A DNA stretch of 64,000 nucleotides from Candidatus Heimdallarchaeota archaeon (GTDB lineage Archaea; Asgardarchaeota; Heimdallarchaeia; JABLTI01). The position numbers and the translations under genes were made by a program. Where the stretch lies: contig JAHLVW010000025.1 of the NCBI GenBank assembly GCA_019058275.1, positions 25,171 to 89,170 on the forward strand, given 5' to 3'. The notes beneath the pieces were generated by a model that worked only from the letters and a program-made list of their open reading frames with translations, was not told where the DNA came from and searched no databases. Of the stretch, positions 1 to 64,000 are shown one piece after another (the stretch's first letter is position 1; each line of letters begins with the position of its first letter).

Positions 1-244
1 TATTCCTATAGCAATTAGTTTACAGATGGATCCAATAATGCTTGCAGTAATTGTCGCAATTGGCTCTAGTATAGATTATGCGCTAGTGTTCGGCACTCCG
101 CCTACTATGATAAGTTATTCCACGGGATACTTTAGTGTAAAAGAAATTTTCCGGATAGGTTCAATTTTGGATCTCATAGGAATATTGCTACTATCAACTG
201 TTTCAGTATTCCTTTGGGTTGCATTTGGTTTAATTGCAGTATAA
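1..244 (+). CDS. C-terminal part of an SLC13/DASS family (Na+/dicarboxylate-sulfate) transporter; begins before the window
   Basis: Hydrophobic ORF with the 'YALVFGTPPTMISYSTGYFSVKEIFRIG' motif typical of DASS C-termini. Confidence 0.7.
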   Translation, partial: IPIAISLQMDPIMLAVIVAIGSSIDYALVFGTPPTMISYSTGYFSVKEIFRIGSILDLIGILLLSTVSVFLWVAFGLIAV

Positions 245-289
245 ATTGATTATTGATATCTACTAATCTAAATATTAGACAATAAAATA

Positions 290-1228
290 TCAGAATCCAA
301 AGAAGTTTTTGTTATTGTTTTTAGGTGAAAGTATTTTGATTTTTCCAGATTCATTGATTAGAGCTATTTTTGCTTTTACATAATTGTAAAACTCTTCGGA
401 CGTAAAGAGACTTAATAATTGCTCATCAAAGAAATATTTTGCTCCTTCTGGAAATGCTTCATGAGCTCTTATTATTTTCTTTAGATTATTTATTTGTAGA
501 AAATTAGAAACTATTTCTGAACCAAATGTATAGATATCATTGCCTCTTAAGCTAGAGCTATATTGATCAAGGGCTTCCTTTGGGTCATTCCAAAGTAATT
601 GCTTAATCAATGGATTTTTGAGCATTTGATCTCCTTTTGGCAATTGCTTTATTTCATTTAAAGTACAAGAATCTATTGGAATCCCACCATGAACAAAGAA
701 AAATCTTAGTTTCTCATGAACAATTGCGACTGGCATATTGCTGAATGTTTTATTATAACGAACATATAACTTAGGAATGTTATTTGGATTATACAATTCC
801 TCATCTTGACTTTGAAAAATCATTACTTCTTGTAAAAAACCATAACGTGAATTTACTGATAAGGCTTCATGATTCCCTCTCACAATATGAACTCTTTCTG
901 GATATTGTATAATTAATGCAAATAATAAATTTAAACAAGCAATGGAATTTGAACCTCTATCTACTATATCACCTAGAAAGATTAGATGTTCAATATCCTT
1001 TTTATCTCTAAAAAGTGAAATAATGCTTTTCATTATTTCAAAATCACCATGGATATCACCTGCAACTAGTATGCTACCTGATTTGATTCGTTCTAAAATT
1101 GGTTTTTTTTCAAGTATTGAATCATAATCATCGATGAGTTGTGTCACTCCTTTTTCATCTAATTCCAGTGCAAGATTGTAATTTTCTAATATTTTTCTTG
1201 AGAGAGCACCAGTGGATTTCTTATTCAT
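290..1228 (-). CDS. Ser/Thr protein phosphatase, PPP family (PP1/PP2A-like)
   Basis: GDIHG, GDIVDRG, RGNHE, HGG, LLWNDP, RG..FG and IIRAHE motifs. Confidence 0.9.
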   Translation of the reverse strand: MNKKSTGALSRKILENYNLALELDEKGVTQLIDDYDSILEKKPILERIKSGSILVAGDIHGDFEIMKSIISLFRDKKDIEHLIFLGDIVDRGSNSIACLNLLFALIIQYPERVHIVRGNHEALSVNSRYGFLQEVMIFQSQDEELYNPNNIPKLYVRYNKTFSNMPVAIVHEKLRFFFVHGGIPIDSCTLNEIKQLPKGDQMLKNPLIKQLLWNDPKEALDQYSSSLRGNDIYTFGSEIVSNFLQINNLKKIIRAHEAFPEGAKYFFDEQLLSLFTSEEFYNYVKAKIALINESGKIKILSPKNNNKNFFGF

Positions 1229-1283
1229 AGCATCACAACGGAAGATAATGAGTAAAATTATGTACGAGGTTTTAAGGAATATG

Positions 1284-2537
1284 TTAGTTATTTAAAAAAT
1301 CAGATATTTTCAATTTAGCATAACATTTAGGACAAGCACCTTGTACTTTAATCCATTCTACAAAATGAGAATAATGTGCCAAACTTTGGCAACTTGGACA
1401 GGAAACAAATCTTTGTCCTTTCTTTATTTGTTTTCTACAAACAACACATTTTTCTGACATATCCTCGGAAGCAATTTCCTCGCCACTTGTTTGAGTAGCG
1501 ATTTGTGAACCGATTCTTCTTAATGCATTTACATATCCTTGTCTTTTTACTGGATTATTTGTTGTATCTGCTGCTTTATCGTAATAGGTAACTGCTTCAG
1601 ATGGTCTTCCACTTCTTTCTAGAACAGCAGCTATTTCAGCATACAAATCAGATATTGCTATTGCAGGAAAGCTATCGGATATTTGATCAATCATATTTTC
1701 TGCACTTTCAACACTTCCATCTGCAGCATATTCTCTGAATCTATCTAACAAATCGAAGTTCTTTAATCTCTCCTCTACACGTAAGGCATCTTTTGGTTGA
1801 TTAGAATCATCGTATGCCTTAACTGCTTGTTCAAATGCTTTTTTAGCAGTCTCTATTTTTCCTTCCTTTAATGCTTGTTCTCCACGATTCTCCTGTGATT
1901 CTCCAACGAGATCATGACGTCCAACAGAGTCATATAAAGTAGCAGCAACCTCAGGTCGTTCTATTGCACCAAATTCATGAGCTGCAACTGCAACTATTGC
2001 GTCAGCTTCATCTACTAAACCTATTGCACGTAATAGATCTGCAGCTGTTGTGTATTTTCCTCTATTAAATGAATATTGGGAAAGTCTTCTAACAGTACTT
2101 TCTTGCTGATTAATTGGAATATATCGAACAATTTCTATAGCATTTCTAGGATCATTTACATCGATGAACATTTTCACTGCATCAAAATAAGCGCCTGCAA
2201 GTAAGTAAGCGATTTTTGCCCTTTCTTGATTACTTCTTTCATACCTTCTCCCAGTTTTAATCCAAAAAAGTTGGGCACTTTGATTACCTAATTGCTGTTG
2301 TATCATTGTTTCATATAATGGCTTCTTCTCTGGTGGAGTTTGGAAGTACAAATCAGCAGCTTCTGCTTCTTTTTTCTGTTGGAATAATAATTTTCCTGCT
2401 GACAGATAATCTCCATGATCAAGATATGTTTGTATTGCTCTTTTGGGTTGTTTTTTACCTTTTCTTCTTGCAGAAGAGATAATAATAAAGAGCATAATTA
2501 CTCCAAAGATTATCAAGAATATGTGCCAAGGTTCCAT
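1284..2537 (-). CDS. Membrane-anchored TPR/alpha-solenoid protein with C-terminal RING-like Zn finger
   Basis: N-terminal TM helix, Ala/Tyr-rich helical repeats, C-terminal CxxC...CxxC..HxxH..W..CPxC. Confidence 0.7.
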   Translation of the reverse strand: MEPWHIFLIIFGVIMLFIIISSARRKGKKQPKRAIQTYLDHGDYLSAGKLLFQQKKEAEAADLYFQTPPEKKPLYETMIQQQLGNQSAQLFWIKTGRRYERSNQERAKIAYLLAGAYFDAVKMFIDVNDPRNAIEIVRYIPINQQESTVRRLSQYSFNRGKYTTAADLLRAIGLVDEADAIVAVAAHEFGAIERPEVAATLYDSVGRHDLVGESQENRGEQALKEGKIETAKKAFEQAVKAYDDSNQPKDALRVEERLKNFDLLDRFREYAADGSVESAENMIDQISDSFPAIAISDLYAEIAAVLERSGRPSEAVTYYDKAADTTNNPVKRQGYVNALRRIGSQIATQTSGEEIASEDMSEKCVVCRKQIKKGQRFVSCPSCQSLAHYSHFVEWIKVQGACPKCYAKLKISDFLNN

Positions 2538-2670
2538 TTTGTTGCTAATTTCCCATAAGCTATTTTGATATTAATTTAATTTGAACATATTTGTATTAAT
2601 ACATTTGTTTTCATAACATTCATACTTTTTTTTTTGAGAAAAATCTATGAAGTGTACTTTCTGATGCAAA

Positions 2671-4488
2671 TCACTTATGTGCCAAATTTACCAAAATTTT
2701 TCCTTTTTGTTTCCCATCGATTCTTACAAAACCATACCTTTCAAATTGGACTAGATCGTCTACCTGTAAGTTTTTGATACTAATTTCTCCAACACCCTCA
2801 TCAAATCTTAAGCTATTCTCATTGTATTTATCAGCAATAAAGAGAACATCTGGAACTTTTACTTGAACATGTATGTATTTTGATGGTTCTGCAACGACCC
2901 ATTGTATTTTTGGTCCAGGTTTTAATTTCTCACCTGAATACTCAACAATCATATGTGTTGAATATTCTTTTAGAAATTCTAATTTTGAGGTTTTATTTCC
3001 AAGTAAATCTTTTTCTAAAGCTAAATCAGCAGCTCTTTTAGTAATTTTCACATTGTAAAGATTCTTCAATCGAAACTCATCATTTTTTTTCAAATGATCA
3101 TAATCACTTCTAGGAATGAAGAAAATATTTGTTGTTTTTATTTTTCTTACACCCCTTTTAGGGTCTTCTGGATGAAGGGGAATTTCACATTTTCTCGATT
3201 CAGCACTTTTCACAAAAAGAACAACTGGATCTGGGACAAAGAAGTATCGATTTGCAGTTAGATCGATTAATTTTCTATTAGTTGCTGATATTAAACTCCA
3301 ATCAATGTTTGTAGGTTGTGTTGTCATTCCAACTTCTGTTGCTATCTGCTTTATTGTTTCAGGAATGATACCACGACGCTTCAAACCTTTTATAGTTACA
3401 AGTCTTATGTCATCCCAGCCCTCAACTTTTCCTTCTTCAACTAATGGTATTATTTTCCTTTTTGATGCTGGACTTCCAACAACATTGAATCTCGCATAGT
3501 GAAAAATATCAGGATGTGGAACTAAATTCAGAAGTTCTCTGATCTTGTTTTGTAGTTCAATTCTGGTATCAAACTCTGCACTACGACCTACATGAGTAAC
3601 CCCACAAATTTTATCTTCTACTGCAACAGCAAAATCGTATAAAGGCCATACTTTGTATTTTGTTCCTTGTAAACAATGTTCATCCTTTCTTATTGTAAAA
3701 ATTACTGGATCACGCATTACTGCATTTTTATTTTCCATATCTCCCCTTAAACGTAAAACCATTTTCCCTTCTTCATATTCCCCTTTAAGCATTTTTTTCC
3801 AATCTTTCATTGTATCAGCAGGTTTCTTGTTTGCATGTTCACATAATTTCATTTGCGATCGTAATTCTCTCATTTCTTCAACAGGACAAGTGCAAGTATA
3901 TGCATGGTTATTCTTGATTAATTCTTCAGCCTTTTCATAAAAAATGAGCATATCATTGGAAACTATCACTTCTTTTGATGGTGTAAAACCAAGCCAATCT
4001 AAAGCTTCTCTGTGTGCTACCATATATTCTATTCTTTCTTGTTTTGGGTTTGTATCTTCAAATCTTAAAATGAATGTACCCTTGTATTTTTGAGCATAAT
4101 AATGAGCAAAGAATGCTGTATATGCATGACCGAGATGCATGTCTCCATTTGGCTCTGGGGCATATCTAGTAACCACTTTCGCAGTTTGAGCATTTTTTAG
4201 GGGTGGTAATTCATAAATTCTTTTTGTTGGACCTTTTTTCTCTAAGAGCTCTGGTGCTATTTTCTCTAATTTCTTAGTTTGAGCTTCTACACTTAGTTCA
4301 TTAATAGATGGTACAATTTCTTCAACAAGGTCTTTAATTTTTTTAGATTCTTTTCGTAGCTTTGTATGTGTAGCCATTATTTTTTGCATTACAGATTTCT
4401 CACTTGCTTTTCCATTGTGATTAACTGCGTTTTCTAGCGTGTATTTTAGCACCGTTTCCTTTATTTTATCAATTTCTTTTTTTGACAA
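2671..4488 (-). CDS. gltX: Glutamyl-tRNA synthetase (archaeal type)
   Basis: TRYAPEPNG-HLGH (HIGH-like), LRFEDTNP, SKRK (KMSKS-like), QFERYGFVRID. Confidence 0.95.
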   Translation of the reverse strand: MSKKEIDKIKETVLKYTLENAVNHNGKASEKSVMQKIMATHTKLRKESKKIKDLVEEIVPSINELSVEAQTKKLEKIAPELLEKKGPTKRIYELPPLKNAQTAKVVTRYAPEPNGDMHLGHAYTAFFAHYYAQKYKGTFILRFEDTNPKQERIEYMVAHREALDWLGFTPSKEVIVSNDMLIFYEKAEELIKNNHAYTCTCPVEEMRELRSQMKLCEHANKKPADTMKDWKKMLKGEYEEGKMVLRLRGDMENKNAVMRDPVIFTIRKDEHCLQGTKYKVWPLYDFAVAVEDKICGVTHVGRSAEFDTRIELQNKIRELLNLVPHPDIFHYARFNVVGSPASKRKIIPLVEEGKVEGWDDIRLVTIKGLKRRGIIPETIKQIATEVGMTTQPTNIDWSLISATNRKLIDLTANRYFFVPDPVVLFVKSAESRKCEIPLHPEDPKRGVRKIKTTNIFFIPRSDYDHLKKNDEFRLKNLYNVKITKRAADLALEKDLLGNKTSKLEFLKEYSTHMIVEYSGEKLKPGPKIQWVVAEPSKYIHVQVKVPDVLFIADKYNENSLRFDEGVGEISIKNLQVDDLVQFERYGFVRIDGKQKGKILVNLAHK

Positions 4489-4627
4489 TATTTTTGCCCC
4501 TAAATTCTTATTTCTCCTACTTACGATTCCGAAGTAAGATTCCTTTAAATATTTCTTTCATGCAGCTTTCGTATTAGCAAATTCTTCAAAGAAATCTACA
4601 TTTAGTTGGAAAAAAAGGTTAAAGAAG

Positions 4628-5323
4628 CTATGTTTGCTTCTTTAAGATAATTCGTGCATCTACTCCAAATACACCATCTTCATTAGCGATTATTGGGTTT
4701 AGATCTATTTCTATAATGTAATCTTCTAACTTAATTGCTAGCTCTGAAACTTTCACAATCATTTCTGCTAGTGCATTTCTATCCACAGGAGGTAAACCTC
4801 TAAATCCATTAAGCATTTTTTGAGTTTTGATGTCATTAATCATTCTTAGAGCTCTTTCTTTTGTAGTTGGACATGTTCGAAAAGTAACATCACTGATCGC
4901 TTCAACAAGAATACCGCCTATACCAAAAGCAACTACTGGCCCAAATGTAGGATCAACGTTCATTCCTATCAAAACTTCTGTTCCTTTCTTTACTTGTTTT
5001 TCAACTAAAATGCCTACTAAACCATACTTTTCAAGTCGTGCAACCATATCGTTGTATTTTTCTTTTAATTCAATCTCATCATTGATTCCTACAACTACTG
5101 CTTTGTAATCAGATTTATGGAGAATTTTAGAAGACATTGCTTTAATTACAACTGGGTAACCCACTTTTTTTGCGAATGATACAGCATCATTTTGGTTTTT
5201 CGCTAAGGTATTTGGTGGAAAAGTAACTCCTACACTTTCAAATATTTTCAACGCTTCATGTTCTAAAAGAAAATTGCGTTTTTCTTTTAAAGCTACTTCA
5301 ATTGGGCTTTTATCAATTTTCAT
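4628..5323 (-). CDS. acdB: ADP-forming acyl/acetyl-CoA synthetase beta subunit (ATP-grasp)
   Basis: GYPVVIK..S..ILHKSD, DPTFGPVVAFGIGG, EIDLNP..DARI. Confidence 0.9.
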   Translation of the reverse strand: MKIDKSPIEVALKEKRNFLLEHEALKIFESVGVTFPPNTLAKNQNDAVSFAKKVGYPVVIKAMSSKILHKSDYKAVVVGINDEIELKEKYNDMVARLEKYGLVGILVEKQVKKGTEVLIGMNVDPTFGPVVAFGIGGILVEAISDVTFRTCPTTKERALRMINDIKTQKMLNGFRGLPPVDRNALAEMIVKVSELAIKLEDYIIEIDLNPIIANEDGVFGVDARIILKKQT

Positions 5324-5336
5324 TTTCCAATCACCT

Positions 5337-6764
5337 TTATTTTGGTGTTTCTCTTAACACAGGGAGCTTCTGTCCGTGATCTTTCAAGTAATCCGCATAT
5401 TCAGTCAGTTTCTTTAATGCATAAACTGACCTATACGGAGTTGGATAAAAAGCAAAATTCATTTGCTCAAGTTCTTCTCTAATGTAAACTGCTTCTGCAC
5501 CACCTATAGCACAAAAAGTAATCGTTTTGTTTATTGTTTTTGCATATGGTTTCAAACCTTCCATTAGATCTTTGACATTAATGGCTGGTGGTGTTGGTAT
5601 AATAATATAAGTTATAGAATCAACATTGGGATCATCAATTGTTTGTTCGAGTGCATATAGATACTCTTTTGCAGTTGCACTTCCTGTAAGGTCTATTGGA
5701 TTTGCTACTGAAATTATTGGTGGTAAATCTTCCCTCATCTTCTTGTAAATATTTGTTGAGAGTTCAGCAAGCTCCATTTCAAGTTCTCCAACAACATCTG
5801 AGGCCATAACACCTGCTCCACCACCATCAGTGATAATTAGGACTCGATTTCCATCAGGTAATAGTGTACTATTGAATGCATTCATGCAGTCAAACAACTC
5901 ATCCCAAGTGTAAGCTCTAATTATTCCTGCTTCTTTGAATAAGGCATCCGTAACTGCATCATTTGCTGCTAATGAAGCTGTATGACTAGCAACTGCATGT
6001 GCACCGGCTTCGTTTCTATTTGCTTTAATAGCAATAATTGGTTTCTTCAGAGATACTTTGCGAGCAATTTCGATGAATCTTTTCCCATCCATAAAACCTT
6101 CAAGGTAAGCTAATATTACTTTGGTTTCTGGATCCTCACCAAAATACTCAAGTATATCAGCTTCATTGATATCAGATGCATTCCCATAACTAACGAATTT
6201 TGAAAGGTAGTTTCCATTTCCAAGAGATCCCATAACATCGAGAAATGCAGAACCAAAAGCACCGCTTTGTGAGAGAATTGATACCCCACCAACTCCTGGG
6301 CGTTTAAGTTTTTCATCAGGTAGAAAAACCATGTCTAATCCTCTTTTTGGATAAAACAAGCCAATGCAGTTTGGTCCAATAATTCTGATACCATTTTCTT
6401 TAGCTGTTTCATCTATACGTTGTTGTAGTAATGTTCCTTCCTCGCCAATTTCTTTAAACCCACCAGAGATAATTGTAACGGATTTTATTCCTTTCTTAGC
6501 ACAATCCTCCATTGCAGCTGGAACATATTTTGCGGGTACAATTATTACTGCAGCTTCAATAGACTCCTCAACCTCTAATACAGATTTATAGACTGGATTG
6601 CTTAAAATTTCACCACCTTTTGGATTAATGAGATAAGTTTTGCCCTCAAAATTATTGATGAAATTTTCAGCTATAACATATCCTGGCTTATCCCAAGAAG
6701 CAGATGCACCAAAAATGGCCATGCTTTTCGCTTCAAAAAAATATTGTAATGGATTATTTACCAT
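5337..6764 (-). CDS. acdA: ADP-forming acyl/acetyl-CoA synthetase alpha subunit
   Basis: CoA-binding fold, GPNCIG, SQSGA, SHTASLA (phospho-His), NPIDLTG. Confidence 0.9.
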   Translation of the reverse strand: MVNNPLQYFFEAKSMAIFGASASWDKPGYVIAENFINNFEGKTYLINPKGGEILSNPVYKSVLEVEESIEAAVIIVPAKYVPAAMEDCAKKGIKSVTIISGGFKEIGEEGTLLQQRIDETAKENGIRIIGPNCIGLFYPKRGLDMVFLPDEKLKRPGVGGVSILSQSGAFGSAFLDVMGSLGNGNYLSKFVSYGNASDINEADILEYFGEDPETKVILAYLEGFMDGKRFIEIARKVSLKKPIIAIKANRNEAGAHAVASHTASLAANDAVTDALFKEAGIIRAYTWDELFDCMNAFNSTLLPDGNRVLIITDGGGAGVMASDVVGELEMELAELSTNIYKKMREDLPPIISVANPIDLTGSATAKEYLYALEQTIDDPNVDSITYIIIPTPPAINVKDLMEGLKPYAKTINKTITFCAIGGAEAVYIREELEQMNFAFYPTPYRSVYALKKLTEYADYLKDHGQKLPVLRETPK

Positions 6765-7006
6765 ATTTATTTTACTTCCACACTAGTAATTGATTTCATT
6801 TAACAAAGGTCTTTGTTACAAAAACTCAATAAATTGTTCTCTTTTAAGAGTTTTTGACAGTAGGTTAAAACAGCACATTCAGAATAACATATTGTGAGCA
6901 AAATTCTCGATTTCTTTAGGTTACCTCTCTATCTTTTGAGAATTTTGTTAAATAAAAAGCAATATGAATGAGAATGTTGTTCGATAAAATATTTGTATAG
7001 TAAAAA

Positions 7007-7831
7007 ATGATATTGTTTAAGTGGTTATCAATGGATGAAGTAATTATAGCATTAGAAGACATTAGAAAAGAATATGATAGTGAAATCAATAATGGAGGGA
7101 TTATCTTAGGTGAAGCTTGGTTAGATAAGGCTAAAGCTAAATTAAAGAAATGTTTGATCGCAGCTCGTATTACAAGGAAAGTGATTGCAACTGCAGCTCA
7201 AGAGCAAATTAAGCTAATAGTAACTATTTTTTCACCAATCTTTACCAACAGTGAACAACAAAAAATCGATAAAGAGAATCTTGACTTATTGAAGATTATT
7301 ATTCAGAACAAAATCTCAATTTACTCATTAACAGGTGATTGGTTAATAGAAGAAAAGGGAGGGTTCGATTATTTGTTAAAATTATTAGATTTCAAATATT
7401 CTTCAAAAATAGCTTTTAATGATGAACCAATTAAAACCTATGGACGGATAGGGGAAAGGAAGAAGAAATTTTCGTACATAGATTTATTGAAATTATTACA
7501 ACAACATTTTGATAGTGAAATTCGTTATTTAGGATATAACCAATTACAAATACAAAGGATAGCAATTGTTACAGAAATAACCAACATAGAAGATGTTTAT
7601 AGTTTACACAATAACTCAAAAATTGATGTTACATTAGTTGGTGATATTAGTTATGAAGGGTTGCTTGTCGCTAAGTTCTTTAAATTACCATTGGTTATTT
7701 TGGGAAGAAGAAATTTAGAAAATATTGTAATAGGAAACATCAGTAGAAGATTAATGGAAGAGATAACCATAACTCTTCCTGAAATAGTTTTGTTTAAACA
7801 AGATGAAATTGGAACAGTAGTAGATGACTGA
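7007..7831 (+). CDS. Divergent NIF3/DUF34-like protein
   Basis: Overall NIF3-like layout (YGRIG, IQRIAIV, VGDI), but the metal-binding His residues appear lost. Confidence 0.5.
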   Translation: MILFKWLSMDEVIIALEDIRKEYDSEINNGGIILGEAWLDKAKAKLKKCLIAARITRKVIATAAQEQIKLIVTIFSPIFTNSEQQKIDKENLDLLKIIIQNKISIYSLTGDWLIEEKGGFDYLLKLLDFKYSSKIAFNDEPIKTYGRIGERKKKFSYIDLLKLLQQHFDSEIRYLGYNQLQIQRIAIVTEITNIEDVYSLHNNSKIDVTLVGDISYEGLLVAKFFKLPLVILGRRNLENIVIGNISRRLMEEITITLPEIVLFKQDEIGTVVDD

Positions 7832-7837
7832 AATTTT

Positions 7838-8740
7838 CTACTGCTCTATTGCCTTCTGGAGTATTTCCACCATTCGATCAGTTTCAATTAGCATTTGACC
7901 AAGTTTTGGTCTTCTTTTACTCAATCCTACAAAGATACAGTTCTCATTCACAACTTTGAAAATCATGAAAGTTTTCTTCTTCATTTGAAGTATTGTAGAT
8001 GTAACTTCATCATTTTCATCAAGTTCTTCTGTAATACGACTGACTGAACTTAACATCACATTAGCTGATATTTCAACTATAGGAGGAAGTTCACCAGCAA
8101 CGTAAATTGGTAGTCCAACTTTTGAATAAACAGCTATGCCTGAAAATGATGAACCTCTTAAAGCACGATTTAAGTACTCTTTCATTGATATTTGATCATC
8201 CACTTCCTTCATTAATACATCTCGAAAAGCGTAAAAGGAGGAGGCATCATAGATACTAGTTTCATGAATTATAAGATCTAATCCTTTAGATGTGAACAAA
8301 TTCTTTGTTGCTCGAATATAATCTGAAGCATTATTTTTTTCAGCTAGTAAATCTACTTTGTTCAATAACAGATATACTCTTGCTTCAGGACTAATTTTAT
8401 GTAAATGCTTTACCAGAGCTTCAAACCAATAATGAGCAATTGAAAAGATTGATTGCTCTGTTATATCCAAAATAAAAACTAAAGCTTCAACATATTCGTA
8501 TAAAGGATCATTATCTCTTGATAAGATATCTTGAATAGATTTTTCACCTCCACATTTAATAATAAGAACTCTTCTTTGCAAAAGATCTCTCATCGTATTA
8601 CCAACATCTAATTTTTGGATTATTGGTTTTAAATCATCAGGAGGATTATTATCAACAACACATGCTTTTATGGTTTTCAAACCAGCTCCAGGTAAACCTG
8701 CAATTATAATTTTCTTTGGCTCGTCTTCAGAATTTGACAA
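7838..8740 (-). CDS. Rag/Gtr-like small GTPase with C-terminal roadblock domain
   Basis: Degenerate P-loop GLPGAGLKT, CGGE, LLNKVD, ETSIYD; C-terminal 'GIAVYSKVGLPI' roadblock-like segment. Confidence 0.7.
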   Translation of the reverse strand: MSNSEDEPKKIIIAGLPGAGLKTIKACVVDNNPPDDLKPIIQKLDVGNTMRDLLQRRVLIIKCGGEKSIQDILSRDNDPLYEYVEALVFILDITEQSIFSIAHYWFEALVKHLHKISPEARVYLLLNKVDLLAEKNNASDYIRATKNLFTSKGLDLIIHETSIYDASSFYAFRDVLMKEVDDQISMKEYLNRALRGSSFSGIAVYSKVGLPIYVAGELPPIVEISANVMLSSVSRITEELDENDEVTSTILQMKKKTFMIFKVVNENCIFVGLSKRRPKLGQMLIETDRMVEILQKAIEQ

Positions 8741-8878
8741 GGCACTTCACCATCTTTTACGAAAATTGATTAACTTTTTAATTTAAGTCTATTATTATTC
8801 AAAAAGATTTGTGCTAAGGTAAAAGAAAAAAGAAACTTTAAAGCTCAGCTAGTTATTGCTGAACATTAAAGAAGAAAG

Positions 8879-9490
8879 TTATGTTTCTCTTTCTTTTCGT
8901 AATTCTTCTATTTCTTTAGCTAATTCTGCTGAACGAATATCTGGGGTTGGTAAACCTGTTTCAGCACCTAAACCAATTTCTGTACCTATTTCACCCATGA
9001 TTTTGTCAACTTCTGTTTCATCAACATCTAATGACATCATGCTTTCAAAATCTTCGTCCATCATATCTGTGGTCATTTCTATTCCTTCAAATGACCTTTC
9101 AAGATCATCTATTAGAGCTGAGATTTCGGGGGCATTTAAACTAGCATTTACTTGTCGTAATGCTCCAGCCATTCCTTTCAATTCTCCCGCCAATTGCTGA
9201 ACAGAATCTGCTTGTTCAAGTCTGAAGATAATTCCTTCAATTCTAGTTGTTAGTTTTGTATAACTGTAAACCCATTTACGATTTCGGGCAACATTTGATG
9301 CATATAATCTAGCCTGATCCATTAGTCCTTTTCTCAATGAATCTCGGCATTTTCTTTGAATTTTTTTTTCATCAGTTTCTAATTTTTTAGATGATCTCGC
9401 TAACCTTTTATTGACCATTTTGAGATCGATAATATAATCACGAGTAGCTTTTCCGCCACCAAGCCATCTGACAAATTTTCCAAATACCAT
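8879..9490 (-). CDS. ESCRT-III subunit, Vps2/Vps24/Vps46 (Snf7 family)
   Basis: Basic N-terminal helices (ARLYASNVARNRK), acidic C-half, MIM1-like end ELAKEIEELRK. Confidence 0.85.
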   Translation of the reverse strand: MVFGKFVRWLGGGKATRDYIIDLKMVNKRLARSSKKLETDEKKIQRKCRDSLRKGLMDQARLYASNVARNRKWVYSYTKLTTRIEGIIFRLEQADSVQQLAGELKGMAGALRQVNASLNAPEISALIDDLERSFEGIEMTTDMMDEDFESMMSLDVDETEVDKIMGEIGTEIGLGAETGLPTPDIRSAELAKEIEELRKERET

Positions 9491-9741
9491 GTTAATTTCA
9501 CTTCATTTAGTTCTATAAATTATTAAATTTGCTTTCACCAAAAAAAAGCTTTCTTAATAAGCTTTCAAAGATGGTTGTTTTATTCCAGCTTTTCTAGTAA
9601 TTATGCTTTAATTAATACTACCTAAACAGTCTATTTTTACCTTTTGATTCAAACAATATTTTACAAACAAAAATTTTACTACAATAAGTAGTTATTTTGT
9701 TTATTTTATGTAAGCGCTAGAAACAAGGAGATGGCATTCTA

Positions 9742-10624
9742 ATAGCTAAACAAAAAGTTAGAATTTTAGCAGATGCTACTATGGGGCTCCCTCCAGAGAC
9801 GGTTAAAGATCTAGATATTGGTGTTTTACCAACACAAGTAATGATTGAAGATCGTGAGAAACCATATAGGAACTATATTAATATAACCCCTGAGGAGGTT
9901 TTTGAAAAACTTCTGAAAGTAAAAGAAATCCCAACTACTGCTGTACCAACACAGGATGACATTTACAAAGTATATGAGGAATCCTTGAAAAATTTTGAAT
10001 CAGTAATAGTTTTAGCTCATTCTAGTAAAATTAGCAGTGGTTATAATTGTGCTTTACGAATTGCTGAAATGTTTCCTGGCAAAGATATAACTGTAATCGA
10101 TACCAAACAATAACAATAATGGAAGGACTGTTGGTTTTTGAAGCTGCAATGATGGCTCGTAAAGGTGTGGATAAGGAGGAAATAATCAATCAAGTAAATT
10201 CCTTGATTCCTCACACACATGAGATTGCCATTCTGAAATCATTAGATTATCTTAGAAAAGGTGGAAGAATTAGTATAGCAAAGTATCTTATCGGAAATCT
10301 AGCAAATTTCAAACCAATAATAGGTGTCGAAGATGGTTTGGTAAAGAACATTGGTAGAGTTAAGGGGTTTGATAATGGTATTGAAATTCTTAAGAAAAAT
10401 ATCCTAAACATATTGCAAAATCGAAAAACAGATTTTGAGACAGTCTTCATGCTTTAATGCCTAAGGAAGCTAAAGATCTCAAAGACTTCATACTCACACA
10501 GAAAGAAAATATTCCAAGAAAAGTTGAAATTTATACGCTTGGACCAGTTTTAGGAACTCATATTGGTCCATATGCACTTAGCATTTGATGGATAGGCGAC
10601 TGGGATGAAAGTTGGCTCAAATAA
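9742..10624 (+). pseudogene. DegV family fatty-acid-binding protein, disrupted
   Basis: DegV motifs (PTTAVP, SSKISSGY, VIDTK, YLRKGGRI, GPVLGTHIGP) are spread over three segments; frameshifts near 10110 and 10450 and an in-frame TGA near 10587. Confidence 0.8.
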
Positions 10625-10719
10625 ATAGTGTTACCAAGTGTTGTATTTGAAAGAAAACCCTTTTAGGATTGATTTCTCAGTATATTTATATATCAACTAT
10701 TATTGGAGCTATTATAAAA

Positions 10720-11514
10720 ATGGTTAAGCCAGGTTCAATCGTTGGCGGATTTATTATTGCAATTTCTATAGCTATGCAAGTTATTACGCTTGTCGAAATC
10801 GTTTCTTATTATTGGTTACTGTTTATTTGGGCAGCTGGACTTATTGCAGGAGTAACGTATGTTTTAGGGGGATTGGCTTTCGATTCAGATAAAATGGAAT
10901 ATTTCACAATCTCCGGTATTGGTTTTGGATCTATAATTGCTGTTACTGTTTATTTCTGCGTTTTCCAAGCTGAATCAATATACAATATGCTATTACCACT
11001 TGTTGCTGGAAAAGCCCTCTGGGCTTTCGGAGCAGTTGGTTTATCAACTGGGTCTGCAATATTAATGGCAATTGCACCTCTATTTGTAGTAGCAGGTACT
11101 GGAAAGCAAATGAAGGGAGTAAAACCTGGAGCTATTATTGGTGGTATTTTAATTAGTTCTTCATTGTTTTTACAAATTATAACGGTCATTCATTTCGCCA
11201 AGTATTACTGGCTTCTTGTATTCTGGTTCATTGGTTTAGTTGGGGCTATTTCTCTCGCTATTGGTGCCAGAGCAAAGTGGGGTTATAATAGCACAGAAGC
11301 TTTTGTGACTGCTGGAATTTTCATCGGCATTCTTCTTGTTTTGGTTATTTGGTGGACTGTTTCACCATCTATGAAAGCTAATATAACAAATACAATACCA
11401 GGTGTTACACATCCTATTGGAGAAATATTACCTACAGTAATCTCTTTTATCTCTGGTGTTATAGCATTCTTTGGTGTACTATTTTGTACAGCTTCTGAGA
11501 AAAGTAGATACTAA
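10720..11514 (+). CDS. Multi-pass membrane protein with an internal duplication
   Basis: About 8 TM helices; repeat VKPGSIVGG..YYWLL / VKPGAIIGG..YYWLL; ATG 10720 preferred as start. Confidence 0.65.
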   Translation: MVKPGSIVGGFIIAISIAMQVITLVEIVSYYWLLFIWAAGLIAGVTYVLGGLAFDSDKMEYFTISGIGFGSIIAVTVYFCVFQAESIYNMLLPLVAGKALWAFGAVGLSTGSAILMAIAPLFVVAGTGKQMKGVKPGAIIGGILISSSLFLQIITVIHFAKYYWLLVFWFIGLVGAISLAIGARAKWGYNSTEAFVTAGIFIGILLVLVIWWTVSPSMKANITNTIPGVTHPIGEILPTVISFISGVIAFFGVLFCTASEKSRY

Positions 11515-11663
11515 TCTTTTCTCAACTTTTTCTTTTGTTTTAAACATAATTCTTCAATTTTCTTTGAATAATTAACAAAGGAATTAAAAGGATATTTAGT
11601 TTATCAAAAACGAATATTAAAGATTGTAGATTTACTGTTATACGAAATATGTGAGGATATGAA

Positions 11664-12179
11664 TTGACAAAAACCATAAAATACCATTTTGAATATGGCT
11701 GCCTTGGTGGTACTTTTGATAGATTACATGGTGGTCAGAAGTTACTACTCACTACTGCCTTCAAACTTGCCAAAAAGGTCCTAATAGGTATAACTACTGA
11801 CGAATTAGCTAAAAGAGGTAAAAAAATCCATCACTTAATATGGCCTTACGAAAAACGATCCAAAGATGTACTGGATTTTCTACACTCAATTGGTATTTCT
11901 GATGATCGTATAGAAATAAAACCACTGTCTCGAGCAACACAATATGCTGACGAAATTTCTGAACTAGAAATAATAGTACTAAGTCCGGAAACATATGGTA
12001 GATTGTTGGACATTAATGATCTTCGAAGAGAAAAGGATTTAGCTGAATTATTGGCAATCGCCATTCCTTATTTTAGAGATGAAAATGGGAAAATTGTAAG
12101 TTCTCAAACCTTTAGAGAGCTGGAAATGAAATTGAAGCAACAAATTAAGCGTAAAGATGATGATGCTGCTGCTTTATAA
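11664..12179 (+). CDS. coaD: Phosphopantetheine adenylyltransferase (archaeal/eukaryotic type)
   Basis: GGTFDRLHGG, GITTD, VLSPET, IN..R...L, VSS motifs. Confidence 0.85.
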   Translation: MTKTIKYHFEYGCLGGTFDRLHGGQKLLLTTAFKLAKKVLIGITTDELAKRGKKIHHLIWPYEKRSKDVLDFLHSIGISDDRIEIKPLSRATQYADEISELEIIVLSPETYGRLLDINDLRREKDLAELLAIAIPYFRDENGKIVSSQTFRELEMKLKQQIKRKDDDAAAL

Positions 12180-12193
12180 TTCAGTTTTACATT

Positions 12194-14953
12194 TTAAAAG
12201 AAATCATCCAGTGACCTAATACCAATTATCTTATCAAATGATATGCCTATTGGGTCAAGAACTTGTGTTAATGTGGAATCCATTTGCGTCAGATATTTAT
12301 CTACATCAATTTCTGAAACATCTGCTAATTCCACAGGTTTTACCCCTTCTTGTCCCCTGGTTTTTACATATGATACTAAATCTCCAGCTCCTAATTTTTG
12401 ACCTGTTTTATCAGCTAGAAAACGAGCTGCTTTTACATGTTGTGGGGTTGTTTTTACATATTGATTTAGATTCTTATTTAGTTGCACTTTGAAAACCAAG
12501 GATTCAATCGCTAATTCACGTTTCTTTAGTTTGGAATAACATTGTTGTACAATATCCTCAATTTGCTGTTTAGCTTTATCAAAATCCTCTTCTTGGTTAA
12601 TACAGCTTAAAATGGTCACTATCTCATAAAAGACATCTTTCAAAAATGGTGGAGTATTTCTTTTCTTTCCTAGTAGACCTTTCACGTCTACACTGCCATC
12701 ATGATAAACTCCAAGATAGTTCTTCTTTCTATCTGATAGAGCTAAATATCTGTATGTTTTGTCTACATCAAGATTGATCTTAAGGTTCTTATCACTCCAA
12801 GCAATCAGCTCGTTAATCTGTTCTTGTGTAAGATTTTTCAAGAAAACTGAATCTGTATCTCCATAAATGACAGCAATACCCATCTGATTGCATTTTTCAA
12901 TTGTTTGTGTAATTGCTTGTCGGCCAATAGCAGTTGTTGCTTCAGCTAATGGAGGACAATAAAATGGAAAATGAGGTGCACCAAAGACACCATAAGAAGC
13001 ATTAATTACAACTTTTAAAGCTGATTGAATAACTTCATAAAAACCTCGAATGTTTTCATCCAAGCTTTTATCTTTGGTTTTTGGTTTAAACCAAGAAATT
13101 CGTATGTCTCTGATAAAGCCAATCAAAATAGACATTAGTCCTCTATTTTTTGTACAAACCCAATGATCTGTATCTGGAATTAATTTAATATCTTTACATT
13201 CCTCATGCTTGCAGTTCATTGTTTCATAGGAAAGATTCCATGTCTTTATTATACTCGGGTATAGACTAGCAAAATCCAGTACAGTAACATCAAAATGTAT
13301 CCCTGGATCTGGATCAACAACTAGAGCACCTTTGTATTTCTTTCCTTTTATCATGGCACTTGTTGTTGAATCACCTCGAGAGCTAATGATCTCTTCAGGT
13401 CTAGGAATAAGATACTTTCTTCTTCGATGTTCTGCAAATAACCAGTTTCTAATCCAACTTGAAACTGCTTGTCGAGTTATATCCTCAAAGGTCATACCAG
13501 TAAGACGCATAAGTTGAATGATTAATCGAATTGTTACAGAATCATTAAATGTGGTTAACTCGAGTGTAATTTTACTATCCCATAAATTGTATCGAGCGAG
13601 ATCATAACAGCTTGCATATCCAATTTCTTCTTCTAATTCGATTTTTCCTACGTCAAGCAATGCACTACTAACAGCGTTTAGTGAACTTTCACTATATTTA
13701 GAAGCAAACGCATAAACCTTAATTGCAGCTTGATTGAAAAAGCGATAAGCATCAAAATGAATTGAATTTCTTATCTTACAGCTATCTCTAACCATTATGA
13801 TAGGATTATCTTTCTTGGTAATTTTCAAGCGAACTGCTCGATTATAGAGATATGGCAGATCATAATTGTCACCGTTGAAAGTAATAATCATTGGATATTC
13901 TTGCATTAATCTGAAAGTTTCACGTAAAAGCTCTGCTTCATCATCATAGAAGGTTATTTCTACATCATCAGCCAATTCTTCTGAACGGGTTCCTAATGGT
14001 ACATCTTCTCGTTTCAGTACTAGTGCTTTCTTTACTCCATCATTTCCTACAATTGCTACAGAAATTACCTTCTCTTCTGCCTTTTTTGGATCAGAAATAT
14101 GAGTCATGGTTTTTGTATAAACCTCAATATCTATTGCTGCGCGTTTTATGTGTGGTACTCTAGCTAAGAATAGTGGTAGATATATTGGAATTAGTTCTTT
14201 AACTTCCTTAGGTGAATCCTTGAATATATCACGGATTTGTTTTTCAACTTCCTTATCTACTTCAGGAAAAACTGGTTCTAAATTACTATTTTTTACTTGA
14301 TAAAACATTCCAGGAAATAATTCACGATCATAGAGGTAATTTTGATGATATCTAATATTTGCTTCCCATGCAGCAGGTAATTTATCTCTTAAACTATCAA
14401 ACCCACCTGCTATAGCCAATGGATCAGTTACAAGAATTTTTGTCATGGGAACTTTATCATCGATTAATAAATTTTGAAGTGTAACTTTTTCATAACCAGT
14501 TATTTTAGAGAAGTTTTTAACTGGTGATATTTGTTTTAGTTCTTCTTCTTTTAAATCAGATAAACAATATGGCTTATGTTCAGTATTATCATACCAACCA
14601 AATAGTCGATTAGAGTGTTCATCTAATAGATAGAGAAATGCTTTACCACTTTTACCATCATATACTGATTGCAACAAACAACATGGTGGAGTGTTAGTCG
14701 GACATAGTTCTACTGGAGCACCCTCAAAAATGACATCCTCGTCATCATCTTCTTGGTCTTTCTCTAAATCATCACTTGCATTGCTCACAGCTAATTCATT
14801 TACCATAGTAGAGGGCTTGCCAGATAGATTATCATCTTTTCTTATTTGCTCTGGTTTTTCTGAAGAAGCTAATTCTTTCTCTTTCTTTGCATCTTTTTTA
14901 TCAATGTTTTCAGATGGGAAGAAAGTGTCTAATGATAATTGTTTTTTGCTCAT
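12194..14953 (-). CDS. polB: Family B DNA polymerase (PolB1-like)
   Basis: Exo DIEV, FNGDNYD; Pol DFASLYPSII, KVVINASYG, YGDTDS, KKNY. Confidence 0.95.
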   Translation of the reverse strand: MSKKQLSLDTFFPSENIDKKDAKKEKELASSEKPEQIRKDDNLSGKPSTMVNELAVSNASDDLEKDQEDDDEDVIFEGAPVELCPTNTPPCCLLQSVYDGKSGKAFLYLLDEHSNRLFGWYDNTEHKPYCLSDLKEEELKQISPVKNFSKITGYEKVTLQNLLIDDKVPMTKILVTDPLAIAGGFDSLRDKLPAAWEANIRYHQNYLYDRELFPGMFYQVKNSNLEPVFPEVDKEVEKQIRDIFKDSPKEVKELIPIYLPLFLARVPHIKRAAIDIEVYTKTMTHISDPKKAEEKVISVAIVGNDGVKKALVLKREDVPLGTRSEELADDVEITFYDDEAELLRETFRLMQEYPMIITFNGDNYDLPYLYNRAVRLKITKKDNPIIMVRDSCKIRNSIHFDAYRFFNQAAIKVYAFASKYSESSLNAVSSALLDVGKIELEEEIGYASCYDLARYNLWDSKITLELTTFNDSVTIRLIIQLMRLTGMTFEDITRQAVSSWIRNWLFAEHRRRKYLIPRPEEIISSRGDSTTSAMIKGKKYKGALVVDPDPGIHFDVTVLDFASLYPSIIKTWNLSYETMNCKHEECKDIKLIPDTDHWVCTKNRGLMSILIGFIRDIRISWFKPKTKDKSLDENIRGFYEVIQSALKVVINASYGVFGAPHFPFYCPPLAEATTAIGRQAITQTIEKCNQMGIAVIYGDTDSVFLKNLTQEQINELIAWSDKNLKINLDVDKTYRYLALSDRKKNYLGVYHDGSVDVKGLLGKKRNTPPFLKDVFYEIVTILSCINQEEDFDKAKQQIEDIVQQCYSKLKKRELAIESLVFKVQLNKNLNQYVKTTPQHVKAARFLADKTGQKLGAGDLVSYVKTRGQEGVKPVELADVSEIDVDKYLTQMDSTLTQVLDPIGISFDKIIGIRSLDDFF

Positions 14954-15139
14954 ACATTACCCTCATATCGCTGACAAATTCATAATGATTTAAAAATTAA
15001 TACTTAGTTGTTTTTACTTGTTTTGGTCTTGTGAATTATGTTATTACTCATATATATGATATAATTAAACTTCAAAACCTTTTAACTCTTCTAGAGATGG
15101 GGTTTTTATTTGCCACTTTCTACTTCTTGATGAGTATCA

Positions 15140-15562
15140 ATGAATGGAAATAACAACAACAGTAAATCCGATGTTGGTTTTTTAATTTTCTTGATTTTAG
15201 TGGTTACTGCTATGATTCCATTCTTCATTGGATTTGATAATTTTAATAAGATCTTGCAAATAAGTAAAATCATAATTTTTGTATTTACGGCAATAGCTGT
15301 AGCTGCTAGTGTAGTATTTGGTTTCATTTTCTTTAGAAAAAAATTAACATTTAAAAATCTCAAGAAAATTAACAATGATAGTGTAGAAGATGCAATTAAT
15401 GAATCGTTAAATGAAGATAAACTAAAAGATAAGAATATTCCAAAGATAGAATTAACATCTACTAACCAGCAGGAAAACATCTTAGATGTAGGAAATAAAT
15501 TGTCTAAAATTGACTCAATGAGTAATGATTTGCGAAAGCTAAATCAAAAATATGATTTTTAG
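15140..15562 (+). CDS. Hypothetical membrane protein (2 TM)
   Basis: Two hydrophobic segments followed by a charged tail. Confidence 0.5.
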   Translation: MNGNNNNSKSDVGFLIFLILVVTAMIPFFIGFDNFNKILQISKIIIFVFTAIAVAASVVFGFIFFRKKLTFKNLKKINNDSVEDAINESLNEDKLKDKNIPKIELTSTNQQENILDVGNKLSKIDSMSNDLRKLNQKYDF

Positions 15563-15585
15563 AGAACTTCCATTAAATAAAACAA

Positions 15586-15813
15586 AAAGAACTGGAAAGA
15601 GTTATAGAATCAATGACCTATGGTAGAAAATCATTGCGAAATCATCTCCTCCTAATGGTAAATCTGGTAATAAATGGTGAGAGTAAAAAAAAAGGAAAAG
15701 TAGAAATGGAAAAAGGAATCTCATCATCGGCAACTAAAGAGAAAGATAATAACTCAAGTACTAAGGGGGCTGAGATGCATCTATTCACTTTCATGAGCAA
15801 TGCTAACTCATAG
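15586..15813 (+). pseudogene. 5'-truncated remnant of the Cas5-HD gene 3' end (orphan copy A)
   Basis: KELERVIESMTYGRKSLRNHLLLMVNL aligns with KELKRIVEALDYGKNPLRNHLLIMVNM of ORF 43064-44119. Confidence 0.85.
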
Positions 15814-15884
15814 AGTACAACCAGCTCAAAAAATTGGGACAGCTAGGAACATAACTAGAGAATAAGACAGTGAAAAAAACTGTT
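15718..15884 (+). ncRNA. Putative structured ncRNA, copy A
   Basis: Homologous to 32075-32235 and 43988-44153; ATCTCA/TGAGAT, GAG/CTC, CTCAA/TTGGG and ACAGT/ACTGT stems. Confidence 0.55.
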
Positions 15885-15896
15885 AGGAGATAAAAC

Positions 15897-16008
15897 TGGC
15901 GCCCCGATCGGGATTTGAACCCGAAACTGGTCAATGAGGTTTTTTTCTTCTCATTCATGTCCATCGGGTGACAGCCGAAGATGATAGGCCGTACTACACT
16001 ATCAGGGC
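15897..16008 (-). tRNA. tRNA-Asp(GTC) with a ~34-nt insertion/intron in the variable-loop region (~15925-15958)
   Basis: Acceptor GCCCTGA/TCGGGGC, loop CTGTCAC, T-arm TCGGG-TTCAAAT-CCCGA, encoded CCA. Confidence 0.9.
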
Positions 16009-16115
16009 ACATTAGTTTTTTTCTGTTATTTTTTCCTTTTTAATCTTTTCTAAGAATATGTGTTATTCAATTTTACGTCTACTACTTGTATTGATTTTAA
16101 CTGTCTAACAGACAT

Positions 16116-16709
16116 TCATTTTATGTTATCTTTCAATAGTTTGATTGCTTCTTCTCTTGCTTTAAGTAATGTTCGTCTTTCAATTCCTTCCATTTCCTGA
16201 GATGATAGTATCTTTTCTGTTAACACCTTTGTAAATAGGAGGTATTCATCTTTTCTACTTATGTATGGAATGACTTTTTCTTCGTGAATAAATTCCTCGA
16301 TAGAGGTTTTTTTTCCATTATTATTTCCTTCGGTCAGATCAAATCTGAATTTAGCATAGACTAAAAAACAATGAACCATTGGAACGTATGGTATATTATA
16401 CTTTATCAAAATCTTATCTAGTCCTGTTGAAATAGCTTCTGTCAGTTTGTAAATTCCCACTTTTTTGTAAAGTGATATTTTGAGTTCTTCTGCAAGACCG
16501 GCAATAACTCCATGTTTGGTTGTACAGCTACACATATTTTCTAAAAATAATATCATTTTATCATCTTTGTCGCTGTTATATCCATATTTTAGATTATGAA
16601 CATATAGACATGCTTCTTGGAAAGTTTCTATACATAGATCTAAGAATTTCTGACTTATCTCTCCAGATGATGTTATTTTCGCTTTAGGTAGATTTTCATA
16701 AGAATCCAT
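16116..16709 (-). CDS. Hypothetical protein (possible transglutaminase-like Cys/His/Asp triad)
   Basis: SCTTKH...VHCFL...FDLTEG pattern. Confidence 0.5.
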   Translation of the reverse strand: MDSYENLPKAKITSSGEISQKFLDLCIETFQEACLYVHNLKYGYNSDKDDKMILFLENMCSCTTKHGVIAGLAEELKISLYKKVGIYKLTEAISTGLDKILIKYNIPYVPMVHCFLVYAKFRFDLTEGNNNGKKTSIEEFIHEEKVIPYISRKDEYLLFTKVLTEKILSSQEMEGIERRTLLKAREEAIKLLKDNIK

Positions 16710-16832
16710 AATTAAGCTAAAGCAGTTTTTTCATATAAGATTGCTGTTTTAGAAACTATTTTCTCGCCGAAATTAGCTCTATATTTCTTAGATGATTTTA
16801 GATTTAAAAGAGAAGATCAGTTATCTTATTTG

Positions 16833-17555
16833 TCAGATATTTAATTTCCGTTTTAGATCCACACCTCGAATAATCCTGAAGTGCAAATATAGCAGAAATC
16901 CACCTATTACTAATGTTGACGCTAATACGTACAATGACCAACTGACAGTAAATCGTTGCTTTAAAAAGCTGGAAATGATGAAATCGACTCCTAGACAAAT
17001 AACTCCAATGCCAAATAGTATGAATGATGCAATATTCAATCCCTTATTCTTAACAGAAATTGAAGTTATTACAACTGCAATAATTATCGTCTCTACTAAC
17101 GCTACCATAGGCAATCCTACTCGTAAATACCAATCGATTCGTCCGTTATCTATTAAATCTATAACCAAGAGGAAAACAAAAAGTGGGAGTGCTTCTCCTA
17201 TTAGTAAAATCGTTAGTTTATCTGGGAATAGTAATGGCATTGAAATAATGAGCCAAACCAGTATTAGTGAAGCAATTGAGTAAAGTGACCAGCTTACAGT
17301 TTTATTAATAATTAAATCAGTAAACAAAGTGATTAGTAATGGAATTATTAGTGTAACGCTAGCAATTTCCCAAATTAGTTTGCGTCTTTGTTTTGCAGTT
17401 CTCCCTGGTTTACTTGGTCCTAGTGCAGGTTCGTCTGGGTACTTTTTTGTATATTCAACAGGTTCTTCATCAGTTTCTTGTATTGGTGATCCGCATAGAG
17501 GGCAATGTGTTTTATGTGGTTCAATTTCTACTCCACATTTGCTGCAAAATGACAA
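16833..17555 (-). CDS. Zn-ribbon + multi-TM membrane protein (DUF6320-like)
   Basis: N-terminal CSKC...CPLC and about 6 TM helices; paired with the acyltransferase gene. Confidence 0.65.
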   Translation of the reverse strand: MSFCSKCGVEIEPHKTHCPLCGSPIQETDEEPVEYTKKYPDEPALGPSKPGRTAKQRRKLIWEIASVTLIIPLLITLFTDLIINKTVSWSLYSIASLILVWLIISMPLLFPDKLTILLIGEALPLFVFLLVIDLIDNGRIDWYLRVGLPMVALVETIIIAVVITSISVKNKGLNIASFILFGIGVICLGVDFIISSFLKQRFTVSWSLYVLASTLVIGGFLLYLHFRIIRGVDLKRKLNI

Positions 17556-17567
17556 TGCTATTATCTC

Positions 17568-18914
17568 CTAATTTGTTTCGATTCTTATTTCTATTCCTTC
17601 TTTAACAAGCTTTCTAAAGAAGGTTTTTTCTACGATTGTTTCTTTTATTGTTCTTCCCCAGCTTATGTATAGATTTTCTTCATAGCTTACAACAGCACAA
17701 CCTGTTTTTGTGACTGGACTTGGTGCTGGGAAGAGATGAATATCACTAATTTCGTTATTTAATGGTTCTGGTAATGATACTTTACCTAAGTTAGTGATTA
17801 CTCCTGAATATAGAAATTCCCCTTGTCCGTTATAAATGACTTTACCAAATAGCTTCTTCAGAAACAATGGAGTATATCTTACTATTGGGTTTAATTCTCC
17901 TCTTACATTTCGAGCAATCTGCTGATTTATGTATTTATCAGAAACCTCTAATCGCATGTAATGATATACTTGCTTCAAAATTTCTTCAAATGAATACTTA
18001 CCTAATCTTGGATCAATAAATGGAGTTACATATAATGAGAAGTTTCTCATGGTCTTAGATGGATAAATTCTTCTTAGATTTACAGGAACCATTAATCGTA
18101 TTGGTTTTAGATTCTTCTTTAGCACTTTCAAAGGTAAGCTAAACAACACTTCTTGTAAAGAATCCAAGTATATTGCTGTTAGGTATTCAGTAAGAGTAAC
18201 ATTCAATTCCTTTGATTTTTGAAGCACTTGTTTTATTGGCATTATACCTGTTAAGATGTTATAGACCCCTTTAGGTTCCAATTTGTATGGTAAATGAAAT
18301 GCTTTTGAGATACGTTTTGGATCAGGAATTTCTTTATGATAATTCTTCCTAAATGCATCTTCATATTCTTCTTTATGAGGTTCTTCCCCAGGTCGAAAAA
18401 TATCTTGCCAATCATTGATTTCTAAACCCGTTAATCTTAGATATTCACTTACTAGAGATTTCAAAAAAGTTAGTGCACCTCTCCCATCTGTTATACTATG
18501 ATGGAATTCAACTGCTATACGATTATAAAATGCTCTTACTCTAAATGGGAATATTCCTTTCTTAGTTATTGGCATTTTTTGACTTGGATATTTTGAGTCC
18601 TTTATGATTGTTGGTTTTCCACTAGTATATTCCCAATAATTCCAAAATAAACCTCTTTGTAGATTAACTCTATAATATGGAAATCTTACAATTATGTTTT
18701 CAAGTGTTTGTTGTAATAGTCCTACATTTATGGAGTGTTTTAGAGTAGCAGTCATTCTAAATAGACAAGGAATTCTTGATGATGTAACTAGAGAAAATAT
18801 TGTTGCTGCGTTATCTAATTTATAAGATGTTGGAATTTGATTCTCGTCTGTTACCTGGGAGTTCTGATGATCCAATGATGTATGAGAATCACTATTACTT
18901 TGTCTTGAATTCAT
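17568..18914 (-). CDS. CoA-dependent acyltransferase (alcohol acetyltransferase/condensation-domain family)
   Basis: LDNAATIF, FHHSITDG (HHxxxDG), PVNLR, TNLG. Confidence 0.8.
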   Translation of the reverse strand: MNSRQSNSDSHTSLDHQNSQVTDENQIPTSYKLDNAATIFSLVTSSRIPCLFRMTATLKHSINVGLLQQTLENIIVRFPYYRVNLQRGLFWNYWEYTSGKPTIIKDSKYPSQKMPITKKGIFPFRVRAFYNRIAVEFHHSITDGRGALTFLKSLVSEYLRLTGLEINDWQDIFRPGEEPHKEEYEDAFRKNYHKEIPDPKRISKAFHLPYKLEPKGVYNILTGIMPIKQVLQKSKELNVTLTEYLTAIYLDSLQEVLFSLPLKVLKKNLKPIRLMVPVNLRRIYPSKTMRNFSLYVTPFIDPRLGKYSFEEILKQVYHYMRLEVSDKYINQQIARNVRGELNPIVRYTPLFLKKLFGKVIYNGQGEFLYSGVITNLGKVSLPEPLNNEISDIHLFPAPSPVTKTGCAVVSYEENLYISWGRTIKETIVEKTFFRKLVKEGIEIRIETN

Positions 18915-19032
18915 TTGTGTTCTTCCGGGGTTCTAGTTTAAAAATAAAATGTTGATTATTAACTTACTACTAGTTAAACAGCTTTTTGTAATTGTCCTCT
19001 TAACTCAAAGAATGAGTATTACAAAAGAATAT

Positions 19033-19893
19033 TTAATCCAAAATTGTTTTTTGCATTAGCTCCAAAACAGCTAATGATGATTTTTGTGAATTTATTTTCT
19101 CTAATAATAATGGTAATATTATAGTTGTTTTTCTTAGTTTTTCAAATTTTATTGATTCATATTTTACATCATATAGAACTAACCCTTCAGCAGAAGCTGG
19201 TTTTATCCCACCTTTTGATACTGGAATTGCTGGAGTTAATACTTCATCAATGAAATCTAATGGATATCTATTGGAACCAACTGCTTGAATAAGGGAAACC
19301 ATTTTGCGTACTTGTTTCCATAAGAAATTTCTTGATGAAAATTCATATTGTAGTAATTTCTGTTTCTTTAACAATTTTACATTTGCATTATCAATGGTCA
19401 AAACAGTAGATCTATCACTTCCATCAGGTAATTTATCTTGCTTCTTACATAATTTTGCAAAATCATGAGTACCGTGCAGTTTTTTTAATCCCATTTTCAT
19501 AAGCTTAATGTTCTCATTGCCATAGACTTGATAGTATCTGTAAGTTCTTTTTGATGCATCTTTCCTAGCATTGAATTCAGTTTCAACCCTAGTTTTAGCC
19601 CAAGCAAAGATATCTTTTGGTAACTTATTATTCAATTCTTCGAGATATAGCTCTTCTCTTTTGGAATTAAAAGCTATCACCTGACTTATTGCATTAACAC
19701 CCTTATCAGTTCTACCAGCAGCAGAGTAACGAGCAGTTGGAGCATCATTGATATATCCTAATTCCTCTAAAACATCAATAAGAGTACCTTCGATGGTCTT
19801 TATAGAATTAGGTTGCTGTTGAAATCCTTGATAATCTTTTCCTATATAGGCTATCTTAAGAGCGAACCGAGTAACCATTTTGGTAGTCTCCAA
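19033..19893 (-). CDS. truA: tRNA pseudouridine(38-40) synthase
   Basis: AYIGKDYQGFQQQP, AGRTDKGVNA, FNAR, GTHDF, FLWKQVR. Confidence 0.95.
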   Translation of the reverse strand: METTKMVTRFALKIAYIGKDYQGFQQQPNSIKTIEGTLIDVLEELGYINDAPTARYSAAGRTDKGVNAISQVIAFNSKREELYLEELNNKLPKDIFAWAKTRVETEFNARKDASKRTYRYYQVYGNENIKLMKMGLKKLHGTHDFAKLCKKQDKLPDGSDRSTVLTIDNANVKLLKKQKLLQYEFSSRNFLWKQVRKMVSLIQAVGSNRYPLDFIDEVLTPAIPVSKGGIKPASAEGLVLYDVKYESIKFEKLRKTTIILPLLLEKINSQKSSLAVLELMQKTILD

Positions 19894-19920
19894 AAAAAGC
19901 GTCAGAAAAGAGATAGAAAT

Positions 19921-20535
19921 TTAAATTACTGCATTGGCGAATTCTTCTTGTAAGTCAGCTTCGATTTTAGTTGCTAAATCACGACGAAACACTGGAGGGA
20001 CGATACGTAGTTTAGTGATAAGCATGTCTAGTATTTGATCTACAACACTTTTTATGTCAAAAGGTTTAATTTCTGCTAATCCTTGAACGATAGATTCTTC
20101 GACAAATACCTTCACAACAGAAGAAATGACCGCGAATGTTATACCATCTTTCTCTACATAGTACGGGAAATTTTTCCTGTCCCTTAATGTAAAGAAACCT
20201 AATTGTTCAGCAAGGGAGTTTACATACCAGTCAAGGCTTGTTTCAGTAACATTCAATCTATCAGCAAATTCCTTTTTTGAACCATGGTTAGGATAAGATG
20301 CTGGTAATCTGTTTACTACATACAATGCTGCAGCATTAAGAGCTTTCTGATCACGAGGGAAACCAGCTTTAGTAATATATTTTGCTACCACCTTTAAGGC
20401 AAAGACTTTGTATGATTCCTTAACTGCTTGGGAACTAAAGAAGTCATATGCACTTTTCAAGAATTTAATTGTCTCTTCTGTACTGGAGTGATCCCATAAA
20501 AAAAGGTCTGTTTTTCCAAATGTTTCTGCGTTCAA
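19921..20535 (-). CDS. Hypothetical protein with a cyclin/TFB-repeat-like helical domain
   Basis: 'AAALYVV...SKKEFADRLNVTETSL' resembles the TFB C-terminal cyclin repeat HTH. Confidence 0.45.
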   Translation of the reverse strand: MNAETFGKTDLFLWDHSSTEETIKFLKSAYDFFSSQAVKESYKVFALKVVAKYITKAGFPRDQKALNAAALYVVNRLPASYPNHGSKKEFADRLNVTETSLDWYVNSLAEQLGFFTLRDRKNFPYYVEKDGITFAVISSVVKVFVEESIVQGLAEIKPFDIKSVVDQILDMLITKLRIVPPVFRRDLATKIEADLQEEFANAVI

Positions 20536-20619
20536 TATAACTTACCCTTATTTCTAATAGTAGAAATCTTTTTTATCTTTTATGCTTCTTGGAAATGAAG
20601 GTGTTTCCAATAGAAAAAA

Positions 20620-21096
20620 CTACTCTTGCTTCTTACCTCGAGTAAAAAACTTTTTCCAAAAAGGAATTTTATCTAAGGGCAAGTCCATTTTTGCATTCTG
20701 TGGTACAACTTTCAGTTCAACTAAATCCTTATCAAAATCCATGAAGAGACTAGTATCATATGCGAGGTTGTTTAATTGAGGTTGGTATTTCTCAATGAAA
20801 ATTTTGTGTGTATCCTCTAACTGTTTTTTGATTTTCTCATCATCTTCCAATATAGGATTTGCTAATACAATTATGAGTTCATTACCCTCATCCACTTTGA
20901 AATCTAGTTTAAAATCATCAAAAATAACAGATTTTATTCCTTTTTCACTAAATGTCTCTTTTGAAAATGAGAATAACGCTGCTAAGAATCCACTTTGTAA
21001 AGCATGATCTGGATGCATTTTACAAGTAGACCCTCCATAGCATTTCGCAAATAATGGAACACCGGAGGTTTTCAAAATAATAACATCATCAGCCAT
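20620..21096 (-). CDS. Longin/roadblock-like domain protein
   Basis: IILKTSGVPLFAK...LQSGFLAALFSFSKE...IKSVIF is a longin-like pattern; ATG 21096 preferred as start. Confidence 0.65.
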   Translation of the reverse strand: MADDVIILKTSGVPLFAKCYGGSTCKMHPDHALQSGFLAALFSFSKETFSEKGIKSVIFDDFKLDFKVDEGNELIIVLANPILEDDEKIKKQLEDTHKIFIEKYQPQLNNLAYDTSLFMDFDKDLVELKVVPQNAKMDLPLDKIPFWKKFFTRGKKQE

Positions 21097-21149
21097 ATGT
21101 ATTCCCCAATGATTTTTTTTTTTCATTTCAACGATTAATTTTTTTTGTC

Positions 21150-22790
21150 TTATATCAGGTATCTTCCACATTTTATACAGTAAAATTTCTTGTATTGTCT
21201 AATATATTTAACATCTTCTCCACATATGGGGCAAGTGTTTTTGTTTTCTGAAGAATCTACGTAAAGTGTTTGAATTATTTTCTCTTCTTCTGGTTTTTCT
21301 TCTTGAGACATATCTTTCAATTCTGAAATCATTGCACTTGATAATTCTGTTCCTATCACACCATCATCCAGACTTTCAGCTTCATCATCATCTTCTTCTA
21401 TTGGTATCAATGGTTCTGCATCAGGAATATCTACTAACTCATTGTCTGGGATTTCCAGTAGATCTATTATTTGATCTTCTTCATCAGCAATTTCTTCAGG
21501 TTCTTCTATTATAACCTCTTCACTTTCTGTTGTATCAGGTTGTGGAGATACAGTGTCTAGAATGCTTTCCAAAACCTTTTGATCTTGATCTAGTTGTCCC
21601 TCTTCTGTTGATTCAACAATTGGTATCATTGGTTCAGGCATAGCTGAATTGATATCTACGTCTTCACTTTCATTAGCATCTTCTAGTATCTCATCGAGAA
21701 CGTCTGTTTTCTCATCAGCTTCCTCTATCGAAGTTTCTTGTTTTAGAACTTCTAGTTCATCTCTTACATCCGAAATATCCTCTATTTGCTCATCAACCTC
21801 AGATTTTAATCCATTAGCTTTTACATGAGAAATTTCTTCTTCTAAACCTTTTAATCGGTTAGTTAAACTATCTAGTTTAACATTGATTTGCTCCAATACG
21901 TTTTCTAACTCAGTGCTAATTTCAGGAACCTCTTCTTCAACATCCTGTTCTTCTATTGATTCTTTTGAGATTGTTATAGCTCGTTCTCCATCATCAGTCT
22001 TCTCTCTACCGATAATAATTTCATCAGTCTCATCTAGTACAGCCATTACTTCTGCTATAAGTTTCTCAGTTTCTTCTCCACTCTCATCCTCGAGCATTAT
22101 AGATGCAGTTGAAGAAGGAATCGTATCTACTATTTTAGATGTTGTTTTTACTTCAGCACTTACTTCCTGATGTTGCTGCTCGATAACTACTTGCTCCTCT
22201 GAAGCTTCAACAATTTCCTCTTTGGGCTTAAACGGACTAATACCTTCTCGCTCAAGTAAGCATTTTGCCATTAAATCGAATGCAACATCTATATTCTCAC
22301 CAGTTAGAGCAGAAGTCTCAATATATTCACACTGTAAACCGGAGCTTTCTCTTAAAGCAAGAGCGTATTTTTGACCCATTTCGCTGGTTATCTCTCTTCT
22401 ATCTATTAAATCAATTTTATTTGCACATATGATGAAAATTTCTATTGTTCCATTTGAATATCTAATTGCTTCATCAACCCATGCTGATAAATCTCTCAAG
22501 GATTTTGGATTAGTAACATCAAAAACAAGAAAACAACCTGTGGCTCCACCATAGAAGCTTGATCTAATGTATTTGTACTTGTCTTGACCAGCTAAATCCC
22601 ATACTTGAAAACCTATAGTTAAATCGCTTAATTTGAGTTTGTAAGATGAAAAATCAGCACCAACTGTTGAAATATATTCTTCTGCGAAATGCTCACCCAT
22701 GGCTCTTTTTCGAATTGTAGTTTTCCCTACAAAACTATCGCCACAAAGTACTATCTTCCAGAGGAAGTCTGAGGATTTCTTTTCTTCCAT
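21150..22790 (-). CDS. Rab-like small GTPase with long acidic linker, coiled coil and C-terminal Zn ribbon
   Basis: GDSFVGKT, TVGADF, WDLAGQ, NKID, ETSA; terminal CPIC..YCIKC. Confidence 0.85.
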   Translation of the reverse strand: MEEKKSSDFLWKIVLCGDSFVGKTTIRKRAMGEHFAEEYISTVGADFSSYKLKLSDLTIGFQVWDLAGQDKYKYIRSSFYGGATGCFLVFDVTNPKSLRDLSAWVDEAIRYSNGTIEIFIICANKIDLIDRREITSEMGQKYALALRESSGLQCEYIETSALTGENIDVAFDLMAKCLLEREGISPFKPKEEIVEASEEQVVIEQQHQEVSAEVKTTSKIVDTIPSSTASIMLEDESGEETEKLIAEVMAVLDETDEIIIGREKTDDGERAITISKESIEEQDVEEEVPEISTELENVLEQINVKLDSLTNRLKGLEEEISHVKANGLKSEVDEQIEDISDVRDELEVLKQETSIEEADEKTDVLDEILEDANESEDVDINSAMPEPMIPIVESTEEGQLDQDQKVLESILDTVSPQPDTTESEEVIIEEPEEIADEEDQIIDLLEIPDNELVDIPDAEPLIPIEEDDDEAESLDDGVIGTELSSAMISELKDMSQEEKPEEEKIIQTLYVDSSENKNTCPICGEDVKYIRQYKKFYCIKCGRYLI

Positions 22791-23116
22791 TCCATTTAAA
22801 CATCCATATTTACCCGTAGAAATTTACTCTAGTATTAAATTATTTATCTCCATAGTTCTTTACTTTTTCCCTTTTTACATTTGTTCTTGCTCAAAATATA
22901 TGTACTGGGACAAAAAATAACCTTTTTTTTGCTAATCTACCTTAATAGCTAGAAAACATCCCAATATTACAATCCCTTATTTTCAAGAACTGTTTATCTT
23001 TATCTACAGATAATGTAAGGTTATTCAGTGCTATTCTGGATAACTAGTGATATATGTTGAATATGGCATTGCTATGTGATCAATCATAGTTAACCTAAAA
23101 CTGTATTATCTGAAAA

Positions 23117-24625
23117 ATGAATTTGAGCGTGAGACTGAAATTGGTATACGATCCTGACAGAAAATGCTTAAAATGCTACAAACGTCAAGGCTTTATCTTC
23201 TACTGTGAAGACTGTGGTGGAACATTTTGTAATGATTGTATAGTGTCTGAAAAAACTGATTGCACTTACTGTAGTAATTGCTCTCATATTAGTGTTGGTA
23301 GTAAATGTGAGAAGTGTGGGAATGTTAACCATCTATCTGCAACAAAGAAAATAAGAAAATGTCCTATGTGTTCTTCAACTAAATTGAAAGATGTAAAGAA
23401 GAAAATTGGTGGTCTTACAAATGAATTTATTGATACAGTTAATCGAATTTACAATGGGTTAAATCATATCAAGGGATTTGCAGATAATTATTCGGATATT
23501 GTTAATTTGGCAAAACAATTGAGGAGGGAAAGATTTGGATTATATCCGAACATTGAAACCAATTTGCTTCATATTCAAAATCAATTTTTTGAGATCACTC
23601 AAAGAGCAACTGAATTATTAGATAAGGTCTACCAGCAAATTCATCAAGATTCACAATTGCTGTCATTTAATCAAAATCTTACTATTAACAAATTACCTCA
23701 TATTGATAAAACACTTAAGATGATTAATACCCATGTAATAAGTTATTCAAACATTATCAATGATTTTCTCGAAAAGCCTAGACTAGAATTAAGTGAGATT
23801 GGAGAAAAATTAACTGAACTAAAAGATTACTCACTGCAATTTGATGAAGCATCAGATAAATTTGAACCAGAGCTATTAGAGTTAAAAATTGCTGTTTTCC
23901 CAAATATGAAAATTACTTTTCCAAAAGATAGGAAAAGAACAGGTATACTGTATGTGACAAATAAGCAATTGTACTTTTTGCCTTACTTCAAATTCATATT
24001 TAGATTTCGCGGAAAAGTTAAAGCTATTCCTATCTCTATGATTAGAGATGTAGAAACGAAGAGTAGCAAAATCTTCGGTAGTCAATTATTGATCAATATT
24101 CCAGACAAGAATCAAATCAAGATAAAATGTTCTGATGCTGTTGTTGATAGGCTTAATTTTACCTTTGGTATCTTATTTAACGAAAATGAAGGCTATGTTA
24201 TAACTGATCCTTACATGATGGAGGAATATAGGTCTAGTTTGAATTACTCCTTGTTACAAGAAAAGGTTGAAAGGAGAATTAAAGACTTGAAACAAATTCC
24301 TTTCACAAAAACTATACCATTACAGCAATTCAGACAAAATGATGATACTAGAAGGTTTCTGGTTCAGGAATCCGAAGATGTCAAAAATCTAAAGATTGAG
24401 TTACGAGCAGCAAAGGACACTCTAAGAGAGCTAATTAAAGCTTTTAACGATAGAAGCATAACCCCAGAGGTTTATTTCTCAAGACGCGAAAAAACAAAAC
24501 ATAGAATTTTGACGTTAGAAGATGAACTAAAGGATGCTCAAAGATCTAGTATGGGGTTCTCTAGATTAAGAGATTTTGTTAATCACTATACTGGTACTTA
24601 TACGGATGGACAACCTAGAAGATAA
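23117..24625 (+). CDS. Cys-rich Zn-finger / coiled-coil / PH(GRAM)-like protein
   Basis: Multiple CxxC pairs at the N-terminus; 'GILYVTNKQLYF...IPISMIRDVE' PH/GRAM pattern. Confidence 0.6.
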   Translation: MNLSVRLKLVYDPDRKCLKCYKRQGFIFYCEDCGGTFCNDCIVSEKTDCTYCSNCSHISVGSKCEKCGNVNHLSATKKIRKCPMCSSTKLKDVKKKIGGLTNEFIDTVNRIYNGLNHIKGFADNYSDIVNLAKQLRRERFGLYPNIETNLLHIQNQFFEITQRATELLDKVYQQIHQDSQLLSFNQNLTINKLPHIDKTLKMINTHVISYSNIINDFLEKPRLELSEIGEKLTELKDYSLQFDEASDKFEPELLELKIAVFPNMKITFPKDRKRTGILYVTNKQLYFLPYFKFIFRFRGKVKAIPISMIRDVETKSSKIFGSQLLINIPDKNQIKIKCSDAVVDRLNFTFGILFNENEGYVITDPYMMEEYRSSLNYSLLQEKVERRIKDLKQIPFTKTIPLQQFRQNDDTRRFLVQESEDVKNLKIELRAAKDTLRELIKAFNDRSITPEVYFSRREKTKHRILTLEDELKDAQRSSMGFSRLRDFVNHYTGTYTDGQPRR

Positions 24626-24770
24626 CATTACTATACCTTTAGAATCGTTCATAAAGTTAAGAAAATGTTAGAACCAATAGTTTTAATTTTCCTAAAAAAT
24701 ATTTTACTGTAGAAACAATTATAATCAAATATAAATCCCATATAATTAACATTTCAAGAGGTTTCCAACA

Positions 24771-25334
24771 TTGCGAAAGGATAGTCAAGGCCGAATTCAC
24801 TTAAAAATAGTATTCTATGGCCCTTCACTTAGTGGAAAAACTACTGGTTTACGTTGGCTCTATGACCAAGTCGAAGGTTTAACTAAAGGTGGCTTTACCT
24901 CAATTGCAGATCCTACTGGTAGAACACTCTATTTTGATTTCACACCATTTTCTGCTTCAGGTAGAGTAATTCTAGATGCTTATACAGTTGCAGGACAAAC
25001 TCGACACAAAAGTCAAAGAAAAGTCATTTTACGTGGCGTTGATGGCATTATCCTTATGCTTGATTCTACACCTGAAATGCAGAAATACAATCAAGAATCA
25101 GTTGATGAGTTAAAGGAATTTCTAGGAGAACGATTTGGAACCGAAGTTCCCATTGTAATTACTTTGAACAAAAGAGATGTTCCCAATGCATTAACTAGAC
25201 CAGAAATGCTTTCGGGATTAGAATTAGATGGATTTCCTGTTTACGAAACAATAGCTACAAAAGGTATTGGAGTTAAACGAGCGTTTCAATCAATTGCTCG
25301 AGAAATTTTACTGAAGCAATTATATGGTAAATAA
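24771..25334 (+). CDS. MglA-like small GTPase
   Basis: KIVFYGPSLSGKTT, RTLYFDF, YTVAGQ, ILRGVDG, NKRD. Confidence 0.85.
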   Translation: MRKDSQGRIHLKIVFYGPSLSGKTTGLRWLYDQVEGLTKGGFTSIADPTGRTLYFDFTPFSASGRVILDAYTVAGQTRHKSQRKVILRGVDGIILMLDSTPEMQKYNQESVDELKEFLGERFGTEVPIVITLNKRDVPNALTRPEMLSGLELDGFPVYETIATKGIGVKRAFQSIAREILLKQLYGK

Positions 25335-25458
25335 TCCTTCTTTTCGCTTCGCATTTCATTTATTGTAAATTTTCTTTACATATATAGCTACTTTTTTCTT
25401 AGATTGTTAAGCATTAATTTAATACAGTTTGCCTTTTTTAGTTATAGTGGGTGACCCT

Positions 25459-25926
25459 ATGACAGAAGATATGAAACTGAAAATTGGAGATGATGCTCCA
25501 GATTTTACTCTATTTGATCAAAATAAGAATGAAATAAAATTAGCAGATTTGAAAGGAAAAAAGATTCTGCTTTCTTTCCATCCGCTTGCTTGGACTGGTG
25601 TATGTGCAAAGCAAATGCAATCATTAGAAACTAGCTTTGATAAATTTGAGAAATTAAATACCATTCCCTTGGGTGTAAGTGTTGACACTGTGCCTTCTAA
25701 AAAAGCTTGGGCTGAACATCTAGAAATTGAAAAAACAAGTTTGCTTGCTGATTTTTGGCCTCATGGTAATTTGGCTAAGATCCTTGGTATTTTCCTTGAA
25801 GAGAAAGGAATTTCTAAAAGAGTAAATATTGTGATTGATGAAAATCAAAAAATTTCATTTGTTAAAATCTATGATATACCAGAACTCCCTGATATTGAAG
25901 AAATTCTAGATTTTTTGGCAAAGTAG
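25459..25926 (+). CDS. Peroxiredoxin (AhpE-like)
   Basis: FHPLAWTGVC; LLADFWPHG. Confidence 0.85.
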   Translation: MTEDMKLKIGDDAPDFTLFDQNKNEIKLADLKGKKILLSFHPLAWTGVCAKQMQSLETSFDKFEKLNTIPLGVSVDTVPSKKAWAEHLEIEKTSLLADFWPHGNLAKILGIFLEEKGISKRVNIVIDENQKISFVKIYDIPELPDIEEILDFLAK

Positions 25927-25943
25927 GATGGAGAAGATAAACA

Positions 25944-26417
25944 TTGTTAAAAATTAATGTTGGTGATCTTGCACCAGAATTTTGTTTGCCAGATAAAGAT
26001 GGAAATGAATTTTGTTTGAAGGATCAAAAAGGAAAATGGGTTATTTTGTATTTTTATCCAAAAGATAATACAAAAGGATGTACAATTGAAGCTATTGATT
26101 TTACAGCAAATCTACCTGAATTCGAAAAAATGAGTGCAACTGTTATTGGAATTAGCCCAGATTCAACTAGCAGTCATCAAAAATTTACTGAAAAACATGG
26201 GCTTAAAATTAGATTGTTATGTGATGTTGATAAGAATATCCTAGAACAATTTGGAGCTTGGGGAGAAAAAAGTATGTATGGAAAAACATACTTTGGTGTA
26301 ATTAGAAGTACTGTACTTATCGATCCGGATGGTAAAATTGCTGAAACTTGGTTTAAAGTTAGAGTTAAGGATCATGTGCTGAAGGTTAAAGAGACACTTA
26401 AAGAACTACAGGAGTAA
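25944..26417 (+). CDS. bcp: Peroxiredoxin Bcp/PrxQ
   Basis: [12 protein letters not shown]; [10 protein letters not shown]. Confidence 0.9.
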
Positions 26418-26421
26418 TTCT

Positions 26422-28574
26422 GTGGTTTTTTTAAATTTTATTTTATTACAAAAGGTGTATAATGTGAAAAGTGATAACACAAATGAGAAGCAATATAATC
26501 ATTTAGCTAAAGAAAAAAGTCCTTATTTATTGCAGCATGCTACTAATCCTATGGATTGGTATCCATGGGGAGAAGAAGCTTTTGAGAAGGCTAAGAAAGA
26601 AGATAAACCCATTTTTTTGTCAATTGGATATTCTACCTGTCATTGGTGTCATGTGATGGCACATGAGTCTTTTGAAGACCTGAAATTGCAAAATTAATGA
26701 ATGAGACATTCGTTAATATTAAAGTTGACAGAGAGGAAAGACATGAGATAGACAATATCTACATGACTGTTTATCAAATGATTACTGGTAGTGGGGGGTT
26801 GGCCATTAACTATTATTATGGATGCAGATAAAAAACCCTTTACTGCTGGAACTTATTTTCCAAAGAAAGTCGTTTTGGTAGAATTGGCATGTTGGAGCTT
26901 ATTCCACGTATTAAGGGATATTGGGATAATAATTGAGATGAATTAAGGACTGCTGCAAATGAAGTTATTAAGCAATTGCAAAATATACATGTTACACAAG
27001 GTGAAGAATTAAATCAAGATATTCTAGATGAAGCATTTAAGGAAGCTGATTTGCTTTTTGATGAAAAGAACGGTGGTTTTAAAGGTGCTCCTAAATTTCC
27101 TACACCACACAAACTACTATTTTTACTTCGATATTGGAAACGCACAGGAAACGCTAAAGCACTAGCTATTGTTGAAAAAACACTCAAAGCTATGCGTTCA
27201 GGTGGAATTTTTGATCATATTGAGGTGGGTTTTCATAGATACTCAACTGATTCTGTTTGGTTATTACCACACTTCGAAAAAAATGCTCTATGATCAAGCA
27301 TTACTAGTATTTGCTTATGTTGAAACATATAATGCTACAAACAATATTGAGTATAAAAATACTGTTGAGGAAGTTCTCACTTATATTGCTAGAGATATGA
27401 CAGCACCTGATGGTGGATTTTATTCCGCAGAAGATGCAGATAGCGAAGGAGAAGAAGGTAAGTTTTATACTTGGGCAAATGATGAATTAGTTGACATTCT
27501 TGTTGATGAAGGTGCCAATTTCATTAGCAAAATATACAATTCTGAAAACGAAGGCAATTTCAAAGATCAAGCTACACAAGAAAAAACTGGTATAAATATT
27601 CCTTATTTAACCAAAACTATATCTGAAATAGCTGAAGATTATGGGGTGACTTTAGAGGAAACCAAAACGAGGATTATGAAAATCCGTAAACAGCTATTTG
27701 AGGTTCGAGAAAAAAGGATACACCCTCATAAAGATGATAAAATATTAACTGATTGGAATGGTTTAATGATAGCAGCATATGCTTTAGCCTGAAGGATTCT
27801 TGATAACAGTGATTATATTCTTGCTGCGAGAAAAGCTGTAGATTTCATTTTAAACAAAATGGTGGATGATTCAAATCGCTTGTTGCATCGTTATAGAGAA
27901 GGTGAAGTTGACAATACCAGGAATGATTGATGATTACGCCTTTCTATCCTGGGGATTATTAGAACTTTATGAAAGCACTTTTGATGTTAAGTATCTTAAA
28001 AAAGCTATAAATTCAATAATCAGTAAATTCAACATTTTTGGGATAATGAGTTGGGAGGATTCTTTTTTACACCTGATGATGGTGAAGAGCATATTGTTCG
28101 TAAAAAAGAGATTTATGATGGAGCTGTGCCTTCTGGTAATTCAGTTGCTATGTTGAATTTATTACGTATTTCTAGGATTACAGCAAACATTGACTTTGAA
28201 GATAAAGCAGTTCAGATTAACAAAGCCTTCTCCACATTAATTGAGCAGTCTTTGCTTGCCATTCAATGTTTCTATCATGTTTGGAATTTGCTTTTGGACC
28301 TACTTTTGAGATTGTTATTGTAGGTAAAGCAGATACTAATGACACTAAAGATATGGTAAAAGCTCTTTGAGAAGTGTATATCCCTAATAAGATTGTCTTA
28401 TTTTTACCAGAAGATGTTTCAAATCCTGAGATTGTGGAAGTAACTGATTTTGTTAAGCATAAAACAAGTAATGAGAATAAAGCAACTGCTCATGTTTGTA
28501 GAAATCGCTTTTGCAAATTTCCAACAAAAGATATTGATAAAATGTTGGAAATGTTGAAAGTAAATAAAAAATGA
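26422..28574 (+). pseudogene. YyaL/SPATA20-like thioredoxin-domain protein, fragmented
   Basis: [50 protein letters not shown] in successive fragments; many frameshifts and in-frame stops. Confidence 0.9.
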
Positions 28575-28679
28575 AAGAAAAAGTAATAAACTTATTATTT
28601 TGAAGCAAATAACAAATTTAAGAGAATGAGTGAGATTCAGTATTCATTTGTAAATGATTTCAAAATATTAGAATAACAT

Positions 28680-30053
28680 ATGAGTTGGTATCCGATGTCT
28701 AGTAAAACAAAAGTGGCTATAATTGGTATGGGGTATGTTGGTATTCCTGCTGCTGCTCTTTTTGCAGAAGTTGATGGATTTGAGGTTATTGGTTTACAAA
28801 GACGATCAGAGCGATCGGGTTGGAAGATTGAAGCCTTGAATAAAGGTGAATGTCCGATTTTGAATGAACCCTTATTGCCAGAATTAATTAAGAAAGTTGT
28901 TTTGGAAAGAAAAACATTTCATGTTACAGATGACACAGACATTTTGAAAGAAATGGATTTCATATTGATTGATGTCCAAACCCCAACAGAAAAAGATACC
29001 CATGAACCATTATATAGATCTCTTAGAGAAGTTTCTGCAACCGTTGGTAAGAAAATAAAGAAAGGTGCAGTAGTTATTGTTGAATCCACCGTTGCACCTG
29101 GAACAACAGAATTCATTGTCAAACCTATTCTTGAAGAAAACTCGGGAATGAAAGTGGGTGAAGATTTTCATCTTGTTTTTGCATATGAACGTGTTATGGT
29201 TGGCAGACTCATTAATAACATAGTTAATTATCCAAGAATTATTGGTGGTATTACTGAAGAGTGTACCAAGAAAGGTCTTTGGTTATACAAATACATTGTA
29301 AAAGAAAAACTAATACCTGTGTCAGCTACTACTGGTGAAGTTGCAAAAGTTGTGGAAAATACTTATCGTGATGTTCAAATAGCTTTTGCCAATGAAGTTG
29401 CTTTAGCATGTGAATCTCTTAATGTTGACTTTATTGAAGTTAGACGTTGTGTCAATAGCCTACCATTTAACTCTAATGCTTATCGTGATCTGCATTTACC
29501 AGGAGCTGGAGTAGGTGGACATTGCCTACCAAAAGATCCTTGGTTACTAAAATACGGTGTAGATACATATGGTAAAACAAAAGTTCCTTTTGATGTTATA
29601 GTTAAAGCTAGGATGAGGAATGAAATGATGCCAAGCCATATGGTGGAATTGGCAAAGAATGGTGCAAAAGCTTTAGATATTGATTTCTTAAAAGCAAAAA
29701 TAGCTATCCTTGGTGCATCATTTATTGAAAATTCAGAAGATACAAGAAATTCACCTACTGAAACTTTTGTTGAATTATTAGAAAAAGAAGGAATAAAATG
29801 GGCTATTCATGATCCATTGGTACGTCAAAACGAATTCCCATATCCTGTTTCAAAGAATTTAGAGAAAGTTGTTAAGGATGCAGATATTCTTGTCATTTTC
29901 GTAAAGCATAAGGAATATTATGACCTTAAAGCTAATTGGCTTAAAGGCAAAATGAAATCTGCAATTATTGTTGATGGACGTGATGTCTTAGATCTTGCTA
30001 AATTTAGAAAAGATGGATTCATATCTTACGGTGTTGGAAAGGCCAACTATTAA
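28680..30053 (+). CDS. UDP-sugar (UDP-ManNAc/GlcNAc) 6-dehydrogenase family
   Basis: GMGYVG, ESTVAPGTT, AKVVENTYRDV, PGAGVGGHCLPKDP, DTRNSP. Confidence 0.9.
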   Translation: MSWYPMSSKTKVAIIGMGYVGIPAAALFAEVDGFEVIGLQRRSERSGWKIEALNKGECPILNEPLLPELIKKVVLERKTFHVTDDTDILKEMDFILIDVQTPTEKDTHEPLYRSLREVSATVGKKIKKGAVVIVESTVAPGTTEFIVKPILEENSGMKVGEDFHLVFAYERVMVGRLINNIVNYPRIIGGITEECTKKGLWLYKYIVKEKLIPVSATTGEVAKVVENTYRDVQIAFANEVALACESLNVDFIEVRRCVNSLPFNSNAYRDLHLPGAGVGGHCLPKDPWLLKYGVDTYGKTKVPFDVIVKARMRNEMMPSHMVELAKNGAKALDIDFLKAKIAILGASFIENSEDTRNSPTETFVELLEKEGIKWAIHDPLVRQNEFPYPVSKNLEKVVKDADILVIFVKHKEYYDLKANWLKGKMKSAIIVDGRDVLDLAKFRKDGFISYGVGKANY

Positions 30054-30196
30054 TCCTACTTTTTTATTCCTTACTAGAATAATCTCAATAAGTTTAGAAA
30101 AATATCTCAATATGTTAAGAAAATAAACTACTAACTTTTAGTAAAACTAAGAAAATAGGTAATACAGTAAATAATGAATAAATTTGTATCAAAAAT

Positions 30197-30637
30197 TTGG
30201 AGGACAAGAAAATGTTTGAAGACGAAGATATGTGTGAAATTATCAATAATATGAAAGTTACAATAACCACTGCAAATGAAAGAGGTAGTGGAACTGATGA
30301 TCCAATTAAATTATATATTGGAGAGCATACTTGGGAACTCGATCATCCATTCTGCGACGATTTTGAGAAGGGTAAAACTGATGTTTTTGACTTAGATATT
30401 CCTGAAGGTTTAACCTCGGATTGGTTTCAATATTTCTGCATTAAGAAAGAGCTTGATATACGAAGTGATAAATGGCAATTAAGACGAGTTATTGTGGAAA
30501 TTAATGATAGAGTAATTTATGACTCTAGTGATATAGAGTTTTGGTTCGAATCAAGCAAATCAACTTGGTGTGCAAAAGACTTCTTTTATGGTAAATGTCG
30601 TGGTAATGTAAGTCCTGATTTTGATGTTAAACATTAA
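30197..30637 (+). CDS. Stand-alone PLAT/LH2 domain protein
   Basis: VTITT...GSGTDD..., DDFEKGKTDVF, DKWQLRRVIV are PLAT signature elements. Confidence 0.7.
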   Translation: MEDKKMFEDEDMCEIINNMKVTITTANERGSGTDDPIKLYIGEHTWELDHPFCDDFEKGKTDVFDLDIPEGLTSDWFQYFCIKKELDIRSDKWQLRRVIVEINDRVIYDSSDIEFWFESSKSTWCAKDFFYGKCRGNVSPDFDVKH

Positions 30638-30764
30638 TACTATTCCAACTCTTTTTCTTTTTTTTTTCTCTATATACATACTATACTGCTATTTTCAAAC
30701 CATAGGAAGAATAAATATTCCATTTTCTACTATACTATATATTAGAGAGTGGATGTAATAGTGG

Positions 30765-30780
30765 GAGAAAAGTTTATATA
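30765..30780 (+). promoter_or_regulatory. BRE + TATA box of tfb
   Basis: GAGAAAAG followed by TTTATATA, about 110 nt upstream of the TFB start. Confidence 0.5.
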
Positions 30781-30887
30781 AGTAAAGTGACAAATATACC
30801 ACCAAGGTAGTCCTATTCTCCTACCGAGAGAGAGAATGAACTACTCCCCTTTATAGTACTAGTAACAACAAAATTGGAGAAAGTAAA

Positions 30888-31877
30888 TTGTTAAATAAAG
30901 AAATAGTAAAGGAAGAGCAAGACGAATCAGAAGCTTCCTGTAAAATATGCGGTTCTGAAGCCCTCATAAATGATAATTCAAGAGGTGAAAGAATCTGCAC
31001 AGACTGCGGTGCTGTTCAAGATATAATCTTAAGTTCAGGTCCAGAATGGAGAGCCTTTACTAAGAGCGAACAAGATGCTCGTGAAAGAGTAGGTGCTCCA
31101 ACATCAAACTTGAAAATTGATAAGGGATTAAGAACTCAGATTGGGGCTGGTTATAAAGACATCTCTGGGAAGAATTTAAGCCCATCCACAATAGCCAGGA
31201 TGAATAGGTTAAGATGGTTAAATAGAAGAACAGGCAGATCTGAAGCTAGAAACTTAAGAGATGCTATCTTTGAACTTAAAAGAATTGCAAGTCAGCTAGG
31301 TATTTCTGAAGACATTACTGAATCTGCAGCAATTTATTATAGAAGAGCCTTAAAAGCAAAATTAATTCGTGGCAGAAGTATAGATTCAATGACTGCTTCT
31401 GCAATTTATATTGCTTGTAGAACTCATAACGTTCCAAAAACACTCAAAGATATATGCACTACCGGGAAAGTTGATCGTAAAGAGCTTGCTCGATGTGTAA
31501 GGGTGTATATTGTTGAATTAGGCATTAAACCAACACCAATAGATCCTGCTCAACTAGTTTCAAGATTAGGAACTGAGTTGAAGATAACAATGCATACCCA
31601 AAACAGAGCAATTGAGATCTTGCAAACAGTCAGATCTTACAAACTCGATGTTGGTAAGAATCCTATGTCAATTGCTGCTGCAGTTATCTATATCGCTGGT
31701 ATACAAACTGGCGAGCGAAGAACTCAACAACAAGTAGCTGAAGCTGCTAAGACCACTCCTGTAACTCTAAGAAACAGATTTAAAGAATTGGTTGCAGCTT
31801 TAGAAATTGGTCAAGTCACTGTAAAAAGAGGGGCTGCTGCGACACCAGTATATGTTAGAGATCCATACAAATTTTGA
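30888..31877 (+). CDS. tfb: Transcription initiation factor IIB
   Basis: Zn ribbon CKIC..CTDC, GPEWRAF, RVGAP, two cyclin repeats. Confidence 0.95.
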   Translation: MLNKEIVKEEQDESEASCKICGSEALINDNSRGERICTDCGAVQDIILSSGPEWRAFTKSEQDARERVGAPTSNLKIDKGLRTQIGAGYKDISGKNLSPSTIARMNRLRWLNRRTGRSEARNLRDAIFELKRIASQLGISEDITESAAIYYRRALKAKLIRGRSIDSMTASAIYIACRTHNVPKTLKDICTTGKVDRKELARCVRVYIVELGIKPTPIDPAQLVSRLGTELKITMHTQNRAIEILQTVRSYKLDVGKNPMSIAAAVIYIAGIQTGERRTQQQVAEAAKTTPVTLRNRFKELVAALEIGQVTVKRGAAATPVYVRDPYKF

Positions 31878-31990
31878 TGGGTCTTGAAACCTTCTTTTTT
31901 TGTCATCTCAAAGACTGAAGTGGAGGTGATTGATCAGCCTCCTCCATTTCATCCAATATATTTTTCTGCAATTTAGCTTCTTATTCATAA

Positions 31991-32194
31991 TTAATAATGT
32001 TCAATCTAGCAATCAATGACTATTTAAGTGGAAAGCTAATACTGGATAATAACAAATTTTTAATAGAAAGAAAAATCTCAACAACGACATGTGAAAGAGA
32101 AGAACTCGACACTGTTAAGGATGCTGAGATGCACCATTCCTTGACCATGAGCAATGCTGACTTGAAGAGCTCAACCAACTCAATGAACAAGTAG
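31991..32194 (+). pseudogene. 5'-truncated remnant of the Cas5-HD gene 3' end (orphan copy B)
   Basis: LIMFNLAINDYLSGKL...EREELDTVKDAEMH aligns with LIMVNMAINDYYSKKL...ERGKLDTAMDAEKH. Confidence 0.85.
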
Positions 32195-32235
32195 GCTGGG
32201 AACATAGGCAGGGAAAAGATAGTAAAAAACATATT
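32075..32235 (+). ncRNA. Putative structured ncRNA, copy B
   Basis: High nucleotide similarity to 43988-44153; ATCTCA/TGAGAT, GACA-GTG/CAC-TGTT and AGCT/GGCT stems. Confidence 0.6.
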
Positions 32236-32251
32236 AGAAGGTTATTATACA

Positions 32252-33235
32252 ATGCTTTGGGCTGAAAAATATCGTCCTCGATTCCTTAAAGATATCATCA
32301 ATCAACAAGAAATCAAAAATCGTTTACAAGGTTTTATTAGTGCTGGTACTATGCCCCATCTTCTATTTGCTGGTCCACCTGGTACTGGTAAGACTACTGC
32401 AGCACTTGTTTTAATTAATGAGCTTCTTGGCGATTTTGATGTTTTTGGACGTAAAGAAGATCAACTACAGACCAGCATTCCATATTTAGAGTTAAATGCT
32501 TCTGATGAGCGTGGTATCAATGTTGTTCGTGAACGCATTAAAAATTTTGCTCACCTTATGGCCATTAATGCTCCTTTTCGAATCATTATTTTAGATGAAG
32601 CAGATTCTATGACCCCAGATGCCCAACATGCACTTAGACGAACAATGGAAAAATATAGTTCTACTTGTCGTTTTGTTTTGATTTGTAATTACAGTTCGAA
32701 AATAATTGAGCCTATTCAATCACGTTGTGCCGTTTTTCGTTTTGCACCTTTAAGTGAAAAAGATACCAAGAAGTACCTCCAAAATATCATCAAAAAAGAA
32801 AATATAGCAATCTCACCTGAAGGCATTGCAGCAGTTATTTATGTTTCAGAAGGTGATTTGCGAAGAGCTACTAATGTTTTACAATCCTCAGCAATAGGTG
32901 GGAAAGAAATCTCTGAGGATAATATTTACAAAGCTACAGGAAAAGCTCAACCTCAAGAAATCCGAAAAATGATTAAATTTGCTACCACTGGTGCTTTTAA
33001 AGAATCTCGCAAGTTGTTACTCGAGTTGCTCATTAAGCAAGGACTTTCTGCTCAGGACATTATAAAACAGATTCATCGTGAAGCAATTGTCATGACTGAC
33101 ATTGAAGATAAAACTAAAGTTGAGATGATTAAAATGATAGGTGAGGTTGATTTCAGACTTACTGAAGGATCTAATCCTGAGATACAACTATCAGCTTTGC
33201 TTGCACATTTAGTTGGATTAAAACTGAATTCATAA
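32252..33235 (+). CDS. rfcS: Replication factor C small subunit
   Basis: WAEKYRP, GPPGTGKT, ELNASDERG, LDEAD, IQSRC. Confidence 0.95.
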   Translation: MLWAEKYRPRFLKDIINQQEIKNRLQGFISAGTMPHLLFAGPPGTGKTTAALVLINELLGDFDVFGRKEDQLQTSIPYLELNASDERGINVVRERIKNFAHLMAINAPFRIIILDEADSMTPDAQHALRRTMEKYSSTCRFVLICNYSSKIIEPIQSRCAVFRFAPLSEKDTKKYLQNIIKKENIAISPEGIAAVIYVSEGDLRRATNVLQSSAIGGKEISEDNIYKATGKAQPQEIRKMIKFATTGAFKESRKLLLELLIKQGLSAQDIIKQIHREAIVMTDIEDKTKVEMIKMIGEVDFRLTEGSNPEIQLSALLAHLVGLKLNS

Positions 33236-33246
33236 ATCTAAGTACT

Positions 33247-34548
33247 TTAGTGTATACAAGTTTCAGCTATTTCTACAAGATCTGTTTGAGGGTTTTTCAC
33301 TTCAATTACAGGCTTTAATGGAATTAGTTCAAAATCTTCTTTCAAGCGTTCTATACCACCACCAGTGATATTTAGTAGTACTAGTTCATTTGGATTTATT
33401 TTCTCCTGTTCCACTGCTTGTATTAATGAAGCAATGGCAACTGCTGCTGGGGGTACGATATCAATTTCTTCTGTTTGATAGATAAATTTCATTGCATTTT
33501 TTGCTTCATCTTCTGATACAGCGTACATTTCACCATTAGTATCTGAAAGGGCTTGGTATACTCCACCATCTATTGAATATGATAGTGTTCGATTTGCTAG
33601 AACTTCAGCAAATAATGAAGACATTTCATGAGGTGGAATTCTGAAATCTTCATTGATGATTTGATTTCTTCTTGCTTTCCATGCATGGACTATTGGTGCA
33701 AACCTACTATTTTGTGATAAATGTAAGCGTGCTGGTTGATCACCAAAACGTCCATCTTCTATTAATCTAATTGATGCTTCCCAAGCAGCAATCCCTCCTG
33801 TTCCACTACCAATTGCTTGGAAATAATGCTTAGGAATTTTTCCTATTTCTGCAACGCCTTCAAGAAAACAAGTTCCCATTCCATCTCTTCTTGCTATATT
33901 TCTTGCTCCTCCTTCTGTTTCAACTCCAATTTCGTTGCATATTCTTTTCCCTAATTCTATTGCATTTGTATAATCATTTCCATTAGCTAATGTGATATAC
34001 TTGACATTATTCTCATTGATTTCTTTTGTAGTCCATAATCTTGAGTTTGCAGATTTCGCTGCAACAATTAACACTTCAAAATTTTGATTTATAGTCTCTT
34101 CTGCAAATGCTCTACCAGTATTCCCAGCTGTTGCCAATAGAATCCTTTTAACACCATTTTCTTTTGCACGTGATATGGATGGTGGGGCTTCTAAGCCTTT
34201 GAACGTTCCAGTTAGGATGTTTGCTTTTTTCTCAGGCCAATATCCATTAAACGCAATAAACAGGTTCTGTAACCCTAGTTCTTTAGCAAATCCTTTGGAT
34301 TTGTAAACAACTGTTTTACCTGCTTCACTTTTTGATTCTTTTCCATTTGAAGCTGACTTTTGTATGGGTGGAGATTTTACTGGTAACCATTCATGAAAAC
34401 GCCAGATGTTATTTTCATTTGAAGGGTTAAATTGCCTATTTTCGTATATAGTTCTATAGAAGCCACTTTTTCCACAAGAACAAACTATGTTATAGTTATC
34501 TGTTATTTCTGTATGGCATGAAAGGCATTTGAGTTTATATGAACTCAT
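33247..34548 (-). CDS. Cysteate synthase (threonine synthase-like PLP enzyme)
   Basis: TGTFK.LEA, AGNTGRAF, EGGARNIARRDGMGT, YFQAIGSGTGGIAAWEA match my recollection of methanogen cysteate synthases. Confidence 0.75.
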   Translation of the reverse strand: MSSYKLKCLSCHTEITDNYNIVCSCGKSGFYRTIYENRQFNPSNENNIWRFHEWLPVKSPPIQKSASNGKESKSEAGKTVVYKSKGFAKELGLQNLFIAFNGYWPEKKANILTGTFKGLEAPPSISRAKENGVKRILLATAGNTGRAFAEETINQNFEVLIVAAKSANSRLWTTKEINENNVKYITLANGNDYTNAIELGKRICNEIGVETEGGARNIARRDGMGTCFLEGVAEIGKIPKHYFQAIGSGTGGIAAWEASIRLIEDGRFGDQPARLHLSQNSRFAPIVHAWKARRNQIINEDFRIPPHEMSSLFAEVLANRTLSYSIDGGVYQALSDTNGEMYAVSEDEAKNAMKFIYQTEEIDIVPPAAVAIASLIQAVEQEKINPNELVLLNITGGGIERLKEDFELIPLKPVIEVKNPQTDLVEIAETCIH

Positions 34549-34603
34549 TTCTATGTTCTCCTTAGTTGGATCAATTTAAGTTGAAACTTTTGCATTCTTG
34601 GTT

Positions 34604-35317
34604 TTATTGCTTTAATGACATTGTATGGATACCACATTCTCCCCCACATTTGCTTGTACCAATCCAACGCCCTTCTCGTTCGGGTTCAATATCACTAATC
34701 ATATTTGTGCAAGGTTCACAACCTAAACTTCGATAACCTTTAGCATAAAAGGGATGTATTGGTATGTTGTAAATTGCCATGTATCTCCAAATATCTAATT
34801 CAGTCCAGTTTAGAATTGGGTTGATTTTCACTAATCCGCCTTTTTCCTCGACTTCCTGATAATTTTTACGTGTTCTTCCTTCTGTATTTCTCAAACCGCA
34901 AATCCAAGCATCAAGATTTTTCACTGCTTCTTTTGTTGGCTCAACTTTCAGAATTCTACAACATTTATCAGGATTGGTTTTTGGAAGATTTTTATCTACT
35001 TTCTCCTTAGACATAAATTCGACTAGGTTCAAATTATAATGTTGAATCATTTGATCTTTATACTCGAAAGTTTCTTTTGGTTTAAAAGGAGTCACAACTG
35101 TAAATATTTTTACATCTGGTTTTATTTGCAATGCTAGATGTACAACTACCATGCTATCTTTTCCGAAACTGCATGCTACCTGCACTTTATCACCATATTC
35201 TTCAATAGCATCAGAGATAATCTCTCTTGCATGTTTTATTTTTCCCAGAAGTGTATTTTCTTGGAAATATATTTCTGGATTTTTATTTTTAGTAGCTAAA
35301 TTCATTGCTAAAACCAT
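34604..35317 (-). CDS. cysH: APS/PAPS reductase
   Basis: SFGKDS, CC..LKVEP, SLGCEPCT, EREGRW, ECGIH. Confidence 0.85.
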   Translation of the reverse strand: MVLAMNLATKNKNPEIYFQENTLLGKIKHAREIISDAIEEYGDKVQVACSFGKDSMVVVHLALQIKPDVKIFTVVTPFKPKETFEYKDQMIQHYNLNLVEFMSKEKVDKNLPKTNPDKCCRILKVEPTKEAVKNLDAWICGLRNTEGRTRKNYQEVEEKGGLVKINPILNWTELDIWRYMAIYNIPIHPFYAKGYRSLGCEPCTNMISDIEPEREGRWIGTSKCGGECGIHTMSLKQ

Positions 35318-35548
35318 TCCTTCTCGTTTTGTACTTTGCTTCGTTTTTGTTGGTTTCTCCCAATTTTTTAAGAGAGAATCTCTTGGAAGATGTTCGTATG
35401 AAAATTATAAGATAAACAAATATATAAAGTTGTTTCCTTAAACGGAAAATAAGTTTCCTAATTAGGAAGGAAAAGTCATAGTGGTTTCCTAATTAGGATA
35501 TAATCTTGTCTATTTTTGTCAGTAACGTATCAAAATTCCAGCGGTTAG

Positions 35549-36847
35549 TCATGTCCCTTCCTTAAATCCTGTCAAGTATTCTCGCTGCTCATCTGTTAAC
35601 GGTTGTAGGTTGATGTTGTGGGATTCAAGTGCCATTTGGGCAATATAATCATCTAACTCATTAGGTATGTTTATGACTTCTTTTGAAAGCTTTCCTTCAT
35701 TCTTAGCTATGTATTCAAGTGCTAATGCTTGAACTGCAAATGAACCATCCATTATCTCGAGTGGATGACCTTGTCCAGCAGGTCTTGCTAAATTAACCAG
35801 TCGACCTTTAGAAAGAATATAAAGACGTTTTCCGTCTTTTAGAAGATACAGCTCACAGTTTGGATTAATTTCTTTAATCTCTTTAGCTATTTTTTCCAAA
35901 CCAGGAATGTCAATTTCGATGTCAAAGTGTCCTGCATTTGCTAGCATAGCACCATCTTTCATTAATTTCATATGTTCGATATCAATTACTTTCTTGTCTC
36001 CAGTTGCAGTGATGAACAGATCACCGATTGGTGCTGCTTGCTCCATATTCATAACTTCAAACCCTTCATACAAGGCTTCTAATCCTTTATGCCAACCAGA
36101 AGGTTCTGTTTCTTCAGCATATGGCATTCTATCACCAGCTTCAATGACAATAGTTCTTGCACCCATTCCTCTAGCTCTAATAGCTAATCCTCTTCCACAC
36201 CAACCATACCCTACAACAACAACATTTTTACCAGCAATAAGATTGTTAGTAATAGTCATTATAGCATTAAGAGCAGATTGCCCAGTTCCATATCTGTTAT
36301 CAAATAGATGCTTTGAATACGCACCATTCGCATTCATGATTGGGAATTTCAATGCTCCTTCTTTTTCCATTGCTTTTAGTCGTATGATACCTGTTGTCGT
36401 TTCTTCACTAGCTCCAACAACATTCTCAATTAATTCTGGTCGTTTAAAATGAATGATATTTATTAGATCAGCTCCATCATCAATGAGCAAATTTGGTTTT
36501 GAATCAAGAACACTGTTTAAATTAGCATAATAATCTTCATTGCTCTGATTAGCCCATGCAAAAACTTCGATTCCATCGAATTTAGTCAATGCAGCAGCAA
36601 CTCTATCATCAGTTGTAAGTGGATTGCAACTTGCTACTCTAACAGTAGCACCACCTGCTCTGAGAGTTCTAATGAGTTGTCCTGTTTTCTTTTCCAAATG
36701 CAAAGCAACACTCACTTTCTTTCCTTTCAAAGGTAATTCTTTTTCAAAGCGTTCCTTAATAGCACCTAGTATTGGCATGTTCTTTTCAGCCCATTCTAAT
36801 TCTTTCATACCTTCTTCAGCTAAACCAATGTCTTTTACTTTACTCAT
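35549..36847 (-). CDS. ahcY: Adenosylhomocysteinase
   Basis: SCNPLTT, DDGADL, EETTTG, FDNRYGTGQS, GYGWCGRG, GHP. Confidence 0.95.
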   Translation of the reverse strand: MSKVKDIGLAEEGMKELEWAEKNMPILGAIKERFEKELPLKGKKVSVALHLEKKTGQLIRTLRAGGATVRVASCNPLTTDDRVAAALTKFDGIEVFAWANQSNEDYYANLNSVLDSKPNLLIDDGADLINIIHFKRPELIENVVGASEETTTGIIRLKAMEKEGALKFPIMNANGAYSKHLFDNRYGTGQSALNAIMTITNNLIAGKNVVVVGYGWCGRGLAIRARGMGARTIVIEAGDRMPYAEETEPSGWHKGLEALYEGFEVMNMEQAAPIGDLFITATGDKKVIDIEHMKLMKDGAMLANAGHFDIEIDIPGLEKIAKEIKEINPNCELYLLKDGKRLYILSKGRLVNLARPAGQGHPLEIMDGSFAVQALALEYIAKNEGKLSKEVINIPNELDDYIAQMALESHNINLQPLTDEQREYLTGFKEGT

Positions 36848-37015
36848 AATCCATCACGTACTAGAAAATTATACTATTGCTTTAAGAATTTTTAGAATAT
36901 TAAAATAAAAAAAAAGTAATTAAAGATGAAAGGTCTTAGTCTCGACCCTTCATCAGGGTGTTCACCGCTCACCTTTGTCCTCCACGAACAAAGGAACAGA
37001 ACTATTATGGTTGTT

Positions 37016-37162
37016 TTAATCAGCTGCCCACAATTCATCACGTAATAAATCGCGAATTGCTACCCTAATAATTTCACTTTTGTTTGGGTATCTTTTTTGT
37101 CTGACTAATTCTTCTAGCCCATCAAGGAAGCCCTCGGGAACGTGTACTGTTAGTAATCTCAT
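37016..37162 (-). CDS. Small ribbon-helix-helix regulator, CdrS/aCcr1-like (48 aa; not in ORF track)
   Basis: Manual translation MRLLTVHVPEGFLDGLEELVRQKRYPNKSEIIRVAIRDLLRDELWAAD; GAGGTG SD-like site upstream. Confidence 0.85.
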   Translation of the reverse strand: MRLLTVHVPEGFLDGLEELVRQKRYPNKSEIIRVAIRDLLRDELWAAD

Positions 37163-37292
37163 CAATTTTCTTTACACCTCGACACAAGAGAAAACCCTGG
37201 CTATGATCTCCGCGCTCCAATTTGCTACCATTGTTTTTCGGAGTTTTTGAGTTTTTTTCCATATCCCGTAGGCAATCTCTAGATATAGACGA

Positions 37293-37350
37293 TAGTATCA
37301 TCCCTTTTAAAAAGAAAAGTAATCCTAAAGTACTACCCCCGTACTACCCT
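37293..37350. promoter_or_regulatory. Repeated GTACTACCC-like motifs around a TATA box upstream of the RHH gene
   Basis: AGTATCATCC, AGTAATCC, AGTACTACCC and CGTACTACCC flank TTTTAAAA. Confidence 0.4.
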
Positions 37351-37373
37351 ATTTTCAGTGAATATTAGATAAT

Positions 37374-37700
37374 CTACTTGGAAAAAGATTCTTCAAGTTT
37401 TGCTATAATTGCTTCTTCATCTTTTGAAATAACACCATCTTCTAGTGCTAATTGTTTTACACTAGCAATTAAGCGATCTTTAAAGGAAGCTTTTCCTAAT
37501 GCTTCAGGTATTCCCCCTTCTTCCTCTATGCACTTCGCTACTTCTTTTTCAAATGATCTTATATCAACTTCAATTTGAGAGAGTAATAGAGATTCCTCAG
37601 GAGTAATTACTCCATCTTCCATTGCTTGATTTACGATTGCTTCAAGCAAATTGCTGAGGAAAGGTTTGAAATGCTCTTTGAATGCCATTTTTCTACCCAC
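37374..37700 (-). CDS. Hypothetical protein with a duplicated EDGVI(T/S)xxE motif (TerB/EF-hand-like)
   Basis: AMEDGVITPEE / ALEDGVISKDE. Confidence 0.55.
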   Translation of the reverse strand: MGRKMAFKEHFKPFLSNLLEAIVNQAMEDGVITPEESLLLSQIEVDIRSFEKEVAKCIEEEGGIPEALGKASFKDRLIASVKQLALEDGVISKDEEAIIAKLEESFSK

Positions 37701-37823
37701 TCAATTCATCGATTTGTTTTTTATTATTTTTTCTCTTCTATATATATAATGGTTTAGCAATTACTTGACCGTTAAGGAAATTTAAATAAAAAAATCAAAG
37801 ATTAGTAGTTAGCTACTTCTAAT

Positions 37824-38210
37824 CTATTGCTTAATAGCTATTGCTTCTATTTCTATCCCAACATCTTTCGGTAAACGTGCTACTTCGACTGCTGCCCTAG
37901 CAGGGGGGTTTTCTTTGAAGAACTCGGCATATTTTTCATTCATTTCGCTAAAAGTATCCATATCTTTGAGAAATACGGTACACTTAAGAACATCATCTAA
38001 TGTTGCTCCGGCAGCTTCTAAAACTGCTTTCACGTTTTTCAGAGATTGCTCTGTCTGATCTTTTATTGAACCCTCAACCATTTTTTCAGTTTCTGGATTG
38101 AATGGAATTTGTCCTGATACAAAGATTAAGTTTCCTGCTTTCGTTCCTTGGGAATAAGGACCAATTGCTGCAGGTGCTTTATCGGTTTTGATTATTTCTT
38201 TTTTTGTCAT
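37824..38210 (-). CDS. ridA: RidA/YjgF family enamine deaminase
   Basis: [34 protein letters not shown]. Confidence 0.95.
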
Positions 38211-38384
38211 AAAAAATGCTCTCCATTATTATTCTAGATGGTATTATTGTTTTTTAATTTTGCTTGAATTCTTTTGAGCGGTTTTCAAATGAAGGTAGAA
38301 TAGTTTGGTTTAAATACCTAGAATTATCAATACACCTTAGAAAATCAAAATGAGAAAATTTCTTTTTATTAGAGGAGAAACTAA

Positions 38385-39170
38385 ATGGCTATGGAACAAT
38401 GGTTAATTTGGACATTAGTTGGTATTGGGCTTGTTTTATTCTTTGTTGCCGCTGCTTTCTTGGCAGGAATAAAAGTAGTCTTAGAATATGAACGATTGGT
38501 TATTTTCAGATTAGGAAAATACAAACGTACAATAGGTCCGGGATTAGTTTATGTCTTCCCAGTCCTAGAATCTGGAAAGAAAGTAGACTTACGTATTATT
38601 ACTCAGGATATTCCTCGACAAGAGGTTATAACTCGAGACAATATTCCTGTTTTAGCAAACACTGTAGTTTACTTCAAGGTTGAACGACCAGAAGATGCTA
38701 TCATTAAAATTGAGAATTATGTGTATGCTGTAAGACAATACACTCAAGCAGCTTTACGTGACACTATAGGTACAATGGAATTAGATCAAGTTTTGACTGA
38801 GCGAGACAATATTGCTCTTGACATTCGAGAAATTGTTGACAAAGAAACAAATGAATGGGGTATAGACATTAAAGGTATTAAAATTCAAGAAATTGAATTA
38901 CCAGCAGAAATGAAACGTGCCTTTGCTATGCAAGCTGAAGCTGAAAGAGAGAAGCGTGCTATTATCATCAAAGCTGAAGGTGAAAAAATAGCTGCAAAAC
39001 AATTCGCAAGTGCAGCTGAAGTGATGGCTAAAGTACCGGGAGCCTTACAGCTTAGAACCTTACAAACAATTCGTGACATCGCTCAAGATCCAAGTGAAAA
39101 AATCGTTATCTTTATGCCCAGTGAATTTTCAGGAATTGCTTCTGAAGTTATTAAAAGAACAAAGAAATAA
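38385..39170 (+). CDS. SPFH/band 7 (stomatin-like) protein
   Basis: TM helix; YERLVIFRLGK, ITRDN, QAEAEREKRA, ALQLRTLQT. Confidence 0.9.
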   Translation: MAMEQWLIWTLVGIGLVLFFVAAAFLAGIKVVLEYERLVIFRLGKYKRTIGPGLVYVFPVLESGKKVDLRIITQDIPRQEVITRDNIPVLANTVVYFKVERPEDAIIKIENYVYAVRQYTQAALRDTIGTMELDQVLTERDNIALDIREIVDKETNEWGIDIKGIKIQEIELPAEMKRAFAMQAEAEREKRAIIIKAEGEKIAAKQFASAAEVMAKVPGALQLRTLQTIRDIAQDPSEKIVIFMPSEFSGIASEVIKRTKK

Positions 39171-39184
39171 CCGGGGTTAAGTAA

Positions 39185-39856
39185 TTGTCAATCCAGCGTA
39201 ATAAGCGATACGTGCAATTTGCATTTAATGGAACGATGCAACAAGTCAAACGGGTGTTACCTAAAATCCCCTATGATCCGAGAATTATCATTGAAGCTGG
39301 AACCCCCTACATTAAGCAATATGGTATGAATGGTGTACGACTCATACGCAGACTTTGGCGTGGCCTTGTTGTTGCTGATTTAAAGATCACTGACGGGGCA
39401 GTAAGTGAAGTACGATACGCAGTTAATGTAGGAGCAAACGCAGTAACGGTTATGGGATCAGCTCCTATTGAAACAATAGATTTCTTCGATGAATACTGTG
39501 AAAATTTAGGGGTCTATTCAATGATAGATATGTTAGGAGTAGATAATCCCCTGAAGAGATTATTTCCATTGAGACACAAACCAAATTTTGTTGTGATTCA
39601 CAAAGGAAGAGATGAGGAAACAAATGTACGAAGTATCATCAGGTATAAGGACATTTCAAAAGTAAGAGGAAAATACGATGTCTTTATTGCAGTTGCAGGC
39701 GGTATAGAAGCTAACGGGGTAAGAAAAGCTTACTTCAATGGTGCAGATGTTGTAATATTAAACATTATTAGCAGAGGAGATCCAAACCAAGGTATTTTAG
39801 ATACAAGTGATTTCCGACGAGTAGTCCCAGCTATTTTGACTCAAATAGGACAATAA
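39185..39856 (+). CDS. HPS/KGPDC (OMP-decarboxylase-fold) family protein, 3-hexulose-6-phosphate synthase-like
   Basis: IIEAGTPYIK, VADLKITD, H.GRDE, AVAGGI. Confidence 0.7.
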   Translation: MSIQRNKRYVQFAFNGTMQQVKRVLPKIPYDPRIIIEAGTPYIKQYGMNGVRLIRRLWRGLVVADLKITDGAVSEVRYAVNVGANAVTVMGSAPIETIDFFDEYCENLGVYSMIDMLGVDNPLKRLFPLRHKPNFVVIHKGRDEETNVRSIIRYKDISKVRGKYDVFIAVAGGIEANGVRKAYFNGADVVILNIISRGDPNQGILDTSDFRRVVPAILTQIGQ

Positions 39857-40114
39857 TTTCAGATTGCAACAAATGGGGTTCATTTTACCCCGTTAATTTT
39901 TCTTTTTAGAAGTGAAATTCTTTTTCAAGGAAGCAGAAAGGGTGATCCAGGAATCAATCTACTATTATTGTATGATAGTGATTATGATGAATTAACTGAT
40001 TGATGACAAAAAAGACAGGCAAAAGTGATTGCAAGGATGGGATTCGTTCTTGAAATCATCCAATTTAAATTTACCCAGGAATATTCCTTTATTTTTTCTA
40101 AATACTCTATTAAT

Positions 40115-41743
40115 TCAATTTCGTAATATGCAAAATTCTTGTATAAGCTTACTTAAACACATATTACAAAATTTACGAGTTTGTGGTTTCGGGATTCTAA
40201 AACAGTTACATAGTAAATTCTTGTATTGAGTTATACTGTAATCCGGCAATCCTATCACTGTAAAGTAACCTCCCTCTTTTAGCTGTAATCCTTTTAATAT
40301 TGTGAATAAAGTATCGAAAGGGTGTGTCGGAAATTGACACTTTGATTTATGGATTTGAAAGGTTAATTGATTATGTTTTGTGAGAAAATCTTTCAAAGAC
40401 AAATCAAAAACTGAAAGCATATTTGTGAATAAGCGAACAGGTATTGCTGTTTTATCTAATTCATATTTGGAAAGTAAGCTTGGTGTTATGGAAAGCTGTG
40501 AAGATAAGTGCTTTTGTTTGTGATGATATTTCTCTCGTAAATGCTGGATAGTATTTCCTAAATTTTTGAAACGCAAATCTGGAATTAATTGGAAATCAAA
40601 ATAATGAGTAAGCATTTTCTTAGTGTTAAAGGCAATTACTTGATCTATCCAAATACCTTGTTTTTCTAACGTAGGAATTCGAGGGGAAAACCGATAGACC
40701 TTTTTCTTCAAGAGTAACCGTAGTTCATCTTGTTTTTGTGGATGGGCTGTATCGATTAATTGAGCAAATCGTTTCCGGGATTCTCCTGCAACAGTAAAAC
40801 TATGTGATATTCCCCCGAAGACTGATTTGGTGTAAAAACGGCAATGAATATTGTGCTGGGATAAGTAAGCAGAAAAATCGTATAAAAATCGTTGTGAAGC
40901 TGAACTAAAACTAATTATCGTTTTATAACTCCCATCAGCATCCATAACACCACGCCAAAAGGCTTTCCGGAAAAGATCATTCTTTTGAAAAATGAGCGGT
41001 TCACGAAGAGCAGGATATTTCCGGGCATTGATCGGTTGTCCAGAGAGAAAATTAAAGAAGCGAACGATCCATTTACCAAGGATGTTAACGTTCCACGCAT
41101 TAGCATTTGATTGTTTGAAAATCTCAATTTTCGATTGAAAAAGTTCCACAAGCAAAGCAGCTATTAGATCAATATGCTCCTTTGAGTAGTCAATGATATT
41201 CACAAAATAGTCTGCAAGATGGCCATCACCTATAACCACCCCAGAAATATAAGCTAAATCTTCAGTAAGGCAGAGTGGAAACTGGAATGCTTCACCACGA
41301 GCAGATTGGAATTGCACTGCCAGTTTTTCGTAAAAGTAGCTCTCCCAATCGTCTACTAACCGAAACAGTGGAAAGGGGAGTCGTTGCTGATTTTCTAGAT
41401 ATGAAATGATCTTCTTCTGCCAATTACGAATAGACTTATTGTAATTACAACCTTTAAAATAATAATGAACTTTTTCAGCTATCGAAAGTGAACGCTTTCG
41501 TACTTTCTGTATCCATGCATGATCTAAAACTAAATACGGAAATGATTGAAGCGGTCGTTCGCCTGAAACAAAATCGATTTTACGTACCAAAATAGGATAA
41601 GGGTGAAGTTGATTATTCTTTAAGAGATACTGTTCACTTTGATGTTTCTCTAGTATTTGGTTCGCAGTAAACCACACCTCTTGTTTCAAAGGTGCAGGGT
41701 CAAGTAGTAGCGGATCAGTTGTCCAAGATAAAAAATTGCGCAT
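40115..41743 (-). CDS. Stand-alone double-motif LAGLIDADG endonuclease-like protein with XRE-HTH (copy 1)
   Basis: LAYISGVVIGDGH and FWRGVMDADGS; HTH 'QKHLSSQLSITPSLLSKYE'; paralog of 61102-62721. Confidence 0.8.
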   Translation of the reverse strand: MRNFLSWTTDPLLLDPAPLKQEVWFTANQILEKHQSEQYLLKNNQLHPYPILVRKIDFVSGERPLQSFPYLVLDHAWIQKVRKRSLSIAEKVHYYFKGCNYNKSIRNWQKKIISYLENQQRLPFPLFRLVDDWESYFYEKLAVQFQSARGEAFQFPLCLTEDLAYISGVVIGDGHLADYFVNIIDYSKEHIDLIAALLVELFQSKIEIFKQSNANAWNVNILGKWIVRFFNFLSGQPINARKYPALREPLIFQKNDLFRKAFWRGVMDADGSYKTIISFSSASQRFLYDFSAYLSQHNIHCRFYTKSVFGGISHSFTVAGESRKRFAQLIDTAHPQKQDELRLLLKKKVYRFSPRIPTLEKQGIWIDQVIAFNTKKMLTHYFDFQLIPDLRFKNLGNTIQHLREKYHHKQKHLSSQLSITPSLLSKYELDKTAIPVRLFTNMLSVFDLSLKDFLTKHNQLTFQIHKSKCQFPTHPFDTLFTILKGLQLKEGGYFTVIGLPDYSITQYKNLLCNCFRIPKPQTRKFCNMCLSKLIQEFCILRN

Positions 41744-41809
41744 TGAGCTTCTCCTATAGAATCATTACTAAACTCTGCTCTTAAACACTGCTTTGGAAAA
41801 TTAAACGAT

Positions 41810-41989
41810 TCATTTTGTTATGCGTTCCATTATAATAGTATCCTCATCTTTTGCATAAATCTCCCATACTTCTCCCTCTTCTATCGTTAAGGTGTCAATG
41901 ATCTCCTTAGGTATTGTCATACGCATACTGTCTCCCATCTTGCCTATTTTTCGTTTGAACCTTATTATCGGTGGTATCTTTTCTACCAT
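41810..41989 (-). CDS. AbrB/MazE/SpoVT-type DNA-binding protein (59 aa; not in ORF track)
   Basis: Manual translation MVEKIPPIIRFKRKIGKMGDSMRMTIPKEIIDTLTIEEGEVWEIYAKDEDTIIMERITK. Confidence 0.8.
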   Translation of the reverse strand: MVEKIPPIIRFKRKIGKMGDSMRMTIPKEIIDTLTIEEGEVWEIYAKDEDTIIMERITK

Positions 41990-42046
41990 TTTAACATCAA
42001 TTGATATTTACTCTCACAACATATTAATTTTCCCATATGAGAAACG

Positions 42047-42075
42047 TTTAAATATATTATATATGTATATTTAAA
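42047..42075. promoter_or_regulatory. Palindromic divergent promoter/operator between abrB and cas7
   Basis: Perfect 10-bp inverted repeat TTTAAATATA-N9-TATATTTAAA, giving a TATA-like box on each strand. Confidence 0.55.
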
Positions 42076-50947: not shown

Positions 50948-51501
50948 ATGAAATTATCTGAGTGGGCAAAACAAAAAGGAGTATCAAACAAGACTGCTTG
51001 GCGATTAGTGCGAGCAGGGATTTTCCCGAACAAATAGGACAACTTCCAACAGGAACTTATATCATTGGGGAAAAGGAAACAAAAACAATACCCCAACAAG
51101 GAGCAGTATATGCAAGAGTATCCTCACACGACCAAAAAGAGGATTTGCAACGACAATTACAACGATTACGAGAATATGCAAAAAGCAATCAACTAATAAG
51201 AAGAAAAGAAGTATTTGAAATTGCTTCAGGATTAAATGGTCATAGAAGGAAGCTTACAAGACTTCTAGCTGATTCTTCAATTAGTTTTATCATTGTAGAA
51301 CATCGAGATAGATTAACCCTGTTTGGATTTGAGTATTTGCAAGCAGCATTAAAAGCGACAAAGCGAAGGATCATTGTCATGAACCCTGTGCAATGCAAAG
51401 ATGATCTCGTACAAGATATGATTGATATACTCACTTCTTTTTGTGCCAGACTTTACAGGCAAAGATCAGCACGAAACAGAAAGAAGAAAAATGCAAAGTA
51501 A
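50948..51501 (+). mobile_element. tnpA: IS607-family serine transposase (tnpA) remnant, frameshifted, with no adjacent tnpB
   Basis: ATG 50948 gives MKLSEWAKQKGVSNKTAWR (HTH), frameshift ~51025, then YARVSS..Q..DL.RQ, EIASGLN, EHRDRL, DDLVQDMIDILTSFCARLY. Confidence 0.85.
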
Positions 51502-51625
51502 AACAACACTCTCTTCACCAGAGAATAAAGGAATAGGTGTTTTAGCACTTTTTAAAGAAAAAACGCAGAGAAATAGCTAGAGGAAAAAAGTATACAGTAC
51601 ATACACAAATAAGCAGGTAAAAGAA

Positions 51626-52540
51626 ATGACAGAAGACGAACAAAAGGGAGAATTTGACTCACTCTTAGTAAAAGCATCTCTTATGGAATCTCAACTTGAA
51701 ATCCAAGAGGTATCAGATGAGTCATTTAATTTATACCAAGAAGATATCGGGTTCATTATGGCTTTTGATACTTTACTAGAGCATCAAAAATTAACTTCAA
51801 CTATGAAGATACGATTCGATTTTTTAGGATTAGTTACAACAAAAGAAGAGGAAATCGCAAGGAACGGAAAACATTATTTGAAAATTCAATTACAAGACAT
51901 TCATGGAAAAACAATCAATCTCTGCGTCTTTGAGGAAACACCTCATTTTTGTTCTGTGCAAGAATTTACAGAGCGTTATCTATTAAGCGAAGAGCAATCA
52001 TTGATATTCATTCAATCGCTGCAGTGGGATGGTAAATATCTCTCAGCAGACAAGTGGACATTACTTGAAAACGGTGAGCAACACCCACAAGCAAAAGTCT
52101 ACAAACAAGTAGAAGAGTACCTTTCGCTAAAATTTCTACCAAAAAAGAATAAAAATTTAGCATTGGCTATAAGCAATTCTTTCTTACAAGCAGAGGAACT
52201 AGTTCACAGAGTTCTAACTTTACTTGAAAAACAGAAAGCAGTAGGTGATTTGGAATCGGAAGAACACGCAAGCACTTTGCTAAGTAAAATAGCTGAAATT
52301 GTCTATGCAAAAACATACACTGGTACGAGCTATCTTCTCCAAGGAGAACCACAAGCAAAGATAACAGATGAGTATGCAAATTATTTCTCGGGGCAATTAC
52401 AAACAATTCTTGGGATGATAAAGAACTCGAAGCGTCAATCATTCAGAGAAATTGCATTACTCTGTATACTTGAGCGGTGGCGAAGAGAAGTGATCTCGCT
52501 TCACGAATTTGAAAGACTACAGAAACAAGACAAATCTTGA
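51626..52540 (+). CDS. OB-fold-containing protein
   Basis: 'GLVTTKEE..ARNGKHYLKIQLQDIHGKTINLCVF' resembles nucleic-acid-binding OB folds. Confidence 0.55.
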   Translation: MTEDEQKGEFDSLLVKASLMESQLEIQEVSDESFNLYQEDIGFIMAFDTLLEHQKLTSTMKIRFDFLGLVTTKEEEIARNGKHYLKIQLQDIHGKTINLCVFEETPHFCSVQEFTERYLLSEEQSLIFIQSLQWDGKYLSADKWTLLENGEQHPQAKVYKQVEEYLSLKFLPKKNKNLALAISNSFLQAEELVHRVLTLLEKQKAVGDLESEEHASTLLSKIAEIVYAKTYTGTSYLLQGEPQAKITDEYANYFSGQLQTILGMIKNSKRQSFREIALLCILERWRREVISLHEFERLQKQDKS

Positions 52541-52550
52541 GCAGATAACT

Positions 52551-53615
52551 ATGACCCAAGTGCATAAACAAGCGAGTCAAGAGGAAAACAATTATTTACC
52601 CATCGAAGATTTTCTGCTTTGGGCAGAGCAGAAAAGTTATGAAATTCCAATAGAAGTTCAAGAACGTCTTCTTAGTTTTCCTTGGCTCAAAGACACGAGA
52701 GCATTGAAATGCTTATTTGGCTCACAATTAGTTAAATTCGTGGGTTTGACAGAAAAGCAATTAGAATTACTGATCGGGATATATCTTCAATTCTCCCCTG
52801 TAATATTAAGGTCTCTTACCGAGTTGGATGCTGAAACTTCTTTATTCTTTTCCACTGGTTCCAAGAATGTTGACGAATTATTAAAAGGAGGAATCGAGAC
52901 GGGGCATCTCTTCGAGTTTACAGGACCACCAGCATCTGGTAAAACACAATTTTGTTACGCAACATTGTTATCTTGTTACAGCCAAAAAAATGATGAGCAA
53001 CAAGGGAATTCTATCATCTGGTTAGACACAGAGCATTCGCTTTTACCGTCGAAAGTCAAAGACACGATCAAAAAGCTACAACAAAATGATAAGCATCTCT
53101 TCAAATTTGTGAGGATCCGTACTTTCCCTGAATTTCTGCAAGCAATGTTAGAGCTGTTGAAATTTTGCCAGAGCGAATACAATCTGCGTTTGATCATCAT
53201 TGATTCGCTTATAGCGCCTTTTGATCGGCATTACCAACAAGATTTTCCAGCTAGAGCACAAGCATTACGTGAATTAATAGGATTCTTGAAAGATGTTTGC
53301 AGAGTTTTTAATTGTGCAATAATAATAACAAATCAAGTTCGAAAACCACACACAGATGCTGAGAAAGAAACAGGAGAAAAACACTTGCCTTTAGGTGGAT
53401 TCGCTTTTGCTCATGCTACTGAGAATCGGTTTCTGATTGAACCTTTAGAGGGGCGAAGAAAAAAACTGAAAGTGTTAGACAGTTCTTATCTTCCTAATGG
53501 TGAAACCATTTTTTACCTTAACAAAGAAGGCATAGCGGATGTGGCGAATAATAACTTTCTGGACAAGCAAGAAACTTGTCTCGATTCTTCTAAAGAGAAA
53601 AGAATTTTTGACTAA
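52551..53615 (+). CDS. RadA/Rad51-like ATPase paralog
   Basis: STGSKNVDELLKGGIETG, GPPASGKTQ, LIIIDS, ITNQV, PLGG..AHA, DSSYLP. Confidence 0.85.
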   Translation: MTQVHKQASQEENNYLPIEDFLLWAEQKSYEIPIEVQERLLSFPWLKDTRALKCLFGSQLVKFVGLTEKQLELLIGIYLQFSPVILRSLTELDAETSLFFSTGSKNVDELLKGGIETGHLFEFTGPPASGKTQFCYATLLSCYSQKNDEQQGNSIIWLDTEHSLLPSKVKDTIKKLQQNDKHLFKFVRIRTFPEFLQAMLELLKFCQSEYNLRLIIIDSLIAPFDRHYQQDFPARAQALRELIGFLKDVCRVFNCAIIITNQVRKPHTDAEKETGEKHLPLGGFAFAHATENRFLIEPLEGRRKKLKVLDSSYLPNGETIFYLNKEGIADVANNNFLDKQETCLDSSKEKRIFD

Positions 53616-53638
53616 CGAATAGGAGGAACTTATTACAA

Positions 53639-56600
53639 ATGGTGACTTCATAAAAGAGCACTATTACACTCCCGGAATTATTATTCGAACATTTCACAGA
53701 ATTATACACTACAGAGGATGCAACTACACTCCTAGTTTATAACAAGCTCACTAATGAGTACTCAAAAGAAGAGATTCGAAGGATAATTGAAGATCCATCT
53801 TTGCGGTCAATAAGATGTTCAAGTAATGAACATGCTATTGATCTACTAATCCTACGTGCTCTGGGATTAGTGGAGAAAAAGAAAGAACCTGTGGTACTCG
53901 TTGTTAAATCTACACAGAAAGCGAAAGAAGTCCTTGCCTTGCTTGATGAACAATTAGCTACTGCCAAGATTGCTAATCTGTTCACACAGATAAAACGGAA
54001 AAGGAATTTTACAATTTATGGCAATCCTGATTTCATCATTTGCTCGTATCAAAAATTATACCATCTATTAACAAAGACAAACTCAGATAAAAAGAATCAA
54101 ATAAAAAAGGAACGATTAAAGGTTTCAGGAGTAGTTTTTCTTACACCACTTTCGCGAACAAATTACCGAATAGAGTGCATCCTTCTCGACCAGATCCTTA
54201 ACGTGCTTCCAAAAAGGTCTGCTTACACCTTCATTCATGGCGAAGAACTCTGTTTTCGAAAAGAAGATTTGGAATGGTTGATTCAAGGTCCAGCTATCGT
54301 GTATAAAAATGAAGATTATTCTCGTCGTGATCTTTTGAAAGATTTTCGATTGAACATCTTTGAGGATCGAAATCTTGTTGCTGCAGCAAGAAGAGAAAAC
54401 GATTTTTCTGGTATGTGTGGTGCTTCCTATCTCCTTATACTTATTCTTTCCGCAACTTTTCACCGTCGAAAGAACCTCAAAGAGCTAAAGATAATAGTAA
54501 AACAAAGTATTAGCTATAAGCTATGGTTTGCATTCGAAGAAGCACTTCTTAAAGATCCTGATGAAATTATTACTTACAGCATAAACTATCAGCTCTGGCT
54601 AATCCTTGATTATCTATCAAGAAAGTGCAAAGTTAAATTAGTCGAGCTAAAAGAAAATGGTTACTATTATCTAACAAGTGAAGGGCACCAATTTTTCCAT
54701 CGTTTTTGCTTCAGTGATGGGTTAACTGTTTCACTATTTTATGTTTTACATGCTTTATCTAAAAAACTTGAGAAAGGGTATCTCACAGCCAAAGATTTAG
54801 AGAACCTTTTGAATGATTTCATTGACCTAAATATTATCTGGGATGTGTTCTATTTAGACGATAATAAAGCAGCAAACTACGAAGTTCAAAAAGCTTTGAA
54901 CAATAACTATGCTTTTCGATCTGCTCATGACATTTTCGAAGGATTAGATGTAGATTTTGGTCTCTTAGCCGAGGATGCTAAAAGAAGTCTTGCCGCTCAA
55001 AAAAGTATTCTAAGAGAACAGAACGATTTCAAGTACTCTTCTAAGCAAATGGAGGATCAAATACATTCAGAGGAAGATGATGAAACGATTATTGAGAGTA
55101 TTGATGAACCGAAAATAACAAAGATCTATTCCAAAAAATTTCTAGAAAATTTCATCCTGAAGATTGTCTCTCAAGAGAACATCACACCTCAAAGAATAAC
55201 TGAATTAGCAATTAAAACAGGTATTGGTAAACAACACATAAAAAACACATTGATTAAATTAGAACAAAAAGGTGAGTGCCAAAAGATCTCAACAAAAGGG
55301 GTTCACTGTGATGAAGTGATTTATGGTATTGAAGAAAATCTTCTTGCAGAACCCCATCTTTCCGAAACTTGTGATACTTGTGTTTCCATTGATCAAAAAA
55401 TCAGACTGTGTACTATTAATCGTTTATTGATGGAGGTTGCTTACAGCTCACTCAAGAAGATCTATTGAGAGCTACCAATCGCATACTAGAAAATATCAGA
55501 GCATGTGGTATGTATAAAAAAGCGGAAGATAATAGAGATTTCACATTAAGTCGTACAGAATTTGGAACATATACACGAAAGAACTCAACCGTACTATCAG
55601 CTATCAATAAAGATTTTCAAACACAAAACCAACACCTTTGCTTGTTTTGTATACAAAAGATTAAAGCCTTGGGTTCATTGGAGGAACCCTTTTTCCCTTC
55701 AAAAACAATAACTTGTTCAAACTGTAATTCCAAATATATCTACAATGCTAATAGAGATAAAGTTCGTTGTATAAGTGATGACCGAAATGTCAATCGCTCA
55801 ATTATCATCAATAAGCTCGCTTATGTACCTGAAATTTTGAAGCAGAAAGAAGAACGTATTCCTCTTACAATTTATGATACTGATAATCTTGAATTAATAA
55901 AGAATACGGATTCTTCTACTGACATACAAGAAGATAACTTCAGGGTTTATTATCTAATTTTTAATGAGAGAAAGTATATTTTGTCAGAGATTGAACGAGT
56001 TTATTTTCAAGGGAACAAGTATCCCGAGATAGAAGAAGCATTAAAACAATTAGGCTTCACTCGGATGTATCGTAAACAAACAAAAAAACTAGATTCCAAA
56101 GAAGAACTCCAAGAAAAGAAAAACATCGAAATTGCTACACTAGATAAAGTTACAAAAAAACGATATCAACGAATAATTGAGTTATTACGAAACGAAAGCG
56201 TGATGATAAATTCTTCTTTACAAAGCAAAATTAATTCCGTGATCACTTTCATCTTAGCCTTTAGTAAAAGTCAAAAACAAGGGAAAAAGAACAAAAAAAC
56301 TAATTTTAACAAAGAACTTGGTGAGTGCATCAAAATACTCATACGAGCAAAAGATAATGTTAATGATCCTGAAGCAGCAAGGACTCTTGAAGGGCAAGCA
56401 TTTAATCAAGCATTTAAAATTTTGAAGGGTGTAGGACGAAAAGCAGGTATACGTTCCTGGGGACGAGTTGTAAGCAGGTTGGTCACATGGTTAGTCTTTG
56501 CTACATTTACACGCACTTGCGCCTATTCCAAAATGGATGCCATGTTGAACCATCTCTTCAAAATCGTGCTCAACGAATTAAAAGAAGTTCATCAAAAAAC

Positions 56601-57739
56601 AGGTATAGATGTAGACTTTGGTCCGGGTTTACTTCACTATCGTGAAAGCAAATCGGATATTGATAGAATTGGTTTGTTCCTTGATCTTGTTGACTTTGTT
56701 CGATTACTAGGCATTTTTGTACTTGCAGAAGCAATAAGCAACAAAGAAATCACTAGTAAAGATTGCCGACTCTTCCTTGGTCGAGGGGCTATTCCTCTTT
56801 ATGATATTGAAATTCCTTCTTTAAAGAAATTTGAAATGCTTGCAGAGCGTGTTTTGAGCTTCAAGATTAATTATAAGGATCAAGATGTTCCACTTAAAGA
56901 TGCTTATGAAGATTATTTGAACTCATTTCGACTTTTCTTGGATTATTTATCAAAATTCGATGTTAACTATTTGACTCAACTTTCACAGAATGAGTTGACT
57001 GAAATTGTTAATGAATGTTTATTGAGAAACTAATTGCCAAGCAATTAGTTTCTCAATAAAGGATTTTGATCAAAAAATAGAAGCAATCGATCTTTGCTCT
57101 CAGGAATGGAAATTTCTCTATAAAGGTTATGAAGACAAATTCCTTGCTCGGAAAAAAGCTCGGGAAGATTTTCGAAGAGAAGCAATGACTAATCTTTTCA
57201 GTCTCGAAGAAAAAACTGTTGACTTATATTATAACTCTACTTTAGAAAGATATCAACCCTCACTTTCAAAATATCAGAAACGAGAGCGGCGATGGATGTT
57301 TTATGTCCTTTTAATTCTGGCTATAAAATATAGAGAGGATCAAAGGTTTGTAGGTTACACAATAAAAGAACTGATGAATATATTTGGATTAAAATATAAA
57401 AAAACTAGATTGCTTTTAATGAAAATGATTAATAAAAATATGTTAAGACGAACTAAAGGATTAAACAAGAATTATTTTTACTATTTAAATATTGAAAATA
57501 GAATTAATGAATTACTTATTGATTTCTTAGATTTCGATTTGGAAAATGAGATTGATGATATAAATGAGATTAATGGCAAGAATTCAAAATTTTTGTTTTT
57601 GATAATAAGGCAATATATAACGGATTTTCTAGAAAAAAATCGGATATTAGGAATTGAACACAAATCTTCAACCTTTGAAGATAAGGCAAGAGAAATTTTA
57701 GTCCAGATAAACAAAAGGATGGACATGCAATATGGTTGA
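53639..57739 (+). pseudogene. Giant Cas1 fusion (degenerate SF2-helicase-like + wHTH + Cys-rich Zn + Cas1 + wHTH), ~1360 codons, three lesions
   Basis: AGGAGG then ATG 53639; TAA at codon 5; frameshifts ~55465 and ~57030; Cas1 motifs RTLEG, DAMLNH, GLLH, LFLDLVDFVR. Confidence 0.75.
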
Positions 57740-60158
57740 AGATAAAAGTCTAAATAAAAATGAAGGTGCACCAATTTGGTTAAAACAAGCTTATCGAGAA
57801 TCTTCAAAGCACAATGCTCGCTACAAAAACATAACTACCCTCCAACCATGTTCTCCAGCGAATGGCTTTAAGAAATGGACTGAGCTTGGACTAGCTCCTT
57901 CACTTGGAACTATTGCAGCAGAAATAACAAGCAGTGATTATCCTTATTTACATCAACAAGAAACGATAACTAGTCTACTTTCAGAAGAAACAAAACAAAA
58001 ACCAATAATTCTTAGAGGTGGAACCGGTTCTGGAAAATCTTTGGCTTTCCTCCTACCTGCAATTTCATTAATCCTTCATGGAAAAATTGATTTCGTTGTG
58101 GTTTTTTATCCTATGAAGCAATTGATAGAAGACCAATTCTTTAATCTGAAAAAAATCTTGTTAAAAATTTATGAACAAACAGGGCAACTAATAACTACAA
58201 AAACCTATTATGGAGAACAAGGCTTAGGTGCTGAAGAAAAAGATGCCTGGGAAAAAGAACTGCAAGAAACAGAACAAAACCCCCCAAATATCCTTTTAGC
58301 GACATTTGACAAGGTTTTTTATCAATTAACCCATAACCAAGAAAAAGATTGCTTGCTTCAAAATAAAATACAAAATGCTCCGTATCTTGTTTTTGATGAA
58401 ATACATGCTTTGAAAGGATTACCAGCTGCATATATTCGTAATTTTCTTCGAATCCATAAAATGAGAAATCCTGATTGTCGAATTATTTTATCCACAGCAA
58501 CGGTGGCAGCAGTAAAACAATTCAGCAAGCAATTTCTCACCTTGAAATCCGGATTAATTAATAATCCTGAAGCGGTGATTATTGATAGTAATCCTGTAAG
58601 AGGAACGATCCATGTACGAGCAGTTATGTCTGAGAGCTTCTTACCTTTGTTAACTATGATCGAAAAAGAACTACCTAAAGGCACTACAGCCTTTGTTTTT
58701 ATAGATTCAAAAATAAAGATCGAGCATTACGCAAACATGCTTGGATTAAAACTTCGAAAGGATCAAGCACTTTATGACTTAGGGAAGATATGTGTTCTAC
58801 ACGCGAACCTACACCAAAAGATCAGAAAACAAGCTCTAATTAATGTGCGAAACGGAAAAGTAAAGTTCGTCTTTACTTCAGCAGTTTCAGAATTAGGATT
58901 AAATTTTCAAAATATTCAAACTATCATCAATGTTGGTTGGCCTGTAAGTGGCAAAGATGGATTATTACAGCGAATTGCTCGAGTGCGAGCAAAAACTGCT
59001 GAACAGAGGGTTATTTACTTGGTGTTCGACCTTGAAAATCCAAGAGATAAACTATACTATTCAAACCTTTCCATTATTAAGGAGGTTCTTGAAGAGTATC
59101 AATGCACGCCGATACTATATCCTGAGAGAAACCAGAAAGTAATAACTACAACTATCCTTCTTCTACTAATTTATGGTTACAAAAAATATTCTGAGATTAT
59201 TGCTTTTTTTGGTAGTGAATTACAAATAAGTGTTGAAAAATGTATTACTGAACTTCTTTGTCATGCAATCATCCAAAAAAATGATCAATTATTATCACTA
59301 GCTGAAACTAATTCAAAGGCATTCAGAAAATTAATAGCTGGTAGTATTCGTGCTATCGCTGAAAACTGGAAAATAACACACCAAGAAGGCTCTGTAGAAA
59401 GAGTTTTAGGTTTTGCTTCACCAGAGGAAATCATTCGTGGGGAATTACCAGGTAATATTCTATTAATCAATAAGAGTCCTTATCTCGTGATATCATTTGA
59501 TAAAAACCAGAAAAAAATCTGTGTGGGTTTATCAACCATGAAACAAAAGGCATTGCCTTTACCTAGCAATGTTTTAGCAAGTCCTGATGTTAGAACGAGT
59601 CTATTCCCAAAGAAAAAACGATTGCCTTCTGGTCTAATATTTCAACTTGGAGAATTAATTGTCTCTAAAAAACCAAAATTAATTGCTAAATATAAACCAA
59701 GTGAAAAGGAATTCTTTCAGTATCAACCACTGAGAGATTCTGAAATAGCTGCTTATACTTTCGATGAAAAATCATATGGTATTCTAGTAAATATCACAAA
59801 AATCTTTCAGGATCCCTTGCTGAGTCTTTTCGCTAAGAACACCAAGAAAGTGTTAGCCTGTCTTGCACTAGTACTAAAAACACAGATCGAACTAACGTTG
59901 CAGATACCTCAAAGCGAGTTAGCAATTGTTTACAACGACTCTCAATTTGCTATCTATGATAAAGGAGGAAGGAATGGCAACGTGCACTATTTCTTCAAAG
60001 AATTACCTCTAGTAATTGAACAAGCAATTAATCGTCTTGTTGATTGTAGTTGCTCAGATGGTTGTGAGAAATGCTTTGGGAGAGATTTTACCAAGCTGTT
60101 ACCTAGAGGGAAAAGCAAAAAAATACTCAAGCAAATACTTGCTTGGTTGCAGGAGTGA
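57732..60158 (+). CDS. SF2 DEAD/DEAH helicase with C-terminal DUF1998-like Zn domain (YprA/MrfA-like)
   Basis: YLHQQE, GTGSGKS, YPMKQLIEDQ, DEIH, STAT, SELG, QRIAR; YDKGGRNG...CSCSDGCEKC. Confidence 0.85.
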   Translation: MVEDKSLNKNEGAPIWLKQAYRESSKHNARYKNITTLQPCSPANGFKKWTELGLAPSLGTIAAEITSSDYPYLHQQETITSLLSEETKQKPIILRGGTGSGKSLAFLLPAISLILHGKIDFVVVFYPMKQLIEDQFFNLKKILLKIYEQTGQLITTKTYYGEQGLGAEEKDAWEKELQETEQNPPNILLATFDKVFYQLTHNQEKDCLLQNKIQNAPYLVFDEIHALKGLPAAYIRNFLRIHKMRNPDCRIILSTATVAAVKQFSKQFLTLKSGLINNPEAVIIDSNPVRGTIHVRAVMSESFLPLLTMIEKELPKGTTAFVFIDSKIKIEHYANMLGLKLRKDQALYDLGKICVLHANLHQKIRKQALINVRNGKVKFVFTSAVSELGLNFQNIQTIINVGWPVSGKDGLLQRIARVRAKTAEQRVIYLVFDLENPRDKLYYSNLSIIKEVLEEYQCTPILYPERNQKVITTTILLLLIYGYKKYSEIIAFFGSELQISVEKCITELLCHAIIQKNDQLLSLAETNSKAFRKLIAGSIRAIAENWKITHQEGSVERVLGFASPEEIIRGELPGNILLINKSPYLVISFDKNQKKICVGLSTMKQKALPLPSNVLASPDVRTSLFPKKKRLPSGLIFQLGELIVSKKPKLIAKYKPSEKEFFQYQPLRDSEIAAYTFDEKSYGILVNITKIFQDPLLSLFAKNTKKVLACLALVLKTQIELTLQIPQSELAIVYNDSQFAIYDKGGRNGNVHYFFKELPLVIEQAINRLVDCSCSDGCEKCFGRDFTKLLPRGKSKKILKQILAWLQE

Positions 60159-60165
60159 GCCTTAG

Positions 60166-60801
60166 ATGAAAATCTGTGTTCTCGCAGATGTACATTTTGA
60201 TCACCCAAATTGCTATAGAGAGGAATTTTTAGAAGCGATCTCATTAATTGCACCAAAAATGGATGTAATCGTCCTTAATGGTGACTTTTTGGATAGCACT
60301 TCTAATAAAACTCGTAAACTATTCGAAGAATTTCTCGAACTTGCAAAAAAAGAAAATTTCTTGACCAAATTATTTTTCGTTCGCTCATCATCACATCACG
60401 ATGGAGTGTTAGATGAATTTTGGGATTTAGCTATGAATGATTACGCAGAATTCAGTACAAATATCGGAAAAGTCATTTGCATTCACGGGAACAAAGTAGG
60501 ATTACATCTAGATGAAAAAGGAAGTGAGGAGTTAGCAGCAATAAAAGCAAAAGAGATATTGATCGAAAAAGGCAGGAAATGGCTTCCAAAAATAACTCAG
60601 GAGCACCATGTGATTTTTAGTCACCTGCACAGAAAGTTCTACAACGAACGTAAGAGAGTTTATGGTACTGGTTGTTGGATTCCGGCAAAGGACAGAAGAA
60701 GCGAAAAAGTAACTATGATAATAGACGATGAAGACAAAAACGACACGATTAGCAACAATACTTTAGCACAATTACGTGAAAAATATCAACAAAAACATTA
60801 A
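60166..60801 (+). CDS. Calcineurin-like metallophosphoesterase
   Basis: ADVH, NGD..D, SHHD, IHG, SHLH, TGCW. Confidence 0.8.
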   Translation: MKICVLADVHFDHPNCYREEFLEAISLIAPKMDVIVLNGDFLDSTSNKTRKLFEEFLELAKKENFLTKLFFVRSSSHHDGVLDEFWDLAMNDYAEFSTNIGKVICIHGNKVGLHLDEKGSEELAAIKAKEILIEKGRKWLPKITQEHHVIFSHLHRKFYNERKRVYGTGCWIPAKDRRSEKVTMIIDDEDKNDTISNNTLAQLREKYQQKH

Positions 60802-61101
60802 GCATTTTTTTTCGGAATACAATTGAACAAATTACTTGATTTTGAATTAATAATTGCTTAAATTAAAAGAAAATTAAAGAAAAAATGCATTTTCATATAT
60901 AAACCCCCACGTTTTTAGATGTCCCTTTTAGATTATATTACAATGTAGTTTTTCATTAATTATTAATAACCAATTACCAAATCCTCAATAGCTTCTAGTT
61001 TGAGCATTTCAGAAAAACTGATTATCATTAGCAAGTAGATAGTATCATATGAATGCTCTTCTTACAAAGATATCGAAAAAAAAGGTTTGTTTTAACAATC
61101 T

Positions 61102-62721
61102 TCATTTGAGGGGAAAAAATTCTTTTATAAAAGAATAAAGCACTGCATTTCGAAACAATCTTTTTTCAGGGATACTAATTAAGAAATATGAACAAAACTC
61201 TTCCTTGTATTCCTCTAATGACTTGTTTTCTGTACCAATGAAAAGAAAATAACCACTATCCTTTATTTGTATTCCTTGGAGTAACATTAAAAGAAACTTA
61301 TTTGGTTGTGTATCTAAAGTGCACTTTGATTTCCTAACTCGAAAACTTAATCGTGGATTCTGTCTATAGAATTCTTCTATCGAATAGTTTGCTTGAGTGA
61401 ATATTAGACTTAGAATTGTTATTGGTAGAGCTATTTCATTTCGCTCATATTGAGAAAGCATACCTTGATTTATTGGTAATTTTTCAGTAAATTTCTCTTG
61501 TGTTTCTTTTCCTCTCAATTCTAACAGCAGATCACCCACATTCATTACACAGAAATTACCAATTCTAGAAAAGTCAAAAAAACCACTCAGTAATTTATCT
61601 TCTCGAAATGATTTTACTCTTCCTTCCCAAGTTCCTTGCTTGAAAAGAGTGTGTGGTCGTTGGGAAAAACGATTAACTCTCCTAGAAAGGAGCTCTGTTA
61701 TTTCATCTGATTTCTGTGGGTGAACAGTTCCAATTAATTCTGTGAAATCCTTCCTTGACTTTCCTAAAATACTGATACTATATGTTATTCCACCAAAAAC
61801 TTCTTGTTTATAATTCATAAAATTAATACCATTTTGTAATAAAAAGCTCTCAAAGTCAATAATTAATCTCTTAGAAGCAGATCCAAATAAAATGGTTGAT
61901 TTATAACTCCCATCTGCATCCATCAGTCCACGCCAAAAGGCTCTCCGGAAAAGTTCATTACCTTGGAAAATGAGCGATTCACGAAGAGATGGATACTTTC
62001 GTTGGTTAATGGGTTGTTCCAAAAAGAAATTAAAGAAACGAACGATCCATTTACCTAACAAATTAACATTCCAGGCATTCGCATTGGATTGTTTGAAAAA
62101 CTCTGTCTTAGAATTAAAATTATTAATTAATAATTTAGACAAATTTTCTATGTGTTCTTTAGAAGAATCAATGATATTGATAAAATAATCAGCAAGGTGA
62201 CCATCACCCATAACAACACCTGAAAGATAAGCAAGATCCTCAGTCAGAAAAAGTGGAAGTTGAAAGTCCTCTCCTCGAGCAGATTGGAAGGAAAGAAATT
62301 GTTTGTCATGAAATATTTTAAGCCAATCAGGGTATAATCTGAATAATGGGAAAGGCAAACGCTTTTGCTCTTCGAGATATTTAATTAATCGTTTTTGCCA
62401 CGATCGAATATTGTAATCTACAGGAGTTTCTTGAAAGTAATTGTGAGCTTTTTCTGCTAAGAATAAAGTTTTTTTCCTAATCTCAACCATTCTTTCTTCG
62501 TCTAAAACAATGTATGGAAAAGATTGTAGCAACCGTTCTTGAGAAATGAAATCAGTTTTACGAACCATTATAGAGTACAACTGGAATTGACCTGTAGAAG
62601 TGAAAATCTTCTCTCGTTGACCACTTTCTATTAGATCGTTTGCTGTTAACCACTTGTTTTGAACCATTGGTTCAGGATCAATTAGTAAAGGATCTGTTCT
62701 CCAATGAAGAAACTTTTGCAT
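61102..62721 (-). CDS. Stand-alone double-motif LAGLIDADG endonuclease-like protein with XRE-HTH (copy 2)
   Basis: LAYLSGVVMGDGH and FWRGLMDADGS; 'TQEKFTEKLPINQGMLSQYE'. Confidence 0.8.
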   Translation of the reverse strand: MQKFLHWRTDPLLIDPEPMVQNKWLTANDLIESGQREKIFTSTGQFQLYSIMVRKTDFISQERLLQSFPYIVLDEERMVEIRKKTLFLAEKAHNYFQETPVDYNIRSWQKRLIKYLEEQKRLPFPLFRLYPDWLKIFHDKQFLSFQSARGEDFQLPLFLTEDLAYLSGVVMGDGHLADYFINIIDSSKEHIENLSKLLINNFNSKTEFFKQSNANAWNVNLLGKWIVRFFNFFLEQPINQRKYPSLRESLIFQGNELFRRAFWRGLMDADGSYKSTILFGSASKRLIIDFESFLLQNGINFMNYKQEVFGGITYSISILGKSRKDFTELIGTVHPQKSDEITELLSRRVNRFSQRPHTLFKQGTWEGRVKSFREDKLLSGFFDFSRIGNFCVMNVGDLLLELRGKETQEKFTEKLPINQGMLSQYERNEIALPITILSLIFTQANYSIEEFYRQNPRLSFRVRKSKCTLDTQPNKFLLMLLQGIQIKDSGYFLFIGTENKSLEEYKEEFCSYFLISIPEKRLFRNAVLYSFIKEFFPLK

Positions 62722-62890
62722 ATGACTCTCCTATCATTTAATCTTCATCAACATTCTTAAATACCTCTTAGAAAAGCTGTGCGTTTTACTAATTGATTAA
62801 CTATTCTTTTAAATAAACATGAATACTTTCAGCGAACTCTTTAAATAAATACTATATATCTAGCTAAACATAAACAATAACGAAGAAAAA

Positions 62891-64000
62891 ATGTCCTCAT
62901 ACAAAAAGAAAAAGACATCCACAAAAAGCTACCAATTCAAACTACAAAGAAATAATCAATTGAACTGGTTCCAAGCACTAACAACAAATGCAGCAGAAAA
63001 ACTCCTGGAAGAGCTCTGGTCAGTAGAATGGTTGACCAAACTGGGCAACAGTAATCTTAAAGCTTACAAAGTAATAAACGAAGCACAAGCACAATTAGAA
63101 GGAATTTATCTCCCATCAAGAGTTCGAAGAGGAGTAGCAGAATGGGTAGGTCGAATCATCAGAGGGCAATACAAACGTTACAGGTGCTACCAAGACTGCA
63201 TAGAAATAGTCAACTGGTTAGGAGTGGAAACCAAAGAAAGCAAACTAATAGCAGTGGTCATGCAGCATTGTAGAATAATTGGAAAGAATAGAAAAACGTA
63301 CACCAAATACAAAAAAATCATGGTCCAGCAAACATTAGCTATGATAAAGAACAAGAACCAACGACTAGGTTCAGGGTTCGCTAATTTTGCCTACACAGAT
63401 CACGTCCAACCAAAAATAAAGTATTATGCTTTTAATTTCGGACCAGATGACGACCAAGCAATAAGATACAAAGTAGAAAATCAAATCATCAACTTAGAAA
63501 TAAAGTTACCAAAAACAGCAGAACCAAGAACCAGAGATGATTGGGAGTGGCTAGAACAAGAACTCTTTATCCCTTCAAAAGTGCAAGCAAAAATTGCTAA
63601 AGCACTATCTACTCAACCAGTCAAACCAACCTTGAGAGAAAAGACCTTGAAAGGAGGGCAAAACTACTTTTTCCTACAATTTCCTTGGCAATATCCAAAA
63701 AAGTCACGAAAGAAAAGAAAGGAAAGAGTACTTGCTATCGACCTTGGCTTGAAGAAAGTGGCAATAGTAGCTGTTTTTGAAAAGGGAAAACAGATATCAA
63801 GACCGATAACCATCAAACTCAAAGGTTCAGAGTATTGGCACATAGAGAGAATCTATGAACACATTGCAGAAAACCAACGGCAAATAGCGAAGCAAAAAAA
63901 GAAAAGGGAAAGCAAACAGGTAAAGGTAATTAGAAGAGGAGAGAAGAAGACTATACGAGAAGCGAAACAGATTAGGAGAAGAACTCGCACACACAACAAC
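62891..64000 (+). CDS. tnpB: TnpB/Cas12f-like RuvC nuclease, truncated by the window edge (not in ORF track)
   Basis: Open frame from ATG 62891 (MSSYKKKKTSTKSYQFKL); RuvC-I 'RVLAIDLGLKK' near 63725. Confidence 0.75.
   Translation, partial: MSSYKKKKTSTKSYQFKLQRNNQLNWFQALTTNAAEKLLEELWSVEWLTKLGNSNLKAYKVINEAQAQLEGIYLPSRVRRGVAEWVGRIIRGQYKRYRCYQDCIEIVNWLGVETKESKLIAVVMQHCRIIGKNRKTYTKYKKIMVQQTLAMIKNKNQRLGSGFANFAYTDHVQPKIKYYAFNFGPDDDQAIRYKVENQIINLEIKLPKTAEPRTRDDWEWLEQELFIPSKVQAKIAKALSTQPVKPTLREKTLKGGQNYFFLQFPWQYPKKSRKKRKERVLAIDLGLKKVAIVAVFEKGKQISRPITIKLKGSEYWHIERIYEHIAENQRQIAKQKKKRESKQVKVIRRGEKKTIREAKQIRRRTRTHNN

Follow-up and report, generated by a model that had tools for sequence, protein, structure and literature searches.

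A ~13.7-kb mobile element with a Cas1-like protein and TnpB interrupts a tRNA-Leu gene of a Heimdall-group Asgard archaeon

Introduction

To our knowledge, no Cas1 proteins are more diverse than the Cas1 homologues of Asgard archaea, and none of these homologues has been tested; whether or not they are transposases bears on the origin of CRISPR adaptation from mobile elements. The catalytic residues of Escherichia coli Cas1 are E141, H208, and D218/D221, and casposases integrate with target duplications of 14-15 bp. Transposition in the IS607 family is catalysed by TnpA and proceeds via a circular intermediate, and the bacterial MrfA(YprA)-MrfB and Lhr-core/MPE pairs are repair gene pairs.

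The closest described systems are the Asgard aCas1-TnpB loci, which have been predicted to be transposons (Makarova et al. 2020, CRISPR J 3:156, as relayed in PMC8730458 and PMC10691335), and the same papers propose aCas1 as their transposase (PMC10691335; PMC8730458). The TnpB groups Cas1H-Asgard-1 and Cas1H-Asgard-2 were defined by Altae-Tran et al. 2023 (PMC10691335), and in the published loci a variable stretch after tnpB is followed by a conserved GTTCACTCA motif (PMC10691335). The locus analysed here had been described in a first-pass annotation as a CRISPR-less operon of five tightly packed genes (OB-fold protein, RadA-like ATPase, giant Cas1 fusion, DUF1998 helicase, and phosphoesterase), with either a mobile element or a non-programmable defence system offered as its nature; the published transposon prediction was not part of that description.

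Results

The operon lies inside an insertion in a tRNA-Leu(UAG) gene

The window is the whole 64,000-nucleotide stretch that was analysed; it stops at the contig end, inside tnpB, and the 3' part of that gene and the right end of the element were taken from contig C53. The source genome is a 118-contig MAG with 6.8% contamination, and homologues carry the NCBI name Candidatus Heimdallarchaeota. The five co-directional ORFs are present as described, with intergenic gaps of 154 nt at most, but they do not stand alone: the operon is the interior of a ~13.7-kb mobile element of a Heimdall-group Asgard archaeon, inserted in a tRNA-Leu(UAG) gene together with genes for a serine recombinase, a LAGLIDADG-HTH protein, and TnpB. 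The features are as follows.

50834..50842, + strand: tRNA-Leu(UAG) stub, first 9 nt (GCGGGGGTA); the left flank of G003/G002 runs into a whole tRNA-Leu
50843..50947, + strand: element left end, beginning ATTGCAGTTGATTTTTGTTTGGACAAATAAGAC; empty-site homology ceases at 50842
50948..51501, + strand: IS607-type serine recombinase (N-terminal HTH and resolvase domain), frameshifted; Pfam Resolvase 7e-16
51626..52540, + strand: OB-fold protein, 304 aa, with an element-specific N-terminal tail, an OB domain, and a helical domain, from fold search
52551..53615, + strand: RadA/Rad51-like ATPase, 354 aa from conserved start M15; Pfam Rad51 9e-34
53639..57739, + strand: giant aCas1 gene, broken; colinear with the 1357-aa P0005 across three frames
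55465..57033, + strand: middle ORF of the giant, 522 aa, with a Zn ribbon and a predicted whole Cas1 fold (residues ~120-520; E309, H391, D407/D410), from PADLOC, profile, and AlphaFold
57732..60158, + strand: 808-aa SF2 helicase of the YprA/MrfA type; domains DEAD, Helicase_C, and MZB (DUF1998, Zn)
60166..60801, + strand: calcineurin-like metallophosphoesterase, 211 aa; Pfam Metallophos 1.4e-6
61102..62721, - strand: LAGLIDADG-like and HTH protein, 539 aa, divergent from tnpB; at least 22 paralogues in the genome
62891..64000, + strand: tnpB, first 370 codons; the full 543-aa homologue matches Cas12f1-like_TNB (1e-19) and OrfB_IS605

The domain assignments that had been read for the OB-fold, RadA-like, helicase, and phosphoesterase genes agree with these matches. 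The flanking TnpB, LAGLIDADG-HTH, and IS607-type serine recombinase genes, which define the element, had gone unremarked.

The insertion splits the tRNA-Leu(UAG) gene, at a site that four congeners (G001, G002, G003, and G004) have empty. The left flank is 94% identical to G004 and also matches G003, G002, and G001, up to window position ~50800-50842. Past the break, tRNA-Leu is annotated in G003 and G002 and is present with an intron in G004 (by eye), and G001 gives an 87% match to the tRNA stretch; beyond tRNA-Leu, the empty-site genomes match sequence that is found here on C53 (2441->1). The right end on C53 consists of the TnpB stop codon and 45 nt ending in ...CCATAAAAAAAGGAAC, directly followed by tRNA nucleotides 6-34. 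Synteny is the basis on which the contig end of the window was joined to C53, and the 309-nt overlap of the two is only 94% identical, which counts against the mobile-element explanation. The idea of an integrase-bearing island next to the second tRNA-Leu copy of C53 was dropped, because the 409-aa ORF encodes a caspase-domain protein and no integrase.

The left-end motif is kept in three copies (here, at the end of C105, and on C117), in the latter two after GGGT(A/T). The right end is kept in seven tnpB copies, with full sequence divergence directly beyond; between tnpB and the conserved ...CCATAAAAAAAGGAAC lies a moderately variable stretch of 13-20 nt, most often ~18 nt long. The two junctions have no more than 4 nt (GGTA) in common, with GGT at both element boundaries. 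When the element ends were compared in inverted orientation, 17 of 24 positions matched (by eye), and a terminal inverted repeat search of the complete unit L051 gave 432 pairs, both chance-level results in AT-rich DNA.

The same unit occurs at different sites

The subfamily unit comprises genes for the OB-fold protein, the RadA-like ATPase, giant aCas1, the YprA-like helicase, the metallophosphoesterase, LAGLIDADG-HTH (on the opposite strand), and TnpB; some copies also have an IS607-type serine recombinase at the left end. The series from OB through RadA, Cas1, helicase, phosphoesterase, and LAGLIDADG to TnpB was found at no fewer than six independent loci (at least six), each in a different genomic context, and the five genes of the operon are thus conserved together elsewhere. 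The seven-gene unit with an intact giant of 1353-1372 aa is present in L054, L055, L037/L038, L059, and L060, with differing neighbours, and the Cas1/helicase/phosphoesterase triad with TnpB and LAGLIDADG in L051, C50, and C27. In the source genome the triad is present in at least nine copies, at least nine Cas1-domain matches having been obtained, many of them at contig ends, and a second, more decayed copy is located on C117.

In L054, from a sister genome (GCA_050009915.1), the same element unit, with 97.9% identity over 12.1 kb, sits between different host genes; for the giant, helicase, metallophosphoesterase, and LAGLIDADG genes the identity between the window and L054 is ~99.8-99.9%. 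Neither the source genome (C105:68627, where the flank is 99.2% identical) nor GCA_019058195.1 has an insertion at the L054 site. The bounded insertion, its empty site in four congeners, the multiple copies, and the different sites in siblings support the mobile-element reading, the first of the two options in the original description. The nearest paralogues of the aCas1/helicase/metallophosphoesterase block and of the LAGLIDADG/TnpB block are discordant, and the operon is found in both orientations relative to tnpB; the two blocks therefore reshuffle, a point against the aCas1-TnpB explanation. A further point against assignment to the published class is that the GTTCACTCA motif expected downstream of tnpB was absent near the element right end. 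On balance, we give the mobile-element explanation as a whole, including the mechanism proposed below and with the element a member of the Asgard aCas1-TnpB class, an about even chance of being correct.

The giant aCas1 has a predicted Cas1 fold and is broken in this copy

The giant aCas1 is built, in order, of an N-terminal region, a winged helix, Zn ribbons, the Cas1 N- and C-domains, and a C-terminal winged-helix region. The giant fusion proposed in the first-pass annotation exists as one 1372-aa ORF in the L054 copy; in the window, by contrast, a nonsense codon and two frameshifts divide the frame into three ORFs of 555, 522, and 184 aa, a break that had been overlooked. For the 555-aa N-terminal piece, a profile search of the PDB recovered a winged helix and one Zn ribbon but nothing else, and the Atlas features gave a weak SF2/RecQ-helicase lead (0.77-0.80) under the trust level. 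The Cas1 domain was matched by the PADLOC Cas1 model (1e-7), and the family profile matched casposase 6opm (1e-6) and Cas1 4n06 (1e-4) in the PDB. AlphaFold modelled the Cas1 region with a pLDDT of 80.6 and a pTM of 0.71, and the top 50 Foldseek matches in the PDB were all Cas1 or casposase (best 4n06, E 1.9e-7), over alignments of ~390-400 columns and with TM values, by target, of up to 0.62; structure prediction thus recovers the Cas1 fold. The catalytic E, H, and acidic motifs that had been pointed out (RTLEG, GLLH, and DLVD) are present: in 25 family members, conservation of E309, H391, and D407 is 90% or higher, and the three residues align with their catalytic counterparts (E, H, and D/E) in 6opm and 4n06; D410 is present in this copy. 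The predicted two-domain fold and the catalytic E/H/D set place the middle ORF in the Cas1 superfamily.

Lesions were called against the 1357-aa paralogue P0005 and the near-identical 1372-aa L054 copy. The first is a TAA at codon 5 (53651-53653), a C-to-T substitution of what is CAA in L054; the second is a 4-nt deletion at 55447, which shortens (CTCA)3 to (CTCA)2; and the third is a +1 G at 57026, inside a palindrome at 57024-57054. It might be argued that the 555-, 522-, and 184-aa ORFs form a working multi-subunit giant and no pseudogene, as every piece is open without further stops and the first junction is a TTGA stop/start overlap. However, the codon-5 nonsense mutation removes a conserved 54-aa N-terminus, the third ORF could start only 49 conserved codons late, a single ORF is kept in all six of the other subfamily copies, and the adjoining recombinase gene is frameshifted too. 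In addition, the intact twin in L054 is only a handful of substitutions away in 4.1 kb, which makes the aCas1 lesions very recent. A functional split is, in our view, improbable.

The lesions could also be assembly or sequencing errors in a gene that is intact in the organism, given a MAG of 118 contigs and 6.8% contamination, contig ends that differ at 6% of overlap positions, and a recombinase frameshift located within a T4C3 run. Against such errors, the aCas1 frameshifts are not of the homopolymer type: one is the loss of one CTCA repeat unit, and the other, at 57026, belongs to clustered changes through which an imperfect palindrome has become a perfect one of 14 bp. Repeat-unit loss and palindrome perfection are classic types of spontaneous mutation. 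The remaining lesion is a C-to-T substitution, and the adjoining 2.4-kb helicase gene has no indel relative to L054. We consider an artefact very improbable indeed. Judged from its sequence, the window copy appears to be a recently inactivated relic with three lesions in aCas1 and one in the serine recombinase, its other genes being intact.

The other genes of the element

The serine recombinase gene is frameshifted at the T4C3 run (51021-51027), with the HTH in another frame here; an intact 189-aa homologue is encoded at L014:12251-12820. The OB, RadA-like, helicase, and metallophosphoesterase genes are intact. For the OB-fold protein, AlphaFold gave a pLDDT of 67 overall and of 70-85 over residues 64-300, with a beta1-3/helix/beta4-5 core, and the top Foldseek matches were all OB domains (LysRS, RPA70, STN1, and POT1; E ~3e-3, probability 0.9-1.0); phmmer and profile searches of the PDB, Pfam on 12 members, and an Atlas feature search yielded nothing usable for its sequence family. 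There are three copies in the genome, and one distant single-copy host paralogue is present in 11 of 11 genomes of the genus.

The RadA-like protein has a predicted RecA-fold ATPase core of the RadA/Rad51 group, with Walker A (GPPASGKT) and Walker B (RLIIIDS) motifs that do not vary among 11 homologues. Every NCBIfam RadA/RadB equivalog score was far under its cut-off, which indicates that the gene is a divergent paralogue and not the housekeeping RadA. The pN/pS values relative to L054 (0.26 for OB and 0.32 for the RadA-like gene) point to purifying selection on both. Complex prediction for the OB-RadA pair gave a score of 0.70 compared with 0.00 for the best control; the mark for this score is reached by 58 of 80 solved complexes and by 2 of 110 mismatched pairs, and is approximate, our own alignments having been used. 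At least 71% of contacts were common to the prediction runs, the partner pLDDT was at least 76, and the predicted interface places the element-specific tail of the OB protein (residues 3-43) on RadA residues 176-215. The two proteins are thus predicted to bind each other. A literature search on TnpB plus RadA found no report of a recombinase inside such elements.

The best solved relative of the helicase is Bacillus subtilis YprA/MrfA (6znp, E 5.8e-11), and no record of the window helicase was found by exact look-up. Helicase-phosphoesterase fusions of 1055 aa occur in L011 and L051. With the predicted Cas1 fold and its E/H/D residues, the invariant RadA Walker motifs, and the signs of purifying selection, the enzymes of the element look active.

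Candidate movers of the element

The locus poses an either/or question, namely whether the serine recombinase or Cas1 moves the element. The element could be a TnpA(Ser)/TnpB transposon of the IS607 type whose movement is driven by the serine recombinase, in trans where the gene has been lost, with the OB-to-phosphoesterase operon as cargo, most plausibly for non-programmable defence or DNA repair. The serine recombinase gene lies 105 nt from the left end here and one is at the left end on C117, these being the only two resolvase genes in the genome, each at the same element position; 3' remnants survive in three other copies (L059, L055, and L054), so the recombinase was ancestral to the subfamily. 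It could be the real transposase, in trans on copies without their own gene. The junction overlap of at most 4 nt (GGTA), with GGT at both boundaries, likewise fits IS607/IS605-type insertion better than a casposase, and both observations count against Cas1-driven insertion. In favour of cargo, helicase and WhiA/meganuclease-like genes have been reported as passengers in serine-recombinase-linked TnpB branches (PMC10691335); L037, L055, and C17 have a type IIG methylase/restriction-like gene inside the same element, and the helicase matches the Cas3, DruE, BrxH, and Dpd models of PADLOC, solely via its generic SF2 core. Set against a cargo role, no copy lacks the triad, over a span of 25-70% identity, whereas the recombinase occurs sporadically (two resolvase genes compared with at least nine Cas1-domain matches), and the majority of copies are without any other recombinase; complete units, L051 for example, consist only of TnpB, LAGLIDADG-HTH, giant aCas1, and a helicase-metallophosphoesterase fusion, and no PADLOC system model fits. 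We regard an operon carried as cargo as a real possibility, though a rather unlikely one.

Under the mobile-element explanation, the genes of the element would serve its own propagation rather than the host. TnpB, guided by an RNA that extends into the neighbouring tRNA sequence, would make cuts at unoccupied sites; unwinding and trimming of DNA ends would fall to the helicase and phosphoesterase; strand invasion by the RadA-like ATPase and its OB-fold partner would allow the element to be copied into, or kept at, the cut site; and the Cas1 domain would join the element ends to target DNA. All of these steps are proposed. More speculatively, aCas1, the YprA-like helicase, the phosphoesterase, and the RadA-like/OB pair might form with TnpB one polymerase-free, recombination-assisted DNA insertion machine, in which element-encoded strand invasion would mend an RNA-guided cut at the empty site, with the constant TnpB end as its anchor, and Cas1 would seal the far junction. 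Such a machine would explain the invariant right end as opposed to a left end trimmed to different points of tnpA (L054, L059, and L055). If it existed, which we think unlikely, the machine would amount to a homing system based on Cas1 and might stand as an intermediate between transposons and CRISPR adaptation.

Discussion

The locus adds no new kind of system, aCas1-TnpB transposons having already been predicted. What is new is the OB-RadA pair, with its predicted binding, the mapped ends, and a natural broken/intact pair. The element is available with both ends and an empty target site, the tRNA-Leu gene, and two near-identical copies provide a natural comparison of intact and knocked-out aCas1. 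The subfamily has its own RadA-like recombinase, for which an OB-fold partner is predicted, and this hints at a part for recombination in the spread of these elements.

Comparison with known systems

As in DISARM and Druantia, to which the operon had initially been compared, there is an SF2 helicase core, and DUF1998 domains occur in DrmA/DrmB-type proteins; the element differs in having no DrmB/DrmC/methylase set and no DruA-D. Nothing specific came of the comparison, and the link was rejected because PADLOC gave only partial matches to the generic helicase core (DruE, Cas3, BrxH, and Dpd) and no other component. The helicase resembles those of the MrfA(YprA)-MrfB and Lhr-core/MPE pairs in being of the DEAD-box kind, in having an MZB/DUF1998 Zn domain at its C-terminus, and in being encoded beside a nuclease-type partner. 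Unlike in MrfA-MrfB, that partner is a calcineurin-like phosphoesterase and not DnaQ-like MrfB, and unlike in either pair, helicase and phosphoesterase are always tied to aCas1 in a mobile element, with no ligase.

A CRISPR adaptation module was rejected, as no Cas2 match was found among the scanned element ORFs (TnpB family via homologue) and no tandem or repeat array in the window. All ORFs between the element ends were likewise scanned for PolB (TnpB via its full-length homologue), with none found; the original observation that cas2, polB, and arrays are missing from the operon was accurate. Casposons (family 2, Methanosarcina mazei casposase, 6opm) share with the element a Cas1-fold integrase with E/H/D outside CRISPR, an archaeal mobile element as its setting, and possible tRNA-gene sites, and 6opm is the best profile match to the Cas1 family. 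Membership was nevertheless rejected, there being no PolB and at most 4 nt at the junctions in place of a 14-15-bp duplication; the terminal inverted repeats are weak, and Cas1 is one part of a 1360-aa protein whose partners are a helicase, a phosphoesterase, and TnpB.

The IS607 layout, with a TnpA HTH and resolvase at one end and TnpB at the other, is found here: a small serine recombinase with an N-terminal HTH lies beside the left end, the tnpB 3' end plus ~45 nt forms the right end, and there is little or no target duplication. The element departs from IS607 in having ~11 kb of extra genes between tnpA and tnpB and in its tnpA, absent in most copies and frameshifted here.

The Asgard aCas1-TnpB loci are matched in the highly diverged Cas1 beside TnpB, the lack of a CRISPR array or cas2, the conserved ends, and the multiple copies. 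With its TnpB identified (although not placed in the published groups), its ends mapped, and its homologues in Asgard genomes, the element is assigned on sequence grounds to this class. It differs from the published loci by the additional OB-fold/RadA-like pair of its subfamily, by the IS607-type serine recombinase that some copies have, and by the break in the window copy.

Gene content of the element

The genome comprises 4.1 Mb in 118 contigs, with the window forming the final 64 kb of contig C11, and the homologues carry the NCBI label Candidatus Heimdallarchaeota. The operon lies within a larger element that also has serine recombinase, LAGLIDADG-HTH, and tnpB genes, arranged as follows.

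Genes of the element in the window
Upstream of the operon, 105 nt from the insertion boundary: IS607-type serine recombinase gene, frameshifted in a T4C3 run
51626-52540, +, OB-fold protein
52509-53615, +, Pfam Rad51 match (9e-34)
53801-55468, +, first piece of the giant aCas1 frame
55465-57033, +, 522 aa, PADLOC Cas1 match (1e-7)
57185-57739, +, last piece of the giant aCas1 frame
57732-60158, +, DEAD, Helicase_C, and MZB/DUF1998 matches
60166-60801, +, Pfam Metallophos match
61102-62721, -, LAGLIDADG-HTH gene, downstream of the operon
62891 to the contig end, tnpB, downstream of the operon, family confirmed via a full-length homologue

An intact 189-aa serine recombinase homologue heads a more decayed element copy on contig C117. 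The closest solved relative of the helicase is Bacillus subtilis YprA/MrfA, and the RadA-like protein has a conserved Met start at 52551 and invariant Walker A and Walker B motifs. LAGLIDADG-HTH genes number at least 22 in the genome, head-to-head with tnpB or another module; the copy at 40115-41743 pairs in this way with an array-less RAMP-like two-gene module at 42075-44119 (region 40115-44119), and thus one regulator-like gene partners two nuclease modules.

Cas1 identity and a recently broken gene

The Cas1-domain family is very rare, with 27 representatives in 1.84 billion proteins. A profile built from 25 members matched casposase 6opm (1e-6) and Cas1 4n06, the top 50 PDB matches of an AlphaFold model (pLDDT 80.6) were Cas1 or casposase only, and the near-invariant family residues Glu309, His391, and Asp407, together with Asp410 of the window copy, aligned with catalytic residues. 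Profile, fold search, and residue alignment thus agree with the first-pass annotation on a Cas1 domain that keeps its catalytic residues.

The "giant Cas1 fusion" read by that annotation as a single gene is, in the window, spread over three frames. Full-length relatives span 1350 to 1390 aa; the paralogue P0005 is colinear with 53639-57739 across the three frames, codon 5 being a stop in the window, and in the copy of assembly GCA_050009915.1 (L054; 97.9% identity over 12.1 kb) the giant is a single 1372-aa ORF, relative to which the window has three lesions.

Lesions of the aCas1 frame relative to L054
53651, CAA to TAA
55447, loss of one CTCA unit
57026, +G, among clustered changes perfecting the palindrome 57024-57054

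These lesions are recent, because apart from them only 0 to 8 substitutions per gene separate the giant, helicase, phosphoesterase, and LAGLIDADG genes from their L054 counterparts. The palindrome holding the second frameshift (perfect over 14 bp, GAGAAACTAATTGC caa GCAATTAGTTTCTC) is imperfect in the intact twin, and the clustered changes, together with the +G, resemble what template switching would leave in 'correcting' a quasi-palindrome.

Pairing of the OB-fold and RadA-like proteins

Support for an OB fold in the product of 51626-52540 comes from its predicted structure: the secondary-structure order is typical, and the top fold matches are all OB domains, with modest E-values. Each of the 11 genomes in the genus has a distant single-copy host paralogue, relative to which the element form has an added N-terminal tail. 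Complex prediction placed this tail on the RadA-like protein (score 0.70 versus 0.00 for the best control; at least 71% of contacts shared; partner pLDDT at least 76); of 80 solved complexes, 58 came up to the mark used, as did 2 of 110 mismatched pairs. The modeling supports binding of the RadA-like protein by the tail.

Insertion into tRNA-Leu

Seven congeners share the S25e/JAB flank that lies to the left of the element. In two of these (G003 and G002) it leads directly to a tRNA-Leu(UAG) gene and then to the counterpart of C53:2441->1, an arrangement also found in G004 (flank 94% identical) and G001. The window retains the first 9 nt only of the tRNA (50834-50842), followed by element DNA; on contig C53, tRNA nucleotides 6-34 come after the 3' portion of tnpB and a 45-nt stretch whose last bases are ...AAAGGAAC. 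GGTA is common to both junctions. The right end is kept in seven tnpB copies whose flanks diverge immediately beyond it, and the left-end motif recurs at the end of C105 and on C117, each time preceded by GGGT(A/T). Given the expected tnpB length, the element measures about 13.7 kb. The C11 and C53 ends may come from different strains of the sample, because their 309-nt overlap is only 94% identical and the C53 tnpB part is frameshifted.

A second, complete tRNA-Leu(UAG) lies on C53 (8493-8580), ∼600 nt past the disrupted fragment; its first 20 nt hold two differences from the disrupted allele, so that the presumed guide of TnpB would pair with it imperfectly. Next comes a 6-kb block (2441-8488) encoding a caspase-domain protein, an FtsX-like permease, and an ABC ATPase, in which no integrase was found, with a spare tRNA 3' tail beyond it (∼2401-2441); the arrangement resembles a set of genes stacked behind the tail of a tRNA. 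In G004 (contig C393, ∼2545-2680), the orthologous tRNA-Leu, which received no ARAGORN call, has an apparent intron in the anticodon loop. In two further congeners (G008:C63:27589-40937 and G010:C6:33297-45067), a Cas1-like match lies ∼10-11 kb downstream of the S25e/JAB flank, and C53 synteny is lost past their tRNA-Leu. Elements of this kind may have landed at this locus repeatedly.

Copies, mosaicism, and mobility

The source genome holds at least nine Cas1-domain matches. The aCas1-helicase-phosphoesterase triad also occurs on C17, C50, C27, C106, and C93. Contigs C101, C19, C33, and C84 carry helicase-phosphoesterase pairs, and C117 has a decayed aCas1 copy without either partner; these copies usually lie near LAGLIDADG-HTH and/or tnpB genes, and often at contig ends. 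The full unit from OB to TnpB (OB-RadA-giant-helicase-phosphoesterase-LAGLIDADG-TnpB), with an intact giant, was found at L054, L055, L037/L038, L059, and L060 with different neighbors in each, some loci containing a type IIG methylase-like gene as inserted cargo. In both the source genome and GCA_019058195.1, the site of the L054 insertion is unoccupied.

A second element on C27 (6791-9032; TnpB-LAGLIDADG-giant-helicase) lies beside acetyltransferase/ABCE1 genes, at a spot where GCA_019058195.1 has a DUF1295 gene (L037:1506-2913); a 148-aa ORF at the site may be a remnant of that gene, that is, a further insertion polymorphism. A very distant family member (L053:643-9013; 1599 aa, weak PD-(D/E)xK match) lies between a TnpB gene and an opposite-strand Rad51-like gene, whose product is 24% identical to the RadA-like protein of the window and could be either element-borne or a host RadA.

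Element copies are mosaics, because between the window and L054 the OB and RadA genes (pS 0.32 and 0.11) are far more diverged than the others; both are under purifying selection. Across 51480-63611 versus L054:8931-21065, OB differs by ∼13%, RadA by ∼5%, and tnpB by ∼2%, and the 8-kb giant-to-LAGLIDADG block by ∼0.1-0.2%, which implies that copies of the element have recently recombined or undergone gene conversion with one another.

We rank first, at about an even chance, that the operon genes serve propagation of the element; a passenger with a defence or repair role ranks second and is rather improbable. For aCas1 as the mover speak its presence in all copies, deeply diverged ones included, its kept catalytic residues, and the absence of any other recombinase from most copies; aCas1 has been proposed as the transposase of aCas1-TnpB loci (PMC10691335). 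Movement by the serine recombinase would fit its left-end position, the near absence of a target duplication, and 3' remnants of its gene in L059, L055, and L054, which show that it is ancestral to the subfamily. The remnants comprise 36 codons (L059:8165-8272), 31 codons (L055:3778-3870), and ∼7 codons (L054, ∼8925-8945), the last directly abutting the empty-site flank; in these copies the left ends are cut back at differing points and the right end is constant.

Relation to known systems

On the features tested, the element fails as a casposon and as a CRISPR-adaptation system. Its closest match is the published Asgard aCas1-TnpB class, a predicted kind of transposon. What sets it apart is that it carries an OB/RadA pair and a serine recombinase and that its insertion into tRNA-Leu has been mapped.
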